From IMG/VR virus record IMGVR_UViG_3300044641_005651: a DNA stretch of 60,574 bases, one strand, 5' to 3'. Both the position numbers and the translations under genes were made by a program. This stretch comes from an uncultured virus (IMG/VR IMGVR_UViG_3300044641_005651). Lineage: Duplodnaviria > Heunggongvirae > Uroviricota > Caudoviricetes. This document shows, one piece after another, positions 1 to 60,574 of this stretch (within the stretch, counting starts at the first letter, position 1; each line of letters starts with the position of its first letter). Under the pieces are notes generated by a model. That model did not search any database, had not been told where the DNA came from, and saw only the letters and a program-made list of their open reading frames with translations.

Positions 1-2099
1 ATCTCGAAATGACAGTACTAGATACATATCCTTATATTGTACCTGTAGGTGCCGAAGCTCTTAAGCATGTATGTGGTATGACTGGAATAACTAAATACAA
101 TGGAACCATTGTAAAAGATAAGTATATTCCATTGATGCACCCTAATATCATATCTGTTAAACCACAGAGTAGAGATGATATTGTTAAAGCCCTATCTACT
201 ATTTCTCAAATCGTAGATGGTAAATATAACGTAGTCGTAAATGATAAGACCCATCTGTATATAGATAATGAGGAATCATATAATCAATATATGTCTTCTA
301 GCTTTATAGATGCTAAAGAAGTAGTATGCGATATCGAAACTACAGGTCTATCTTTTATGGACAATGACATAATCGGGGTTGCTTTTAGTACTAAACCTCA
401 CGAAGGTGTATTTATATCTATTGATATAATTCTAAAGCATAAAGAAGAAATTAAAAATCTACTTAAAACTAAAAAGGTAATATTCCATAACGGCAAATTC
501 GATCAACAGTTCTTGAACTATCAACTAGGTTGGGAGTTTCCTGACTTTGAGGATACCATGCTTCTTCACTATTGCTTAGAAGAAGCCGTAGGCACGCATG
601 GACTTAAGCCTCTAGCTATGAAATATACCGATCTAGGCGACTATGAGCGCGAACTAGACGAATATAAAAAAGCTTTTTGTAGAAAAAGCAAGCTCAAGCT
701 CGAAGATTTTAATTATGGAATGTTACCCTTAGACATCCTAGCTCCTTATGCTTGTAAGGATGCGGATGCTTCTTTTCAACTATACCTAAAATTCAAACCT
801 CTTGTTGATAAGAATCCAAAATTTAAAAGTCTCTATGAGACAATTCTCCTACCTGCTAGTAAATCACTAATGGTTCTAGAGAGAAACGGAGGCCCTATTG
901 ATGTATCCTTCGCCCAAACTCTTGTAGATAACTACAAAGTAGAAATTGATAAAACTCTAAAAGAGATTTATCAAGATGAAGCTGTTGCTAGATTTGAGCG
1001 TATATATGAAAAAACGTTCAATCCCAATAGCACTATGCAACTTAGAGAACTTTTCTTTACTATTCTAAGATTAGAGCCAGTAAAGAAAACAGATTCCGGC
1101 GCTTGGTCAACAGATAAGGAAGTTCTAGAAGAACTAGATCATCCTCTATCTAATCTAATACTAGATCTTCGTAAAAAGAAAAAGATCCAAGATACATACC
1201 TTGAAGGTATTATTAGCGGATTAAGCTCTGATAAAAGACTACGTAGTGGTTTCAATATTCATGGAACTACCAGCGGACGTCTATCTAGCTCTGGAGTAAT
1301 TAATTATCAAAATATTCCTCGAGACAATAAGGACATCAAAAAGATGTTTAAAGCCCGAGAGGGTTATAAGATAGTTCAGGGAGACTTGAAGACTGCGGAA
1401 GTGTATTACGCAGCAGTTCTCAGTAATGACGAATTCTTACAGAAAGCGTTCGTAGAAAAACTAGACTTCCACTCTTACATTGCTAAACAGATTTTCAATT
1501 TGCCGTGCAAGGTAGAAGAAGTTAAAAAACTATATCCAGATAATAGACAGTGGGCAAAAGCAATTACATTCGGTATCATGTATCAAGCAGGGCCGGGTAA
1601 AATTGCAGAAACTGCTAACGTTACCTATCAAGAAGCTAAAATGTTTATTAATAAATACTTTAGAGAAGCTAGTAATCTAAAGATATGGATTGATCATGCC
1701 AATGATTTCATTGCAAGCAATGCCTATATCTATAGCTTCTTCGGCAGAAAGCGCCGACTTCCAGAGAGTAAATCTCCAAATAGAGGCGTAGCAGGTCACG
1801 CAATTAGGTCTGGGGTTAACTTCTTAGTACAGAGTGTAGCGTCTGACATTAATCTTCTAGGTCTTGTAGATGCTATGAAATGGATACAAGATAACAACTA
1901 TCAGAAAGAGATCATACCTTTTACCGTTGTTCACGACTCTATAGTCGCGGAAGTAAGAGAAGATCTAGTTGATACCTGGGCTCAGAATATGCGTAAGTCT
2001 ATTCAGATAGATAGAGGAATTAGTATCCCTAACTGTCCTATTGATGTAGATTTCGAAGTAGGCAATAGCTGGGGAGAACTTGAGCCACTCAAAGTTTAA
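1..2099 (+). CDS. polA: DNA polymerase family A, T5-like (probably 5'-truncated by the window edge; ORF track starts at 9)
   Basis: Exo motifs CDIETTG, FHNGKFD, YACKDAD; Pol motifs TTSGRLSSS, GDLKTAE, AKAITFGIMY, VHDS; GTHGLKPLAMKYTDLGDY matches T5 pol as recalled. Frame is open to the window edge. Confidence 0.96.
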   Translation, partial: LEMTVLDTYPYIVPVGAEALKHVCGMTGITKYNGTIVKDKYIPLMHPNIISVKPQSRDDIVKALSTISQIVDGKYNVVVNDKTHLYIDNEESYNQYMSSSFIDAKEVVCDIETTGLSFMDNDIIGVAFSTKPHEGVFISIDIILKHKEEIKNLLKTKKVIFHNGKFDQQFLNYQLGWEFPDFEDTMLLHYCLEEAVGTHGLKPLAMKYTDLGDYERELDEYKKAFCRKSKLKLEDFNYGMLPLDILAPYACKDADASFQLYLKFKPLVDKNPKFKSLYETILLPASKSLMVLERNGGPIDVSFAQTLVDNYKVEIDKTLKEIYQDEAVARFERIYEKTFNPNSTMQLRELFFTILRLEPVKKTDSGAWSTDKEVLEELDHPLSNLILDLRKKKKIQDTYLEGIISGLSSDKRLRSGFNIHGTTSGRLSSSGVINYQNIPRDNKDIKKMFKAREGYKIVQGDLKTAEVYYAAVLSNDEFLQKAFVEKLDFHSYIAKQIFNLPCKVEEVKKLYPDNRQWAKAITFGIMYQAGPGKIAETANVTYQEAKMFINKYFREASNLKIWIDHANDFIASNAYIYSFFGRKRRLPESKSPNRGVAGHAIRSGVNFLVQSVASDINLLGLVDAMKWIQDNNYQKEIIPFTVVHDSIVAEVREDLVDTWAQNMRKSIQIDRGISIPNCPIDVDFEVGNSWGELEPLKV

Positions 2100-2592
2100 G
2101 GATATTGTTTTTCCTTTTTTTGCGAGAAAACATAATCCATATTCTGTAATATACAAAAAAGATAAGGTTCTTGTTAAGGTAGATCCCCACAGTAAGGTTA
2201 CGTTTATAGACAATGTAACCCCAGAAAACAAGAATCTTTCTTATTTTGAAAGATTATCTAATTTTGATACTAGAGTATCTTTTGAGTTTACTTGTAGAAA
2301 TTTAACTGAACTATTGAATGCCAAAGTTTATTGGGGTGTAGATAGTACTGGTAAAGTATTTGATTTAGTAAATAAAGAAAGATTTCCAACAAAACTAGCA
2401 AGAATTAGAAAAATTAAAGAAGGACTAATTTGGGTAAATTATGTTAGCTATCCGTTAAAAATACATAAAACTGTAGACTTAGAAAATGCTGATTTAGACG
2501 TACTAAAAGTAATACTACTCTACATTGATTATGAATGGGTTATCTATCAGTTTACCTATGATACAAAGATTAGTGAATACATAAACCTATGA
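2080..2592 (+). CDS. Hypothetical protein (T5-like position between pol and helicase)
   Basis: 170-aa ORF overlapping both neighbours; synteny only. Confidence 0.7.
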   Translation: MSHSKFKDIVFPFFARKHNPYSVIYKKDKVLVKVDPHSKVTFIDNVTPENKNLSYFERLSNFDTRVSFEFTCRNLTELLNAKVYWGVDSTGKVFDLVNKERFPTKLARIRKIKEGLIWVNYVSYPLKIHKTVDLENADLDVLKVILLYIDYEWVIYQFTYDTKISEYINL

Positions 2593-3887
2593 AGATAAAA
2601 AACGCTACAATAAATGAAAAGTTAAGAATCTGCAAAGATGACATAGAAGATATAAGTGATTTTGAATCTCTATATCTCTATAATTACGGAGATGAATTCT
2701 TTTCATCTATTGAAGAGATTGATAACTATTATTTAGTCCCTAGTAATTCTATATTTAAGCTAGAAGTAGAAAACTTAAAAGATGAACGCATAAAAAAAGA
2801 AATTGAACCTCTACTAGAATTTAATGGTAAATTAAGGCCTGAGCAGTTAGAAGCTATCAGGCCTTTTTTTCCAAATGGAATAGGTATGAGAGGGCTTAAC
2901 TCCGGGCTACTACAGGCACCGTGTGGGTGGGGAAAGACTTTTGCAGCGTGCAATCTCATAGCAGAAGCAAGTCTTACTACTATAATTATAGTGCATACTA
3001 AGCTACTGTTCTATCAGTGGATAGAAGAATTGAAAAAGTTAATACCAAATCAAGAAATTGGTATGATAGGCGATGGTAAGTTTAACCTTAAACCTATAAC
3101 GGTTGCTATCTATAAAAGCGCCAACAATAATATAGAGGCTATAAAGAACGAATTTTCCCTAGTGATAGTAGACGAGGCACATCTGTGCCCAGCCGAAACC
3201 TTCTCGGAAACTGTAAATAATATAAATTCTAAGTATAAGATTGCGATTACTGCAACTCCTGCTAGAAAAGATGGTCACCATTTAGTATTACCAGATTATT
3301 TTGGAGATAAGTTAGTAGTCGCTAAAGATAGTAGAAAATTGGCAGATTGCCATTTTGAAATAGTTAAATCAGATATACCTTTTATGATATTCAATATCAA
3401 TAGAGATTGGACTGCTAGGTTATCTGAACTAGGAGAAAATCCCAAGTATTTAAACTTAGTCGCAGAAAAAGCTAAAGAGAAAATAGCCGAAGGTAGATGC
3501 TTATTAATTCTGTCAGAACGAGTAGGTATGCTAAAAGAACTATTAAAACTAATTCCAGATAGTAAACTTTTGATCGGAGAAACTCCGCAAACCGAAAGAG
3601 ATAAAATACTAAACTCTGCTGGAAAAGAAGTAAAAGCTATTCTCACCACTAAGATATTTGACGAAGGAATTAGTTGTCACCGTCTAGATACAATATTTTT
3701 AACTTGTCCTAATAATAATCCTATTAAACTAGAGCAGAGAGTAGGAAGAATTATTAGGTTACATCCAGATAAAAAAGATCCACTAATCGTAGATTTTTGG
3801 CTAAAAGGACATATAGTTCAGGCACAACAATCTAAGAGAGTTCAGTGGTATCTGATCAAGGGATTTAAACCGATTGAAGCATTTTAA
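2589..3887 (+). CDS. D10: SF2 DEAH helicase (T5 D10-like)
   Basis: Walker A APCGWGKT, DEAH, TATP, QRVGRIIR. Confidence 0.92.
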   Translation: MKIKNATINEKLRICKDDIEDISDFESLYLYNYGDEFFSSIEEIDNYYLVPSNSIFKLEVENLKDERIKKEIEPLLEFNGKLRPEQLEAIRPFFPNGIGMRGLNSGLLQAPCGWGKTFAACNLIAEASLTTIIIVHTKLLFYQWIEELKKLIPNQEIGMIGDGKFNLKPITVAIYKSANNNIEAIKNEFSLVIVDEAHLCPAETFSETVNNINSKYKIAITATPARKDGHHLVLPDYFGDKLVVAKDSRKLADCHFEIVKSDIPFMIFNINRDWTARLSELGENPKYLNLVAEKAKEKIAEGRCLLILSERVGMLKELLKLIPDSKLLIGETPQTERDKILNSAGKEVKAILTTKIFDEGISCHRLDTIFLTCPNNNPIKLEQRVGRIIRLHPDKKDPLIVDFWLKGHIVQAQQSKRVQWYLIKGFKPIEAF

Positions 3888-4362
3888 TTGGTACGAGTTA
3901 AAGTCGCGCAGTGATAATGTACCGGAAGGTATAATTACATTGACTTATGCTCTTAGTAAAGGATATAATTCAATTATAAGTTCTTCGGAGAGTTTATTGC
4001 TCTCCAGACTTAACATTGATCATATACCTCAAGTTTTATATAGGAAAAGACATATAGTTAAAAGTCTCTTTGGGATTATTAACAACTATGTAACTACAGA
4101 ACCTCAATGTTATTTAGTCAATTTCGATTGGCTAAACGATAAAGAATCTGTCTACAATAAAATTGTATATATTTATGCACTGAGTCAAAGATCCATAAAT
4201 AATAAAAATTTATATATTCCAGAAACTTATCTAGATGATAAATACTGGGATAATCCTTACTTAAAACATAAAGATCAAAAACTATGGTTCATACCAGAAC
4301 TTACACATTTAAACCAATATAAAAAAGGAGAAACAACAAATGGTAGCATGGGATCAGGCTAA
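3874..4362 (+). CDS. Hypothetical protein
   Basis: 162-aa ORF (TTG start) filling the gap between helicase and D11-like gene. Confidence 0.65.
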   Translation: MKHFNWYELKSRSDNVPEGIITLTYALSKGYNSIISSSESLLLSRLNIDHIPQVLYRKRHIVKSLFGIINNYVTTEPQCYLVNFDWLNDKESVYNKIVYIYALSQRSINNKNLYIPETYLDDKYWDNPYLKHKDQKLWFIPELTHLNQYKKGETTNGSMGSG

Positions 4363-4984
4363 AAAAGAAACAAAAGGAGATCGCAAGGTAATCGAGCGTC
4401 TAACAATAGTAGGAGATACTAAGGTTAGATTCGTGGGAGAAGTTCTTCCTCGTTACGTTTACTGGGTAATCACTAAAGAGGGAAAGAAGATGCCGGTAGA
4501 ATGCCTACAGTTCAACCGTCAGTCAGAATCTTTTGACAGTAATGCAAAAGACCCAATGAAGGAACTACCTCCAGATATCTATTCTGAAAAGCCACAGTTC
4601 GCTTATGTCTGTAACGTACTAGACAGAAGCGATGGTAAAGTCAAGCTATTCGACGTCAAAGCAACTATTTACAAGCAAATTGTAGACTATGCTCGTAACC
4701 CAGAATATGGTAACCCCGCAGACCCAGAAAAGGGATACGACATCACAATCAAGAAAGAGAAGACAGGTCCTCTTCCTCAGAACGTAAAGTATACCTGTGT
4801 ACCTGCTAGAACAAGCAAGGCACTGACTGCAGAAGAACGTGCTATTGAGCTTTACGAAGTATCAAAGATGTATAAGCGCCCAACTTACGAAGAGCAGAAG
4901 AAGTGGCTACTAGACAACACCATGTTGTTTAGCACTATAACTGACAATTCTCTATCACCAGAAGGAGTAGAGGATCTTAATTAA
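4340..4984 (+). CDS. D11: Probable ssDNA-binding/recombination protein (T5 D11-like)
   Basis: VRFVGEVLPRYVYW, GYDITIKKEKTGPLPQNVKY, acidic tail; strong AAGGAG SD; synteny. Confidence 0.8.
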   Translation: MVAWDQAKKETKGDRKVIERLTIVGDTKVRFVGEVLPRYVYWVITKEGKKMPVECLQFNRQSESFDSNAKDPMKELPPDIYSEKPQFAYVCNVLDRSDGKVKLFDVKATIYKQIVDYARNPEYGNPADPEKGYDITIKKEKTGPLPQNVKYTCVPARTSKALTAEERAIELYEVSKMYKRPTYEEQKKWLLDNTMLFSTITDNSLSPEGVEDLN

Positions 4985-5838
4985 TGGGTAAGGTATCAAA
5001 ACTAGCAGAGATGATACCTAACGGTAAACCCTCTGTAACACCTGACCCAAATAATCCGGGGCAGATGCACATAAACATTGAAGAACTGCAGAAACACAAC
5101 CTGTTTTTTGCAACTCCATGTTATGGTGGACAGCTAACAGATCAGTTTTTCTTATCAATGTTTAGGCTTACTCAAGCTCTAAATCATTACAAGATTAATT
5201 ACAGAATCACTACTCTTAGAAATGAGAGCCTAGTGCCTAGAGCTAGAAATATCTTAACAGCAATGTTTCTAGAGAGTGATTGCTCTCACCTAATGTTCAT
5301 AGATGCAGATATTGAATTCGAGCCAGATTCAGTAATCAGAATGTTAGCAATGAATAAGCCATTAATTGCAGCAGCTTATCCTAAGAAAACAGTTGATTGG
5401 GAGAGTGTAAGAAGAGCAGCTATCGAAGGAAAAGAGGATATCTCTAAGTACAGTGCTCAATATGCTATAAATCTTAAGTTCAAAGATCCTAGAACTAGAG
5501 AACTTAATGTAGATAACGGAGCTATAGAAGTAATGGATGCTTCTACCGGATTCTTCATGGTGCAAAGAGTTGTCTTTGACAAGATGATTCAAGCATATCC
5601 AGAACTACATTATAAAAATGATAGTTCTATTGATCCTAAGTTCAATCCATTCTGTTATTCTTTCTTCGATACTATTCATGATCCAGATGATAACAGATAC
5701 TTATCAGAAGACTATACTTTCTGTCGTAGATGGCAGAAAATAGGCGGTAAGATTTGGCTTGATCCTAGCACTAGACTAAGTCACGTAGGGGCATTCACTT
5801 TCCCTGGAGACGTGAGCAGGATATTTGACAGACGTTAA
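4984..5838 (+). CDS. GT-A fold glycosyltransferase-like protein
   Basis: ATPCYGG, ESLVPRARN, DxD motif FIDADI, LSEDYTFC. Confidence 0.75.
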   Translation: MGKVSKLAEMIPNGKPSVTPDPNNPGQMHINIEELQKHNLFFATPCYGGQLTDQFFLSMFRLTQALNHYKINYRITTLRNESLVPRARNILTAMFLESDCSHLMFIDADIEFEPDSVIRMLAMNKPLIAAAYPKKTVDWESVRRAAIEGKEDISKYSAQYAINLKFKDPRTRELNVDNGAIEVMDASTGFFMVQRVVFDKMIQAYPELHYKNDSSIDPKFNPFCYSFFDTIHDPDDNRYLSEDYTFCRRWQKIGGKIWLDPSTRLSHVGAFTFPGDVSRIFDRR

Positions 5839-6140
5839 CCGCGTTGTGTCTCTCCGAGACAGCGTGGGAGTTCTTGTAATAATACTCCCACGTTAACCGC
5901 GTTGTGTCTCTCCGAGACAGCGTGGGAGTTCTTGTAATAATACTCCCACGTTAACCGCGTTATGTCTCTCCGAGACGGCGTGGGAGCTCTTGTAATAAGA
6001 CACAAGACTCCCACGTATTCGTTATGTCTCTCCGAGACCTCTTAGTTGCAGCGTTCATACGTTATGCCTCTCCGAGGCAAGCTGAAGACGAATGTGCCAT
6101 ATAGGGAACCGCGGTCACATATATGCAACAACGTCTCATA
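5832..6140. repeat. Intergenic tandem hairpin repeat (58-bp period, decaying to five short hairpin cores)
   Basis: Units start at 5832, 5890, 5948; core cgtt(g/a)tgYctctccgagRc occurs five times; second stem cgtgggag..ctcccacg occurs three times. Confidence 0.93.
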
Positions 6141-6173
6141 CGTTATTTATAGCATATTATAGAAAGTTTTTCA

Positions 6174-7133
6174 ATGTTTAAAATCTTACACAGTGCAGAT
6201 TGGCACATACTCCTACATAAGAAGAAAGTTCCTTGGGAATGGCAGTCTAATCGTTTCCAAGAGTTTTTCAACCATCTTCTTGAGCTAGAGAAGGGATGCA
6301 CCGCGCACATAATCGCAGGAGATGTCTTTGATAAGAAACCAGAACCTGATGAAGTAGCTCTTTTCTTATCCTATATCCATAGGGTTAAGACTAAGACATT
6401 CATTATTCCTGGTAATCATGAGGCTACCTCTAAGGGTGAATCTTTTTTAAAGCACTTCACTGGAGAGTATAAAATCAATAATCCCCAAGTAGAGATTATC
6501 TGCTATAACGCTGCGCGCAGCCTGGAAGGAGTTAACTTTCAGTTCTTTCCCTATGGCGAGATGCAACGAGATAACCTGCCTAGACCTCTTCCTGATCACA
6601 TCCTAGTCACACACATACGTGGAGAGGTGCCTCCGCATATTACAGCTGAGTATGATTTTGAAAGGTTACGTCCTTGGAAGCTAGTTCTTTGTGGAGACTT
6701 ACATCATAACCATCAGTATCGAGATATGCCTGTGTATTATCCAGGTAGTCCGATGAATGTAAGTTTTGACCGTAATGAGGAAAGAGAATATGGTGTGAAT
6801 ATTGTAGAAGGAACTCTTGATGACTACAGGGTTAAGTTTGTCCCCTTAGACTTGCCTAAATTAGTTAGACGTCGTATCCGCTCCGGAGAAGAGATGACGC
6901 CTAGTGCAAGAGATCACATTGTATACGAAGTAGTTGGAAGTGTAGACGAGTTGGCGCGCGTTGAGGGGTCTGCACTCTTAGATAAGAAGATCGCGCATAG
7001 GGCAGACGAAGAGAGCACCTTAGATCTCACCGGGTTATCTCTAGTCGAAGAGCTGGAGAGTTATTTGCGTCATCAGCGAATAGAAGATGTAGAAGGTATC
7101 TCTGCCACATTTAAAAAGTTAGGAATCTCATGA
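6174..7133 (+). CDS. D12: Recombination nuclease, Mre11/SbcD-like (T5 D12-like)
   Basis: Metallophosphoesterase motifs ADWH, AGDVFD, PGNHE, GDLH, YPGSP. Confidence 0.92.
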   Translation: MFKILHSADWHILLHKKKVPWEWQSNRFQEFFNHLLELEKGCTAHIIAGDVFDKKPEPDEVALFLSYIHRVKTKTFIIPGNHEATSKGESFLKHFTGEYKINNPQVEIICYNAARSLEGVNFQFFPYGEMQRDNLPRPLPDHILVTHIRGEVPPHITAEYDFERLRPWKLVLCGDLHHNHQYRDMPVYYPGSPMNVSFDRNEEREYGVNIVEGTLDDYRVKFVPLDLPKLVRRRIRSGEEMTPSARDHIVYEVVGSVDELARVEGSALLDKKIAHRADEESTLDLTGLSLVEELESYLRHQRIEDVEGISATFKKLGIS

Positions 7134-8956
7134 ATATTCAACTTAGAAGCTTAGCATGGTCTAATATGTTTAGCTATGGCGCAGGCAATCAGCTAAACCT
7201 GGAGAGGGCTAAGATCTCTCAGCTCTCTGGCGTAAATGGTAATGGTAAGACTAGTATTTCTCTAATCTTACAAGAGTTGCTCTACAGTAAGAACATCAAG
7301 GGTATTAAAAAAGGCGATATCCTTAATAGACATACTACTGCTCGTGGTTGGTCTGGGCAGCTTAGTTTCAAGGTAGACAAAGACCTCTATGATCTCACGG
7401 TAGAGCGTGTAGGAGATTCTAGTAAGGTCAAGCTGTTAAAAAACGGACAAGATATCTCTGAACATAAGATTCCTGATACCTATAAAAAGCTACACACTAT
7501 TCTTGGTATGACTTTTGAGGTATTCTCTCAGCTAACCTATCAGAGTAGTACCGATCTCTTAGACTTCATCAAGGCTACAGATACTAATAGAAAGAAGTTC
7601 TTAATCAACCTCTTTGGGCTTGAGAAGTATCTTGAGATTGGTGACGTCTTGAAGATAAAGATGACTGATGTCGAACAAGAACACGCAACCTTACAGGGTG
7701 AACTCTCAGGAGTTAAAAAGTTTTTAGAAAGCACTACTATTACTGATAAGAAAACGCTCATACCAGTTCCTCCTTATGACACGCAAGCAGAAACTAAGCG
7801 GGCTCATCTAAAAGTTCAGCTAGACGACTTTAACGCTCAGTGCATCAAGATTGATAAGAACCTAATGCTTATCAAGGAGCGTGATGGATTGAAATTTGAT
7901 GTAAGTGTCGAAAAGCCTAGCCAAGACGTAACGCTTTCAGACAAGATAAAAGCAGCAGATACTGCTATCACCTTAAAAACTCAGAAAGTCAAAGACCTAG
8001 AGCGTAACAAGTCTAGTATTGATACCAGTGATTCTTGCTATGCTTGCGGTCAGAAGATTGATAACTCTAAAGGCGTAGAGTTAAAAAATCAGATAGATTT
8101 AGAGATAGGCAAACTTAACTTTGAACTAACAGAACTTAAGGCGGATCTGAAGTCGCACAGAGAGCAGGAGAATAGAGAGAGTATAGCCTATCGTAATTGG
8201 ATAACTAATCAAAAAGCTATCGAGAGATTTGAACAGCTCTCACAACTGATAGATAAGTCAATTCCCTTTGTTTACCCAGACTATGCAGCTATCAAAACAG
8301 ACTACGACAATACAACAAAATATTTAAATGATTTGCAAAACTCTATAGAAGAGGCTAATAGATATAACAATCAAGTTCATATCCACAATACTAGAGTAGA
8401 AACCCTAGTAGAGCAACGTAGAGATTTTTTAGCTAGACAAGAGTTGTTAGAGAATAGTATAATAAATCTTAAAATAAAGATTAATCATTTGAACATTCTT
8501 AAAAAAGCGTTTTCTACCTCAGGCATCGTTGCTTTTAAGCTAGAAAACCTTACTAAGCAGTTAGAGAGCACGATTAACTATTATCTCGCTGAACTCTCTG
8601 ACGGACAGTTCCAGATTATCTTCAGACTCAATGGTGAAAAACTCAATATCGTTGTTGCTAATAACGGTAAAGAAACACCCATCGAAACAGTTTCAGGTGG
8701 CGAATTTGGTAGAATTCAAACCTCTATCCTACTTGCCATAAGGAATATTTTATCTAAAATTGGTGGTAGTAAAGTAAATATACTATTCCTAGACGAAATT
8801 ACAGGTGTCTTAGACGCAGCAGGAAAAGAAAGACTAGTAGATATCTTAATGCAGGAAGATGCTAATACATTCTTTATCTCTCACGACTTTGAGCACCCAC
8901 TTATCGAAAAAATTCAAATCGTAAAACAAAACAACATATCTAAAATAGGAGAATAA
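7130..8956 (+). CDS. D13: Recombination ATPase, Rad50/SbcC-like (T5 D13-like)
   Basis: GVNGNGKT, coiled coil with zinc hook CYAC, signature VSGGE, FLDE, ISH. Confidence 0.93.
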   Translation: MNIQLRSLAWSNMFSYGAGNQLNLERAKISQLSGVNGNGKTSISLILQELLYSKNIKGIKKGDILNRHTTARGWSGQLSFKVDKDLYDLTVERVGDSSKVKLLKNGQDISEHKIPDTYKKLHTILGMTFEVFSQLTYQSSTDLLDFIKATDTNRKKFLINLFGLEKYLEIGDVLKIKMTDVEQEHATLQGELSGVKKFLESTTITDKKTLIPVPPYDTQAETKRAHLKVQLDDFNAQCIKIDKNLMLIKERDGLKFDVSVEKPSQDVTLSDKIKAADTAITLKTQKVKDLERNKSSIDTSDSCYACGQKIDNSKGVELKNQIDLEIGKLNFELTELKADLKSHREQENRESIAYRNWITNQKAIERFEQLSQLIDKSIPFVYPDYAAIKTDYDNTTKYLNDLQNSIEEANRYNNQVHIHNTRVETLVEQRRDFLARQELLENSIINLKIKINHLNILKKAFSTSGIVAFKLENLTKQLESTINYYLAELSDGQFQIIFRLNGEKLNIVVANNGKETPIETVSGGEFGRIQTSILLAIRNILSKIGGSKVNILFLDEITGVLDAAGKERLVDILMQEDANTFFISHDFEHPLIEKIQIVKQNNISKIGE

Positions 8957-8957
8957 T

Positions 8958-11084
8958 ATGATTGCACCAGGCACAAAGCCAGTTCACTTTTATCTTAGTG
9001 AAAAATTCAAAAAAGACTTAAAAGCAGCTACAGAACAGTGGGGTTTCGGAGGTCTATCCGCCTTTACTTTCTATAGAACATACTCTAGAAAGAAAGCAAA
9101 CGGAACCATGGAAACATGGGCAGACTGCGTTATCAGAGTAATAGAAGGAATGTTTACCATTCTTAAGACTCACGCTAAGCTATCACACATTCCTTGGAAT
9201 GATAAAAAGGCTGCAAAGCACGCTGAAGAAGCTGCTACTCGTATGTTTGAATTTAAATGGCTACCACCTGGACGCGGTCTATGGATGATGGGAACTCCCT
9301 TTGTGTGGGAAAAAGGCGGTGCCTGCTTAAATAACTGTGCATTCGTTTCCACCGAGAATATCGAAACCGAGCTATCTAAGCCTTTCGCATTCCTGATGGA
9401 TATGTCAATGGTTGGAGTAGGTGTAGGATTTGATACTAAGGGCGCTGATAGACTACCTGTCAACATGCCATCTGGAAAGACTGTAGAGACCGTAGTAGTA
9501 GACGATTCAAGAGAAGGATGGGTAGAAGCTATCTCTTGCCTAATCGATTCATATCTTGAGCCGGATTCTAATCCAGTAGAGATTAATACATCTCTAGTTC
9601 GTCCATACGGAGATCCTATTGCCGGATTTGGTGGAGTAGCTTCTGGACCTGAACCTCTAGAACAAGGCTTCTATGGTATTCGCGATGTTCTTGAAAAGAG
9701 AGCCATGAGCGATGATAATCTACTATCTTCTACAGATATAGTAGATATTATGAACCTAATTGGTAAAATAGTAGTCGCTGGAAATGTTCGCAGAACAGCA
9801 GAGATCGCCTTTGCAGAGCCTGACGATCAAGACTTTATTGAGATGAAGCGTTGGGATAAGTTTGGAGTAGAGACTGGCAGTATCGCTCCACCAGAGCTAA
9901 AAGCTATATCAGAAGAAGAATACGAGAGATACAATAATGACTGGAATGCACGTGGTGAAATCGCTAAGAAATATGCTAACTATGAATGGTCTTATAAATT
10001 TGGGGGTTGGCGTTGGGCTTCTAATAATTCTCTTTTTGCCTATGTTGGAATGGATTATACTGATGCGGCTAAGAGTATTGCAGTAAATGGTGAGCCAGGT
10101 TTTGCTTGGCTTGACAATATGCAAAAATATGGTCGTATGAAAGACGGAGTTAACAATAAAGACTACCGAGTTCGTGGTGGTAATCCTTGCCTCGAGCAGA
10201 GTCTTGAGCCATATGAACTATGCTGTCTAGTAGAAAATTTCCCTGCTAAGCACAAAGATTACTGGGATTTCCAAAGAACCTTGAAGTTCTCTTATATGTA
10301 TGCTAAGACAGTAACCTTAATGGCTACACACTGGTCAGAGACTAATGCTGTTATTACTCGCAACCGTAGAATTGGTTGCTCTCAGAGTGGTATTCAAACA
10401 GCAATGTTAAAGTTTGGTAGACACAAGTATTTCGATCAGTTCTGCGACAGAGCCTATACATATATTCAATATGTAGATCAGAAATATGCTGAATGGCTTG
10501 GTGTTCCAAAGAGTATAAAAACTACTTCGGTAAAGCCATCTGGAACAGTATCTCTAGTAGCAGGCGAGCTACCAGGCATTCACTACGCCGAAAGCGAGAA
10601 CTATTATAGAACAGTTCGAGTAGCTGCAAACTCTCCATTCGTACCACTCTTACAAGAAGCAGGTTACAGAATTGAGCCTGCAGTATCAGATCCTACTAGA
10701 ACAGTCGTAGTATATTTCCCTGTTCTACTAAGAGAAGGAACTATTTCTAATAAGAATATCTCAATCTGGGAACAGTTTGCAAACGCAGTAGATATGCAAC
10801 ACTATTGGGCAGACAATCAAGTATCTATTACTATTACGTTTAATCAGTCAGAAGCTGATCAGATTGCAAGAGCCCTATCTGCATTTGATAACAGGCTAAA
10901 GGGAGTATCTCTTCTACCAGTATCAGATCACGGATACGCTCAAGCTCCTTACACTACTGCACCTAAGGATGAGTTAGAGAAGTATGCGGCTACACTAAAG
11001 CCAATTAACTTCGATAGCCTAACCAAAGAAGGCGATAACGCAGATGCTAATAAGTTCTGCGATGGAGATAGTTGCGTAATATGA
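8958..11084 (+). CDS. nrdJ: Class II adenosylcobalamin-dependent ribonucleotide reductase (monomeric type)
   Basis: YRTYSR, PPGRGLW, NNCAF, VVAGNVRRTAE, GNPCLEQ, ELCCLVE, KPSGT, C-terminal CDGDSC. Confidence 0.93.
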   Translation: MIAPGTKPVHFYLSEKFKKDLKAATEQWGFGGLSAFTFYRTYSRKKANGTMETWADCVIRVIEGMFTILKTHAKLSHIPWNDKKAAKHAEEAATRMFEFKWLPPGRGLWMMGTPFVWEKGGACLNNCAFVSTENIETELSKPFAFLMDMSMVGVGVGFDTKGADRLPVNMPSGKTVETVVVDDSREGWVEAISCLIDSYLEPDSNPVEINTSLVRPYGDPIAGFGGVASGPEPLEQGFYGIRDVLEKRAMSDDNLLSSTDIVDIMNLIGKIVVAGNVRRTAEIAFAEPDDQDFIEMKRWDKFGVETGSIAPPELKAISEEEYERYNNDWNARGEIAKKYANYEWSYKFGGWRWASNNSLFAYVGMDYTDAAKSIAVNGEPGFAWLDNMQKYGRMKDGVNNKDYRVRGGNPCLEQSLEPYELCCLVENFPAKHKDYWDFQRTLKFSYMYAKTVTLMATHWSETNAVITRNRRIGCSQSGIQTAMLKFGRHKYFDQFCDRAYTYIQYVDQKYAEWLGVPKSIKTTSVKPSGTVSLVAGELPGIHYAESENYYRTVRVAANSPFVPLLQEAGYRIEPAVSDPTRTVVVYFPVLLREGTISNKNISIWEQFANAVDMQHYWADNQVSITITFNQSEADQIARALSAFDNRLKGVSLLPVSDHGYAQAPYTTAPKDELEKYAATLKPINFDSLTKEGDNADANKFCDGDSCVI

Positions 11085-11308
11085 AAATCGTAGTATATGG
11101 AAAGGACAATTGTCCATACTGTGTAGCCGCTAAGGAGTGGTTAAACGCTAGGTGTCTAGCGTTTAACTACGTTGATGTGCTAAAAGACCTTAATCCTGGA
11201 GAACTAGCATCCTTAAAAACACAGTATAAAATGAATACAGTTCCGATCGTTGTAATTAACGACGAACTGATCGGTGGATATTCTAACTTACAAAGGTTAG
11301 AACTATAA
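11081..11308 (+). CDS. Glutaredoxin
   Basis: CPYC, TVP, IGGY; ATGA overlap with the nrdJ stop. Confidence 0.92.
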   Translation: MKIVVYGKDNCPYCVAAKEWLNARCLAFNYVDVLKDLNPGELASLKTQYKMNTVPIVVINDELIGGYSNLQRLEL

Positions 11309-11327
11309 GAAAGAGAGACCACATGAA

Positions 11328-11774
11328 GTGGCTAGTAAAAGTAAAACAAAAGGCTCTGCTTTTGAAGCTAAAATTAGAGACATTCTTACAGAAGAACTGA
11401 ATATAAAATTTGAAAGGATGCCGTTAAGTGGGTCCATATCTTACCTAAAAGGTGATTTATGGGTTCCATCTGATACGGCATCTTTTCCTTATACAATAGA
11501 ATGTAAACATTATGCAGAGTTGGAGTTTAATAACTTACTTACTGCTAAGACTACCGACATACTAGAATTCTGGAAACAGGCTATGGAAGAAGCTAAGGTA
11601 ATGAATAAAAAACCTTTACTTATCTTTAGATGGAATAGAAGTAAAGATTTTATATGTTGGGATTCAGATATAGAGCTAGAGCACCAAATAGAATATAAAG
11701 TATTTGGTTATAAGTTTAAGATGGGTCTTTTATCTGATTGGCTAGATAAGTTTAAACTTACTAAAGCTTCTTGA
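11328..11774 (+). CDS. D14: Holliday junction resolvase-like PD-(D/E)xK nuclease (T5 D14-like)
   Basis: KGSAFE, RMPLSG, KGD, IECKH. Confidence 0.85.
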   Translation: MASKSKTKGSAFEAKIRDILTEELNIKFERMPLSGSISYLKGDLWVPSDTASFPYTIECKHYAELEFNNLLTAKTTDILEFWKQAMEEAKVMNKKPLLIFRWNRSKDFICWDSDIELEHQIEYKVFGYKFKMGLLSDWLDKFKLTKAS

Positions 11775-11799
11775 CCTGACTACAATAATACGGTATAAT
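11771..11799 (+). promoter_or_regulatory. Sigma70-type promoter for the D15-dut-thyX unit
   Basis: TTGACC(11771)-17 bp-TATAAT(11794). Confidence 0.75.
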
Positions 11800-11805
11800 A
11801 TACAA

Positions 11806-12687
11806 ATGATGGAACAAGATACAAAAGGTTGGAATGATCTTTCAGAATTAGAATCATACATTCCTCAAAAACCTGTTGTAAGTGGAAAAAATATACTTAT
11901 TTGCGATGGCAATAACTTAGGGTATAGATACTTACAGCGAAGAAATTACAATAACTTCAAGGATGATTATTGCAGAACAGTAGAGAGCCTAGCTAAAAGC
12001 TACGGCTGCAAGGATATTATAGTAGCCTTTGATTTTGGTAAAAGCTATTATCGAACTAACTTTTATCCTGAGTATAAAGCTACTCGTAAAAAGCCTCAAG
12101 ACGAAAAAGAGAAAGAGCACTACGATCAGTTTTTTGCTTGTCTAAACGACGTAGCAGATACTATACCTTTCTCAGTAACTAAGTTTAGAGGAGTAGAAGC
12201 AGACGATCTGATAACCTATGCTGTTCTAAAAAATAGAAACACAGCAGATCATATTTGGGTTATTTCTAGCGATAGAGACATATATCAACTCCTAGACAAG
12301 AATATCAGCATTTTCAATATTTTCTCTAGAAAAGAGATTACCGTAGATTCTCTATATGAAAAACTACAAGTAACTCCTAAAGAGTATATGATATCTAGAA
12401 TTATCTCTGGAGATAGTGGAGATAATATCGTAGGTATTGAAGGTATAGGCGAAAAGCGTGCTACTGCTATAGCTAGAGAGCATAAAACTTTTACTGCTCT
12501 ACTAGAGGCCTTACCACTAAAAGGTAGATCTAAGTATATTCAAAATCTAAACGTAGGCAAAGATATACTAATTCGTAATGAGAAGTTAATTAACCTTATC
12601 AAATACAATGAAGAAGCTATCCTATCAGGAAAAGGCGAAGAGATAAATTTGGAGACGTTAAATGCAATCACAACCTTTAACCATTAA
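11806..12687 (+). CDS. D15: 5'-3' exonuclease / flap endonuclease (T5 D15-like)
   Basis: DGNNL, YPEYKATR, EADD, SSDRD, GDSGDNIVGIEGIGEKRA. Confidence 0.94.
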   Translation: MMEQDTKGWNDLSELESYIPQKPVVSGKNILICDGNNLGYRYLQRRNYNNFKDDYCRTVESLAKSYGCKDIIVAFDFGKSYYRTNFYPEYKATRKKPQDEKEKEHYDQFFACLNDVADTIPFSVTKFRGVEADDLITYAVLKNRNTADHIWVISSDRDIYQLLDKNISIFNIFSRKEITVDSLYEKLQVTPKEYMISRIISGDSGDNIVGIEGIGEKRATAIAREHKTFTALLEALPLKGRSKYIQNLNVGKDILIRNEKLINLIKYNEEAILSGKGEEINLETLNAITTFNH

Positions 12688-13141
12688 TGTTAAGGTAGAA
12701 AAAACCGGCAAGGCTCACGTCTTGGAGAAGAAGCTAGACATTAGTTGGGATATCGCTAGACATTTCGATTTTGATGCTGGATATGACGTTAGAGCCGCTA
12801 TCTACGAACCTTTAACTATATTTAGTAGAAAGTTTGAAGTAATTCCTATAGGTCTGAAATTTGAAATTCAAGATCCTTATTGGGAGATACAAGTCAGATC
12901 CAGAAGTGGCTTAGCGGCTAAACATGGCGTATTCGTACTGAACAGCCCTGGAACTGTAGATTATGGATATAGACAAGAGGTTCAAGTAATTCTATTTAAT
13001 AACGGAAGTAAGGATTTCGTAGTGAATCCGGGAGATAGAATTGCACAGATGTGTGTAAGACCTGTTCCTCAAGTATCTTTCACCTACGGACAGGTAGAAG
13101 AAACTATACGTGGAGGATTTGGTAGCTCCGGTGTATCCTAA
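12662..13141 (+). CDS. dut: Trimeric dUTPase
   Basis: AGYD, RSRSGLA, GTVDYGYR, GDRIAQ, RGGFGSSG. Confidence 0.95.
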   Translation: MQSQPLTINVKVEKTGKAHVLEKKLDISWDIARHFDFDAGYDVRAAIYEPLTIFSRKFEVIPIGLKFEIQDPYWEIQVRSRSGLAAKHGVFVLNSPGTVDYGYRQEVQVILFNNGSKDFVVNPGDRIAQMCVRPVPQVSFTYGQVEETIRGGFGSSGVS

Positions 13142-13319
13142 TAAATATTTTGATTGGTTCTTATTAGTAATAAGTATATCAATGACCATATTTGTGTATG
13201 TTGCACATGGGCCATATTTCTACTTATTTATGAGCCTAGTATATATCGTAACAATGTTTTTACTAATCAAAGCCTTGTTCGATTTTAATAATAGAATGAA
13301 AAGGTGGTTAAAATTCTAA
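13110..13319 (+). CDS. Small two-TM membrane protein
   Basis: Two hydrophobic segments and a basic C-terminus; TAATG coupling to thyX. Confidence 0.6.
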   Translation: MEDLVAPVYPNKYFDWFLLVISISMTIFVYVAHGPYFYLFMSLVYIVTMFLLIKALFDFNNRMKRWLKF

Positions 13320-13999
13320 TGATTGTTAGACTAATAAGTTACTCTCAACCTACCGACGAACTATATAATCAAGGTATAGTAGATGCTCAGGAATTAGTTG
13401 CATATTGCGCTAGAGTATCTAATCCTACAAATCAATTTAATACCGAAACTAGTGAAAAACTTATCAGATATCTCATTAAGAATAAGCACTGGTCGCCTTT
13501 AGAGATGGTAAATGTATGCCTAGAGGTTGAAACTACTAGAGACATAGCTCATCAAATAATTCGTCATAAGAGTTATGCCTTTCAAGAGTTCTCACAAAGA
13601 TATGCAGAACCTAAAGAACTAGGAAATATGTTTGAATTTAGGGAAACTAGATTTCAAGATACTAAGAATAGGCAAAAATCTATAGACCTAGATCCTGCAG
13701 ACCCTAGCCAAGTAGACATAGATAAAACTTGGCAAGAATATCAACGAGCTATTGCATACTTAGCTGGAGAATATTATAAGTGGGCTGTAAGCAATGGAAT
13801 TGCTAAGGAGCAAGCTAGAGCAATACTTCCAGAAGGTTTAACTAAAACTAGACTATATATGAATGGAAGTCTACGTAGTTGGATACATTATATAGAATTG
13901 CGTAGTGATAATGGAACCCAAAAAGAGCATATGTTAATTGCTAAAGAATGTGCTAAAGTAATTAATCAAGTCTTTCCAATGATGAAAACCCCGGAATAA
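13319..13999 (+). CDS. thyX: FAD-dependent thymidylate synthase
   Basis: HWSPLE, RHKSYAFQEFSQRY (ThyX motif), KEQARAILP, TQKEH; ATG at 13319 preferred over GTG at 13304. Confidence 0.94.
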   Translation: MIVRLISYSQPTDELYNQGIVDAQELVAYCARVSNPTNQFNTETSEKLIRYLIKNKHWSPLEMVNVCLEVETTRDIAHQIIRHKSYAFQEFSQRYAEPKELGNMFEFRETRFQDTKNRQKSIDLDPADPSQVDIDKTWQEYQRAIAYLAGEYYKWAVSNGIAKEQARAILPEGLTKTRLYMNGSLRSWIHYIELRSDNGTQKEHMLIAKECAKVINQVFPMMKTPE

Positions 14000-14015
14000 C
14001 TTCCGGGGTTTTTTT
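13985..14015. terminator. Bidirectional intrinsic terminator between convergent early and late blocks
   Basis: aaaaccccggaa-taac-ttccggggtttt followed by further T; A-tract on the left. Confidence 0.88.
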
Positions 14016-14268
14016 ATTTAGTCTTCTTTTTAGACCTAATATTTTTAGCAGGTTTAGGCAATTTATTAGACGATGTAGATTCCACAGAACCCATTGGTAA
14101 TCCTAGAGTCGGTTTACCGCTAAGTCTGTAATAAGTGCTATCAACTTTAAATTGCTGACCATACTGTTTAGGAACGGTTGGATGGTTCTTACCGTAATCC
14201 AATCCGCCATGTGGGTATGGATGGCCTTCTAATTTAACTTTAGGTTTCTTTATTTTTTTGGTAGCCAT
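14014..14268 (-). CDS. Small Lys-rich protein
   Basis: 84 aa, basic termini, motif TYYRLSGKPTLGLPMG. Confidence 0.75.
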   Translation of the reverse strand: MATKKIKKPKVKLEGHPYPHGGLDYGKNHPTVPKQYGQQFKVDSTYYRLSGKPTLGLPMGSVESTSSNKLPKPAKNIRSKKKTK

Positions 14269-14269
14269 T

Positions 14270-14479
14270 TTACTTAGAACTATTTACTGGCTTTTCTTGG
14301 CCATAGTCTAAATGTCTTCTAGATTTATCGGTTTTTACACCTGCATTAATGCCGTTATATGTAGGTTTAAGAGTATCATTAACCTCATCGACATCGCGTC
14401 CAGTAACATTTCCGTAAGTGCTACGGTTAGCCATAATTCTACCAGACCCTAACGGTTTCGCCATATTAGTTTCTCGCAC
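14270..14479 (-). CDS. Small hydrophilic protein (start probably at the MAKPLG ATG)
   Basis: Tightly packed ORF in the small-gene cluster. Confidence 0.65.
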   Translation of the reverse strand: MRETNMAKPLGSGRIMANRSTYGNVTGRDVDEVNDTLKPTYNGINAGVKTDKSRRHLDYGQEKPVNSSK

Positions 14480-14750
14480 TATTATTTGGAGCCATATTAG
14501 GAACGGTGATCTTCTTTAGAGGTGACCCTGAGTGAGAAGAAGCTGGTCTATCTGGTCCGCCCATTGGATTGCCAAGTGTTGGGCCGCCAGATACGCGATA
14601 ATATGTTTCTGCATTCTTTAGATCATACTTAGTTGTACCAGTAGCTGTTCCACTGCCTGGCTTGGTACTATTAGAATCTGTACCGCCTACAGGGGTTAGT
14701 TTATGCTTCATTAGCATTGGCTTACCGCTTGTTTCGTTATTCATGCCCAT
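14466..14750 (-). CDS. Small Gly/Thr/Pro-rich protein
   Basis: SD AAGGAG before ATG at 14750; motif TYYRVSGGPTLGNPMG. Confidence 0.75.
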   Translation of the reverse strand: MGMNNETSGKPMLMKHKLTPVGGTDSNSTKPGSGTATGTTKYDLKNAETYYRVSGGPTLGNPMGGPDRPASSHSGSPLKKITVPNMAPNNSARN

Positions 14751-14760
14751 GTTAATCTCC

Positions 14761-14880
14761 TTATTTCTTTGCACCCTGCTTCTTCATAATCATTTTCTGA
14801 AGTGCAGGAGGAAGTTTCTTTTGTTTAGCGGTTAGACCCGCATCTTTTTTCATTGTATCTTTTTTTGAAGCTTTTGCCAT
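14761..14880 (-). CDS. 39-aa Lys-rich protein missing from the ORF track
   Basis: Translated by hand: MAKASKKDTMKKDAGLTAKQKKLPPALQKMIMKKQGAKK; SD AAGGA; its stop overlaps the next gene's SD. Confidence 0.75.
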   Translation of the reverse strand: MAKASKKDTMKKDAGLTAKQKKLPPALQKMIMKKQGAKK

Positions 14881-14930
14881 TTTAGATTTCCTTATAGTTG
14901 AGCTCTCTTGAAGAAAACTAGGAGCTATAC

Positions 14931-15239
14931 TCATTTTTTTACAATATCATCTAGCTTTATTTCAAGCTGCATTTCTTCTTGCTCTGACATTTCGTCTGAC
15001 TCTTCTGAGTCCTCTTCTTCACTTTCTGAATTAGCTGATTCCATCTCTTGATTAGAAAATTTCATATAGCTATAAACAGCACTGACATAGTAGTCTAGTT
15101 TAGAGAATTTATCTTGAAGCCAAGCAGGTAATTGTTGTTCATCTTTTATCATAGGAAGAAGTTCTTGAGAAAATACAATAAGTTTTCTTAGTGTATTTTT
15201 AGCCATTTCTCCTTCATAATCATATTCTTTATTTTTCAT
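14931..15239 (-). CDS. Small protein with acidic tail, possibly internal virion protein
   Basis: [24 protein letters not shown] resembles a domain recalled from aquatic phage proteins. Confidence 0.7.
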
Positions 15240-15382
15240 TTTTTAGCCTTCTTAGGTTTATTAGACTTACCTGCACTAGATAAAGCAATGGCTACTGCTT
15301 GTTTTTGCGGGTAGCCTTCTTTTACCATTTTACTTATGTTTGAAGAAATTGTTTTTTGTGACTTACCTTTTTTTAGTGGCAT
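15236..15382 (-). CDS. 48-aa basic phage protein missing from the ORF track
   Basis: [60 protein letters not shown] overlap; QAVAIALS family is common in phages. Confidence 0.85.
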
Positions 15383-15395
15383 ATTAACTCCTTAT

Positions 15396-15424
15396 ATTCT
15401 ATATAACTGAATGTTTTTTGACAA
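15396..15424 (-). promoter_or_regulatory. Sigma70-type promoter for the small-gene cluster
   Basis: Minus strand TTGTCA-17 bp-TAGAAT with AT-rich upstream. Confidence 0.65.
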
Positions 15425-15435
15425 AGTTAATTTTA

Positions 15436-17412
15436 TTAATTTGTGAAAGCTCTTATTAATACTCGTAGTCCAGCAGGCACTGAGCTGTCAGTATACTGTA
15501 TTGTATCATTCGCTATGTTGTAGACAAAATCTACTCCATTAACTTGATCGATTCCGTTAAGAGAGCTGTATACATAGCTTAAGCTAGCAGGACTATTTGC
15601 GCTTACTCTAACAAAGAAGCAATTGCTAGTTCCGGAGCTTACATTAGTATTATATCTAGGTTGAAGATTTAACCCCAAAGCGCCATCTACATAGGCTTTA
15701 GTAGCAGCATTACTAGCACTAGTAGGAGGTCCAGACAGAGTTAGTTCACCCGTCATAGTATCTCCTGCTTTAGATACCTTAGCGTTTACGTTACTTTGAA
15801 CGGAGTTCAAATTAGCGTTTAAACTGGTATAAGTATTAAAATCATTAGCTAAAGCAGCTAAATATGTAGTATAATCATTACCTCTAGCAGAAAGTAGAGT
15901 AGCTCCATCATTGGCTAAGGCAGCTAAATATGTTACGTGGTCATTCTGACGAGCCGTTAAGAGTGTGGCTCCGTCATTGGCTAAGGCAGCTAAATATGTT
16001 ACGTGGTCATTCTGACGAGCCGTTAAGAGTGTGGCTCCGTCATTGGCTAAGGCAGCTAAATACGTTACGTGGTCATTCTGACGAGCAGAAAGTAGAGTAG
16101 CTCCATCATTTGCAGCTAATGTAGAATAAGTATTCCAGTCATTACTACGCGCAGTTAGTAAGGTAGCTCCATCATTAGCGGCTAAAGTAGAATATGTAGA
16201 CCAATCATTAGCTTGATAGTCTCTAGTTCTAGCTATGTCATCAGCTGATGTTAAAGTACCTACTCCAACTCTAAACTTAGAGACAGATGCAGAAGCATAA
16301 ATTAAATTAGCTAATAATGCGCTACTAGTTCCTGCTACTTGAATACCAGAGCCTTCAGCCAATGCATCTGTGCTATTCCAATTTATAATTATAGTTTTAT
16401 CTTCGGTAGAGATATTTGATACATTTGCAGTAACGCTATCTCCTAGTATAAATAAATTACCTTCGATTACTAAATCTCTAGCAAAAGTTTTATTACTTGT
16501 AAATTTTACTGTAGAATCATTGATAATAGCATTGTAAGTATTATAATCATTACTTCTTGCAGTTAATAAAGTAGAATGATCGTTACCTTGCGCACTATTC
16601 CACGTTGCAAGGTCATTAGCACGCGCGCTCAATAAGGTAGAGTGATCATTGCCTTGCGCGCTATTCCATGTTGCAAGGTCATTAGCACGCGCAGATAAAA
16701 GAGTAGAGTGATCATTGCCCTGTGCGCTATTCCACGTTGTAAGGTCATTAGCACGCGCGGATAGAAGAGTAGAGTGATCGTTACCACGTGCTGTGGCTAA
16801 AGTAACTCCATCGTTTGCTTGAGCAGCTAGATAAGTATTATAGTCATTAGCAGCAATTTGTAGATAAGTATTATAATCATTAGCAAAATACCAATTATTA
16901 GCAGTTGCTACGTTAGCCACAGCGTTAGGAGAAGCACTTAAATTCAAAATATCTAAGTTACTTGCTAAAAGAACATCTGCGCCTGCAAAAATACCACCTC
17001 TAACGTTTAATATATAAGTATTAGATGTGGGTAATATATTAGAAGTAGTTCTTCCAATACTAATACTGTTACTAGAGATTAATAAACCAGGTCCGCCAGC
17101 AGTTGATTCTATGCTAAATACATTTTCTGGTCTAGTTAGAACTGTTCTGGAATATACTCCATATTTGAAGAGCTCAATATCATTTACAAAATAATTAGTA
17201 ATTGAAAATTTACTATTGGCAGTATAGCCATAAGCATTAGCGTTTGAATCAAACCAGCTATAGAAACTGCCTACATTAGCAGAATTAACACTGATATTAG
17301 AGAATATATTTGACCCGGCTAGATGTCTAGATTCAATAGCAGCATTAGCTATTTGAGAAGAACCAATTACATTACTTCCAATTACTGAACTTGTTATTTT
17401 AGTTAATGCCAT
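15436..17412 (-). CDS. Tail fibre-like protein with 11/22-residue ND repeats
   Basis: MALTKITSSVI N-terminus, two repeat stalks, KAGDTMTG and AATKAYVD fibre motifs. Confidence 0.75.
   Translation of the reverse strand: MALTKITSSVIGSNVIGSSQIANAAIESRHLAGSNIFSNISVNSANVGSFYSWFDSNANAYGYTANSKFSITNYFVNDIELFKYGVYSRTVLTRPENVFSIESTAGGPGLLISSNSISIGRTTSNILPTSNTYILNVRGGIFAGADVLLASNLDILNLSASPNAVANVATANNWYFANDYNTYLQIAANDYNTYLAAQANDGVTLATARGNDHSTLLSARANDLTTWNSAQGNDHSTLLSARANDLATWNSAQGNDHSTLLSARANDLATWNSAQGNDHSTLLTARSNDYNTYNAIINDSTVKFTSNKTFARDLVIEGNLFILGDSVTANVSNISTEDKTIIINWNSTDALAEGSGIQVAGTSSALLANLIYASASVSKFRVGVGTLTSADDIARTRDYQANDWSTYSTLAANDGATLLTARSNDWNTYSTLAANDGATLLSARQNDHVTYLAALANDGATLLTARQNDHVTYLAALANDGATLLTARQNDHVTYLAALANDGATLLSARGNDYTTYLAALANDFNTYTSLNANLNSVQSNVNAKVSKAGDTMTGELTLSGPPTSASNAATKAYVDGALGLNLQPRYNTNVSSGTSNCFFVRVSANSPASLSYVYSSLNGIDQVNGVDFVYNIANDTIQYTDSSVPAGLRVLIRAFTN
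15903..16100 (-). repeat. 66-bp coding tandem repeat (x3)
   Basis: Encodes ATLL(T/S)ARQNDHVTYLAALANDG; nearly identical at DNA level. Confidence 0.9.
16571..16790 (-). repeat. 66-bp coding tandem repeat (x3+)
   Basis: Encodes GNDHSTLLSARANDL(A/T)TWNSAQ. Confidence 0.9.
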
Positions 17413-17421
17413 TGATTCTCC

Positions 17422-18339
17422 TTATCTAACATCGGGCAACATACTTCCGTACATATTAGTCCCATCAGATACAAATGAAAACATATCTCTTCTACTAGCT
17501 GTAGTAGTAAGAGTAGGAGCGACTCCTGCCGGCCATTTAAATACACTATTCCAGTTTAGAGTGCGACCGCCTACTCCGTCTTGTATAACATGAAGTATGT
17601 AAGTTCCTACTCTCATATTACCGGGAGCCGCAACAGTCCTATTACCTCCAAGAGTTACAGTCGCTACTTGTCCTAAAAATAGATCCCAAGATATAGTAGC
17701 CCCATCTGTAAGAGTCTGTGTAGAGGCGTTCGCATAAGCAGTATTATATGAACCATATACTGTAAGTTGATGGTTACTGCTAAGAGTAGTGCTACCTACA
17801 GTTAATTTACCATCGGTGTTAAATTTTAAGTTACCGCCTGTTGCTAATTTTGCATCAGTTATTGCAGAGTCTGCCACGATGGTAGAAGTTACAGAACCCG
17901 TCGGCGGCACTCCTACATCTACTATAAAAGGGCTACTGTTAGAATATTTCATATACATTCTAGCATTAGCAGCAGGTCCGCCCGTATATGTAGTGCTAAA
18001 GAATTCACCTATCTCATAAGTTCCTATATTAGCAACAGCATGTACTAAATCTTTTTCTATACGGTATCCTATACCGTATCTAGAAAGATTTTGTCCTAAA
18101 ACAGAATTTTTATTGAAAGTACTATCTACCTTATAAAGGGCTCCAGTTGTTGCATCTACATACAACATACCATTTGGAGGAGCGGTAGCTCCTCCTTCGT
18201 ATGTTATATTTGTAGAGTTAGGTATACCAGAACTATAAAAATTTTGTAATAAAGCAAACAGAGTTTCATTTATTTGAATTCTAGCAGTTCCTAAAGAGGT
18301 GCTCGATGTAGGCGTTGAAAATGTATTTGAACTTGGCAT
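17422..18339 (-). CDS. Tail fibre/adaptor protein
   Basis: C-terminal TLTDGATISWD..QDGVGGRTLNWNSVFKWPAGVAPTLT..D.FSF domain typical of phage fibre ends. Confidence 0.7.
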   Translation of the reverse strand: MPSSNTFSTPTSSTSLGTARIQINETLFALLQNFYSSGIPNSTNITYEGGATAPPNGMLYVDATTGALYKVDSTFNKNSVLGQNLSRYGIGYRIEKDLVHAVANIGTYEIGEFFSTTYTGGPAANARMYMKYSNSSPFIVDVGVPPTGSVTSTIVADSAITDAKLATGGNLKFNTDGKLTVGSTTLSSNHQLTVYGSYNTAYANASTQTLTDGATISWDLFLGQVATVTLGGNRTVAAPGNMRVGTYILHVIQDGVGGRTLNWNSVFKWPAGVAPTLTTTASRRDMFSFVSDGTNMYGSMLPDVR

Positions 18340-18342
18340 TAC

Positions 18343-21300
18343 TTATGCTCCATCTGCTTTGATATCTACGGTAATACCTGTAACAGATACTCCATTGCTA
18401 GAATAATATAGAGATATGCCGCATTGATTATTAGTTTTACCTGTAATAATTGGCACTACTGGATCTGTGCCAGATGTTTGACTAACTGTTATAGTAGGGA
18501 CTACAGTAAATCCAGCAGCACTGTAATCTATAGTAGTATTACTAGAATTTATCGTATTACTAGTAGAAAATACTTTTCTAGTTAAGTTAACTGCATATCT
18601 AAGCTTATCCAATATAGTAGACACTTGTCCGGGTTTGGAATTTACTATAGAAACTCTAAGTTGGAAATGTCTAAAAGTAATATCAGATTCAGTTAAAGGA
18701 GCGTAACCATCGTTGGTTGCAAATCCTACGAAAGCATTAGTATTAACTTGATTATTACCAGAGTAATAAACATTACTAGCAGTTGAATATCTTAAGTCTA
18801 CGTTGTAAGATATAGAATTACTTGGCCCCTCAAAAGTAGATGTTAATCTGTCATTATACTGTGTTAAATTAACTAATGCATAAGAAGTAGCACTTCCACT
18901 TAAATTAGCTAATATATTGCTACCTGTAGACACTCCATTTGCAAAATAAGTATTACTAAATTGAATTATGCCTAAAGAAGAATTTGTCACACTAAGTATA
19001 AGGGCATAACTATTAGCGTTTGATACATCATCAACAAACTGTCCATAGTTCCATATAGCATAAACATTACCACTAGGACCTCCGCTTGTCAATGTTTTAT
19101 TATCTGTATCATACGTTGCTATATCTAAAAACGTTGTAAGAGCGCTATCTTGAAAAAATCCAGGACTTTGTAAGGCGTCAGATACCCCAACGAGAACATT
19201 TTCTTTAAAATCATTGTATGTTGAAGTAACACTTTGAATAACGTTTACACTAGATACTAACCTGCCAGTAATAAGTTGTCCTAAATCTCTTATTTGAGTA
19301 TAATATACCGCATTAGCAGACGCATTAAGATCTGTAACGCCTACACCAACAGTAAATCCAGTAGAAGTTCCATTAGAATTATCAACTATACTTCTACCTG
19401 CTCCTGCTATTCCTCCATAAACAGAATTAGCAAAACTTGGATAATAATATTCAAAATAATTATTATTAGTAGATCCAGATATATAGTCATTTGCACCTGG
19501 ATTATCTTCGCTGAACGCTCTAAAAGTAAACAAGCTAGCTGGTCGTATAGTAGTTATAGTAAATATAGCTATATCAGATGCTTCACACTGATTACCTGTT
19601 GTATCTCTAGTTCTTAATAAGTAAGTAAAAGTACCATACTCTCTAACAGGCGCATTTAAGAAACTTACGTTAGCAAAAGCAGATCCTATACTTGTTGAGG
19701 ATTCCCAGTTAGATTCTGTGACAGAACTATAAGTTCCTGTTAATTGTTTTATCTCAAATTGATATAAGTCTATTTCTAGAGGATCACCGTTTTGATCTCT
19801 AGGAACTGTCCAAGAGAATAAAATTTGATCTCCAAGTTGACTGGCTGAAAAACGGGTTACTCCGTCTGGTTTAGCAGTTTTACCCACTATATCTGCTGAG
19901 GTTTCTGTAGTAATACCTCTGATATCATTATTAAGAGGTGTAACTCTAGCATAAAAACGATAATTACCAGCAGAGGCACCTCTTTCTATATTATCAATCT
20001 TAAAATATAATTTTCCGTCTTCTGCTATACCGCTAGCAGACACTTTTACAGTAGTATAAGTAAGCAGATCAGCTCCAGAACTATTATCTTCTATTTTATA
20101 AGATATTTCATAGTCTGTAACAGATTGATTAACTATAGGAGTAAAATTTATAGTAGCTCTAACAGCAATACCAACTTGTTTATCTCTGTAAAGAGATTCA
20201 GATATTTGTAAATCTGTTACTTTTCCTATCGGTAAAGTATCAATATTTACCTGTTTAGTAGAATATGCGCTTTTTCTATTAAAACTATTCTTATTTCTAG
20301 CTCTTACAACATAACTTCCTGGGGCTATGTTTTTTATCTTTCCTTCTTTACTTATGTCTAAGGATTCAAAAGTTTTACTTAAACTTACGTTATATACTTT
20401 ATAAGATCCTAATTCGTAAACTCCTGGATATATTGTGTTGTCATAGTCCAAAGTGAATGTATTAGCTGTAGCATTCAAATTTCCTACAGTGCCTTGAATA
20501 TCATTAGATATATTTACGCCCGTAACTCCAGATATATTAGCAGTAAGCGATGTAGCAAATTTAACTCTGTAAATACAATTAGTAGTTAAATAGGCGTTAT
20601 AACTAGGGCTTGAAGAATTGTAACTAGTCTCAGAAACAGCATAGATATTACCAGAAAACAAAGAAATATTATCTCCCGGTTCTATGATAGGGACAGTATA
20701 GTGGTTTGTTCTTACGGTAAGAACTTTTCCAGTTCCAGTCTGGACAGTAATATTAGATTTACTATCCCAAGTAAAAACACCTTGAGCTTGTTCTTGGTTA
20801 TCAATATATACTGAAATTGCAGTCTTATATCTTGGTACTATGTTTATATCAACAGTAGAAGATCCTGCAACAGCTATAGCCTCAATATTAAAAGTCTTTG
20901 TAAATATATGTGAATATCCTTCTAGATACACGCTATTATTATTAAATTTAGTCTGATCTAAAAGTTGACTTATTTTTAAGTAGAAAGGAGGCTCAGGTAA
21001 ACTATCTAATAAGAAAGTCTCTGGGTGGTTAGCGCTTACACTATTATTAACCTTTAAAGTATTATTACTTAAGTTAAAACTCTCTATAGGCATACTAATC
21101 TGCGTTACAATAGGATTATATCCTACATGTCCTATATCTGCACCCGTATCTGTTTTCTCATTAATAGGTATTCCTACATAATCAATACCCTTTAGGTTAC
21201 CAAAAACAGCAGGGTCATCATTAACTAATAATACATTTTTATTAAAGTTTAAGTCTATTGCACTAGCTAATCCAGTAACAGTAAATTCTAAGTTACCATT

Positions 21301-21462
21301 TTTTATAGTTCTATCTCCAGTAACATCTACTCTATTTACTGATGTGCATAACAGAGGTATAGATCCTAGAAGGGTATTAAATCCATTTTTGCCTACCAGA
21401 GCTACTCCGATACCATTAGATATATTAGAAGTATTTTCTACGGTTATTGTTTTATATGCCAT
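18343..21462 (-). CDS. Central tail fibre / tip protein with FnIII-like repeats
   Basis: Beta-rich 1039 aa; YVVRARN, YRFYARV, GKTAKPDGV, GTFTYLLRTRDTTGN; coupled (TAATG) to the J-like gene. Confidence 0.72.
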   Translation of the reverse strand: MAYKTITVENTSNISNGIGVALVGKNGFNTLLGSIPLLCTSVNRVDVTGDRTIKNGNLEFTVTGLASAIDLNFNKNVLLVNDDPAVFGNLKGIDYVGIPINEKTDTGADIGHVGYNPIVTQISMPIESFNLSNNTLKVNNSVSANHPETFLLDSLPEPPFYLKISQLLDQTKFNNNSVYLEGYSHIFTKTFNIEAIAVAGSSTVDINIVPRYKTAISVYIDNQEQAQGVFTWDSKSNITVQTGTGKVLTVRTNHYTVPIIEPGDNISLFSGNIYAVSETSYNSSSPSYNAYLTTNCIYRVKFATSLTANISGVTGVNISNDIQGTVGNLNATANTFTLDYDNTIYPGVYELGSYKVYNVSLSKTFESLDISKEGKIKNIAPGSYVVRARNKNSFNRKSAYSTKQVNIDTLPIGKVTDLQISESLYRDKQVGIAVRATINFTPIVNQSVTDYEISYKIEDNSSGADLLTYTTVKVSASGIAEDGKLYFKIDNIERGASAGNYRFYARVTPLNNDIRGITTETSADIVGKTAKPDGVTRFSASQLGDQILFSWTVPRDQNGDPLEIDLYQFEIKQLTGTYSSVTESNWESSTSIGSAFANVSFLNAPVREYGTFTYLLRTRDTTGNQCEASDIAIFTITTIRPASLFTFRAFSEDNPGANDYISGSTNNNYFEYYYPSFANSVYGGIAGAGRSIVDNSNGTSTGFTVGVGVTDLNASANAVYYTQIRDLGQLITGRLVSSVNVIQSVTSTYNDFKENVLVGVSDALQSPGFFQDSALTTFLDIATYDTDNKTLTSGGPSGNVYAIWNYGQFVDDVSNANSYALILSVTNSSLGIIQFSNTYFANGVSTGSNILANLSGSATSYALVNLTQYNDRLTSTFEGPSNSISYNVDLRYSTASNVYYSGNNQVNTNAFVGFATNDGYAPLTESDITFRHFQLRVSIVNSKPGQVSTILDKLRYAVNLTRKVFSTSNTINSSNTTIDYSAAGFTVVPTITVSQTSGTDPVVPIITGKTNNQCGISLYYSSNGVSVTGITVDIKADGA

Positions 21463-24413
21463 TACGATATGCCTTGTGCCAGCACTATTTCAGAGGGTTT
21501 AGCTAATTCCATTTCTGTAGCAATAGAAATTGGGTATCCGGTAGTATCAGTAGATGCATAAATCTCTAGGTCATACTGTACTGATCCATCTAAATTCTTT
21601 ATAGGTCTAGGTATTACTTTTAATATAGGTGCAGGAGGTGGTATTAGAGGATTAGCTGTATCGGTATATTTAACAGGAACGTAACTAATAATGCTATCAG
21701 AATCTGTATATACGTTAGATACATATTCTGTAGCAGTTATAGTAACTAACTCATCAGTATCTCTTTCTACGTTTACTATCTTAAATAGTTTATCATTAGT
21801 GTTGGTATAGTAATTAGAAGGATCTACTTCTCCTAAAGACCATATATCACCTTTTACGGGAACATTATTAGAAGTAAAATTACTAAAAGAGGCAAAAGTT
21901 CTAGTCTGAGGTTTGTATACTTTTTGAACTGTAAGTTCAATAATGTCTATGCCTGCATTAACATTAGAACTAGATACAGAACTATAAGTATTATTACATA
22001 TATACAACTCTACTCTCTCTGTCTCTCTATTAATTACTCTCAAAGCTATGGGTTTAGTGTTCCCAGTTATGACAGAACCTGTAATAGCGGGACTAGTAAA
22101 GTGTTCTAGTATTACATTTCCAGTAGCTGTAGTAGCGTTAGCAAATACTCTTCCTCCGTAACCCCAAGCTATACCTCCTATTCTTTGAGATACTGCTATA
22201 ACATCTCCAATGGTAGAGGTCATACCTTCAGCAGGCGTTTTAAAAGTAGCCTTTCTTCTGACATATTTGCTAGATGCTAATAAATACTGCCCAAACCTCA
22301 TTGCCTGACTTCGTCTATCACAACCAGGTAAATCTATAGATTTTACATTTTCTATAGAATTAAGCTCAGATATAGCGGTAGGGTCGTCTATTCTTACTAA
22401 CTCTCTACGAGAATGATTTCTAGGCTCAAGATAAGATACCTCTACGCCTGTTAAAATTTCTGACTCTCTGATACCACTAATTAGTAAAGAGTTTTTTAAG
22501 ATATTTGTCTCATTATATACAGCTACGGGTATTTCATCAGGAAGATCTACATTTAATGAGATCTTTCCGCCAGAGTAGAACAGGATACCTCTAAATATAG
22601 CAGTAATCTGATTAATAATATCCATAACTTGTTTTTGGCTGTTAAGAGATATATTACAAGTAAATCTGCGCTCTATGATCTGAGTTCCTAAACTAACTCC
22701 AATTTGATTTTCTCTTACTGTGGTAAATTTACCCCTAGGTTTACTTCTAAAGGTGCCGTCTGCATATCCAGTGACTCCTGTAAATCTACCTGTCTTAGGG
22801 TCAACTGCATCACAATATTGAGCTATCTTGTAGAATTTAAACTTATCTATGTTACCTTCTGGTATTCCTAATCCGTAAGACTGGTTAGTTAATAAATCAT
22901 ATAGAACCCATATAGGATTCTGAGTCCATTTATAGACGAAAGTACCATCCCAGGATCCTTTATAAATTATGGGATTAGCTTCTGTAAGCTGAGTAGAAGA
23001 TCCTGGATTTTCTAAGCTATATCCACAAGTAGTGTAAGAAAGAGCGCCAGAAGTAGGAGTTTCTAACTCTCTCCAATCAATTTCTCCTGTAGCTAATACA
23101 GGTTGATTATAATTACTAGGAACCTTTATTATAAGGCCTTTTACAAGCGAAGTAACAGTAGGAATAGAGCCTGAATATTCAGCGGTAGATTTTAAAGCAA
23201 ATCCTAGCAGTGCTGTTCTAGGGTATACCTGTTTAGAATTTTTTATCTCATCCCATCCAACAAACTGTATAGTATCTTGTATTTTAGAGCTATCTGAATC
23301 ATCAGTAATTTTTTCAATTTTAAACTGATATCCGTTTCCACTCTTGACATTATCAGGTATAATAGCTGAGATTTGAAATTTAAAATTAGTATTAGTTTTT
23401 CCTGATATAGTTTTTTCTATTATTAAATCATCCCCGTTTTCGTCTTTAAGTATATTAGCTCCTGTATAGTCATAAATAGTTATTTTAACACCTACAGAGT
23501 AACCACTGACATTACCGTTGTTATCCATACTTTGTAGCCCAGAGATTAAGAAATTAAATTCTAAGCTATCCCAGGCGCTTTGACTTGTGTTTTGTGTAAT
23601 AACTACTTTAGGTATACTCTCTAAATTACCCTTTTTAAGACTTACTGGGGAGTTTAGTCCTTGAGGTGTTACAGTTTTACCAGCAAATCTACCTAAACTA
23701 GCTGGCAATCCTTTACCCGTAACTGTCCCTGTTGACTGTGCCGTATAGAATAATTCAGTATTTACAGTTCCATCACCATCTATTTTTATTAAGTCGTCTA
23801 TAGTAGATTCGTTAAATTCTATATCTTGAGGGCCATTAGGATTAATACGATATACTGGTCCCTCTCCTAAAGCTAAAGTGCCGAAGAAAATATCAGTAGA
23901 AAATAGAGAATTAGGCGCCTCCACAGCAGGAGCTGGAGAAGCTCCCTTTCCTCCACCCTTATTATGCACGCGAATGCCGTTGGCTATATAGGTATGATCA
24001 TTTTCTACAGTAAAATTATATACTTTACTTTTACCTATATTTTTAATTTCTAAAATAGGTCTATAATATCCTAATCTATCAACTAAGACATCATCTATTT
24101 GTAAATTACCTATAGCTGTAAAAGCCATATTCTCATTTAAAACCCAGTGATTAGGTGTTATTTTAAAACTACCATTCCAAAAAGAAATATCTACTAGCTC
24201 ATCTTCATCGTGCTCGAATATTTGAATGACTTTATTCTCTGATAGTTTACCATAATGATCAAAGCTAATTACTATATCACCTACTCGTATTTCTTCAATA
24301 GGTTTATTACCGCCAGGAATATCTATAAGGGTTCCTGCCGCGAAGCATCCTCCTTTACCTCCAGAGATAAAGGGCACATATCTACCGTTTATAATATAGT
24401 AAGATTTATACAT
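21462..24413 (-). CDS. Tail tip/hub protein (lambda gpJ-like) with N-terminal Hint domain
   Basis: LGEGPV, YPRTAL, WDGTF..WTQNPIWVLYDLL, RFTCN, GCDRRSQAMRFG; start ATG 24413 (or 24425). Confidence 0.88.
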   Translation of the reverse strand: MYKSYYIINGRYVPFISGGKGGCFAAGTLIDIPGGNKPIEEIRVGDIVISFDHYGKLSENKVIQIFEHDEDELVDISFWNGSFKITPNHWVLNENMAFTAIGNLQIDDVLVDRLGYYRPILEIKNIGKSKVYNFTVENDHTYIANGIRVHNKGGGKGASPAPAVEAPNSLFSTDIFFGTLALGEGPVYRINPNGPQDIEFNESTIDDLIKIDGDGTVNTELFYTAQSTGTVTGKGLPASLGRFAGKTVTPQGLNSPVSLKKGNLESIPKVVITQNTSQSAWDSLEFNFLISGLQSMDNNGNVSGYSVGVKITIYDYTGANILKDENGDDLIIEKTISGKTNTNFKFQISAIIPDNVKSGNGYQFKIEKITDDSDSSKIQDTIQFVGWDEIKNSKQVYPRTALLGFALKSTAEYSGSIPTVTSLVKGLIIKVPSNYNQPVLATGEIDWRELETPTSGALSYTTCGYSLENPGSSTQLTEANPIIYKGSWDGTFVYKWTQNPIWVLYDLLTNQSYGLGIPEGNIDKFKFYKIAQYCDAVDPKTGRFTGVTGYADGTFRSKPRGKFTTVRENQIGVSLGTQIIERRFTCNISLNSQKQVMDIINQITAIFRGILFYSGGKISLNVDLPDEIPVAVYNETNILKNSLLISGIRESEILTGVEVSYLEPRNHSRRELVRIDDPTAISELNSIENVKSIDLPGCDRRSQAMRFGQYLLASSKYVRRKATFKTPAEGMTSTIGDVIAVSQRIGGIAWGYGGRVFANATTATGNVILEHFTSPAITGSVITGNTKPIALRVINRETERVELYICNNTYSSVSSSNVNAGIDIIELTVQKVYKPQTRTFASFSNFTSNNVPVKGDIWSLGEVDPSNYYTNTNDKLFKIVNVERDTDELVTITATEYVSNVYTDSDSIISYVPVKYTDTANPLIPPPAPILKVIPRPIKNLDGSVQYDLEIYASTDTTGYPISIATEMELAKPSEIVLAQGIS
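23961..24347 (-). other. Hint (intein-like/BIL) domain, 129 aa, no homing endonuclease
   Basis: CFAAGT block A, ITPNHW block B, VYNFTVENDHTYIANGIRVHN blocks F/G; +1 residue is Lys. Confidence 0.92.
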
Positions 24414-24969
24414 AGCTTGATACATTAATTACATCACCTTTTTCGTGATTAATAGTATTTACATCCGCACTAATAATCTGACCGCCAACTCTCAACATAC
24501 CATAGTTTAAAGGTATAGAATTACTGCTGTCAACTGTATTTATTATACCATCGAAAGCATCATTATTTCTTCTATCCTGATCTGTTATACCTATATCAGA
24601 TCTTTTTGGCTTAGGCATAATAGCTTGTATAACTGCGCCTAGAGCAAAGCTAATAACTGTTCCTACTATTGCTCTAGTAAAAGCTTGAGCAAAAGTAGCG
24701 CTTGTTATTGACCCAAGGAGTTCACTATTTCCACAAACTAAAGGAACTACGAAACAACCTGTTTGAGTTTCTGGTATTTCATCCTGCATTAACCAACTAT
24801 CTGGAAAGGGTTTGAAATCTTGGGTAAGAAGAAGTGTTTTTGTTTTATCTATGGCAGGATAAAAGTTTTGTATATAAGAAGTAAGATCAGATACTTTTTT
24901 AATATTTATAGCTACTTGAGCTATATCTTCTGGTTGTAATAAGGACTTATGAAAACGAATATTATACAT
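24406..24969 (-). CDS. Tail assembly protein, lambda gpI-like (Ubl domain), paralog 2
   Basis: VVPLVCG, hydrophobic middle, AFD..INT..IPLNYGMLRVGGQIIS. Confidence 0.75.
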   Translation of the reverse strand: MYNIRFHKSLLQPEDIAQVAINIKKVSDLTSYIQNFYPAIDKTKTLLLTQDFKPFPDSWLMQDEIPETQTGCFVVPLVCGNSELLGSITSATFAQAFTRAIVGTVISFALGAVIQAIMPKPKRSDIGITDQDRRNNDAFDGIINTVDSSNSIPLNYGMLRVGGQIISADVNTINHEKGDVINVSSYV

Positions 24970-25735
24970 AAGCTGCCACACTAATTACGTCAGTTTTTTC
25001 ATGACTAATACTATTTACATCCGCGCTAATAATCTGTCCAGCGACTCTTAACATACCATAGTTGAGAGATATAGATTGGTTGGGATGTATAGTATTTATC
25101 TGACTATCAAAAGCATCATTATTACGTCTATCCCCAGAATCAGCAGAATCCATACTTTTAATTTTAGGTTTAATAGGGACTAGAGTATTTGAAACTATGT
25201 TTCCAACTGCACTAGCTATTCCTGCTGCTACGTAAGAACCTACTGTTCCTTGAAAAGCTGTAGTTCCTAGTCCAGCAGGACCTAATATAGTTTCTCCTAA
25301 TACAGGAGTAGCAAACTGTTGAAATCCGTAAGCCCCCACCGCTGCAAAAGCTCCATTAATCAAACCTCTAACGAGCGCCTGTCCTAAACTAGCACCTTGT
25401 AATAAAGAGACTGTGGTAGATAATACAAAACTTACTGCAAAAGCAGATAGAGGATCTACTCCACTTCCTTTAAAAACAGGAACTAAATAATAAATCTCAC
25501 CTTCTTTAGCTAAAAATAAAAATTCTTCATTAGATAGATAGCGATTATTATGAACTATAGCTATCTCTTCTAAAGAGCTGAATTTAACGTGTTTTACTAA
25601 ACGTTCCAGCTCTGGGAATAGGTTTAAAGAGTTTAAAAATAAAAAATAAATAGCGTCGGCTGTCATCTCTACTTGTTTGACGCCGTTGGTATAAGGTAAT
25701 AGACTTTTATGAAAAGATACAGTTACACTAGACAA
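24962..25735 (-). CDS. Tail assembly protein, lambda gpI-like (Ubl domain), paralog 1
   Basis: LVPVFKGSG, Gly/Ala hydrophobic stretch, ISLNYGMLRVAGQIIS. Confidence 0.75.
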   Translation of the reverse strand: MSSVTVSFHKSLLPYTNGVKQVEMTADAIYFLFLNSLNLFPELERLVKHVKFSSLEEIAIVHNNRYLSNEEFLFLAKEGEIYYLVPVFKGSGVDPLSAFAVSFVLSTTVSLLQGASLGQALVRGLINGAFAAVGAYGFQQFATPVLGETILGPAGLGTTAFQGTVGSYVAAGIASAVGNIVSNTLVPIKPKIKSMDSADSGDRRNNDAFDSQINTIHPNQSISLNYGMLRVAGQIISADVNSISHEKTDVISVAAYV

Positions 25736-26099
25736 GATGTCGCTCTTCTAACTCTTCATACATAAGAGATTTTAGTTTTTTATCATACCAATAAATATAG
25801 AAACGGTTATTGAAACCTACTATAAACTTGTAGCAATCGAAAACTGTGCTGGCCATATCTTCTTCGCTAGGTATAGGATTATCACTTCCTGGATGAGAAT
25901 GAACTATGCCCCACGTAGTATCTTCATATTGTAATAAACTAACAGGATCTAAGATAAAATTAGTTTTTGGAGATCCGCTGATATTTTTACAAGGCACATA
26001 CTCCCAGTCAGTAGTTATTATACCGCATGCCTCCCTAGGATACTCATTAATAAAATGAGTAGTCATTTGATCTTTTAATTTTTCTAAAACTGATGCCAT
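25728..26099 (-). CDS. Stand-alone JAB/MPN+ metalloprotease (gpK N-domain-like)
   Basis: YPREACG, HSHP..PSEED. Confidence 0.88.
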   Translation of the reverse strand: MASVLEKLKDQMTTHFINEYPREACGIITTDWEYVPCKNISGSPKTNFILDPVSLLQYEDTTWGIVHSHPGSDNPIPSEEDMASTVFDCYKFIVGFNNRFYIYWYDKKLKSLMYEELEERHLV

Positions 26100-26506
26100 C
26101 TATAAATATCCACCGTATATTGTTTATAATATCTACCGTAAGGAGCTATCCAACTGTTATTACCTATCATAGTTTGTAGAATTTTATCTTTACCAAGATA
26201 GAGAGCGCAGTGATTAGCAATATTGGTAGTTCCAATAGACATAATAATCATATCGTATTCTTTAGGAGTTTTAACAGACCTAAACCCAGCTCTCTCAGCA
26301 CTAGGCTTACCAAACAAATGGTTATTAGTTTCTATATACCATTTTTCTTCTGGATTACTACAAAAATCTGCAGTAGATAGAGATATCTCTATACCTAATT
26401 CATGTTTATACACCCATCGAATGAGATTAAAACAATCTATACCTGTATCAGGATTATCTCCTAAATGTTTATAAGGAAATCCTTCGTATTTTAAATATCT
26501 TTCCAT
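26084..26506 (-). CDS. NlpC/P60 peptidase (gpK C-domain-like)
   Basis: GIDCFNL, HCALYLG. Confidence 0.85.
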   Translation of the reverse strand: MERYLKYEGFPYKHLGDNPDTGIDCFNLIRWVYKHELGIEISLSTADFCSNPEEKWYIETNNHLFGKPSAERAGFRSVKTPKEYDMIIMSIGTTNIANHCALYLGKDKILQTMIGNNSWIAPYGRYYKQYTVDIYRWHQF

Positions 26507-26877
26507 CTAATTATATACTTTATCTTATCTCTATATTCTTGATTAAGTTCATCAATTTTTATATATTTTCTATGATGAATAAATCTATTTAATCCAATAT
26601 AAACACCGAAATGTTGCGGTCTAATATCTCGCAATTTAAAAAGAATAATATCAAATTCTTGTATATCTGAGAGATTTATTAATTTTGCTTGATTAAGTGT
26701 AATAAATCTATCTATATCTTCGTAAGATACTGAAGAGCCCCAGTTATGTTTGAAATGATACTGACTCATTTCTTCGATACCTTGAATACGATATCCTTGA
26801 TCTTCACATATCTTCTCTATAAGAGTCAAACAGTTATAACTTTCATAGGGCAGGTATAAGTATGTAGTCCAATCCAT
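26491..26877 (-). CDS. Second, divergent NlpC/P60 protein
   Basis: YNCLTL, DIILF, HFGVYIG..FIH. Confidence 0.75.
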   Translation of the reverse strand: MDWTTYLYLPYESYNCLTLIEKICEDQGYRIQGIEEMSQYHFKHNWGSSVSYEDIDRFITLNQAKLINLSDIQEFDIILFKLRDIRPQHFGVYIGLNRFIHHRKYIKIDELNQEYRDKIKYIIRWKDI

Positions 26878-28415
26878 TATCTTGGTAAAGTCCCTCCTGT
26901 GCCAGGAAATCCTCCAAAATGAAATTGATTACCTCGTAACTCACAAGCCTGTAAGTTTTTAGCACATACGTCTTCTGACAAAGTGTATACAGTTTCATTA
27001 CGAATATTAAAAAATCCATTAGCCGTAGCTCCGTCTGCTAATAAAGTTCCATTAGATACAATTAAAGTGTTAGATCCAGGTATGAGACCTGTTCCGCCAG
27101 TAGGATACTGACATTCACTTCCTTTATACACCCAAGGACAAACATTCTTATAGAATTTACGTCTAGGTAATTGTAATTTAAAATACTGTAACCAACTGGT
27201 TAATGAAAATGTTGCAGTTTGCTCATTTAATTCACTAAGACTATCAATTTTAAAAGTATCTAGCACATAGTTTTCAGAATCACGTTCTTGATTTACTATA
27301 AATACATTAGATCCTGGTATAAAATTAGCGCCTACATCTGTATTACATACTAGATATGGGTGATTAATAGCTACTATTTCAAATTTATTAGAACCTGTCA
27401 CACTATTGGTAATAATATCTCCTACTCTATAAGGTAAAGTAGTTATCATATTAATTAAATTACTTGAAGATCCATTGTAAGATTCATTAGATACGGTGCT
27501 GTATTCAGGCCATACATCGAGAAAATTGGCAAAAGTAGTTTTTATCTCTACAACAGCGCCGAGTAGATCTCTAGAATCTAATTTTAGTCTAGTCCAGGTC
27601 CCTCCTGTAGATAAAGTGGAATCATAATCAAATGCTGCATTAAGTCCTCTGGCTTCCCTTACGCTAGCATCGTAACTACCATGTGAAGGAACTGTTCTAG
27701 GATCTATGCCGTTTACTAATTCTCCGTTAACATAAGCAGCGGTAGATCCTGTACTATTATTACCTACAAGAAATGGGTTTTCTACAAGAGATCCTATAAG
27801 ATTATCAAAGTTAGATACTGTAATAGATAGGTCATTTATTTTACCAGACGAATCTGTGCTTAAGACACCGCTGTTAATAGGATATGGTATAAACTCCTGA
27901 CCACCCATATGAACTCTATAGTTTATGTCTGAGATATAATCTCCGCGAATTTCAGCGAATTTAAATGGAAAACTATAAGGCCAGACAAGTCCTGCTCCGT
28001 CTCCACTTGGATTACCATATTCATTAGTAGGATACCACTCTCCAGGATAATATATAGTATATAGTCTAACCAGCGGCTTTTGCTCAAAACTATTCTTCTC
28101 TTTAATAAACTTGCTTACGTTAATAGCACTAACCGTAGCAGTTCCTGTAGTTTGTTGAGTGTAAGTAGAAGTAGTGTTGCCTATGTCATGAGTATTAGAA
28201 CTAGTAGTCTTAACTATGTAGTTACTAAATATCTGTTCACCAACATGAAATTCAGCAATCGTATTAGATAGTTTTACCTTAATATTACTAGTAGCTACAT
28301 CTACATTGGCTATGATTGCCTCTGTTAGAGAAGTAACGCCTATAATAGTATTACCGGCCTTAAACCCTGTAGTTGTATCTACTTTTAATATGTAGTCGTA
28401 GTTTCTAGAAGTCAT
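26877..28415 (-). CDS. Minor tail protein, lambda gpL-like, enlarged
   Basis: LPRR..CPWVYKGSECQY..DVCAKNLQACELR..FGGFPG (four Cys of the gpL Fe-S site). Confidence 0.85.
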   Translation of the reverse strand: MTSRNYDYILKVDTTTGFKAGNTIIGVTSLTEAIIANVDVATSNIKVKLSNTIAEFHVGEQIFSNYIVKTTSSNTHDIGNTTSTYTQQTTGTATVSAINVSKFIKEKNSFEQKPLVRLYTIYYPGEWYPTNEYGNPSGDGAGLVWPYSFPFKFAEIRGDYISDINYRVHMGGQEFIPYPINSGVLSTDSSGKINDLSITVSNFDNLIGSLVENPFLVGNNSTGSTAAYVNGELVNGIDPRTVPSHGSYDASVREARGLNAAFDYDSTLSTGGTWTRLKLDSRDLLGAVVEIKTTFANFLDVWPEYSTVSNESYNGSSSNLINMITTLPYRVGDIITNSVTGSNKFEIVAINHPYLVCNTDVGANFIPGSNVFIVNQERDSENYVLDTFKIDSLSELNEQTATFSLTSWLQYFKLQLPRRKFYKNVCPWVYKGSECQYPTGGTGLIPGSNTLIVSNGTLLADGATANGFFNIRNETVYTLSEDVCAKNLQACELRGNQFHFGGFPGTGGTLPR

Positions 28416-29356
28416 TAACTAAATACCTCTTTTAGCTTCATGCTAACAGTATAGAAATTTTGAGAAGGTTGTGAACCAGAACTAGCCACATGAGTAGTCT
28501 GAATAGGACCGTCAAAACGAACAGTTACAGAGCCACTATCATTAATATGGCTAAGATCGAATACAAAAGATTCATAATCACCACTTCTAGCATTATAGAA
28601 ATTATCTATAGCTATTTTATGAACTCCAGATATGTTTGTATAGGTAAGATTATAATTACGACGAGGACGACGACTGCGCAGACGTCTAGTCTCATATCCT
28701 GCCTGACTCTCGAAAGTTAAAGTATCAAATTGTTTATCAGTAGAGAAGCCACGATCTGGTTTTCTATCAGACATAGTAGTAAATCTTTCTACTTGCGTAG
28801 AGGTGCCGGAAAAAACTCGGATATCTAAATTAGCAACATTTGAAGCTAGTGCCGGAGATATATCTATACCATAACTACCTAAGGTAGAACTTGGAAAAGT
28901 ATATGCTGATGGATTTTGAACGACGCCGTCTACAGATACCATCATCTGATTTGCCTCAGCAGGAGTTCCTGTGATAGCCCATGCAGTTCTAGACCCATTT
29001 ATCTGATAATTATTTCCATTATAACTAAGAACTGAGCTATTACTATAAAATATAGGAGAGATCTGAAGACTATCTTTAGTTATTTTCAGAAAATCTGGCA
29101 CTGCTAAAGTTTTTATCTCTAGACTCGTAGCGCCTGGAGCTACTATAAAATTAACCGTTCCTTTATTATTAGATAGAGTATAACTATTATAGGCCTGAAC
29201 TATTCCGTCAACTACTATAGCGACTTCGGCCGGAGTGCCGACATAGCGGCCTATATTAAAACTAGTAGTCAAACCTGTAGAAGTATAGGTAACACTACTT
29301 ACTATAGAATAGTTATCTGGGGATACATTTGCTCCACTAGGATAATATGCTACCAT
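28415..29356 (-). CDS. Distal tail protein (gpM/Dit-like) with N-terminal extension
   Basis: GYETRR, FYNARSG.YESFVF, VRFDG; directly after the tape measure gene. Confidence 0.72.
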   Translation of the reverse strand: MVAYYPSGANVSPDNYSIVSSVTYTSTGLTTSFNIGRYVGTPAEVAIVVDGIVQAYNSYTLSNNKGTVNFIVAPGATSLEIKTLAVPDFLKITKDSLQISPIFYSNSSVLSYNGNNYQINGSRTAWAITGTPAEANQMMVSVDGVVQNPSAYTFPSSTLGSYGIDISPALASNVANLDIRVFSGTSTQVERFTTMSDRKPDRGFSTDKQFDTLTFESQAGYETRRLRSRRPRRNYNLTYTNISGVHKIAIDNFYNARSGDYESFVFDLSHINDSGSVTVRFDGPIQTTHVASSGSQPSQNFYTVSMKLKEVFS

Positions 29357-32300
29357 TACATACCTCTCAAGGTCTTACGAATTGGACCATTATTCTGAAT
29401 ATCTCTTACTACTATATCTACTATCATATCTCTTCCGTTTACAGATACCTTCGGAGTTCCCACTACTTCTTGTGAGGTTCCTTGATTATTTACATTTACC
29501 ATAACATTTCCTGGAGCAGTTTGTCCAGTTGCATTCATCTGGTTAAGGGTTTGTCCTCCTATGGCCATAGCGGCTGGACGACGAATGACAAACTCACCGG
29601 GTTCCAATAGTGCGGGAACTCGGTCTCTTAGACCTGCATATCCGCCAGCGGCCATGTGTTTTACAGGTCCTCCTATAGCAGTTCCTGTACCTATAGCACC
29701 AGGAGCTATATTACCTACGCCTGTAGGTGTTGCGTTTAATCCACTGAACAAATTGCCTATTCCACTAAATAAACCAGCTCCTCCAGCTCCTGCTGCGCCA
29801 CTAAATAATTGTTTAGTAGCTATTTGAGTTAAAGCAGTTCCTAGAGCACTTACTACAGTATAGATAAATGCTTTTTTCCAATCACGAGTAGCTGCTAAAG
29901 TAGCCGCAAAAGTAGTAGCAGCTACAGTTCCTACTGTCTGAAAGTTAACCCCTAGCTCTTTTAATTTATCACCGAATCCTTGTGCTTCTTCTGTAGGAGG
30001 TTTAATTACGCCAGGAGTTACAGGCCCGGATGCTTGGTCAGGAGTAGCACCTCCAGAAGTGGTACCACCAGCTCCGACCATTGTAACTCTAAGGGCATTA
30101 CCTGTAAATACACTCTGCAATATTTGATCACCTGTTTTGGCTAGTTGGTCTCCTGTTATAGCAGTATATAAAGAACCAATAGCGCCTCCAACCAAATTCT
30201 GTAAAGGCTCAATTAAGAATTTCTTTAAAATAGCTGTTTGGATAGTTTCTGCAACACTAATAGCTAACTTCTGCATACCTTCTCTAAAAGCTTGAATAGT
30301 AGGAATACCTTGGTTGATAGCTTTAAAGAAATCTAATACTGCTGTAGATAGGTTTTCTTTAATACCTCTACTAATATCTTCAAAAAGTTGTTTAACTTTA
30401 TTTCTTTGGTCTGCTATTCTCTGTAACTCTGATGCGTAGACTTGAGCAGCTTTTATTTCGTCTGTTGCAGCAGAGACTATAGCAGTATCATATCTTTTCT
30501 TAGCTAATGCAGCTTCTGTTTCTAAACCCTTTAACTTATCTTGTAGAAGTTTAACTTCTGTTTCTCTGTTAAGCTCTTGCGCCATTCTAATCTGATCTCG
30601 AGTTTGTGCTTCTTGCTCTTGTGTCTTTATTAGATTGTCTAGTTCAGCTCTAGCACCTGCAGCTCTTATGTTATTTACATCTATCTCTCCTGCAGCTCTA
30701 AGTAAGATATTTCTATTTTCTTGATTATATATTTGTTCGGATAGTTGTCTATTTGCAGTAAGAGTTGCTCTAGCTTTAGTTAGATCAGTTTCAAAATTTT
30801 TGAATATATCATTAGCAGTAGTACTTGCGGTAGTACCTAGTTGTTTATTAATTAATTCCTCATACTTATTTAAAAACTGTTTAAATACCTCTTTCTGTTG
30901 TTCTAATAAAAATAGCTGTTTAGATATTAAGTCTAACTCAAAATCTCTACGTAGCTTAGCATCAGCAGCTACATCTAATTCTCCTCTAGCTCGAGCCCTA
31001 GCTAAATCACTTTGAAGAGCTAATACGCTTATTTCATTTTGTATTTTATCTCTATCAAGTTTTTCTCTCTTTTTAATTATATTATCTTCTATTACTTGCT
31101 GTTGGTTTTGTAGAACTTTTCTACCTTCCAAAGTAGCTAACTGTGTTTGTATTTCTTCTTCTTGAACTTTTAATCTTTCCTTTGTAACAGAAAATTCTTG
31201 ATCTGCAATTGCTTTTCTATCCTCTATTAAGGCCAGCTCTCTAGCATAATTTATATCAGCTATTTGCTTATCTAAACGTATTAAATCTTCTTCTAATACT
31301 AGATTTTGTGATCTACCTAGAATTTCCTTCTGTAAAGTCGGAACAGCTAAAGCACCTGTAAATTGTCTTTCAGTTCTAGCTTTTGCTAACTCTCTATCTG
31401 CATCTCTAAGTTGTTGAGCTCTATCTACTTGATTTTTTCTAATTTCTAAATCAGCAAGTTGAGCTTTGGAAACGGATTCTACTAGATTTTCTATTTCTTT
31501 TAAATAGTTAATTTCAGATTCTAATAATTTAATTTGAGATTGCCCGCGTCTTTGATTAGCCTCGGCAGCAGCCTGTGCTCTATTTATCTTATTTTGAATC
31601 TCTAGCTGTTCACCTTGGTTTTTTAAAGAATCAAGCTGTTTCTGATACTCTAAGGTTCGTTTTTCTTCTTGAATAGCTAGCTGATAGGCTTGTTTACCTG
31701 CCTCATACATAATTCCTAACTGTGCCTGTAATACTTCTTTTAACCTAACATTAATATCGGTAAGCTTGCTAGTTTCTATATTTTCTGCTTGTGTTGCTTT
31801 TGTTAGAGCAGCTTGAATCCTTGCTATTTCTTCTAAGTTATCCTGGTTAGCGCCATCAATTAAAACCTGTTTTGATTTGTTTATCAGTGTATCTTCAACG
31901 TCTTTTTTGGTTTTAGTAGCGACATTTAATGAATCTATCTGTAGTTTTAAACTCTTTTCTAAGGAAGAAGCTTGCTGACCTAAAAATAATACTTGATTTC
32001 TCTGAGTTTCTTCTTGAGATCTAGAGATAGTCTTATCTGGATTAAATAATCCAGGTGTAGGTAAATTTTCAATAAACTTTATCTGAGAAGAAAAAGTGGT
32101 TTGTATAGACTTTCTTATTCTCTCTCTTTGAGCTAGTTCTTCCGAAATAAGATTTATTTCTCTTTGTTTTGTTATCAGTCCATCTTTTTGAATATTTAAT
32201 CTTAGTGCTTCAATTCCGATAGCCTCTCTAACCCTTAAAGTTGTTTCCTCAGCTCCCCGTATTCTAGCCTCAATAATTTCTGTATCTATTTGCTTTATTC

Positions 32301-34335
32301 TTTCTGTTAAAGCTATATTTCTTTGAGAAGCGGATTCTGCAGTTAATAGTCCCTTAGCTTGTTCTTCATAAAATTTCTGTACTTCTACTATACCTAAACC
32401 TACATTTAGAGCTGTTTTACCTGTATATTTATCTATTTCTTTATTTGTATCTAAGATATTAGTAATTACATTGGCAAATTTAAGAGCGCCTTTTTCTAAT
32501 TCTCCTGATGTAAATAATTTAACATAATCAAGAGCTTGACCGCCTACAGCTTCTGGAGCAAGAGTTAATATTTTTACTAATTCTGCGCTAGGTTTAATAG
32601 CTGCTAAATCTTTTAGTAATCGAATTCTAACTTCTAACTGTGCTTTACTAGATTCTTTAAAAGTAAAAAGACGCTCACCTTCTGCAGCGCTTAAAGCTCT
32701 TTGTAATCGAGCTTCTAGAGTTGTATTAGCTATCGGGAATCGTAGTATATCCTGTAATGTAGTAGCCACTTGTTCACCTGCAGCTTCAATATCTTCTTTT
32801 TTAAATCTAAATTTAAAAACAGATAGGCTATCTTTAGATGCTTCTGTTACTAGACTACTTATGGCTTCTCGAGTAGCTTTAGCTTGTTCTTGCAATTTTA
32901 CAAAGAAATTAGTTATAGACCCTAACAAATCTACGCCAAATACCTGGCCTATTAACTGAGCTGCGCCTAAAGCAGCTAAGAAAAGATTAAAATATCCTAA
33001 AGCCGAGCTTATTCCTGTGGCTAATCTACTCAATCCTCCGCCTAATTTTTCAAAAGTAGAACCAGCTATAACAGAAGAATTAGATGCTTTCTTTTGAGCT
33101 TCTTCTAATTCCCTGATAGCTATTGTAGCAGCATTAGCTTTAGATATAGATTGATCTAAAGCTTTACCTTGTAATCCTTTTTCGAACTGTCTACTTTGTT
33201 GCCTTTCTTGTAGAGCTTTTAATTCGTCTATACGTGCCTGTATCTGTTGAGGCTGAACTGTTCCTTCTTTAATAGATCTAATAGTTGCTGCTTCTGCTTT
33301 AGTTAAACCGACTCCAATGCCTTTTAAAGCTTCTCCAGCTTTTTCTATATTAGTAGTAAATGCAGGTCCTGTTAATGCAGAAGAAACTCTAGCACCGGTT
33401 TCTAGAGCTCGGGTAGACAGGTCTGTAAAAAAAGCCTCTAACAAAGTTCTTCCCTTGCCAAGAGCAAGAGTTAAGATACCTAAGAAGATCAATACAGAGT
33501 TACCTAGGTCTTTTCCAAAAAAGTTAGCTATTGGAGCTAAAAAGTCTGTTAAAATACTTCCTAGTTTATTTCCAACATCTACTATTCGCGCTGCTAATCT
33601 ATTAAGAGCTTCCGAACTAGTATCAGTAGAAAGACTAATCTCTGAGTATTTTCTAGAACCCTCATCTATAATAGCATTAACGAACGCCTGTCTACGTTCA
33701 AAGTTAGTTAAGCTAGAAGCAGCTTTTCCTGTTTTAGATGCGTAGGCTTCAATGGCTGGTTCAATTCTTGTAAAAATACCCAGTTCGTCTAATAGTTCAG
33801 GCTCTAATTTAGCAGCACCTCTAACTAATCTGTTATATGAATCAGTAAGATCTCTACCCAGAGTTCTACTAGCCTTAGTAGCAACTTCTGATAGTGAATT
33901 TATTTGTTTAGGATTAAACCCTGCTGCTAAAGCTAAGTTAGCAGCAGCAGAAGCTTCTTTTAAAGAAAGCTGTCCTTTAGTTATATCTTGAATACTATTT
34001 AAAATTTGAGAACCAGACTGACCAAAACTAGCAGCTAACGCGTTTGTTCCGGAAATAATTTGTTGGAAATCTGCTGCTGACTTTAAAGCAGCAAAGGCCT
34101 GTTGTAAAGCAAAGGTAGTCGCAGCCGCTCCTGCATAGGCAGCAACTAATCCACCTAATCCAGAAGCCTGAGAGGAGAAGGCACGACCTGTATTGGTAGA
34201 TTCATTACCTAAACGTGTTTGCTTTTTAGCGCTTTCTTCTCCTGCTTTTCCTACTTTATTAATATCAGAAACTACTTTGTCAGCGCCCTGAGATTGAAAT
34301 AAAGCTCTTACTATAGTTGTAATAGTGCCGGCCAC
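29356..34335 (-). CDS. Tape measure protein (T5 pb2-like N-terminus)
   Basis: 1659 aa helical; AFSSQASGLGGLVAAYAG, KLEPELLDELGI, C-terminal AAGG..DRVPALLEPGEFV. Confidence 0.93.
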   Translation of the reverse strand: MAGTITTIVRALFQSQGADKVVSDINKVGKAGEESAKKQTRLGNESTNTGRAFSSQASGLGGLVAAYAGAAATTFALQQAFAALKSAADFQQIISGTNALAASFGQSGSQILNSIQDITKGQLSLKEASAAANLALAAGFNPKQINSLSEVATKASRTLGRDLTDSYNRLVRGAAKLEPELLDELGIFTRIEPAIEAYASKTGKAASSLTNFERRQAFVNAIIDEGSRKYSEISLSTDTSSEALNRLAARIVDVGNKLGSILTDFLAPIANFFGKDLGNSVLIFLGILTLALGKGRTLLEAFFTDLSTRALETGARVSSALTGPAFTTNIEKAGEALKGIGVGLTKAEAATIRSIKEGTVQPQQIQARIDELKALQERQQSRQFEKGLQGKALDQSISKANAATIAIRELEEAQKKASNSSVIAGSTFEKLGGGLSRLATGISSALGYFNLFLAALGAAQLIGQVFGVDLLGSITNFFVKLQEQAKATREAISSLVTEASKDSLSVFKFRFKKEDIEAAGEQVATTLQDILRFPIANTTLEARLQRALSAAEGERLFTFKESSKAQLEVRIRLLKDLAAIKPSAELVKILTLAPEAVGGQALDYVKLFTSGELEKGALKFANVITNILDTNKEIDKYTGKTALNVGLGIVEVQKFYEEQAKGLLTAESASQRNIALTERIKQIDTEIIEARIRGAEETTLRVREAIGIEALRLNIQKDGLITKQREINLISEELAQRERIRKSIQTTFSSQIKFIENLPTPGLFNPDKTISRSQEETQRNQVLFLGQQASSLEKSLKLQIDSLNVATKTKKDVEDTLINKSKQVLIDGANQDNLEEIARIQAALTKATQAENIETSKLTDINVRLKEVLQAQLGIMYEAGKQAYQLAIQEEKRTLEYQKQLDSLKNQGEQLEIQNKINRAQAAAEANQRRGQSQIKLLESEINYLKEIENLVESVSKAQLADLEIRKNQVDRAQQLRDADRELAKARTERQFTGALAVPTLQKEILGRSQNLVLEEDLIRLDKQIADINYARELALIEDRKAIADQEFSVTKERLKVQEEEIQTQLATLEGRKVLQNQQQVIEDNIIKKREKLDRDKIQNEISVLALQSDLARARARGELDVAADAKLRRDFELDLISKQLFLLEQQKEVFKQFLNKYEELINKQLGTTASTTANDIFKNFETDLTKARATLTANRQLSEQIYNQENRNILLRAAGEIDVNNIRAAGARAELDNLIKTQEQEAQTRDQIRMAQELNRETEVKLLQDKLKGLETEAALAKKRYDTAIVSAATDEIKAAQVYASELQRIADQRNKVKQLFEDISRGIKENLSTAVLDFFKAINQGIPTIQAFREGMQKLAISVAETIQTAILKKFLIEPLQNLVGGAIGSLYTAITGDQLAKTGDQILQSVFTGNALRVTMVGAGGTTSGGATPDQASGPVTPGVIKPPTEEAQGFGDKLKELGVNFQTVGTVAATTFAATLAATRDWKKAFIYTVVSALGTALTQIATKQLFSGAAGAGGAGLFSGIGNLFSGLNATPTGVGNIAPGAIGTGTAIGGPVKHMAAGGYAGLRDRVPALLEPGEFVIRRPAAMAIGGQTLNQMNATGQTAPGNVMVNVNNQGTSQEVVGTPKVSVNGRDMIVDIVVRDIQNNGPIRKTLRGM

Positions 34336-34336
34336 T

Positions 34337-34690
34337 CTATCTCCTTGATTTTATTTCTCTTTGTTTCTCATAATATTTTGCATATTCAGTAATAATATAT
34401 GTTAGCAGTTCAAATACCTCTCGTCTATGCTCTATTTCGTAGAAATCAAAGATGTCTCCTATACCAGAAAATTCTTTGCCTAACCAAAGTCCGTTCATAC
34501 CTTCAATTTTATCTGGTAAAATACTAAATATTAAAAGAGCCTGCTGAGTTTCTAAAGATAAATCCCCTGGTTCAACAGGAATATCTTCCTCAACAGGCTC
34601 TTTGCCCATTTGTCGACATATTTCAAAATATTGTTCTTTAGTAATGTTACCCCCAGAAAACGTTTCCTGAAGGTAACTTTTTAGTTTTTT
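34337..34690 (-). CDS. Tail assembly chaperone T portion (frameshift product of a G-T fusion)
   Basis: The -1 frame is open from the slippery site (KLKSYLQETFSGGNITKEQYFEICRQ) into ORF 34337..34609. Confidence 0.82.
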   Translation of the reverse strand, partial: KKLKSYLQETFSGGNITKEQYFEICRQMGKEPVEEDIPVEPGDLSLETQQALLIFSILPDKIEGMNGLWLGKEFSGIGDIFDFYEIEHRREVFELLTYIITEYAKYYEKQREIKSRR

Positions 34691-35115
34691 AGATCAGTTT
34701 CTCTTTTCTTAACAGAGAATGCTTCTAGATCATTTACAGTATCAGTAATAAACTGATCGAAAATACTACTATTTTTTAGTAGTTCAAGAGCTTCTTCAGT
34801 AGAATACGGTAACTCATCTTCTGCGTTCATTGCTGATATATCTACCGGTAGCAACTTCGGAAGATGCTTAACTTTAAGACCCTTCCAGCCTTTAATTACG
34901 CGTTCAGCGTAAGCCTCAACAAACTTGTCATTATCCACCTCCTCTTCTCTTTGGCGGGTGCGTTTGTTGAATTTGTACACTAGTGCCTGGTTTCTAATTT
35001 TCATTAAGTCTTCGCGAGGAACATAGCTAATAGTAACTACGAAACCTTCTGCTTCTGGAAATTCTACATCAATAGTCTTGTCTCCAGTGACAAGTAGTGA
35101 TTTAATTTTAGACAT
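34681..35115 (-). CDS. Tail assembly chaperone (gpG-like)
   Basis: Between tube and TMP genes; IKGWKGL motif; SD GAGG. Confidence 0.85.
   Translation of the reverse strand: MSKIKSLLVTGDKTIDVEFPEAEGFVVTISYVPREDLMKIRNQALVYKFNKRTRQREEEVDNDKFVEAYAERVIKGWKGLKVKHLPKLLPVDISAMNAEDELPYSTEEALELLKNSSIFDQFITDTVNDLEAFSVKKRETDLKN
34684..34690 (-). promoter_or_regulatory. -1 programmed frameshift slippery site A AAA AAC
   Basis: CTA AAA AAC TAA at the end of the chaperone gene. Confidence 0.85.
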
Positions 35116-35119
35116 TTTT

Positions 35120-35244
35120 CCTCATAATTTAAAAATAAAGTGGCGCTTACCGTTTGATCGACGCACGATCGGATGAGGGGATCCCGAAAGATTGTCGCGG
35201 TAAGCGCCTTTGGTATTAAGTTAACTAGCCCCTCAACTAGTTAA
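35120..35244 (-). ncRNA. Candidate structured cis-regulatory RNA / attenuator
   Basis: 11-bp GC stem enclosing two hairpins, an upstream 8-bp hairpin, loop complementarity, and a U-rich tail. Confidence 0.55.
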
Positions 35245-35247
35245 ATG

Positions 35248-36504
35248 TTACTTCTTAGCGTATAGGTCTACTTCACCACCGGTTGTAACGGTATTGATTG
35301 GTTCCTGTGCTTTGAAGTTTACTGATATTGAAATAATATCTTCAATTCCGTGAGTTGGAACGTCAAATACTACTGCAGGCATATTGAGTGCTAGGTATGG
35401 AGCAGTAACTCCTCCAACAACTAGGTTTGCATTTGAGAATGCAGTAGGAGCTGGACGACGATCATTAGCTAGATCACGTAGGAATTGAGCAGAATCTCCA
35501 TCTGCACCGCGTAAGTAAGCGGTGAATGATCCTGTTACTTCTCTAGAACCCGTGAAGCTACCAATAGGGGTATTAACCTTTGATAGTTCTTCTGGAGTGA
35601 TGAAGGTGATATTATTGTTATAGTTGAAGGTGAGAGCCGTGATTGGAAAAGTATAAGTTGTTGAAGAACCGCCTTCAGGCTGAAACTTAACAGTTAGGCT
35701 TGAAAGTCTATTCTTAATGAAGCTTGCAGTTGAGATTGTTCCTGCTACGTTCCACTGATCCCAAGGCTGATAAGAATGAGTTGCAGTGGTTACGTAAGCA
35801 TTGCTGTTAGCGTCTATTGTGGTTCCATTATTTAAAATACCACCAAACACAGATACTGCATTATTTCTAGGAGTACCAGTTAGTTCTATTAGGTTAGTGC
35901 CAAATCCAGACCAAGTAGTAGTAGCAACTGCGTCAATAGCAGCGTCTACTGCAGCCTGATTAACTGCTGTATTAGATACCTGATATATAACGTTATCAAG
36001 TTTAAAATACATATTATAAGTAGCAGATGTACCAAAATTAGGTGTATGAGCAGCAGTATTACCGCTAGCATTTCTAGCAGCACTGGCAAACTTTCCGCCT
36101 GCCTGCCATACGCTAGTAAGCTTATTGGTAGTATAGGTAGAAGTATTTGACATAAGAGCTTGCCATAGATACCAATCTGAGGTAGGCATTGAATTACCTG
36201 ATGTGTGAACCAAAGTACCGCCAGTAGTATTTTCAATACCAGTTGGACGGATATATGTTTGGAAATTCCACTCTACAGGGTTCATTGCTGTTTTAAAACG
36301 CTTACTAGAGCGATCTGGTGTAGTACCGCTCTCTAAGCTATTGATGTCCTGAGTAGCTGCAGCCTGTGACATTGCATAACCTGCAAGGATTTCAACCTTC
36401 CAAGTATTTGCCGGTGTCATTGCTGATACTGCGTCTCCATCGTTAAGACTTACAGTAGAAAGGAACACTTCACTATTTCTTTGAAGGTTCAATGTTTGTG
36501 CCAT
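35248..36504 (-). CDS. Major tail tube protein (T5 pb6-like)
   Basis: NLQRNSEVFLST, PVEWNFQTYIRP, NNNITFITPEEL, TGSREVTGSFTAYL; SD AAGGAG. Confidence 0.9.
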   Translation of the reverse strand: MAQTLNLQRNSEVFLSTVSLNDGDAVSAMTPANTWKVEILAGYAMSQAAATQDINSLESGTTPDRSSKRFKTAMNPVEWNFQTYIRPTGIENTTGGTLVHTSGNSMPTSDWYLWQALMSNTSTYTTNKLTSVWQAGGKFASAARNASGNTAAHTPNFGTSATYNMYFKLDNVIYQVSNTAVNQAAVDAAIDAVATTTWSGFGTNLIELTGTPRNNAVSVFGGILNNGTTIDANSNAYVTTATHSYQPWDQWNVAGTISTASFIKNRLSSLTVKFQPEGGSSTTYTFPITALTFNYNNNITFITPEELSKVNTPIGSFTGSREVTGSFTAYLRGADGDSAQFLRDLANDRRPAPTAFSNANLVVGGVTAPYLALNMPAVVFDVPTHGIEDIISISVNFKAQEPINTVTTGGEVDLYAKK

Positions 36505-36558
36505 AATTAACTCCTTAATATAACCCTATGAGTTAGGCGGTCCCTCTTATATTTTATA

Positions 36559-36587
36559 AGTATAACACCACTTACTATAGGGCGCAA
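36559..36587 (-). promoter_or_regulatory. Sigma70-type promoter for tail genes
   Basis: TTGCGC-17 bp-TATACT with extended TG and AT-rich upstream. Confidence 0.7.
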
Positions 36588-36599
36588 ATAATAAAAATT

Positions 36600-37085
36600 T
36601 CAAATGTTAGAATCTTGTATATATACTATTAACGCTCTAATCTCTACTACTCCATAAGGTTCCATTATGCCTTCATCTGTTGATAGAGACTGAACTCTAC
36701 ATTCAGTTACGTTTAGGTCTTTAAAAGTAGAACGATATTTCATAGAATCAATAATATATTGAATATCTTGAGCTAAATCAGCTGCTTTTTCTATAGGATT
36801 ATCGTCGCTATAGACATAACCTCTGACTTCTAAAATAAAACTAGAAAAAACTTGTGCATCTCCTATTCTAGCTCTAGTTTCGGAACTAATAGGATAACAA
36901 CAAATACTAGGAAAGTCGTTTAAAGTTGATAAATATTCTTGTTTTGCAAAAACGTTTGTAAATACATTAGTACAAAAAGTATACGGACTACGAGGGCTGT
37001 TAGGTAGGGTCTCTGTAGTTCCGTCTATTAGTTTGAGCGCCGAAACTATTTCATTCATAATCTGTCTACGTTTGCTACTCATCAA
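36600..37085 (-). CDS. Tail terminator protein (T5 p142-like), paralog 2
   Basis: RRQI..LKLIDG, NDFPSI, TDEGIMEPYGVVEI. Confidence 0.78.
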   Translation of the reverse strand: MMSSKRRQIMNEIVSALKLIDGTTETLPNSPRSPYTFCTNVFTNVFAKQEYLSTLNDFPSICCYPISSETRARIGDAQVFSSFILEVRGYVYSDDNPIEKAADLAQDIQYIIDSMKYRSTFKDLNVTECRVQSLSTDEGIMEPYGVVEIRALIVYIQDSNI

Positions 37086-37528
37086 TCATCCACATCATAC
37101 TGAACCGTAATCATTATTTCTCCTAACCCATAGGGATCTAGTAAACCGGAGTCCGTGTCTATAGACGCAATTTCGGCAGATATGATCTTGTGACTTTGGT
37201 CATATTTAACACGCTCTAAAACATGAGTAATATCATCCACAAGATCTTCTAGTTTATACAGACTATGCTCTTCGTGTGCATAAATTCTAATCATAATAGT
37301 CATAAAAGCTTCTGTATTTGTTTTAGAATTATATCTATAGAGTTCTTCTCCTGCTTGAATATAAATAGCAGGAAAATCATTTATCTGATCTATATATTTA
37401 AGACCTTTAAACACGTTCTGTGATAAGTTGGTTTTAAACTGATATCCATATTGGCTCGTAGAGCCGTTTATAGTTTTCAGTTGTGTGATAAGATAGTTAA
37501 CTATCTCTCTACGTCTACTTGTTGCCAT
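37082..37528 (-). CDS. Tail terminator protein (T5 p142-like), paralog 1
   Basis: RREI..LKTING, NDFPAI, TDSGLLDPYGLGEI. Confidence 0.78.
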   Translation of the reverse strand: MATSRRREIVNYLITQLKTINGSTSQYGYQFKTNLSQNVFKGLKYIDQINDFPAIYIQAGEELYRYNSKTNTEAFMTIMIRIYAHEEHSLYKLEDLVDDITHVLERVKYDQSHKIISAEIASIDTDSGLLDPYGLGEIMITVQYDVDD

Positions 37529-39012
37529 TATTCTAAACTCTGATTAGCTTTTATTAGATTAAACCTCTTACCAAACAGACTTCTAGTTACAGAGTTGAGA
37601 GAAGAACCAATAAGATCTTTTGGATTTCTAGAAGTAGCTTCGTGAACCCAGTAGTTAGGATCATAATAATATTGCATATTCTGTGTTCTTATATTAGCCA
37701 TTACCTGTAGGCTATTTACAAATCTACCTGTGCGATAGGTTAATACTCTAGAAGACTTAGGAGGTCCTCCCACAGGACCGATAGGCATACGACGAAGCAT
37801 CTCTCTTTTAGTTAGAGCAGTTATAGTGTCGTCGGTGATGAAATCACCCATAGTTTTAGTAGACCCTCTAGTCTCTCTTAAAATAGATACAATAGAATTA
37901 ATTCTACTTTGAAAAGCTGCTTTATTTATACGAGGTATATAAGTGTTTGGGTATTTAACTGTAGAAATAGGTATAGAGCCTCCGGAAGGTACTAATATTT
38001 GAGTAGTTACATCAGGCGGAGCCAACAATAGGTTTTTGATATCTGAATCTTTAATTATTTTATCTACAGCTTGTCCTGATTTATTTTGAAGAGCTGTTTT
38101 TAGTCTTTCCAAAACTTTATTTTCATATGCAGTTGTATATGCTATATATAAACTAGAACTCTGCACCTGTAAGTTGGTGTTCTGTACTTTAAAACTCTCT
38201 GGTAAATAGGCTGAATATGACTTAATAGTTGCGCCAGATCTTATTACATACTGCATCCATAGATTCTGACCCTTAGCTCTGATTTGTTTAACTGCAACTG
38301 AATTTTTAAAATATAATAATTTAGGATCAGTCCCAGAATATTCTCCAGTAATAGCGCTATGTAAATTATCTTTTGCCCTGTCAAAAAAATCTTTAATAGT
38401 ACGAGCAAGACGTTTAGCTTCTACTTTACTAGTATCTATAGAAGTGACTATCGGTATAACTAAACTAGATCCTTCAGGTTTTACTCCTCCTAAAATACTT
38501 TTTATATTTATCTGTCTACCTGTTAATCCTCTAGGAGTTTTTCTACTAATTTTTAAAGAATCGTCACTACCACCTAATAAGTCTATACCGAAAGAACCTT
38601 TAATTTCAATACCTCCTATAGTTTGTAATAAAGATAATCTTCTATTAGGGTCTTTTTCTGTGTTAGCAGCATTAACAAAGGCTTCTCTTAAAGATTGAAA
38701 ATCTACTCCTTCTTCTAATTTTGCTAAATTCTGTCTTAATTCATCAAGAAAACTAAATATGGTGCTATCTTCTGTTTGATTATTTTCAAGAAGTTTATCT
38801 ACATCAGCTTTAGTGATAGGTATGTCAGGTCTAGTATCTGAACTTGAAGTTCTAGGAAGTATAGTTCCAAATAACTGTCCTACATATGTTTCATAAGCTT
38901 TAGCATAAGAAGATTCCTGATCTTTAGATAATTTATTATCTCTTTTATAATACTTAGCAGTGAGTTCTTGGAATCCTGTGTTTTCAATAAAAACTATAGG
39001 CTTATCAATCAT
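37528..39012 (-). CDS. Tail completion/neck protein (T5 p143-like C-terminus)
   Basis: LTYRTGRFVNS, RNPKDLIGSS; synteny. Confidence 0.7.
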   Translation of the reverse strand: MIDKPIVFIENTGFQELTAKYYKRDNKLSKDQESSYAKAYETYVGQLFGTILPRTSSSDTRPDIPITKADVDKLLENNQTEDSTIFSFLDELRQNLAKLEEGVDFQSLREAFVNAANTEKDPNRRLSLLQTIGGIEIKGSFGIDLLGGSDDSLKISRKTPRGLTGRQINIKSILGGVKPEGSSLVIPIVTSIDTSKVEAKRLARTIKDFFDRAKDNLHSAITGEYSGTDPKLLYFKNSVAVKQIRAKGQNLWMQYVIRSGATIKSYSAYLPESFKVQNTNLQVQSSSLYIAYTTAYENKVLERLKTALQNKSGQAVDKIIKDSDIKNLLLAPPDVTTQILVPSGGSIPISTVKYPNTYIPRINKAAFQSRINSIVSILRETRGSTKTMGDFITDDTITALTKREMLRRMPIGPVGGPPKSSRVLTYRTGRFVNSLQVMANIRTQNMQYYYDPNYWVHEATSRNPKDLIGSSLNSVTRSLFGKRFNLIKANQSLE

Positions 39013-40289
39013 TACATCACAATCCTATAAAGATCCAACACGCGACGAATATGCGGAGCAAACCCACCTGTAAATTCAAAAGATGAAATACTTTCCCCTT
39101 GTAGAGAAACCGCTCTATTTTCTAACCCTTTATGTAATTCTTTAATATAATCTAAGGTAACTAGTTTAACATCAGAAGGTATAGTATCATATCCACCGTT
39201 GTAAGTAATTTTTACACCATGTGTATAGTTATAAAACTGTTTAACACCTAAGATACTGAGAGTCTCTCTACCTGTGTCTTGCCCAACGTGTTTAGTTATT
39301 TCTCCAGTAGCCCCATACCATGTATACTGTTCTCTATTTAAAGATGAATCATAGGTAGTAATAGCATCTTTAGAACCGTTAAAATGCATTAATAACGTAG
39401 TGTTTGTATCTGTTGAATATGTGTAGGTTTGTGGCACAAAATTAGCATTGGCTCTGTAACTATTTAGGGACATTCTTATCTCATCTAACTGACCTGAGAA
39501 ATACTGTTTATCTGTTAAATTTTGTCTTCCTATCTCTACGGGTGCGGATAGGTTAGGGAATACATTAGATACTGTTACTACAGGACTTACTAAAGATCCG
39601 CCTTTAAATATTCTGCAATCGTTATTCTCATCTCTAGAAAACATAACATGGACATATTGATTAGCAGTATAGCCAGTAGTAGAACCATTAGCTACATAGG
39701 CAATTTGAGTTCCGCCTTGCTTAGCTTCAAAAACTAGTCCTTGTGTGTTGCTAAAACCAAACTTCCAATAGTTATTACTGTCTTCTACTTGTGAGAAAAG
39801 GGTCTGAGAGCTGACTAAAGTATTAAATCTAAACCAGCCTTCAACCGCAAAAGGTAAGCTATCAAACCAGAAATCATCGTCGTCTGTTAAAGATAAATAT
39901 CCTCCAGAACCGTTTAACTGACCGGATGAAATTCCATATTTTACAAATCTAGTTTGAAGACTAAACCCTGTATTAGAAGTAACTGTTTTATTTACTCTAG
40001 AAGCGTCAACTATCGAACTGTCTATTGTAGGACCGTCTAAAACTTGATACTGTCTGCCATCATATTCTAAAACCTGATGAACATTATTTACGGGTATGTT
40101 TTTAACAAATAAGCTAGAGGTTCCGCCGTCAAATATCTCAGTATATGAATTAGAAGAGAAAACTCGCCCACAATAACTCTCTATCACAGAGCAGCCATAG
40201 GTAATTAGATTTGCTAATCTACCATCATGCTCTGTGCTGTTAATCTTAAGATAGTTTTTAACTTCTGCTAGAGTTACATAGTTTGCCAT
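39012..40289 (-). CDS. Head completion/adaptor protein with inserted LamG-like domain
   Basis: YVTLAEVKNYL..IESYCGR and YNGGYDTIPSDVKL flank FAVEGWF..HVMFSR..FSGQLDEIRMS..LLMHFNG. Confidence 0.82.
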   Translation of the reverse strand: MANYVTLAEVKNYLKINSTEHDGRLANLITYGCSVIESYCGRVFSSNSYTEIFDGGTSSLFVKNIPVNNVHQVLEYDGRQYQVLDGPTIDSSIVDASRVNKTVTSNTGFSLQTRFVKYGISSGQLNGSGGYLSLTDDDDFWFDSLPFAVEGWFRFNTLVSSQTLFSQVEDSNNYWKFGFSNTQGLVFEAKQGGTQIAYVANGSTTGYTANQYVHVMFSRDENNDCRIFKGGSLVSPVVTVSNVFPNLSAPVEIGRQNLTDKQYFSGQLDEIRMSLNSYRANANFVPQTYTYSTDTNTTLLMHFNGSKDAITTYDSSLNREQYTWYGATGEITKHVGQDTGRETLSILGVKQFYNYTHGVKITYNGGYDTIPSDVKLVTLDYIKELHKGLENRAVSLQGESISSFEFTGGFAPHIRRVLDLYRIVM

Positions 40290-40299
40290 ATTTTCCTCT

Positions 40300-40338
40300 A
40301 AAAAAAAGAGGTAGCCATTATTTCTAACAGCTACCTCT
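40300..40338 (-). terminator. Intrinsic terminator after the capsid operon
   Basis: agaggtagc..gctacctct followed by a T-run on the minus strand. Confidence 0.85.
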
Positions 40339-40362
40339 CACTTGATTATCAGTAGACTAATC

Positions 40363-40983
40363 TTATGAAATTAGTGCTGATACTGTTTCAACCGTATTAC
40401 CAGTATTTGATCCGCCGCTTCTGCTTGCAATTACTTGAACTGCCTTTAGAGTGGCGTTTGCTCCAGTGAAATATGCATTTGAAGAGGCATTTAGAACACT
40501 GAAACGAACGTTTGCAGATACTACTGCATTAGAACGGATTGCTCTGTCTACTGCACTAGCGTCGCAACGATCAACTACTAGAGCTACTAGAGCTTGGTTA
40601 TCAATACCAAGGTCTCCATTTGTGAAGGTTACGTTTTCAAACCTTACAGTTCCTGTAGCACCGTTGGTAATAAATACGCTACGGCCTGTGCTAGCAGCTA
40701 CACCGCTATTTCCGCTTAGTGTTACATTACGGAAAATATTAGTGTTTGCAGATGTGCCACCTATAACTAGGTTTGCTAGTACTACGTCTGCTGGGTTGCC
40801 GATGCCTTCGAAAGTTAAACTATCTAGATTGATAGTTCCCATTTCGTAAACACCAGGCATAAATCTAATTGTTGATCCGAAGTTTAAAGCGTGTGATGGA
40901 ATTTCATCAAAAGTCTTAAACTGAGCATTGTAGCTTAGATCGGCATCAACGATATGTAGGAATTTTTGTCCGGCTCCTGCCAT
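40363..40983 (-). CDS. Beta-helix-like virion protein, candidate capsid decoration
   Basis: TIRFMPGVY, FRNVTL, FENVTF beta-helix pattern; lies between MCP and terminator; strong SD. Confidence 0.55.
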   Translation of the reverse strand: MAGAGQKFLHIVDADLSYNAQFKTFDEIPSHALNFGSTIRFMPGVYEMGTINLDSLTFEGIGNPADVVLANLVIGGTSANTNIFRNVTLSGNSGVAASTGRSVFITNGATGTVRFENVTFTNGDLGIDNQALVALVVDRCDASAVDRAIRSNAVVSANVRFSVLNASSNAYFTGANATLKAVQVIASRSGGSNTGNTVETVSALIS

Positions 40984-41002
40984 TTTGTTTCTCCTTATGG
41001 GT

Positions 41003-41028
41003 AGTAGGTAGTATCTCTACTACCTACT
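41003..41028. other. Perfect 11-bp hairpin after the capsid gene
   Basis: agtaggtagta-tctc-tactacctact; no U-tract. Confidence 0.7.
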
Positions 41029-41046
41029 CCCGTGCCTAAACTACTA

Positions 41047-42414
41047 TTATGCTCCAGAACGGATTACTGATGCCATTGAATACTTGGTTGCATCAAGGGC
41101 AGCACTTGAGTTAGTTGTTAGTGCCTTCATGTCTAGGCGTGTGCTCATGTAGATTGCAGTTAGCTGACGACGTGGATCGTATTCGCTCTCAATCTCCATT
41201 GCACGGCGCTCAGCTACTAGGAACCCTGGCTTGTATACTAGTAGACCGATGTGACGGTCTGCACCGCCTACAACGTCTAGGAACTCAGTGATCATAACTG
41301 GAATTCCGTATACAGCTCCAAGAGCACCTGTTAGATAGGTTGCGTTTGGACCGAACTTATCAACTGTGCGGAAGTCTGAATTTGATACTAGCTCGTTATA
41401 TCCTTCAATAGTTGTTAGATATACTAGGTGATCTCCTAGCTGTAGACCGTATTTACCTAATACGGCACGTGCGCTAGCAATGTTAGCTGGGGTAGCCTTG
41501 GTTGCGTTACCGCCGGTCTGAACACGGAGACCAGAGATATCATTGGCTAGGGTTGCAATTCCCTTGAATACTGCAGCATAACCAGTTCCTGCTGTGATAG
41601 CATTAGTTGGTGAAGCAGTGAACCCGCTTAGTGAACCGTCACCGCGTAGTAGAGCCTTGTCGATTGCACGGCCCATACGACGCATAGAAGCGGTACGTAG
41701 GAAGTCTAGTAGAGGAAGAATTGTATCTTCTTCTTCGTCCTTAGCTAGGTGTGTTGTAGCCATGAACTTGTGAGGTGTGAAGTCTACAGACTTAATTGTG
41801 CTCTGGTTTGAAGTTGGCACGTTGGTAGCGTCGGCAATACCTGTGGTATATGTTCCGCTAGCGAACTGTGCTACATCACCATCGGTGTCTTCGTCAGCAA
41901 CTGGGACTCTGAAAGTCTTTGCGTCTACTGACATACGACGTAGCATTTTAGCAACAACTAGTTCCTGCTGTAGTTCAGTATAAACATCTGAGCTAAAGTT
42001 TGATAGGAACTGATCTACAGTTGTTACTGCCTTCATACGAGCACCTAGCTTGGTGTCGAATACAGATTCCTTGCGAAGTGCCTTAGATAGTAGGTAGGCA
42101 TTAGCAAGTTCACGCTGAGTGAACTGAGAAGCACGTGACTGCTCCTGGAATACCATCTTGCTGTTCTGTAGTGCAGCAATTTCGTCTTTGTACTTCTTGA
42201 TCTGAGCCTGAAGTTCAGCAGCCTTTTCAGATTCACGAGGAGTATACTCACCGTACTTATCCTTTGCGTCTGCTTCCTTGATGATAGCTTCACCAGTCTT
42301 TTCAACTAGCTCAGCAACACGAGGCTCGGCAACCTTAGCTGTGGCAGTAGCCTCAGCCTTGGTTTCAGCAGTAGAACCAATAACAACTGGTTCGTCAACA
42401 GCCTGAGTAGCCAT
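41047..42414 (-). CDS. Major capsid protein (internal in-frame start, 455 aa, T5 pb8-like)
   Basis: AAGGAG 9 nt before ATG 42414; EEEDTILPLLDFLR, DKFGPNAT.LTG..G.VYGIPV. Confidence 0.88.
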   Translation of the reverse strand: MATQAVDEPVVIGSTAETKAEATATAKVAEPRVAELVEKTGEAIIKEADAKDKYGEYTPRESEKAAELQAQIKKYKDEIAALQNSKMVFQEQSRASQFTQRELANAYLLSKALRKESVFDTKLGARMKAVTTVDQFLSNFSSDVYTELQQELVVAKMLRRMSVDAKTFRVPVADEDTDGDVAQFASGTYTTGIADATNVPTSNQSTIKSVDFTPHKFMATTHLAKDEEEDTILPLLDFLRTASMRRMGRAIDKALLRGDGSLSGFTASPTNAITAGTGYAAVFKGIATLANDISGLRVQTGGNATKATPANIASARAVLGKYGLQLGDHLVYLTTIEGYNELVSNSDFRTVDKFGPNATYLTGALGAVYGIPVMITEFLDVVGGADRHIGLLVYKPGFLVAERRAMEIESEYDPRRQLTAIYMSTRLDMKALTTNSSAALDATKYSMASVIRSGA

Positions 42415-43908
42415 ATTTAATTTCTCCTTTGTTTGAGCTTCTAAATGACCGTGAAGCTTTAGCATTATTTGTCGCATAGATGCTTCACTGTGCTCAATTT
42501 CTTTCAATTTATGAATAACTTGACAAATTCTATTTGCGACTACAAAGTCAGAATCAGTCCAGTTTTTAGTAGATACTAAGTTTATTGTTTTGTTTAGTTT
42601 TTCTTGTAGAGTTGGGTTAGTTTTTACTAGGTTGTCTGTTTTGAGATCATATAGATCTTTTTCGGTTACGTTATTTAAGTTTTTAAAGTTTGTTAGGATA
42701 GTCTGTTTTGTATCTTCATCTAAACTGAGTTCTTCGATCTCTGCTAGCTGAATATCAAAATTTGTTCCTACATCCCATATATTTAACACTTCTAGGGAAG
42801 TAGCGTCAATGTTTAAAATTTTATCAAGATGCTGTCCCTGTAAATCTACTTGTTTAAACTGGAAACTTGGACTATCCGAAGTAGCAATCTTAGTAATTAC
42901 ATACCTCTCACCTTTTAGCTGAACAAATTGTCCATTAGCTAGTGCTCCAGTGCTTGCGCTTAATAGATTTACAAAAGGAATTGGCTCGTAAGGATCTGTT
43001 TCTTCTACAGTATCTTCTTCGGCTTGTTCAGAATCTTTTGTCTCTACTGTTTTCTGCACAGTATCTTCTGTTCCACTCATTAAAAAGATATTAGGAACGC
43101 TTTCCTCTTCTTCGTCTTCTTGCTCTGCGTGAACCGCGGTAGTAAGAATTCTGTGAGTGTGGCCTTCTGCAGCCTGAATTTGGCCATTAATTATCTGATG
43201 AACGTGCTCTCTAGAATCAGAGCCGAAAATAGTAGCGCCATCGTCTGTATCTGTCATTTGGAAAATATGATAGTGTCCCATATCACGAGTAGTTATACCA
43301 ATTCTATATGGGCCTTCGTTTTCTAAGATAGCTTTCTCTTCTGAAGTCATAGAAGCTTTAATCTCTTCTTCTTCTTTTGCATCTTGAACTGGAAAAGACT
43401 TTTTAAAGGTCTCATACTCTTCTTGATTTTCAAAATTCTTCTTTACAGAGAAAAGACTTTCCTGGTTAGCAGGAACACTTACAACGCTGATTTCTAGTAA
43501 TTCAACATCAGATATAACGAATGTATCGTTAGCCTTATCTAGTTTTCCGTCTTTTACTAGAAAACCTACGCTAAAACTTTTTAGGGCTCCGTCTTTTATG
43601 AGACTATGAACCCCGTGTAATTTTTCAGCAGCTTCACTAACGGAAGCCTCAATGAACATACCTTTTTTATCAACAGTTACTTTGTCTACTCTGCCGATCG
43701 GATTTTCGTGTTTGTGCTGATATAATAAAACAGGATTCTTACGAAACCTGTCTATTCCCTTAGCCCATGCTGCTGGAAGTACAACATCACCTGCGCGATC
43801 CTTATCTACAGTATTAGCATAGCCAGCAATTTTTAAACTTTTGCTACCTGTTTTCTTCTGTACAGAATTCGCTTCAAATGAGGCACTTAAGTAAAATTTC
43901 TTATCCAT
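41047..43908 (-). CDS. Prohead protease-major capsid protein fusion ORF
   Basis: HK97 protease motifs (IAGYAN, LLYQH, SFSVGF, EISVVSVPAN) in frame with an HK97-fold capsid. Confidence 0.9.
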   Translation of the reverse strand: MDKKFYLSASFEANSVQKKTGSKSLKIAGYANTVDKDRAGDVVLPAAWAKGIDRFRKNPVLLYQHKHENPIGRVDKVTVDKKGMFIEASVSEAAEKLHGVHSLIKDGALKSFSVGFLVKDGKLDKANDTFVISDVELLEISVVSVPANQESLFSVKKNFENQEEYETFKKSFPVQDAKEEEEIKASMTSEEKAILENEGPYRIGITTRDMGHYHIFQMTDTDDGATIFGSDSREHVHQIINGQIQAAEGHTHRILTTAVHAEQEDEEEESVPNIFLMSGTEDTVQKTVETKDSEQAEEDTVEETDPYEPIPFVNLLSASTGALANGQFVQLKGERYVITKIATSDSPSFQFKQVDLQGQHLDKILNIDATSLEVLNIWDVGTNFDIQLAEIEELSLDEDTKQTILTNFKNLNNVTEKDLYDLKTDNLVKTNPTLQEKLNKTINLVSTKNWTDSDFVVANRICQVIHKLKEIEHSEASMRQIMLKLHGHLEAQTKEKLNMATQAVDEPVVIGSTAETKAEATATAKVAEPRVAELVEKTGEAIIKEADAKDKYGEYTPRESEKAAELQAQIKKYKDEIAALQNSKMVFQEQSRASQFTQRELANAYLLSKALRKESVFDTKLGARMKAVTTVDQFLSNFSSDVYTELQQELVVAKMLRRMSVDAKTFRVPVADEDTDGDVAQFASGTYTTGIADATNVPTSNQSTIKSVDFTPHKFMATTHLAKDEEEDTILPLLDFLRTASMRRMGRAIDKALLRGDGSLSGFTASPTNAITAGTGYAAVFKGIATLANDISGLRVQTGGNATKATPANIASARAVLGKYGLQLGDHLVYLTTIEGYNELVSNSDFRTVDKFGPNATYLTGALGAVYGIPVMITEFLDVVGGADRHIGLLVYKPGFLVAERRAMEIESEYDPRRQLTAIYMSTRLDMKALTTNSSAALDATKYSMASVIRSGA

Positions 43909-45184
43909 TAGTCGATCCTTGTGTGTTTGTATCCTCTAAGGGAGTAACTGTTGTAGGCTCTGTTCTATCTTCTTCTACCGGTCTACCGCCCTGAGAAGGG
44001 TCTGTAGCACTACCTACTATATTTTGAGGCACCCTTATCTTATCCATTTCTGGATCTGTAGATCTTGATAGTCTTAAACCTTCTCTAGCTTCGTTAGGAG
44101 ATATGATACCTCCATTTACTAGAGTAGTATAATACATAGCCTGAGTTTTATTATCTGGTTGTAGAGCAGAGATCGCATACTTATCTGGATATATTTTTAC
44201 ATCTCCCGCAAAGTATAACTGAAAGGCGCTACAATAACTATGTAGTATAGGTAGAACAACGTGATTATATAGAAGTCTTTCGTTTACTTCTATGTTAGCA
44301 TTATTACCGCTTTTTAGTAAGACATAAGGTACACCTAACGCCTTACACATATCTTGCTGTAATCTATCAACTGAAGCTTCGAAATCTAGTTCTCTGAAGT
44401 TGATGTTACTAAACTTTTCAATTTTTAAACCACCGTCTAGGATGGCTGGACTTCTAGCTCCCTGAAATACGTTAGAATAAGTATTTCTCCAGGCTTCTAG
44501 TAGTCTTTCTTTTACCTTCTGACTTAGTACAGAATCTGTCTGTAAAACCATGCCAGGTATTGCATTATTTTTGAAGAACTGTCTTTGGAAGTCTGTTAAA
44601 GCATAATACAGCTCTATCAGTCTTCTAAGAGGCTTTAACCTAGAGGAACCTCTAAAGATTGAATCTTCATTATCTGATTTTACATGGATAATCTCATCCG
44701 GGTCAAAGTTTATATTATTAACTTTTGGCTTATCAAAACCGTAAAGAACCGAACCACTTCTGAGTTGATATTGATAATTTTTAACGAAAGTCTTTTCATC
44801 GGGCTGAATAGCTACTTCGTTAGCAGGTAATGCATATAGAGATGTTCCATCATAGTAAAAAAAGGCATTACCATCTAGCATAAAATCTAGGAAAGATCTG
44901 CGAAATATTCTATTTCTATCTTCAAAAGGATTAGGAGTTATATTTAAAAGTTTATTTAATTTTTTAGGAGCTGCACCACCGTCTATGGTCAATGGCACAT
45001 TTGCACAAGCGTTGATAATAATGTCTACAGCGCGACGTATTACTTCTACGTCACGATAAGCTCTTTCAAAATCAACTATTGTTTCAGGTACTTGATAACC
45101 AGCGTCTCTAGCGATAGAGGGCTGAACTGGATTTAGCTTTTCAGCCACCCATGCTCTAGTACGTCCTAAAAATGTATCACTCAA
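43901..45184 (-). CDS. Portal protein
   Basis: LLNITPNPF, LDGNAF, FFKNNAIPG, ILDGGLK, GGIISPNEAR; TTG start with GAGG SD. Confidence 0.93.
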   Translation of the reverse strand: MSDTFLGRTRAWVAEKLNPVQPSIARDAGYQVPETIVDFERAYRDVEVIRRAVDIIINACANVPLTIDGGAAPKKLNKLLNITPNPFEDRNRIFRRSFLDFMLDGNAFFYYDGTSLYALPANEVAIQPDEKTFVKNYQYQLRSGSVLYGFDKPKVNNINFDPDEIIHVKSDNEDSIFRGSSRLKPLRRLIELYYALTDFQRQFFKNNAIPGMVLQTDSVLSQKVKERLLEAWRNTYSNVFQGARSPAILDGGLKIEKFSNINFRELDFEASVDRLQQDMCKALGVPYVLLKSGNNANIEVNERLLYNHVVLPILHSYCSAFQLYFAGDVKIYPDKYAISALQPDNKTQAMYYTTLVNGGIISPNEAREGLRLSRSTDPEMDKIRVPQNIVGSATDPSQGGRPVEEDRTEPTTVTPLEDTNTQGSTNG

Positions 45185-45202
45185 GGTTATACCTCATACA
45201 AT

Positions 45203-45231
45203 ATGATAACAGTGTATAATATTGTTGTCTA
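45203..45231 (-). promoter_or_regulatory. Sigma70-type promoter for head genes
   Basis: TAGACA-17 bp-TATCAT with extended TG and A-rich upstream. Confidence 0.65.
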
Positions 45232-45252
45232 AACTTTTTTATTTACTTTGTC

Positions 45253-46515
45253 TTATCCGTAGATACTTACTTTATTTTTAGCGTGTGTATAGATAGCGTA
45301 TCTAAGTGCATCACAACAATGAGAAGCCCAATCATGTAGAGGTTTTTCTTTCTCACCTCTATCATTCCATCTATATGCACACATAGACTGATAGGTTTTA
45401 GGAACCGTAGAGCTAAAAACTAATCTATTATGTTCAAGTAAAACTTGTAAATGCGTTATACCTTCATTTTGATACTTATTAGCGTTTTCGCAGTAAATAT
45501 CATATTCATATGCAAGGTCTGCTTTCATTTGCTGAGCCGCACTATCTATGTAGATAGAATTAACTCCCCAATGATCTATAAGTTCTCTAAAATGTTCTGC
45601 ATGAGTAGAGGTAGTAGCTTCTTTACTAATATACTCATCTACTACATAGAAATTCTCACCATCTGTAGCCACTACTAAGAATACGGTTTCGTCTCTATAT
45701 CCAAGGTCTAATCCACCGATAAAATCAAATCGACTATCTTTAGGTTGTATATCAGACAGGTCTAATAAATGTCTAGTCTCATCCACTGCATATATCTGAC
45801 CTTCGAAAGTAGACCACTCACATTCATACTCTTGTTTAAAGAGCTGTTCAGACATAATACTACGAGCTTCTTCGATATCCGTTATTGAAAGACGTGGATT
45901 AGCTCTCCAAGTATATAGAGAGCTACCCCACTCAGAATAGCGCTCGTCAGGACCACGATTAAAATACTCATAGATGTAATTGTTTTTTCCGCGAGGAGTA
46001 GTAATAAAGAGAGCCCTAGAATCATTAAAGGTAGAAAGAGCAGGGCGTAAGTCTCTGGTAAAATACTCATCATCATCTATGACTGCTGCCTCGTCTACAA
46101 TTAAAAAATTAGCCGCTCTACCAACAAGAGAGTCTCTATTGTTAGCAGAAAGCAGCCTAAACGTAGAACCATTAATAAGTTTTATTACTTTATCTTTTTG
46201 ATTGAAACGATCACATTCTATCTTAAGTTCTTGTATTAAATCTGTTACATAATCCCAAATAATAGAACTTAGGGTAAAGTTAGGAGCCACTACAATAACT
46301 TGTTGATTAGGCTCAAGTAGTTTAGCTAGTGCAAGGATAGATGCGCCAAAGCTCTTACCTGTACGACGCGCAGCAATATGCACCCAAAATCGGTGTTCTT
46401 CAAGGCCTTTAAAAAGACCCCATTGAGAATCGTTAAATATTACTTTTTCATCTCTAGCATACCTAGAGGGTATTTTTTCAAGTAACTTCTGAATATTAAG
46501 TTTAAAAAACGGCAT
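45253..46515 (-). CDS. terL: Terminase large subunit
   Basis: ARRTGKS, IVDEAA, ITTPRG, GLDLGYRD, HCCDALRY. Confidence 0.95.
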   Translation of the reverse strand: MPFFKLNIQKLLEKIPSRYARDEKVIFNDSQWGLFKGLEEHRFWVHIAARRTGKSFGASILALAKLLEPNQQVIVVAPNFTLSSIIWDYVTDLIQELKIECDRFNQKDKVIKLINGSTFRLLSANNRDSLVGRAANFLIVDEAAVIDDDEYFTRDLRPALSTFNDSRALFITTPRGKNNYIYEYFNRGPDERYSEWGSSLYTWRANPRLSITDIEEARSIMSEQLFKQEYECEWSTFEGQIYAVDETRHLLDLSDIQPKDSRFDFIGGLDLGYRDETVFLVVATDGENFYVVDEYISKEATTSTHAEHFRELIDHWGVNSIYIDSAAQQMKADLAYEYDIYCENANKYQNEGITHLQVLLEHNRLVFSSTVPKTYQSMCAYRWNDRGEKEKPLHDWASHCCDALRYAIYTHAKNKVSIYG

Positions 46516-46793
46516 TAAATAAGTCTAAATGTTTTGAGTATAAAAATGAAGAACGTAAACGTTCCAGCTCCTGCTCCTAGTAACCAGACTGTAGTAGAGA
46601 TAGATGTTTTACCTTGCACGGCTATAGTAGACAATGTTTCTAGTTTAGCGGCAAGAGCGGCTATCTGACTATTACTAAATTCTAATTTTTCTAAAATCTG
46701 TTCATATCTTAAAGTGCATAGAGCCTCGTGAGTCTCTAATCTAGCCTTATTATTATAGGCAATTTCTTTAATCTTATCTACATCATCACTCAT
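46515..46793 (-). CDS. Small coiled-coil protein with C-terminal TM helix (possible holin/XhlA-like)
   Basis: HEALCTLRY motif, coiled coil, hydrophobic C-terminus. Confidence 0.6.
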   Translation of the reverse strand: MSDDVDKIKEIAYNNKARLETHEALCTLRYEQILEKLEFSNSQIAALAAKLETLSTIAVQGKTSISTTVWLLGAGAGTFTFFIFILKTFRLI

Positions 46794-47449
46794 TGTAAAT
46801 GCCTCATAAGTTCTTTGACAAGATGGCTTCTAACAACATCATCTTGATAAAAACGCACTATTGATACGCTGGCACAATTAGACAATCGTCTAACTGCCCA
46901 CTCTAATCCATTATCATGTCTAAGATCACTTTGATCGAGATCTCCCGTAATAGCTACTTTTACACCTTCACCAAACCTAGTTAAAAACATCATCATCTGA
47001 TCTCGGGTGCTATTTTGAGCCTCGTCTAGGATGACAAAGCTCTTATTAAAAGTTCTACCACGCATGAATGCTAGTGGAGCTAGTTCTATCTCGCCAGACT
47101 GTATCATCGAATCTAGCTTCTTAACGCCAAACCTCTGTTCAAGGCAATCGAACAGAGGTCGCATATAAGGATCTAATTTTTCTTCAAGAGTTCCAGGTAG
47201 AAAGCCAAAACTCTCATTGGTAACTGCAGGTCTTACTAGGATAATCTTATCTACTAGGCCTCGCTCGTATTCCCAAGCTGCTTGATATGCTGCTATATAT
47301 GTTTTACCGCTTCCGGCGCTGCCTAATCCGATGGTAATCGGATAGTCTTGTAAGCTGCTGTAGTATCTTCTTTGATTTTCTGTTTTAGGTATAAGACTTT
47401 TTTGATACCTAGGTTGTTCTTCAGGTTGTTGCTTGTACTTTTTAGACAT
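46790..47449 (-). CDS. phoH: PhoH-family ATPase
   Basis: GSAGSGKT, GFLPGTL.EK, AFMRGRTF, DEAQN, GDLDQSD. Confidence 0.95.
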   Translation of the reverse strand: MSKKYKQQPEEQPRYQKSLIPKTENQRRYYSSLQDYPITIGLGSAGSGKTYIAAYQAAWEYERGLVDKIILVRPAVTNESFGFLPGTLEEKLDPYMRPLFDCLEQRFGVKKLDSMIQSGEIELAPLAFMRGRTFNKSFVILDEAQNSTRDQMMMFLTRFGEGVKVAITGDLDQSDLRHDNGLEWAVRRLSNCASVSIVRFYQDDVVRSHLVKELMRHLQ

Positions 47450-47456
47450 TAAAGAT

Positions 47457-47485
47457 ATAATAACTTTCTTATTTATAACTGTAAA
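47457..47485 (-). promoter_or_regulatory. Sigma70-type promoter for phoH-terL
   Basis: TTTACA-17 bp-TATTAT, ending 7 nt before the phoH ATG. Confidence 0.55.
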
Positions 47486-47500
47486 ATGTTAATTATTTAA

Positions 47501-48136
47501 TTAAGAAGATTTAAACCTTAGGTAAGATCTTTCTATGGAATCCCATTGCAGATTTAATATTTTTTTAATTTCTTCTTTTATCTCTTCTGCATTATCAGGA
47601 AGATCACTAAAAGTATGATCTGTATCTTTTATAAAGCCTAAGTCTTCGTATATTAAATCTAAATTATAAGTAAAAGGTAAGTTATTAAGTAAAAAATCAT
47701 TTCTTAATATACCACTAGATACATAAACTAAATGTTTTAAATCTATAGGTATGGAGTACACTTGTTTAGTTTCAGTTTTTAATTTAGCATATTTTTCTCT
47801 TTTATCAGCTACATATAGACTCAATATCTGTTCTACTTTATTTCGTCTATTTAGCTTTATTTTAAAATAAGAACTTTTAGCCATCTGCTCATAACAATTA
47901 AATTCTGTAATCTGACCGGCCATAAATTTTAAAACAAAATCTTTTCTTTTACTCAAAATAAAATTAATAAAATCTTTTTTATGTTGAGGGAAAGATAAGA
48001 CGTTATGATTATCAAAAGGTTCTATAAAACATTTAAGACCGTATTTATTAGCTAGATGAAACGCTAATGCGGTTGATCCAGATCTACAATTTGCTATGAT
48101 AATTATAGGAGCAGAATTAATACAGATATCAATCAT
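47501..48136 (-). CDS. Sulfotransferase-like protein (Stf0-like)
   Basis: 5'-PSB-like IIANCRSGSTAL, EPF, 3'-PB-like LNRRNKVEQILS, YEDL. Confidence 0.7.
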   Translation of the reverse strand: MIDICINSAPIIIIANCRSGSTALAFHLANKYGLKCFIEPFDNHNVLSFPQHKKDFINFILSKRKDFVLKFMAGQITEFNCYEQMAKSSYFKIKLNRRNKVEQILSLYVADKREKYAKLKTETKQVYSIPIDLKHLVYVSSGILRNDFLLNNLPFTYNLDLIYEDLGFIKDTDHTFSDLPDNAEEIKEEIKKILNLQWDSIERSYLRFKSS

Positions 48137-49392
48137 GAAAAGTATTTTATGTAATATCTTTTACTAGGTAAGCCTTTACATAAATTATGTAAAAAATCTC
48201 TTTTATCTACGTATTTAAATAAATTCTGATATAAGAAATCTACAAACTTATCATAATTTATAGAAGCTAAAGAATTTTTACTATCTACATACAGTTTCAT
48301 ATTAAGAGGTTCTACCATATCTACATATCCAGGAATTATACCAGTTTTACTAAGTTCTTTTAATATAGGATAATCATCGTATCTACTTAGCAAATCACTT
48401 ATTTTTAAACCCATATAAGGTAATTTTGTTTTAAAACTATATAAAACCTTAGCAAGTTCGTTTTCATTTTTTCTACTAGAAGCTGGAGATTTAGGATTAT
48501 TAAAAAAATCTTTAGAAAAATTTTTATGAATAACGTGCGCTCTTTTTAAAAACATATCTGCAAAGCATGGGTGTATATAAAATAATTCATGATTATTAGG
48601 AATATTTTCTGTTGTTAATAAATGCTGTAAATCAATTCTACTGCGAATAGTATGATCTTCTAAAACAAAAAATACGCCTGTATCATCATAGACCAGGTGT
48701 GGTTTTTCTAATCCCCATATGTGAGCAGTATTCTTTTTCTGCTTTAAATCTTTGCATTCTTTAGAAAAATTAGGATTTCTAGATCTAACTATATGTCTAT
48801 GAGTTAACATAACACTAGCATTTCCCTTTATATCTTCTAAAAAATTTTTTTCATTTATATTTTCCCAGAATGTTTTATGTATTTTATAAAAATTGTCTAT
48901 ATAAGTAATTTTTGTAGCAGGAGAATATGTTTCTACTAGATATTTTGCTATAGGAATTGCACTTCTTTGTGCTTCGTAAAACTCTGGAAACATAGCAAAA
49001 GTGGTTGAATCGTTGTTATATAGAGAATCAATAGTACCTTCGTCGAAATGACTATAGATAAAAATCTCATCCAAAAAAATACCATTAAGCATAAAAGTTT
49101 CTAGAATTTGGTGACTATCAGGACCTCCACTATAATTAAGTATCAGATAGTCGTAATTATTTCTTAAATGAATAGCTCTATCCAGATAAAATTCTTGAAG
49201 ACTTTTTTCTGGCTCTACTAAGAGGTCTAATCTATCTAACGCCATTTCAAAATTAAATAAACACCAACTTATATTTTTAGTTATATCTTTCCCATTGGAA
49301 GCCATATATGCTGCTGCAGCAGCAAAAATTTTACTATTATATTTATGGTCTTTATATTGGTAAAAATTATAATATGGATGTGTTTCTATCAT
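48133..49392 (-). CDS. PP-loop adenine nucleotide alpha-hydrolase-like protein A
   Basis: YDYLILNYSGGPDS, GLEKP, ELFY. Confidence 0.75.
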   Translation of the reverse strand: MIETHPYYNFYQYKDHKYNSKIFAAAAAYMASNGKDITKNISWCLFNFEMALDRLDLLVEPEKSLQEFYLDRAIHLRNNYDYLILNYSGGPDSHQILETFMLNGIFLDEIFIYSHFDEGTIDSLYNNDSTTFAMFPEFYEAQRSAIPIAKYLVETYSPATKITYIDNFYKIHKTFWENINEKNFLEDIKGNASVMLTHRHIVRSRNPNFSKECKDLKQKKNTAHIWGLEKPHLVYDDTGVFFVLEDHTIRSRIDLQHLLTTENIPNNHELFYIHPCFADMFLKRAHVIHKNFSKDFFNNPKSPASSRKNENELAKVLYSFKTKLPYMGLKISDLLSRYDDYPILKELSKTGIIPGYVDMVEPLNMKLYVDSKNSLASINYDKFVDFLYQNLFKYVDKRDFLHNLCKGLPSKRYYIKYFS

Positions 49393-49498
49393 TTGTATAA
49401 TAAATCTTATGTATAATCAAGATACATAATAAACATAAAATTATAATATTTATTTCGCTCGATAAAAATATAGTTAACTCTCCTTTAGATAGCATCAT
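49367..49498 (-). CDS. Possible 43-aa single-TM peptide
   Basis: MMLSKGELTIFLSSEINIIILCLLCILIIHKIYYTNDRNTSIL; AGGA SD; fills the gap. Confidence 0.35.
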   Translation of the reverse strand: MMLSKGELTIFLSSEINIIILCLLCILIIHKIYYTNDRNTSIL

Positions 49499-49507
49499 AA
49501 GTCCTAC

Positions 49508-50365
49508 TTAAAATCTAGATAAAAACTTATTAAATAATGTAACCCTCTCTTCTTCAGTTTTATAACTAATTAAAGAATCATCGTAACCTCTTTTTTGTCG
49601 TAAACTTACAGATTCTAGAGAACTCCATGATCTATGTAATCTATCTCTAAAGTTTTTTATCTGTTCGTTTGATAGGTTTTTATGTAGAATAACAGATTCT
49701 TCGTATAAATTATCGTACAACATCTTTGAGCTTTGAATGGTAGGTATAGAAGTATTGTCTAACTGTGAAACATTCCAAATACACTTATTTTTAAAAAATT
49801 CTAACCCACTTAAGCCTGTCCTAAATCCGAAATCTAATTCTTGTGATTTTGCAAGCGTCATAAATTCAGCGTTAGTATTAATTCTAACATACTTTAATTT
49901 AATTCCGTATATATCTGAAAGTTTAGTTAAGAATTGTTCTGGTAGGAATGTAGTAGTTGCAGTAATTCCTATAACATGGCTACTATTCGGTTTTATCAAA
50001 TCTTCCCACGATTTAGAACTAATAGAACATAGTTCAACAGGTGCAGAATAATTTATAAATAGTAAATTATCACTATTAAATTTCATATAGCACAATAAAT
50101 TGTTTTTATCTGAGGAACCATCTATATTAGTAGTTAAAACATACATAGTAGGTTGATTAGAATTATTCCATAGTATTTTACTCAAAGCACAATTTGAATT
50201 AGTATGCGTAACACTTATTTTATAGTCAGAAAACTGTTTAACATATTCTTGTAGAAGTTGACTGTTAATACCTGTAGAGGATCCATTATTGATAAGCATC
50301 AGTTCTTTTGCGAAAACCGGTTGCATAAAAATAGTTATAATAAACGTAAGTATAATTTTTAACAT
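49508..50365 (-). CDS. Exported solute-binding-like protein (divergent TctC/Bug-like), paralog 1
   Basis: Signal peptide (VFA-K); clear paralog of 55831..56709; family inferred from size and TctA context. Confidence 0.55.
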   Translation of the reverse strand: MLKIILTFIITIFMQPVFAKELMLINNGSSTGINSQLLQEYVKQFSDYKISVTHTNSNCALSKILWNNSNQPTMYVLTTNIDGSSDKNNLLCYMKFNSDNLLFINYSAPVELCSISSKSWEDLIKPNSSHVIGITATTTFLPEQFLTKLSDIYGIKLKYVRINTNAEFMTLAKSQELDFGFRTGLSGLEFFKNKCIWNVSQLDNTSIPTIQSSKMLYDNLYEESVILHKNLSNEQIKNFRDRLHRSWSSLESVSLRQKRGYDDSLISYKTEEERVTLFNKFLSRF

Positions 50366-50375
50366 ATAACACCTC

Positions 50376-51584
50376 TTAATAATCCTCTAAAGTTGTTAAA
50401 ATATATTCTTTTGTAAATTCTATAAATCCATCATTTTCGTAAAAAAAATAACTATCTATATTGTTTTTTACGTATCCTATACCGTCTCTCCAACAAGAAC
50501 CTTGAACAGTATTTGGCGGACATAGTAAATGAAACCAAATATCTGCTTCTGCATGCCAATCTAGTAATCCTTTTTTTGCCTGAAACCACTCTTTATTCCA
50601 TGTTCTAGGATATAAAAGAAGTCTGGCATTCTCTTCTAAGAACTGTTTAGCATTAGCAGCTACTGCAAGACTTTGAAATCTATGAATACTAACCATCTCT
50701 CGATTGACTGGTGAAGATACAATCCAATTTTTTAACGTATGTGCCTGTTTACTAATTAACGCACAGGCGTCTGGGCTAGTATAGAAAAACTCAACTTGAG
50801 CGTTTGAATAGTTTTGTATTTCAGCATAGAATAGATTAAGATTAAAGCGTCTATCTGCAAAAGTCATGTAAACTTGATTATTTTTTATTTTTATACCAGG
50901 TTTATCTAAACCTATCAAAATACCTACTCGATTATTACCATCAATCATTTTTTTAAAATGATCAAAACTAGTAAAGTTATATTTGGCAGAATCTACGGGA
51001 TTTAATTCTTCTCTAACATTTAAAATCCAATCTCCTGATTGAAATTTTGAAAAAATATTTATAGTATGCTGAGTAGTATCAAATAGATTAATCTTAATAT
51101 TAGGATCTAATATTTGGATTTCTTTTAATCTCGGAAATATTTGTAGTACAGTTTCTGTATGGGGTTGAATTTTTGGGTCTTTAGGATCTATATTATACTG
51201 ATTAAGAATTTTTATGCCTGTTTCGACGTGGTGAACAACAATTTCATCAATTTTTAAATTTTGCTCTAAGAAAGCCATCACCATATTATGGCTATCGCAT
51301 CCTCCACTATAGTATATTACTATGTAGTCGTATTTTTGCCTAAGATATCTGGCTCTTTCGTAGTATAAATAATCAAGACTTTGCTCAGGCTCCTTAGTCC
51401 AGTCGTAAGTGTCAAAAGCTTCATCATTAAAGTGCCATTTAATTAGTTGATCCGGGGTAATTAAATTTCTATATGGATCTATTTTTGGACTTTTTAATAG
51501 TTCGGAAGCAAACAATAGGGCTTGTATCTTTTTAAAAAATACTTTATCTCCAACTGAATAATAACCATATAGTTTTTTATCCAT
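50376..51584 (-). CDS. PP-loop adenine nucleotide alpha-hydrolase-like protein B
   Basis: YDYIVIYYSGGCDS, GLDKP, EFFYTSPD..KQAH. Confidence 0.78.
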   Translation of the reverse strand: MDKKLYGYYSVGDKVFFKKIQALLFASELLKSPKIDPYRNLITPDQLIKWHFNDEAFDTYDWTKEPEQSLDYLYYERARYLRQKYDYIVIYYSGGCDSHNMVMAFLEQNLKIDEIVVHHVETGIKILNQYNIDPKDPKIQPHTETVLQIFPRLKEIQILDPNIKINLFDTTQHTINIFSKFQSGDWILNVREELNPVDSAKYNFTSFDHFKKMIDGNNRVGILIGLDKPGIKIKNNQVYMTFADRRFNLNLFYAEIQNYSNAQVEFFYTSPDACALISKQAHTLKNWIVSSPVNREMVSIHRFQSLAVAANAKQFLEENARLLLYPRTWNKEWFQAKKGLLDWHAEADIWFHLLCPPNTVQGSCWRDGIGYVKNNIDSYFFYENDGFIEFTKEYILTTLEDY

Positions 51585-51589
51585 ATATT

Positions 51590-53155
51590 TTACTTATATA
51601 TTTCACTTACGTTCATATACCAACCCGCAGCTGTTAAGTTAACTTTTTGTAACATTTTACTAGATGCAACTTTAAATACAGGCTGGGCAAGATTGATAAA
51701 TATAGATTCATTTATCATCCGTTTCTGATATTGTTCGTATAACGCATTTCTACGAATCACGTCAGATTCTTCAGCTGCAGTATCTGCAAGACTTACAAAA
51801 TCTTTAGTGGGTTCCCAATGCATTCTCTTTGCAATTCTTGTAACAAAGGGTCTTGTCCAAAGATTTGCATCAAGTGCATCAATCGTATAAGATGCAATCG
51901 CCGATTGTAATTTAGCATTTCTATATTGAGTTATTAATGTTGCTGCATCCATCGGATGTAGAACAACTTCTACATTGATCTTTGCAAGATCTGATTTGAT
52001 TTTCTGCGCCAATAAAGAGGAACGCACATTCAGTGTTGGCGAAGTTGAGTAGTGAAAAGTAAATTGAAATCCGTCTGGGTTGTTTGATGCTTTTAAATAT
52101 TCTTTAGCCTTATTCAAATCCAACTTATAACCAAACTTCTCAGTTTGTTCTTTAGTAGTTCCACCAATTCCTATTGGAATAATAGATGGTGGCCTAACTG
52201 CATACCCACCTAATAAGTGCGTAATAATTCCATCATAGTCAATTGCGTGTGCAATTGCTAGCCTTGCATTTCTATCTGCAAGGGCTTTATTTAAGTCAGG
52301 GGTTGTTGTAAGAACCATGTACACGTAATCAAGGCTTGGTTCAGAAACAATGTTCATATTACGCTTCTTTGCTATCTCAACTTGTTCATTAGATAAATTA
52401 AAGGCAATATCAATTTCGTTTGTCTGCAGAGCTAAAAGTTGATTTGCACCTTCAGGAATGTGACGAATAATAACACGATCAAAAAATACTGGTTTGTACC
52501 AATGAACATTCTTTTCCCAAATAACAACTTCATTTCTGGTCCATCTAGTCATCCTATAGGGCCCAGATCCGAAAGAGTTATTATCAAAATACTTGGTTGC
52601 AGTATCTTTAGAGTGCGTCTGATCATCACTTCTGCCGCCAACAGCTTCTACTTGTTTCTTTGAATAAATTCCAAGTGATACGGTCGTTAGAATTGGCAAG
52701 ATGTTTTCTTTTGGATTGACAACGAAGATATCAACAGTTTTATCATCGACAACAAGAACTTCTTTCACATTATCAACAAACTCTTTTGGTTGATAATTCA
52801 TATTTTTAATTCTATCAAATGTGAATTTGACATCGTGTGCAGTAACAGATTCGCCGTTCCAGAATTTGGCATTATCACGAAGATAAAATCTCCAAGATTT
52901 TCCTGAGTCCAAAGTCTCCCACTTCTTTGCAAGTGCAGGCTTTAGAACCTCATAATTGTCTGGAGTAGCAGTAACTAAAGTTTCGTACACATTTCCTATT
53001 GTAAAGGGTGTGGAGATATCTGCTTGACGAGAAGGATCATAGGTAATTCCGTCTGAGATATCCATGCCGATAATCAGAGTTTTATCTCTTGTTTGAGCTA
53101 AAGCTGTGTGGTTAAATAAAACAATACTAGTAATTAAATAAATAAATTTTAACAT
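51590..53155 (-). CDS. ABC peptide/nickel substrate-binding protein (family 5)
   Basis: Signal peptide, VYETLV, PALAKKWE, FWNGESVTAHDVKFTF, GSGPYRM, RLAIAHAID. Confidence 0.92.
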   Translation of the reverse strand: MLKFIYLITSIVLFNHTALAQTRDKTLIIGMDISDGITYDPSRQADISTPFTIGNVYETLVTATPDNYEVLKPALAKKWETLDSGKSWRFYLRDNAKFWNGESVTAHDVKFTFDRIKNMNYQPKEFVDNVKEVLVVDDKTVDIFVVNPKENILPILTTVSLGIYSKKQVEAVGGRSDDQTHSKDTATKYFDNNSFGSGPYRMTRWTRNEVVIWEKNVHWYKPVFFDRVIIRHIPEGANQLLALQTNEIDIAFNLSNEQVEIAKKRNMNIVSEPSLDYVYMVLTTTPDLNKALADRNARLAIAHAIDYDGIITHLLGGYAVRPPSIIPIGIGGTTKEQTEKFGYKLDLNKAKEYLKASNNPDGFQFTFHYSTSPTLNVRSSLLAQKIKSDLAKINVEVVLHPMDAATLITQYRNAKLQSAIASYTIDALDANLWTRPFVTRIAKRMHWEPTKDFVSLADTAAEESDVIRRNALYEQYQKRMINESIFINLAQPVFKVASSKMLQKVNLTAAGWYMNVSEIYK

Positions 53156-53221
53156 TTTTTCCTCTATAGGAAATATACTATTTTTAATAGCACTAGACTA
53201 CAAAAAATATAAAGAGTGTCC

Positions 53222-53518
53222 TTAAGATGCTGCAAAAGATTTAGTAATCTCTATAAGGAATCCCATATTTTGTAGTCTTACGTTAAATTCGTTTAACTCT
53301 GTTAAGTATACTCGATTAGTAAAATCATCATTTTTCTCTTTTGATTCCCAAAAAGTCACATATGAAATACTATTTGGACCAACTATAATTTCTCTAGAGA
53401 TTATATTCTCATTCAGTAATTCTATATAACCCAAGCCTGAATTAGCAAGTTTGCAAGCTTCATTTGCGCTCTCTAAAGTTATATTACTTTTCATTAACGT
53501 GTATTGAACTCTATACAT
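53222..53518 (-). CDS. Small hypothetical protein (possible dimeric alpha/beta barrel)
   Basis: GGAG SD before ATG 53518; YVTFWESKE. Confidence 0.55.
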   Translation of the reverse strand: MYRVQYTLMKSNITLESANEACKLANSGLGYIELLNENIISREIIVGPNSISYVTFWESKEKNDDFTNRVYLTELNEFNVRLQNMGFLIEITKSFAAS

Positions 53519-54488
53519 TAGATTCTCCAATTAAATTTTTAAGTATTTCCCATTCAAAAGTATGTAAAAATACTTTTGTATTTTTTGTTTTGTTATTATT
53601 AGCTATATAAACAGCATTTTCCTTCAAATTAGATAAATAAGCTTTTACATCTTCTGAAACTTCTTTATTAAATTTTTTCGCATCTATAAGAAACACAAAA
53701 CAATTAGAATAGAATCTATTTCTATCAATTTTATCTGTAGAAGGTATAAAAATATTACACATAAGCTCTATTAATAATCCTATGTTAAACAGTTTATGAG
53801 AGTCAAATATTATACCTGCTTGGCTCTTTAGAGGGTTATTATTTTCAGCATCATACATATGTTTTGGATCTAAAGTATGTGTTCCGTTTAAAGATAGAGG
53901 CTTTTCTAGTAATTTATTCTGCCGCAGTAAATGTTTAATATTATTCTCACTATTACTAGGTAATGTCATATCAAAACAAAAATTATTAGTACAAAAACCT
54001 GATAAACACATTGTGCTTAGTTTTTTAGTAGATCCCCCATAAGGTATTACTAACTTACTACCTTCAATGTTACTTACTAAAAACCCAAAATAATTAGATA
54101 AATCTATACCTTGCCAAACAGATTTTATGTATCCTAAATGTCCCATATTTTTTACAAAAAACATAGAAGAGCCTAAGCTATCAGTTATTTTTAAATGTTT
54201 CTTTAAGAGGGAGGATAAAACATACTGACCAAAGGTTTTATCAGCATCATATATATAAACATTATTAGTAAAATCTACATACTTTATATTCTTAGTTTTA
54301 TTGAGTATACCTTTTTTTAACCAGTTTTCATACGTTGTTAATAATTGTATTCCGTGCGAAGGGTGCTTGTTTTCGTGTGCTATAACAATGCTTCTGGCAA
54401 CAGAATGGCTAACTTCTTGATCTACGTGAAGTTTCTGTAAATATTTACTAATTAAATCCTGTAATAATTCCGTAGGTATTTCGATCAT
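53511..54488 (-). CDS. Divergent Ldh_2 family (type 2 malate/L-lactate) oxidoreductase-like protein
   Basis: SHGI, DADKTFGQ, NMGHLG, VIPYGG, FDM, HK..IGLLIELM in family order. Confidence 0.7.
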   Translation of the reverse strand: MIEIPTELLQDLISKYLQKLHVDQEVSHSVARSIVIAHENKHPSHGIQLLTTYENWLKKGILNKTKNIKYVDFTNNVYIYDADKTFGQYVLSSLLKKHLKITDSLGSSMFFVKNMGHLGYIKSVWQGIDLSNYFGFLVSNIEGSKLVIPYGGSTKKLSTMCLSGFCTNNFCFDMTLPSNSENNIKHLLRQNKLLEKPLSLNGTHTLDPKHMYDAENNNPLKSQAGIIFDSHKLFNIGLLIELMCNIFIPSTDKIDRNRFYSNCFVFLIDAKKFNKEVSEDVKAYLSNLKENAVYIANNNKTKNTKVFLHTFEWEILKNLIGESNV

Positions 54489-54495
54489 ACTAAAA

Positions 54496-55362
54496 CTATC
54501 CTTTAATAATATTTAAATAATCAACATAAGTATATTCTTTAATAATATTTTTAGAATATAATAAAGGTCTAACTCTCCTTTTAGCAGCTTCGACTTCTTT
54601 TGTTATTTTTTCAAATCCTGTGATTTTTATACGTGAAGACAAATTTGGAAAATGCGTAGAGTAAAAAACGTTTTTAAATATATCCCAATCTCGTTGAGAT
54701 ACTTTTTTATTAATAAAGTTTCTAAAATTATTGTCTGCTAACCAAGATGCTATAATATTAGGATCATATCTGTAAAATGGTATAAAAGTTTTACAATATT
54801 CTCTAAATCTACCTACATACTCAGACTCCTCATATATAAAAAGATCCCTGTCATATAGGTATCTAAAATTAAAATCTCCAAGGCCAAATACATCTACAGA
54901 ACTATTTGTAGATTGTTCAAGAATTTTTAATAGTAAAGTATATTGTGGATCTAACGTAGACAATCTAATAGCATATATTTCATATTCATTTTTTAAAAAA
55001 TCTTCATAATCTATATCAATAATTTCATAGTTAATTTTATATAATTTACACGCAGCTAGTCCTATTTCAAAATCAAAGTCATTTAATAAGTTTTTAAATC
55101 TAATTAGTTTCACATTTATTTTATGCTTATTATCGCTATGAATAAACCCTAAAAGAACAGCTTGACTATCTAATCCTCCAGACAAAAATAAATTAACATT
55201 TTTATGATTTGTAATAATTTTTTCCGCGGTGCTTATAACGGCATTTTTAAGAAGTGAGATACTAGTAGCTTTTCCAAATTTTATAGAGTAATCTATACGT
55301 TCTGGAAAGTAATAAGATTTATCATCCCATAAATGTTGATAATGGTTATTCTCAGTAGTCAT
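54496..55362 (-). CDS. PP-loop adenine nucleotide alpha-hydrolase-like protein C (short type)
   Basis: LFLSGGLDSQ, C-terminal RIKITGFE. Confidence 0.72.
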   Translation of the reverse strand: MTTENNHYQHLWDDKSYYFPERIDYSIKFGKATSISLLKNAVISTAEKIITNHKNVNLFLSGGLDSQAVLLGFIHSDNKHKINVKLIRFKNLLNDFDFEIGLAACKLYKINYEIIDIDYEDFLKNEYEIYAIRLSTLDPQYTLLLKILEQSTNSSVDVFGLGDFNFRYLYDRDLFIYEESEYVGRFREYCKTFIPFYRYDPNIIASWLADNNFRNFINKKVSQRDWDIFKNVFYSTHFPNLSSRIKITGFEKITKEVEAAKRRVRPLLYSKNIIKEYTYVDYLNIIKG

Positions 55363-55838
55363 ACTAATTCCTTATTTAAGATTACATACTCTATTGACCT
55401 ATTATTTTTTAAAGAGGCTATTAATCTTGGAGAGTTATTTTTGTTTACACTAGCTGATATTCGTTTAGCTCCTTTACTTTTAAAATAACTTTCTACGTAG
55501 TTAAATAATATAGTATTAAAACCTTTCTGTCTATGTTTAGGATCTGTAAAAGTCATTAATATCCAACCGGTTCTGTTTCTAGCAGAGTAAAAACAAACTA
55601 TTCCACTTACTACTTCATTGTTACTATTCTTACAATAAAAAACCTTGCACTTATCTATATCTAAACACCAAGACAGAGAAGAAGGGCACCAATCCTTTTC
55701 TGTAATCTCTACCATTGTTTTTAAAAATAGCAGAGTAGTTTCGCTGTTCATAAAATCACTGTCATACCAGATTTCAAAATCTTCTCCATCTATAGTAACG
55801 GTATTTTTTTTCTCTAATATAGGAGTAGTTTCAGTCAT
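55359..55838 (-). CDS. GNAT acetyltransferase
   Basis: Motif A TFTDPKHRQKGF, motif B VNKNN. Confidence 0.8.
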   Translation of the reverse strand: MTETTPILEKKNTVTIDGEDFEIWYDSDFMNSETTLLFLKTMVEITEKDWCPSSLSWCLDIDKCKVFYCKNSNNEVVSGIVCFYSARNRTGWILMTFTDPKHRQKGFNTILFNYVESYFKSKGAKRISASVNKNNSPRLIASLKNNRSIEYVILNKELV

Positions 55839-56709
55839 TTTTTAGAATCTCTATTAATTGTGTTAATCTATTTTTATACTCTTGTTCACTATTAAAATCA
55901 ACTAAAAAGTTATCATAGCCTCTCCGTCTGTGTATTTGTAGCATATCAGAAGAATTCCAAGCCTCTTTTAGCTTATTAATTATTTTAGGACTATCGGAAG
56001 GGTTAATGTTTTTAGCAATCAAGTAAGCATTGATAGAAAACGTGTGATTAGCCTTTTCAAACTCAGGTAAAACATCTTTTATAGTAGGTAAATCTCTATG
56101 AGGTATACTGGACCATAGACACTTATCTTTAAATACCTCTAAGTCATATATACCAGATCTAAAAGCAAAATCTATTTCTTGAGCTTTTGCCATAGTTAAA
56201 ACAGCGCTAGAATTATTTACCTTAACTGTTTTTATTTTATTATTATATTTTTTAGATAAGATTTCAAACAGCTCCGCACTTTTATTTTCTGGATGTATAG
56301 CTACTGTACGTACAATATTAGGCCTTGTTAAATCTTCCCACGTCTTACTAGATACGGAGCAAAAGAAATAAGGGTTGGTATATACCCAAAAAATTATATC
56401 ATAAGTTTTTTCTTCTAAATAACAAGCCGTATTGTTTTTATCCGTTAATCCGTCAATTCCATGAGCAATTAACATCAATGTAGGAGTATTGCTATTTTGC
56501 CATAAAAGTTTAGCTAAGGCACAGTTTTGATTGGTAATAGCCACTTCTGTTTTAAGATCTGCTCTACTCAATGAGTCTGCAAATATTTTTGCTTGCTGAC
56601 CGTTTGTTCCTGTTACTGTTCCATTTGTTATCAATGTTATTTGAGTAGCGTGTGTGTCTTTTAAATAGAAGATACACATAAAAATTATTAAAAAAGTTTT
56701 TAGTAACAT
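55831..56709 (-). CDS. Exported solute-binding-like protein (divergent TctC/Bug-like), paralog 2
   Basis: Signal peptide; directly downstream of the TctA-like gene. Confidence 0.55.
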   Translation of the reverse strand: MLLKTFLIIFMCIFYLKDTHATQITLITNGTVTGTNGQQAKIFADSLSRADLKTEVAITNQNCALAKLLWQNSNTPTLMLIAHGIDGLTDKNNTACYLEEKTYDIIFWVYTNPYFFCSVSSKTWEDLTRPNIVRTVAIHPENKSAELFEILSKKYNNKIKTVKVNNSSAVLTMAKAQEIDFAFRSGIYDLEVFKDKCLWSSIPHRDLPTIKDVLPEFEKANHTFSINAYLIAKNINPSDSPKIINKLKEAWNSSDMLQIHRRRGYDNFLVDFNSEQEYKNRLTQLIEILKND

Positions 56710-56718
56710 AAAATCCTC

Positions 56719-58029
56719 TTATAGTATATAAATTTGATAAAATCTGTAAAAAAGCTGTTCTACATTGTTTTGAAGTAAAAAAGCATAGGTAAATGGTAAT
56801 AGATCTAATTTATTTAACAGTAACCCTAGTGAAAAGAAAAGAAAAAGAACAATTAAGTAAAAAGTTCCTTGACTTAGTTCAAAACCTAAGTAAAAAATAG
56901 ACGATATAACTAATCCAAAAATCAATATGGGTATATACGACGATAAGTTAGTTATAAACTTATTGAATTTTTTAAGACAAGTCCACGATAGGTAAAAAGC
57001 AATGGTATTAGTAGATAATAATAACAATAAAAGTATTGGGAAATTGTCGTATATAGTTTTCCAGTTAATAAAATTGTTACTAGAGGTTATAATCTCTAGT
57101 AGTACAAACTCGCTAGGAACTATAGCTACTCCTAAAAACAACAAAGGAACTAACACAGATATATTTGCTGAATTATTAGCAGATTCTGCTGCAGCAGCTT
57201 GAGCAACAAAATTATCAGGCCTTAATTTCTTTTCTATATTAAAAGCTAGATTGCTGCTTATTCCATTACCTATATAAGGTATTAATCCGCTTATAAAGCC
57301 AATTATAGAAGATCTTAATATAGTAACTAAATTCTTAGAAGAAGTTTTAACTAAACTGAAGTTTACCAGAAAACTGTTACTAGTCCCTTTCATATTTTTG
57401 AGTTTTTTAGTCATAAAATATAAGCTTGGTAAAGCGTATATGCCCATAATAGCAGGTAAGGCTGGTATCCCAGAGTATAGATAAGGGTTATTAAATGTCA
57501 TAAAACTTGAATTTGATATGTCATTATACCCTACCTTACCAAAAAACCAACCAACAAGCAATAAAATAATTGAAGTAACTATCTTATTGTCAGAATAAAG
57601 CACGCACAAAAAAAGCCCAACAACTGCAAAAAATAAGGAGAAATAGGATTTTAGATAAAAAATATTAGATAAGAAAAAATCTATACTAAAGTATAAAATA
57701 ACCAAAGATAATAAAGAAGCTATAAGACTACCGAATGCACATAGATAATATACCTCATTCAGCCTATTAGATTCCAATATTTTGTCTTTTATAGAAAATA
57801 GTGGTAAGCTAGTATTTTCTCCAGGTATGCCAAAAGTGAGGGTAGTTACGCTTCCAAAATACTGACTTATAGAAGAGGCCACACAGTAAAATATTATGCA
57901 AAAAATAAGAGACTGTGAGATTAAAAAGGGAAAGCATATTAATAAAAAAGAGGTAGTTCCTAAACCGGGTAAGAGACCTATTAATATACCGGCAATCATA
58001 CCAAAAAAAGAGGCGATAACATAATCCAT
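56719..58029 (-). CDS. tctA: Tripartite tricarboxylate transporter permease TctA-like
   Basis: GILIGLLPGLG, QYFGS...GIPGE, GFISGLIPYIG, AAAESANNSA; multi-TM. Confidence 0.85.
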   Translation of the reverse strand: MDYVIASFFGMIAGILIGLLPGLGTTSFLLICFPFLISQSLIFCIIFYCVASSISQYFGSVTTLTFGIPGENTSLPLFSIKDKILESNRLNEVYYLCAFGSLIASLLSLVILYFSIDFFLSNIFYLKSYFSLFFAVVGLFLCVLYSDNKIVTSIILLLVGWFFGKVGYNDISNSSFMTFNNPYLYSGIPALPAIMGIYALPSLYFMTKKLKNMKGTSNSFLVNFSLVKTSSKNLVTILRSSIIGFISGLIPYIGNGISSNLAFNIEKKLRPDNFVAQAAAAESANNSANISVLVPLLFLGVAIVPSEFVLLEIITSSNNFINWKTIYDNFPILLLLLLSTNTIAFYLSWTCLKKFNKFITNLSSYIPILIFGLVISSIFYLGFELSQGTFYLIVLFLFFSLGLLLNKLDLLPFTYAFLLQNNVEQLFYRFYQIYIL

Positions 58030-58033
58030 AATT

Positions 58034-59344
58034 TTATTTCAAATTTACATAAATTAGATTCTGTAAATCTCTCTCAGTTAAATCAGCTATTAGTTTTTTT
58101 TGATTTATATTTTGTCTTGTATTGATGTTAGTAATTTTTATTTCTTTGTTATATAGGTAGCCAATTTTGTAAAAGTTTTTAAGTCTAATTAATCCATCTG
58201 GAAAAGATAGATCATCTAAATAATATTGTATATATGGACTACAATGTTTTTTTACATAATCTAACCCAGATCTCCATAGAGAATGTTCAATAGTATTTTG
58301 TGATTGAGTTATAAACCAATAATCATTTTCTGCGTGCCAATCTAGCTGATTTTTATCTGATTGAAACCAGTCTTTATTCCAAGTTGTATATAAAATAGGC
58401 CTTAAAATTCTATCAGTAGCATGTCGATTGTCTTTTAATAAAATAGGGGACTCATGAAAAAATATTTGATAGTAACGATTTTTTTCAAGCCATTTTTTAA
58501 TGACGTGAGCTTGTTTACATAATAGATCACAAGCATCTGGACTCCAATAAAAATACTCTATAGTGCTATTAGTGTATCGGGTCAAATTTTCTCCAATAGG
58601 TATTTGATTAGCAGTTCTATCCGTAAAAACAAGCTCAACTAAATTAGTTGTTTTCTGTATTCTTATTTTAGCTTTATCCATTCCAACAATTATACCGATT
58701 TTTTTATTTACATCTAAGACTCTTTCAACGTTTGCAAATTTACATAGATCAAATCTAGATGCGTCAACCGGATTTAATTCTTCTCTAACTTTTAGTGTCC
58801 AGCTTTCATCGTTGTTTTTGGTAAAAAAATCAAAAACTGAATTTGATGTATCTATTACTGTAATTTTAGTTTTAGGAGATAGGTTAGATATTTCGGCCAA
58901 TCTAAATTTAGTCTGTAGCTCGAACTCAGCTTCATAGCAATATTTTGCAGATGTCTCGATCGGATCAACAATAGCAAAATTTTTCATTGCGTTGTGCATT
59001 CTTGTAACAACAATCTCATCAATAAATAAACCTTGTCTTAAAAAAGACATGATTATATTCCAACTATCAGCTCCGCCACTAAAACTTATAATTATATAAT
59101 CATATAGCTCCCGTAAATGTTTTGATCTTATATCGTATAATTCATCTAGTGAACTATCTGGCTCTATAGTCCAGTCATAATTATTAAAAGCTTCGTTATT
59201 AAAATTCCAAGTTATAAGCTGATATGGTTTAATATTCAATTTATGATCTAGCTTATTAAAAAGTTTAGTTGCAAACATACAAGCCTCAACTTTTGAATAA
59301 AATATTCTATCTCCGACTGTATAATACCCTAGCTTTTTATTCAT
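58034..59344 (-). CDS. PP-loop adenine nucleotide alpha-hydrolase-like protein D
   Basis: YDYIIISFSGGADS, GMDK, EYFYWSPD..KQAH. Confidence 0.78.
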   Translation of the reverse strand: MNKKLGYYTVGDRIFYSKVEACMFATKLFNKLDHKLNIKPYQLITWNFNNEAFNNYDWTIEPDSSLDELYDIRSKHLRELYDYIIISFSGGADSWNIIMSFLRQGLFIDEIVVTRMHNAMKNFAIVDPIETSAKYCYEAEFELQTKFRLAEISNLSPKTKITVIDTSNSVFDFFTKNNDESWTLKVREELNPVDASRFDLCKFANVERVLDVNKKIGIIVGMDKAKIRIQKTTNLVELVFTDRTANQIPIGENLTRYTNSTIEYFYWSPDACDLLCKQAHVIKKWLEKNRYYQIFFHESPILLKDNRHATDRILRPILYTTWNKDWFQSDKNQLDWHAENDYWFITQSQNTIEHSLWRSGLDYVKKHCSPYIQYYLDDLSFPDGLIRLKNFYKIGYLYNKEIKITNINTRQNINQKKLIADLTERDLQNLIYVNLK

Positions 59345-59784
59345 GACTTTGCCTTATAAGTTTTAAAAAGTATATCCCAAACAGGAGTAAAAACTCCAAA
59401 ATTTTTAGTATACTCAGAGTGATGAACTAAGTGCCATTTACCGCTTGTAAGAAATGGGTATACATCAAAATGATAGTTATGTTCTACTCTTTCTTGGATA
59501 CAAACAGCCCAAACATAATAGATTATGAATACAGTAAAATCTTGAAAAACTAAACACAATAATATTGTAGGTATTATTTCTATCAGCCATTGATCTATGG
59601 TGCTTCTCCAGGTATCAAAAAATAAGAAATAGTTTGACCAATGATGTCCTTTATTAGTTTGTTTATAGATCTGTAAATGGTGATCTTGATGATATTTCCA
59701 TAGAAATGGAACAATATGTGCTAACCTATGACAAAGGTATAATAATAGAGACCAGACTATTAGTTGAAATATTAAATACGTCAT
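59341..59784 (-). CDS. Sterol desaturase / fatty acid hydroxylase family protein
   Basis: His boxes HRLAH, HQDHH, HLVHH and NFG..WD.LF.T. Confidence 0.88.
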   Translation of the reverse strand: MTYLIFQLIVWSLLLYLCHRLAHIVPFLWKYHQDHHLQIYKQTNKGHHWSNYFLFFDTWRSTIDQWLIEIIPTILLCLVFQDFTVFIIYYVWAVCIQERVEHNYHFDVYPFLTSGKWHLVHHSEYTKNFGVFTPVWDILFKTYKAKS

Positions 59785-60574
59785 TCAGATATCCTGTTCA
59801 TTAAGACTTCTCTGGTGCCGAAAAATGTTTTTGTCTGTGGTCTGTGTTTTCTATTTATCTCTAACTGCTCGAGCATATCTTTTAATTTAGGGTTAAAGAA
59901 ATACTGCGGTCTTATTTTCGGCCTATATCTAACAGCAAATACTCTTTCTTTGTAATCTGCCCAAGTTAAATCTGTATCTCTGACAGCTGCTAAACTAGCA
60001 TAGGCTATTTGTGGAGTGTGTAGAAAAAAATTACATATCTTTGCGGTTGGAAAAAGAGTAGAACAATAAAAATCCCACTCAGGAAGATAGTAATTTTGTT
60101 GCGAGATTATATCTTCTCCATCTCCTAGTATATGTCCCCCATCAACCCAAAGTCCTTTTTCGCCCAAAACATATTCGCAAGAAAGATATTGAGCAGAGGG
60201 CCAAGCAGTTCCGTTTATAGTTTTATATATCTTATCATAGTATATACTTAGAAAGTCACTAAGAGATAGTTTAATAACTTTGGCTTCAATCTTCAGCTCT
60301 CTTAAAGCTTTATAAGCAAAAAGCCTTTCTATCTCCAAACCTTCGAGATCTATTAAAACAGGAACAAAATCTACTTGTAACTTATGTAACCTTCTGATAA
60401 TAAATTCAGAATCGTAACCTCCACTAAAGGCTACAAATATCTTTTGAGAAGCAATATCTTTTATTACATTGTCTACCGCAACATCAAAGGGAACTTTCTC
60501 AAAGCTAGTTCTTTTAATACTAGCTTTGAAATCAACGTTTGGATTACTCCATCTTTCTGAAATATTTGTAGTTA
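59781..60574 (-). CDS. PP-loop adenine nucleotide alpha-hydrolase-like protein E (5'-truncated by the window edge)
   Basis: The frame of ORF 59781..60338 stays open to the window end and contains IFVAFSGGYDSEF, which the ORF track missed. Confidence 0.75.
   Translation of the reverse strand, partial: TTNISERWSNPNVDFKASIKRTSFEKVPFDVAVDNVIKDIASQKIFVAFSGGYDSEFIIRRLHKLQVDFVPVLIDLEGLEIERLFAYKALRELKIEAKVIKLSLSDFLSIYYDKIYKTINGTAWPSAQYLSCEYVLGEKGLWVDGGHILGDGEDIISQQNYYLPEWDFYCSTLFPTAKICNFFLHTPQIAYASLAAVRDTDLTWADYKERVFAVRYRPKIRPQYFFNPKLKDMLEQLEINRKHRPQTKTFFGTREVLMNRISE

What the first reader, a model, noticed from the sequence alone, without database searches (positions are those of the whole stretch)
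5832..6140. Covarying hairpin array with five C-GGA-G triloops on the minus strand
Seen: stem GTCTC-tcc-GAGAC four times, and a fifth copy TGCCTC-tcc-GAGGCA with a compensatory double change. The second hairpin cgtgggag..ctcccacg gains an extra inner stem (tcttgt/acaaga) in copy 3. Further pairings gttgca(6045)/tgcaac(6124) and gagac(6034)/gtctc(6133) are possible. On the minus strand each small loop is C(GGA)G. Known: C-GNA-G triloops are unusually stable DNA hairpins (N4 virion RNAP promoters, ssDNA origins), and repeated loop GGA marks CsrA/RsmA-sponge RNAs, though the preferred ANGGA context is absent here. Inference: a selected structure acting as a replication/recombination signal or a protein-sponge RNA.
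Basis: partly seen in the sequence, partly recalled or inferred. Interest (0 to 1): 0.72.

Follow-up and report, generated by a model that had tools for sequence, protein, structure and literature searches.

The report
Promoter-led DNA mini-hairpin cassette in phages
The hairpin array is the expanded tail of a conserved cassette in uncultured T5-like aquatic phages, made of a promoter followed by tiny hairpins whose loops fit single-stranded DNA rather than RNA, and it may mark where these viruses start copying their genome.

Summary
The array is real. It is the amplified distal end (1-3 copies among near-identical contigs) of a ~170-nt cassette in an uncultured T5-like phage, probably of Alphaproteobacteria. 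The cassette has a leftward sigma70-type promoter (6174-6146), C-GNA-G mini-hairpins and a short end motif at a near-fixed distance. Relatives at 52-89% protein identity keep it with covarying stems. Their loops are GGA, GTA, GCA, GAA, GGCA or GTTA, so the rule is the DNA mini-hairpin rule (GNA/GNNA), not CsrA's GGA. There is no global RNA fold. In 13 of 74 element promoters a hairpin also lies upstream of the start site (0 of 95 controls). All six sites of known polarity use the same genome strand. These phages lack T5's origin-binding protein. Best reading (0.45): a transcription-opened, strand-specific ssDNA priming or origin signal, like a T4 R-loop origin with G4/ssiA-type hairpins. Against it: only 5 of 16 protein-selected contigs carry it, one complete genome lacks it, there is no skew switch, and nothing is shown experimentally. 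Rivals are a small RNA gene and a recombination or REP-like cassette. A CsrA sponge is not supported. No match in Rfam or in my paper searches.

The parts
6146..6174 (-). Leftward sigma70-type promoter: -35 TTGAAA (6174-6169, overlapping the A of the D12 start codon), 17-nt spacer ending in TG-C, -10 TATAAA (6151-6146); predicted start near 6139
   Evidence: Sequence. The same TTGNNN-17-[RTGC]TAWWW design heads the element in relatives. It occurs at 2 sites in the 122.6-kb composite genome with the strict pattern and at 4 with a looser one; both strict sites head hairpin clusters. Activity not tested.
6080..6139 (-). Promoter-proximal segment of the core cassette (contains GTTGCA, which can pair with TGCAAC at 6050-6045)
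   Evidence: Conserved in L083, L085, L086 and L088 without covariation. Marine relatives have two AGCTNNTGAACA-like direct repeats around a first hairpin here instead.
6065..6079 (-). Core mini-hairpin A, 6-bp stem, C(GGA)G loop
   Evidence: stem differs in L085/L086 (GCAAT-GGA-ATTGC) with the loop kept
6026..6038 (-). Core mini-hairpin B, GTCTC-GGA-GAGAC, followed by the conserved flank ATAACG
   Evidence: The same stem and flank occur in distant marine relatives with GGA or GTA loops
5999..6005 (-). 3' end motif TTGTGTC, matching the YTRYGYC end motif of relatives; marks the end of the core cassette
   Evidence: Alignments. In L085/L086 and the marine type the cassette stops here and abuts the convergent gene. 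Promoter-to-motif distance is 148-155 nt in 6 of 8 motif hits that had a promoter (two of the six are one locus in near-identical contigs).
5948..6015 (-). Lineage-specific distal addition: duplicate of hairpin B plus flank (5964-5976) and an inverted copy that makes the long GTGGGAG/CTCCCAC hairpin (5979-6015)
   Evidence: Present in the window, L082, L083 and L088; absent from L085, L086 and L006
5832..5947 (-). Two extra, identical 58-nt tandem units, each with a 6-bp C(GGA)G hairpin (5847-5861, 5905-5919) and a long hairpin; copy number is polymorphic
4984..5838 (+). Left neighbour, glycosyltransferase-like gene (phrog_1574, weak Anp1); its stop codon overlaps the last unit. Context only.
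6174..7133 (+). Right neighbour, SbcD-like T5 D12 homologue (followed by SbcC-like D13). Context only; in many relatives other genes lie between the cassette and D12.

Best explanation
The cassette is a strand-specific single-stranded-DNA signal for starting or priming phage DNA synthesis. Shown: a conserved promoter, a ~135-nt downstream segment with 1-3 covarying GNA/GNNA mini-hairpins and an end motif, all on the strand opposite to the replication genes. Inferred: host RNA polymerase transcribes leftward from the promoter, antisense to the replication operon. This frees the minus strand, as an R-loop or through supercoil-driven extrusion; the strand may also be exposed by strand displacement. 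The minus strand folds into SSB-resistant mini-hairpins that hold the bubble open and serve as loading or priming marks for the phage DnaB-like helicase and DnaG-like primase. The RNA, trimmed by RNase H or the D15 flap nuclease, primes leftward synthesis. The tandem array in this window is a by-product: slippage and template switching at the cassette's distal end. It would stand in for T5's origin-binding-protein route, which these phages lack.
For: (1) The loop rule is the DNA one. In 26 marine representatives HP1 is GCA 13, GTA 11, GGCA 2; HP2 is GGA 14, GTA 10, GTTA 2; HP3 is GTA 18, GGA 8. All close with C-G, and the 130 stem cells not fixed by the search are all Watson-Crick, with no G-T. 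PMC13037366 (passages) reports that only GNA of 64 triloops form DNA mini-hairpins, that GTTA and GABA-type tetraloops are tolerated, that an RNA counterpart melts at 39 C against 76.5 C, and that such hairpins occur at G4/St-1 priming sites and RSF1010 ssiA and bind SSB poorly. (2) Covariation: 98.6% of 492 cells pair and 8 of 12 pairs change on both sides, with 0 of 500 shuffles as high and slid controls at 53.5% or less. RNAalifold finds no fold beyond the mini-hairpins. (3) In 13 of 74 distinct element promoters a C-GN(N)A-G hairpin lies inside the promoter, upstream of any transcript from it, on the same strand; 0 of 95 control promoters have one (3-4 independent designs). (4) The phages' own terminator-like hairpins do not use this loop: 1 of 69, and that one is an element hairpin, against 8 GNRA. 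(5) All six distinct sites with known genome polarity use the strand opposite to the replication genes; three of them lie antisense inside rightward operons. T5's nicks are annotated on that strand, and its polymerase as strand-displacing from nicks. (6) T5's origin-binding protein T5.108 hits Vibrio phage phi 3 but 0 of 30 aquatic sequences, including three CheckV-complete genomes. RNase H, primase, DnaB and D10 are present in the composite genome. (7) T4 oriF/oriG are a promoter plus ~100 bp downstream, act through R-loops, and T4 has at least five origins (PMC3016281 passages). (8) The distal hairpin unit is amplified independently at both cassettes of this lineage (2 to 4 or more copies at the second site) and partly duplicated in L196/L226.
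Against: Nothing functional is shown. The cassette was found in only 5 of 16 contigs chosen by protein homology alone; 15 of the 16 are partial, and the complete but more distant G003 has none. It lies between GT and D12 in 25 of 77 distinct D12 loci. There is no consistent shift in fourfold-site skew across the cassette. The segment is 40-60% GC, not an AT-rich unwinding element like T4's. Some copies end in an intrinsic terminator (G005, L006, G016-type, G006-type), which suits a discrete small RNA. Three of the six polarity sites lie among leftward genes, where a promoter cassette would point that way anyway. The flanking-wobble bias to the minus strand is weak (20 against 9). DnaA boxes are not supported (0 of 26 perfect). 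T5 and phi 3 have no such cluster in the 120 kb and 100 kb scanned.
Confidence: 0.45

Rival explanations
1. A small non-coding RNA gene (about 135-250 nt) with 1-3 paralogues per genome, acting as RNA, for example a protein decoy or an antisense attenuator of the convergent operon; the C-GNA-G loops would be protein-binding sites in RNA.
For: Conserved promoter and near-fixed length to an end motif. Intrinsic terminators follow some copies. These phages carry other RNA genes: 28 tRNAs, tmRNA and GOLLD. Patchy presence suits an accessory gene.
Against: No conserved global fold. The loops follow the DNA rule, not GNRA or UNCG, and the stems lack G-U. The same hairpins occur upstream of the start site. 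The phages' terminator hairpins do not use GNA triloops. No Rfam match.
Confidence: 0.2
2. A recombination or mobility cassette: a PeSL-like promoter-stem-loop linker for swapping accessory genes, or a domesticated REP-like ssDNA substrate of an HUH (Y1) nuclease whose fixed strand reflects lagging-strand targeting.
For: Different genes abut the same end motif in close relatives (L155, L162, L167), and the GT-D12 interval around it varies from 176 to 2661 nt. The cassette occupies at least six sites. Tandem GTCTC-GTA-GAGAC repeats with a similar flank surround an IS200-like Y1 transposase gene in a Bacteroidota contig (L336).
Against: Y1 transposase was found in 0 of 35 records while the control rang in 7 of 14. 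There are 1-3 copies per genome, against about 50 PeSLs (PMC2839356 passages). There is no array of sites between accessory genes. Position is stable within clades. At GT-D12 the promoter points away from any sense gene. The cellular matches are at chance level overall (96 found, about 139 expected by my arithmetic) and were selected by the pattern itself.
Confidence: 0.15
3. N4-type hairpin promoters read from the minus (template) strand, driving rightward transcription into D12.
For: N4 virion RNA polymerase binds a GCGGAGC mini-hairpin (PMC13037366); all seven hairpins of the composite genome's two cassettes have GGA loops.
Against: No phage RNA polymerase was found (0 of 28 records, although the control did not ring; PHROG and Pfam scans). 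The longest ORF in the window is 1659 aa. A canonical promoter points the other way, and the hairpins are not placed before genes.
Confidence: 0.04
4. CsrA/RsmA-sponge RNA.
For: Five GGA loops downstream of a promoter in this window; some relatives have ACGGA.
Against: GGA is not conserved. The loops are triloops without the ANGGA context in the window. The host is probably alphaproteobacterial, and no CsrA was found in 28 phage records or the Caulobacter control.
Confidence: 0.03

Closest known systems
Phage T4 R-loop origins oriF (uvsY) and oriG (34)
   Same: A promoter plus about 100 bp of downstream DNA; several origins per genome; the displaced non-template strand is the loading platform (PMC3016281, passages).
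   Different: T4 origins use an AT-rich unwinding element with no shared motif and MotA promoters. Here the segment is GC-richer, carries conserved covarying mini-hairpins and an end motif, and always uses one genome strand. R-loop formation was not tested here.
Primase-dependent single-strand initiation signals: phage G4/St-1/alpha3 complementary-strand origins and RSF1010 ssiA
   Same: GNA/GNNA mini-hairpins on one ssDNA strand, including a GTTA loop as in St-1/alpha3 (PMC13037366, passages).
   Different: Those lie in ssDNA phages or a plasmid and have no upstream sigma70 promoter (recalled). Here the element is in a 120-170 kb dsDNA siphovirus, and primase recognition was not tested.
PeSL cassettes of T4-type phages RB49/phi1
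   Same: Intergenic sigma70-like promoter plus stem-loop, next to variable accessory genes (PMC2839356, abstract and passages).
   Different: PeSLs number about 50 per genome, end in a Shine-Dalgarno sequence and start codon, and have G/C-tract terminator stems. This cassette has 1-3 copies, is often antisense to its neighbours and has GNA triloops.
REP-like repeats of Y1 HUH transposases (TnpA/RAYT)
   Same: Short, strand-specific ssDNA hairpins; a very similar hairpin plus flank surrounds a Y1 gene in L336.
   Different: No Y1 gene in the phages, low copy number, a fixed promoter, and no 5' GT[AG]G foot before the small stems (PMC6006769, passages).
T5 injection-stop (iss) repeat region
   Same: Non-coding T5-family DNA with palindromes; isolated GNA hairpins at T5 9906(-), 10086(+) and 10246(-).
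   Different: iss lies in the terminal repeat, spans about 1.2 kb and holds DnaA boxes (bioRxiv 10.1101/866236, passages). This cassette is internal, about 170 nt long, has no perfect DnaA box and shows no sequence likeness to iss by inspection.
N4 virion RNA polymerase promoters
   Same: C-GGA-G hairpin on one strand.
   Different: No virion RNA polymerase found; hairpins are clustered downstream of a host-type promoter.

Membership tests
CsrB/RsmZ-type sponge RNA | Repeated, conserved GGA in loops | tested here: not met
   GTA, GCA, GAA, GGCA and GTTA replace GGA; 9 of 26 representatives have none
CsrB/RsmZ-type sponge RNA | ANGGA context (recalled) | tested here: not met
   All five window loops read TCGGA
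CsrB/RsmZ-type sponge RNA | CsrA in the host and binding to the RNA | not testable with these tools
   Host not known; alpha-type tmRNA; CsrA absent from the Caulobacter control and from 28 phage records
T4-type R-loop origin | Promoter directly upstream of a ~100-bp cis element | tested here: met
   (sequence match only)
T4-type R-loop origin | AT-rich downstream unwinding element | tested here: not met
   GC 0.45-0.61 downstream of the start in marine copies and 0.40-0.63 in the window; AT-rich only in the G006 and G007 types
T4-type R-loop origin | Persistent RNA-DNA hybrid that primes synthesis; supports plasmid replication | not testable with these tools
   Needs infection or in vitro work
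T4-type R-loop origin | Compositional shift at the origin | tested here: inconclusive
   No consistent shift in fourfold-site skew in 7 element-bearing or 12 other genomes
Single-strand initiation signal (G4 ori / ssiA type) | Strand-specific GNA/GNNA mini-hairpins | tested here: met
Single-strand initiation signal (G4 ori / ssiA type) | Primase initiates at a defined site on the folded strand | not testable with these tools
   A DnaG-like primase is encoded; its specificity is unknown to me
REP/REPtron | Linked Y1 HUH gene | tested here: not met
   0 of 35 records; control rang
REP/REPtron | Many dispersed copies | tested here: not met
   1-3 per genome
PeSL cassette | Promoter plus stem-loop ending in SD/ATG of a downstream gene, tens of copies | tested here: not met
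   Antisense at three sites; 1-3 copies; a sense gene follows in the G006, G016 and G018 types
Retron msr-msd | Linked reverse transcriptase; DNA product complementary to the RNA | tested here: not met
   RVT_1 in 0 of 28 records, control rang; the GNA loops are on the transcript-sense strand
N4 virion RNAP promoter | Phage-encoded virion RNA polymerase | tested here: inconclusive
   0 of 28 records, but the control did not ring; none seen in the family scans
Known Rfam RNA family | Covariance-model match | tested here: not met
   None in the window at gathering score; none over the element in 7 loci at E up to 5

The most novel reading that the evidence does not exclude
A large clade of uncultured aquatic T5-like phages without T5's origin-binding protein uses a portable, one-strand origin cassette. 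Antisense transcription by the host polymerase exposes the minus strand, which folds into DNA mini-hairpins that load the phage helicase and primase. It would join a T4-like R-loop origin with G4/ssiA-like priming hairpins, and give a sequence-defined, clonable origin for T5-like phages.
Probability: 0.35. Interest if true: 0.8.

Novelty: new variant of a known kind. Interest (0 to 1): 0.62.

Why it matters
T5 origins are described only as lying near the centre of the genome in the paper I read (bioRxiv 10.1101/866236, passages); that they are not defined at sequence level is my recollection. A 170-nt cassette with a promoter, covarying hairpins and an end motif can be cloned and mutated, so initiation in T5-like phages becomes directly testable. 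The family also gives a clear comparative case of selection on ssDNA rather than RNA folding in a dsDNA phage. That bears on defences reported to sense origin hairpins (OLD; bioRxiv 10.64898/2026.07.10.737580, passages) and perhaps on the neighbouring SbcCD-like nuclease. If it is instead an RNA or a recombination cassette, it is still an undescribed conserved element of abundant aquatic phages.

Tried and rejected
Rfam: no match. blastn of the region against cultured phages: no match. RNA runs: 21 RNA runs hold the stretch. The 4 laid are unstranded contigs with flat depth; one bridges GT-array-D12 and no separate deep short contig appears. This cannot show strand, ends or level, so it is used neither for nor against a small RNA. 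GC/AT skew: cumulative skew follows gene direction, and fourfold-site skew shows no consistent switch. DnaA boxes: rejected (0 of 26 perfect; 0.54 against 0.19 per element at one mismatch). Integron-like array: the end motif occurs once per cassette, not between accessory genes. T5 nick site: no invariant GCGC in the alignment, and the T5.153 homologue (nicking enzyme by recollection) is found in G004, G006 and G032 but not in the composite genome. UNCG tetraloops on the plus strand: the register shift breaks the stems (by inspection). Retron, Y1, CsrA and T7-type RNAP genes: not found. Three candidate copies were dropped because the hairpins lie inside 115-120-codon ORFs (G018 39.3 kb, G021 27 kb, G036 17 kb); one of them (L299) is still among the 40 representatives counted. 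G016, G017, G018 and G038 were left out of the polarity count because their marker genes give no safe polarity (the ligase gene conflicts in G016). The D12 tree is the quick tree only. ViennaRNA energies do not separate the two strands or model the GNA bonus. Paper searches for the motifs found two unrelated papers; the topical searches listed nothing on this element.

Full report
Setting. The window is part of an uncultured T5-like phage. On + it carries polA, a D10-type helicase, SSB, a glycosyltransferase-like gene (GT), SbcD/SbcC-like D12/D13, RNR, a resolvase, D15, dUTPase and ThyX; the structural genes are on -. The nearest cultured D13 homologues are Vibrio phages at 33% identity, among them phi 3 of the Demerecviridae. 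Contig G002 overlaps the first 10,141 nt at 99.99% and extends 62 kb leftward, giving a 122.6-kb composite with T5's gene layout. That part holds 28 tRNAs, GOLLD and a permuted alpha-type tmRNA, which points to an alphaproteobacterial host (inference).

Observation. Near-identical contigs hold 1, 2 or 3 units or rearranged partial units, and RNA-run contigs skip 58 or 116 nt, so this is real length polymorphism. Alignment with freshwater relatives shows a core running from a leftward promoter (6174-6146) through hairpins at 6065-6079 and 6026-6038 to an end motif at 6005-5999. Everything left of that is a lineage-specific duplicate of the second hairpin with an inverted copy, then amplified.

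The family. Of 77 distinct D12 loci with both flanking genes, 25 have a hairpin cluster between GT and D12, in three lineages of a quick tree. Pattern scans added 22, 73, 13 and 94 viral loci (some are chance hits) and a truncated metagenome scan. Where marker genes could be read in the last two scans, the copies with a promoter and two or more hairpins lay next to T5-like genes. From the loci held at that point, 94 distinct elements collapsed to 40 at 90% identity (one is a probable coding coincidence). The marine type is: promoter, AGCTNNTGAACA box, HP1, second box, HP2, HP3, then ACGYCA-N3-YTRYGYC abutting the stop codon of whichever gene converges on it. In 41 aligned copies the three hairpins pair in 98.6% of 492 cells and 8 of 12 pairs change on both sides, above all 500 shuffles and all slid controls (related sequences inflate this). 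RNAalifold finds only mini-hairpins. The promoter-to-end-motif distance is 148-155 nt in 6 of 8 hits with a promoter, even where the interior differs. The composite genome has a second cassette at G002 7480-7200, with its own expanding 30-nt hairpin unit (2 copies; 4 or more in L331). The complete G032 has three cassettes, one of them weak, and the complete G036 has one.

DNA or RNA. Among 26 marine representatives the loops are GNA triloops with all middle bases but A, plus GGCA and GTTA. All close with C-G, and none of the 130 stem cells left free by the search is a wobble. GAA loops occur in other copies. This is the rule for DNA mini-hairpins in PMC13037366 (passages read), which also places them at G4/St-1 priming sites, RSF1010 ssiA and the N4 promoter. 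Two internal controls point the same way. Thirteen of 74 element promoters carry such a hairpin inside the promoter, upstream of the start site, against 0 of 95 other promoters of the same pattern; these are 3-4 independent designs. Only 1 of 69 terminator-like hairpins in these contigs has a GNA triloop, and it belongs to an element. I put selection on the folded DNA minus strand at about 0.75.

Polarity and replication genes. Six distinct sites have a known polarity: GT-D12; between RNR and PhoH in G009; upstream of ligase in G007/G032; beyond D15 in G006/G007/G032; the early region of the composite; and G032 25.7 kb (weak). All use the strand opposite to the replication genes, and the first three are antisense inside rightward operons. 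Four contigs of unsure polarity and three coding coincidences were left out. In T5 this is the strand annotated with the nicks. T5 and phi 3 encode an origin-binding protein; none of 30 aquatic sequences does, including three complete genomes. Neither T5 (first 120 kb) nor phi 3 (first 100 kb) has a hairpin cluster.

Mechanism. Shown: the anatomy, the covariation, the loop rule, the strand and the absence of Obp. Inferred: transcription opens the cassette, the minus strand folds, phage helicase and primase load, and the RNA or the primase primes synthesis. The model borrows from T4 oriF/oriG (PMC3016281, passages) and from ssi-type signals. Confidence 0.45.

Against it. Only 5 of 16 contigs chosen by protein homology alone carry a cassette (G005, G006, G007, G009, G015). 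Ten partial ones and the complete, more distant G003, which also lacks Obp, do not. There is no skew switch and no AT-rich unwinding element in most copies. Some copies have terminators. A small RNA (0.2) and a recombination or REP-like cassette (0.15) remain open. The latter draws on gene swaps at the end motif and on look-alike repeats around a Y1 transposase in L336, but no Y1 gene was found in 35 records. PeSLs (PMC2839356, abstract and passages; a lead from an earlier scan note) differ in number and layout. A CsrA sponge is not supported.

Novelty. No match in Rfam, in cultured phage DNA, in motif searches of papers, in topical searches or in earlier scan notes by sequence or place. Papers were read as passages only: PMC13037366, PMC6006769, PMC2839356, PMC3016281, 10.1101/866236 and 10.64898/2026.07.10.737580. 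No supplements were read, and supplementary motif lists from phage structured-RNA screens could contain this element. The ANGGA consensus, the scarcity of CsrA in Alphaproteobacteria, the likeness of D10 to UvsW and the role of T5.153 are recalled, not tested. Verdict: a real, conserved and apparently undescribed cassette built from known kinds of parts; new variant of a known kind; interest 0.62.

Noticed in passing
G002 7480-7190 (L249, minus strand): Second cassette of the same phage: same promoter type, 30-nt unit with a C(GGA)G hairpin, 2 copies here and 4 or more in L331.
   Followed up: yes
G002 24210-24668 (L250:4210-4668, -): GOLLD RNA (Rfam RF02032, 205 bits) inside the tRNA cluster.
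   Followed up: no
G002 46419-46768 (L251:6419-6768, +): Permuted alpha-type tmRNA next to a ribosomal protein S21 gene; used only as a host clue.
   Followed up: partly
G002 11618-11691 (L249, -): tRNA with a CTA (amber) anticodon, although the phage's genes appear to read normally with table 11.
   Followed up: no
G002 33062-37958 (L250): Cluster of CsgF, CsgG, FecR-domain and CHASE2-adenylate/guanylate cyclase genes in a phage.
   Followed up: no
window 51590-59344; G002 8796-15376, 43334-44167, 57782-58789: Many host-like genes: SBP_bac_5, TctA, Ldh_2, fatty-acid hydroxylase, PstS-like, Bax1-I, Fpg glycosylase, UvdE.
   Followed up: no
window 15841-16210 and about 16560-16780: 66-bp tandem repeats inside the 658-aa ORF 15436-17412 (no Pfam or PHROG match).
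   Followed up: no
L336:1529-1987 and flanks: Bacteroidota IS200-like Y1 gene (by its motifs probably Quentin subclass 1.2, described as generally lacking terminal structures) flanked by arrays of C(GTA)G hairpin repeats in opposite orientations. Similar repeats occur in L374, L408, L399, L388, L346 and L581.
   Followed up: partly
T5 AY543070 9906(-), 10086(+), 10246(-), 3880(+), 6378(-): Five of T5's six distinct C-GNA/GNNA-G hairpins with stems of 5 bp or more lie in or just beyond the left terminal repeat, three at the iss region; the two minus-strand ones there share a TGATTGC flank.
   Followed up: partly
G002 630-760 and 2043-2173: 131-bp direct repeat at 97.7% identity near the left end of the contig.
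   Followed up: no
window 5863-5892, 5921-5950, 5979-6015: The long hairpins start GTGGGAG (GTAGGAG in L001), which recalls Pseudomonas REP feet (recalled). The alignment suggests a local inverted duplication instead.
   Followed up: partly

Follow-up and report, generated by a model that had tools for sequence, protein, structure and literature searches.

What use would an uncultured T5-like lake phage make of a long block of PP-loop enzymes interleaved with transport and tailoring genes? The window, by which we mean the whole 60,574-nucleotide stretch of DNA analysed here, ends in such a block.

Layout and setting of the cassette

The first-pass annotation described this island as a set of co-oriented, often overlapping, AT-rich genes that includes five with the SGGxDS motif and runs past the window, and in each of these respects it was correct. 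The ORF list of the window has 14 co-oriented minus-strand ORFs from 60572 to 47501, with overlaps at six of the 13 junctions and a largest intergenic gap of 115 nt, and the GC content of the island is 29.4% as against 36–37% for the rest of the window. The SGGxDS motif occurs, in six frames, exactly five times within the island and nowhere in the remaining 47 kb. A contig identical to the window extends the island by two further long PP-loop genes, so that the complete cassette is about 15.8 kb long and contains 16 genes, among them seven PP-loop enzymes, three exported binding proteins, a permease and tailoring enzymes. The features within the window are as follows.

59781..60574, minus strand: short-class PP-loop enzyme 1, 267–270 aa when complete, start just outside the window (SGGYDS; in the short-class cluster)
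59341..59784, minus strand: fatty-acid-hydroxylase-family di-iron membrane protein, 147 aa, His-boxes present (PF04116, E 2.6e-15)
58034..59344, minus strand: long-class PP-loop enzyme, subfamily A, 436 aa (SGGADS; alignment A4; tree)
56719..58029, minus strand: TctA-like permease, 436 aa, about 10 hydrophobic segments (PF01970, E 1.2e-46)
55831..56709, minus strand: divergent TctC/Bug-like exported binding protein 1, 292 aa (cluster profile comparison)
55359..55838, minus strand: GNAT acetyltransferase, 159 aa (PF00583, E 8e-10)
54496..55362, minus strand: short-class PP-loop enzyme 2, 288 aa, predicted stand-alone AsnB-type ligase fold (structure model)
53511..54488, minus strand: Ldh_2-family oxidoreductase-like protein, 325 aa (PF02615, E 1.3e-30)
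53222..53530, minus strand: 102-aa protein, weak kin of a small island family (profile E 5e-6 over about 40 residues)
51590..53155, minus strand: family-5 solute-binding protein, 521 aa (PF00496, SBP_bac_5, E 3e-70)
50376..51584, minus strand: long-class PP-loop enzyme, subfamily A, 402 aa, the main query (structure model)
49508..50365, minus strand: divergent TctC/Bug-like exported binding protein 2, 285 aa (cluster profile comparison)
48133..49392, minus strand: long-class PP-loop enzyme, subfamily B, 419 aa (SGGPDS; tree clade)
47501..48136, minus strand: sulfotransferase-like protein, 211 aa (RSGST motif; Atlas neighbours at 0.95–0.98)
47492..47537, no strand: downstream edge of the replacement cassette
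43901..47449, minus strand: conserved flank with PhoH, a 92-aa membrane protein, T5-like terminase and portal

The cassette thus lies between tail-fibre-like genes on one side and PhoH and terminase on the other, and it is preceded by Gly-rich fibre-like genes, a fibre-assembly-like gene and two 2OG oxygenases. Scans for promoters and terminators gave chance-level results (81 vs 77). Metatranscriptome contigs from two datasets cover 26 of 30 and 21 of 30 bins, although such contigs prove neither transcription nor its level. The peptidase partner of lasso-peptide systems is absent from the 14 genes, between which gaps are at most 115 nt; ORFs below 60 aa are unlisted.

Strains exchange the cassette whole

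Strains that are 99% identical to the window on the PhoH side carry a different, four-gene cassette at the same site, and strains L086, L020 and L003 mark the downstream edge, beyond which they are 99% identical. L086 matches the window at 95% upstream and 99.2% downstream of the cassette; inside it the similarity is 66–83% or there is no match. Near-identical flanks around different gene sets identify a replacement island that strains exchange whole, while a neighbouring fibre gene remains 99% identical, and this strain-level swapping is the new point that the locus adds. At the T5 receptor-binding/receptor-blocking locus and in metaviromic islands (PMC3909814), DNA near fibre or terminase genes likewise varies among near-identical phages, but here the variable part is a set of enzymes and transporters and not the adhesin.

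A chimeric join with host DNA, which the first-pass annotation had raised as a concern, is rejected: the L002 and L012 contigs are 99.9% identical to the window through the junctions, and a 5.5-kb contig (X9), from a run not flagged among the possible sources, spans portal to the last PP-loop gene. Nor is the neutral dN/dS that it had also considered seen. The ratio is 0.06–0.18 in the five of the 14 genes that have orthologs (0.06–0.08 for the 402-aa long enzyme, 0.12–0.15 for subfamily B, 0.15 for the permease and 0.18 for binding protein 2), and these five are under purifying selection.

The PP-loop enzymes

The five PP-loop proteins of the window had been called paralogs. All five do share SGGxDS, but they form two classes, of about 400 aa (three proteins) and about 280 aa (two), and are only 17–42% identical to the first one, so they are not simple paralogs; the seven enzymes of the whole locus make up three subtypes. 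Subfamily B is a clade of the long class with an SH-aLRT of 100 in what is a quick tree only. In the same quick tree the closest relatives of the window's proteins are scattered over different phages, and on this, with the absence of near-identical repeats, recent tandem duplication is rejected.

None of the five has a Pfam or NCBIfam match, and a PHROG search with them gave a single weak match, to a family of unknown function. The long-class family has 1,924 representatives at 50% identity, all in phage DNA in the databases searched; 50,697 cultured-phage records yielded no match. An exact-pattern scan of 185,579 genomes, which may miss distant relatives, found one locus; its genes read as a misbinned phage contig, and a cellular origin of the class was rejected. 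A literature search, mostly of papers available without subscription, returned no description of the family or the cassette. The long class is a common yet unstudied component of aquatic phage genomes.

The SGGxDS loop follows the first strand of a Rossmann-like domain, as defines the PP-loop (adenine nucleotide alpha-hydrolase) superfamily. Asparagine synthetase is the top structural match of both classes: for the short class (model pLDDT 91) with Z 14.8, rmsd 4.0 and 259 aligned residues, and for the long class (pLDDT 90) with Z 11.1, rmsd 5.5 and 279 aligned residues, where the comparison tool regards a Z under about 13 as only moderately informative for helical proteins. Beta-lactam synthetase, carbapenam synthetase and TsnB9 come next for both. 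Foldseek against PDB at E <= 0.001 gave no match, nor did a PDB sequence search with the long-class profile. In alignment A4 the S, G and D of the PP-loop, the glycine of GxDKP and a C-terminal Lys are all invariant. Only 55–95 residues precede the PP-loop, with no N-terminal Cys and no glutaminase Pfam match; the N-terminal domain aligns as a remnant only, and an intact glutaminase domain is therefore absent. QueC matches are restricted to the PP-loop region (PADLOC E 0.006), with structural Z of 5.4–7.4, under AsnB, and tRNA-modifying folds score Z 6.3–8.7 against the short-class model. The list of candidate families first proposed for these enzymes thus narrows, on the models, to the asparagine-synthetase branch, with QueC, tRNA thiolases and PAPS reductase ranking below it. 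A predicted complex of the long enzyme with an upstream 150-aa protein scored 0.00, a value that argues neither for nor against their pairing.

Cassette enzymes have in common with AsnB, beta-lactam synthetase, carbapenam synthetase and TsnB9 the PP-loop ligase domain, but are 6–12% identical to them and shorter (270–436 aa vs about 500–580). Among enzymes with a tested function, the nearest is CmoY from Synechococcus phage S-B43, a 271-aa DNA glycine ligase that joins glycine to a carboxyl group (PMC12783734). Like the short class, it is a phage-encoded, stand-alone, asparagine-synthetase-like ligase of similar size; however, it matches Pfam Asn_synthase, as no cassette enzyme does, and is flanked by CmoA and a C5-methyltransferase homolog, whereas the cassette enzymes lack such neighbours, occur in up to seven copies and lie next to transporters.

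Binding proteins, permease and tailoring genes

The first-pass assignments of the TctA-like permease and the family-5 binding protein agree with their Pfam matches, that of the permease covering positions 2–416 of 423. The two TctC-like exported proteins have no Pfam match but are likewise borne out, since their cluster matches a phage TctC cluster of which neither is a member (hhalign 98.2%, E 5e-14; unrelated clusters score under 1%). Of 49 binding proteins, 45 have a hydrophobic N-terminus, compared with only 5 of 140 PP-loop enzymes. The closest named cellular matches of the binding protein, in Alphaproteobacteria and Burkholderiales, are 41–44% identical. The family-5 gene and the adjacent 402-aa PP-loop gene have 78% DNA identity over 2.7 kb to L004, a distant large phage.

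These genes resemble TctABC systems and orphan Bug proteins in having a TctA above the Pfam cut-off and TctC-homologous binding proteins, but differ in having no TctB and in very divergent, ligase-linked binding proteins with conserved cysteines. The G[GS]xxD sequence, which we take to be the carboxylate-binding motif of TctC-like proteins, is present in 28 of 39 members of the other cluster and in none of 10 window-type proteins, which may therefore bind something other than a carboxylate. TctB is absent from the cassette (Pfam) and from all five records, and TctA from three of four near-complete carriers, in which TctC persists without the permease; import would therefore require host parts, and a host TctB could replace the missing subunit. 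A viral tctA of unknown role is described from SUP05 phages (PMC4164917).

The GNAT, di-iron hydroxylase and Ldh_2-like assignments also stand on the Pfam matches given above, although the Ldh_2-like protein is only 20–24% identical to the 10 bacterial and archaeal matches listed. The sulfotransferase call keeps its RSGST motif and Atlas neighbours, some of which have sulfotransferase Pfams, but the protein itself has no Pfam match. The small family related to the 102-aa protein occurs in 13 of 49 locus groups.

A recurring core with a variable remainder

As the first-pass annotation led one to expect, the core families occur together around long PP-loop genes in other phages. Of 26 TctC matches in 23 phage records, 15 are no more than 1 kb away from a long PP-loop gene (12 of 20 without three near-duplicate genomes), where 20,000 shuffles gave an expectation of 1.15 and a maximum of 7. 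Among 49 locus groups, TctC is found in 30, short PP-loop enzymes in 31 and TctA in 7; the order PP-TctA-TctC recurs in L096 and L098, with TctA identities of 28–31%. The steady core is a long PP-loop enzyme, a short one and an exported TctC-like protein, and the remainder is variable. Thus the idea of an uptake-and-modification or biosynthetic cluster survives in this core, but "one cluster, one product" does not, since Ldh_2 and sulfotransferase occur only in the window's own group (1 of 49) and strains differ.

What the cassette may do

The explanation we favour, whose chance of being correct we place slightly below even, is that the cassette encodes ATP-dependent acid-amine ligases fed by captured solutes, which make tailored amides in mix-and-match modules. 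The exported TctC-like and family-5 proteins would, as their families suggest, bind periplasmic solutes, to be taken up via TctA of the phage or permeases of the host. The seven cytoplasmic enzymes, to judge from their modelled fold, would use ATP to adenylate a carboxylate, and because an intact glutaminase domain is missing the nucleophile would be an amino acid, another amine or ammonia, by analogy with CmoY and beta-lactam synthetase. GNAT, di-iron hydroxylase, Ldh_2 reductase and sulfotransferase may tailor substrates or products, and the desaturase and hydroxylase neighbours recurring in relatives hint at acyl or lipid-like amides. On this reading the paralogs are ancient modules that were acquired separately and probably act on different substrates, so they would form a toolkit and not one linear pathway, replaceable in a lytic, T5-like phage. 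Against it count the scarcity of TctA, the missing TctB, the lack of the G[GS]xxD motif and the limits of the structural matches described above, as well as phages such as G007 and G025, in which one long PP-loop gene lies within a tail-fibre module and the record has no TctC. If the reading is correct, lytic phages produce small-molecule amides and generate variety among them, and the family offers a new source of ATP-dependent amide ligases. Because strains found in nature differ chiefly in the cassette, its substrate range and the reason for swapping are directly testable.

Position suggests instead a module for host recognition or exclusion, in which ligases and tailoring enzymes decorate Gly-rich fibres or remodel the host surface and so mask the receptor, with the binding proteins as suppliers of the attached group or as a barrier to entry. 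The cassette follows fibre-like and fibre-assembly-like genes and two 2OG oxygenases, the T5_ev219 genes for receptor binding and receptor blocking occupy a matching position, immediately upstream of those for terminase, and a lone long PP-loop gene lies within fibre modules in L013–L017 and L024–L030. Host-recognition genes and Fe(II) oxygenases are abundant in variable phage islands (PMC3909814). We consider this module unlikely nonetheless, because the cassette varies beside a constant fibre gene, only 7 of 49 groups have fibre neighbours, and in most carriers the enzymes lie among desaturases, flavoproteins and radical SAM genes, away from tail genes. Whole-cassette swapping inside one species and TctC retained without permease would also suit pairs of synthase and receptor, with a diffusible ligase-made amide (signal or metal chelator), the adjacent exported protein as its private receptor and alleles as strain "dialects". 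Similarities of adjacent enzymes and TctC proteins do correlate (Mantel rho 0.52, n=26), but the short enzyme correlates better (rho 0.72), so shared ancestry accounts for the correlation; as no exporter, regulator or lysis-lysogeny switch is seen in the cassette, we find such pairs quite improbable.

An equally slim chance is given to a mere landing pad for unrelated accessory genes, with joint function limited to two- or three-gene modules. The private Ldh_2 and sulfotransferase, the paralogs' nearest relatives in different phages, the 2.7-kb piece common with a distant phage and the frameshifted TctA of G006 fit it, but the same families reassemble around the PP-loop enzyme in unrelated phages, and coupling between the genes is tight, with conservation wherever it could be assessed. 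Least probable of all is hypermodification of nucleic acid, CmoY-like on DNA or TilS/TtcA-like on tRNA. CmoY matches the short-class profile at equal size (hhalign 96.2%, E 2.7e-9, 108 columns), but only over the N-terminal PP-loop half; the long class scores 28%, and tRNA-modifying folds fall well under the Z of 14.8 for asparagine synthetase. A C5-methyltransferase is present in 3 of 25 viral records, at least 30 kb from any long PP-loop gene, in 1 of 4 near-complete records, and not in the cassette, although a distant partner is possible since this phage genome is incomplete. Transporters and membrane desaturases also fit hypermodification poorly.

More speculative, and in our view rather unlikely, is a widespread chemistry confined to viruses: every phage strain would produce an amide of its own, as a signal, chelator or surface tag, together with a matching exported receptor, and frequency-dependent selection would act on the exchange of cassette alleles. 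We also note that, under such an amide and receptor reading, the cassette of this T5-like phage would occupy the site of the T5 receptor-binding and receptor-blocking genes.

The island and its flanks

The island at 47501–60574 contains 14 tightly packed ORFs, all on the minus strand, with overlaps at 6 of the 13 junctions and a GC content of 29.4% vs 36–37% elsewhere. A six-frame scan found five SGGxDS motifs inside it and none in the remaining window; the PP-loop enzymes concerned are of two classes, three long (402–436 aa) and two short (about 270–288 aa). The first-pass annotation had placed TctA, SBP_bac_5 (family-5), Ldh_2, FA_hydroxylase and GNAT genes here, all of which Pfam bears out, and its two TctC-like binding proteins hold up in a non-circular profile comparison (98.2%); its sulfotransferase is a candidate with only a motif and an Atlas lead behind it. 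It had also proposed that the island runs on beyond the window, and indeed the 65.7-kb contig L001/L083, identical over the island, carries past the window edge two more long PP-loop genes, two 150–170-aa proteins, two 2OG oxygenases, and fibre genes, Gly-rich and lectin-like.

The downstream flank carries genes for PhoH, terminase (~41% identical to that of T5-like phages), portal and a protease-capsid fusion. The sequencing runs that match best carry lake-water and drinking-water labels, and of the 20 runs with the sequence 5 are flagged as possible sources. Features outside the island include:

41047–43908, minus strand: 953-aa protease-capsid fusion, with matches to both the major capsid and the head maturation protease family; in T5 separate genes encode the two
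15436–17412, minus strand, and L083 2014–3078: fibre-like proteins with a common repeated 11–22-residue unit; their relatives have a tail collar domain
4984–5838, plus strand: 284-aa protein amid replication genes, glycosyltransferase-like by eye (PHROG 1574, unknown function)
L083 6662–7623: two related 150–170-aa proteins of no known family; in 22 loci such proteins come after Gly-rich fibre genes, and they often lie immediately before the long enzyme

Replacement of the cassette among related phages

Two related loci, L086 and L020, are 99% identical to the window from position 47492 downward, and on its upstream side L086 is 95% identical, up to about 63,300 by extrapolation. In the interval L086 has four genes (long PP-loop, TctA, long PP-loop and TctC-like) that span about 4.9 kb, where the window's strain has 16 genes (about 15.8 kb), with 66–83% DNA identity between the two cassettes where anything matches. 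Two further loci, L003 (flank 98.8% identical) and L018, have different cassette versions at their end or start. Synonymous divergence in these strains is 0.02–0.14 for PhoH, terminase and portal and 0.75 to saturated inside the cassette; the cassette is swapped between strains. Of the 14 island genes, 5 have an ortholog at 60% identity or above, and these are under purifying selection (dN/dS 0.06–0.18, values near saturation being rough). The window also has its family-5 gene and a neighbour in common with L004, a locus of a distant large phage, at 78% DNA identity; the genes around them differ there (primase, ThyX, ribonucleotide reductase). A quick tree built on 80 proteins, de-duplicated from 157, puts the five long enzymes of the strain in two deep subfamilies, and their nearest relatives are in other phages.

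The PP-loop enzymes

The long and short classes are homologous (hhalign 97.2%) and gave confident structure models (pLDDT 90 and 91). Among 48,161 PDB chains compared, asparagine synthetase is the top match for both (Z 11.1 and 14.8), followed by beta-lactam synthetase, carbapenam synthetase and TsnB9, and NAD and GMP synthetases, LarE, TilS and QueC score lower. Foldseek gave no match at E ≤ 0.001 against the PDB, and its strong viral matches are uncharacterised uncultured-phage proteins only. Too few residues lie ahead of the PP-loop to leave room for a glutaminase domain. Enzymes of the asparagine synthetase branch adenylate a carboxylate and then transfer it to an amine, and the cassette enzymes would, by this chemistry, adenylate carboxylates. 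We also note a third SGGxDS class of ~415 aa (L031, L059, L060, L061 and L071), which recurs next to a DctP-type binding protein and a conserved 255-aa unknown.

The long-class profile matches 1,924 representatives and 305 confirmed viral stretches, and its carriers include T5-like phages and phages of 200–350 kb; the cultured phages searched gave no match. The single match in the genome collection, with two long PP-loop and two TctC genes, lies in a Haliscomenobacter metagenome bin on a phage-like contig (L084) that is probably misbinned.

Neighbouring genes and possible roles

Neighbourhoods were taken from the best 80 of the 305 viral stretches, so the sample is skewed to close relatives. 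With the window's own there are 81 loci, unequal in length, which form 49 groups at 90% identity; neighbour calls rest on the annotation of cluster representatives. The long enzyme is accompanied by a short one in 31 groups, TctC in 30, a nitronate-monooxygenase-like flavoprotein in 20, a second long enzyme in 19, radical SAM in 16, GNAT in 14, desaturase in 13, hydroxylase in 8, TctA in 7, the family-5 protein in 3, and Ldh_2 and sulfotransferase in 1 each. At the genome level, 15 of 26 TctC matches lie within 1 kb of a long PP-loop gene, where 1.15 are expected. A reciprocal TctA scan found a long PP-loop gene near 17 of 20 loci (11 of the 17 from their own maps, the rest from other maps of the same contigs), a count biased upward because the search patterns were built from PP-linked TctA.

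We have established the gene content of the cassette, its enzyme fold and its partner linkage; for its role we tentatively favour solute capture joined to amide formation and tailoring, at somewhat below even chances. The binding proteins, 45 of 49 of which have a hydrophobic N-terminus, would be exported, and uptake would be coupled to ligation. The carboxylate motif of Bug proteins is absent from the window-type binding proteins. Against simple import, TctA is absent from three of four near-complete carriers, and the viral genome records G007 and G025 have one long PP-loop gene each and no TctC match. Modification of the virion or host surface is a less probable role; in the T5-like genome T5_ev219 it is the receptor-binding and receptor-blocking genes that stand at this site, ahead of the terminase genes. 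Synthase-receptor signalling is unlikely, and so, to the same degree, is a loose landing pad.

Least likely of all is nucleic-acid modification. For the carboxylate-to-amine chemistry of these ligases the tested precedent is CmoY, the DNA glycine ligase of Synechococcus phage S-B43 (PMC12783734). In S-B43, a gene flanked by one with a methyltransferase domain and by a DNA-cytosine methyltransferase encodes 271 aa, and its match to our short-class profile is confined to the N-terminal half. We found no description of the family or cassette in the literature searched, though the ligase clusters of PMC12783734 (Supplementary Fig. 8) might include relatives; a viral tctA of unassigned role has been noted in PMC4164917 and PMC6359870. 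The locus is real, and its enzymes are of a known kind in an undescribed setting. Particular to it are a cassette with as many as seven ligases, the replacement of cassette alleles inside a single phage species, and an exchange that involves a distant phage.

Two minor observations concern the neighbours. At L008 12522–13819 (G006, a 197-kb record) TctA is split, and the related L010 has an unbroken copy. A DUF2061 membrane protein is found no more than two genes from the long enzyme in 8 of the 49 groups, and the nitronate-monooxygenase-like flavoprotein in 16:

L022, L035, L040, L043–L047, L058, L059, L077: loci of the DUF2061/flavoprotein observation
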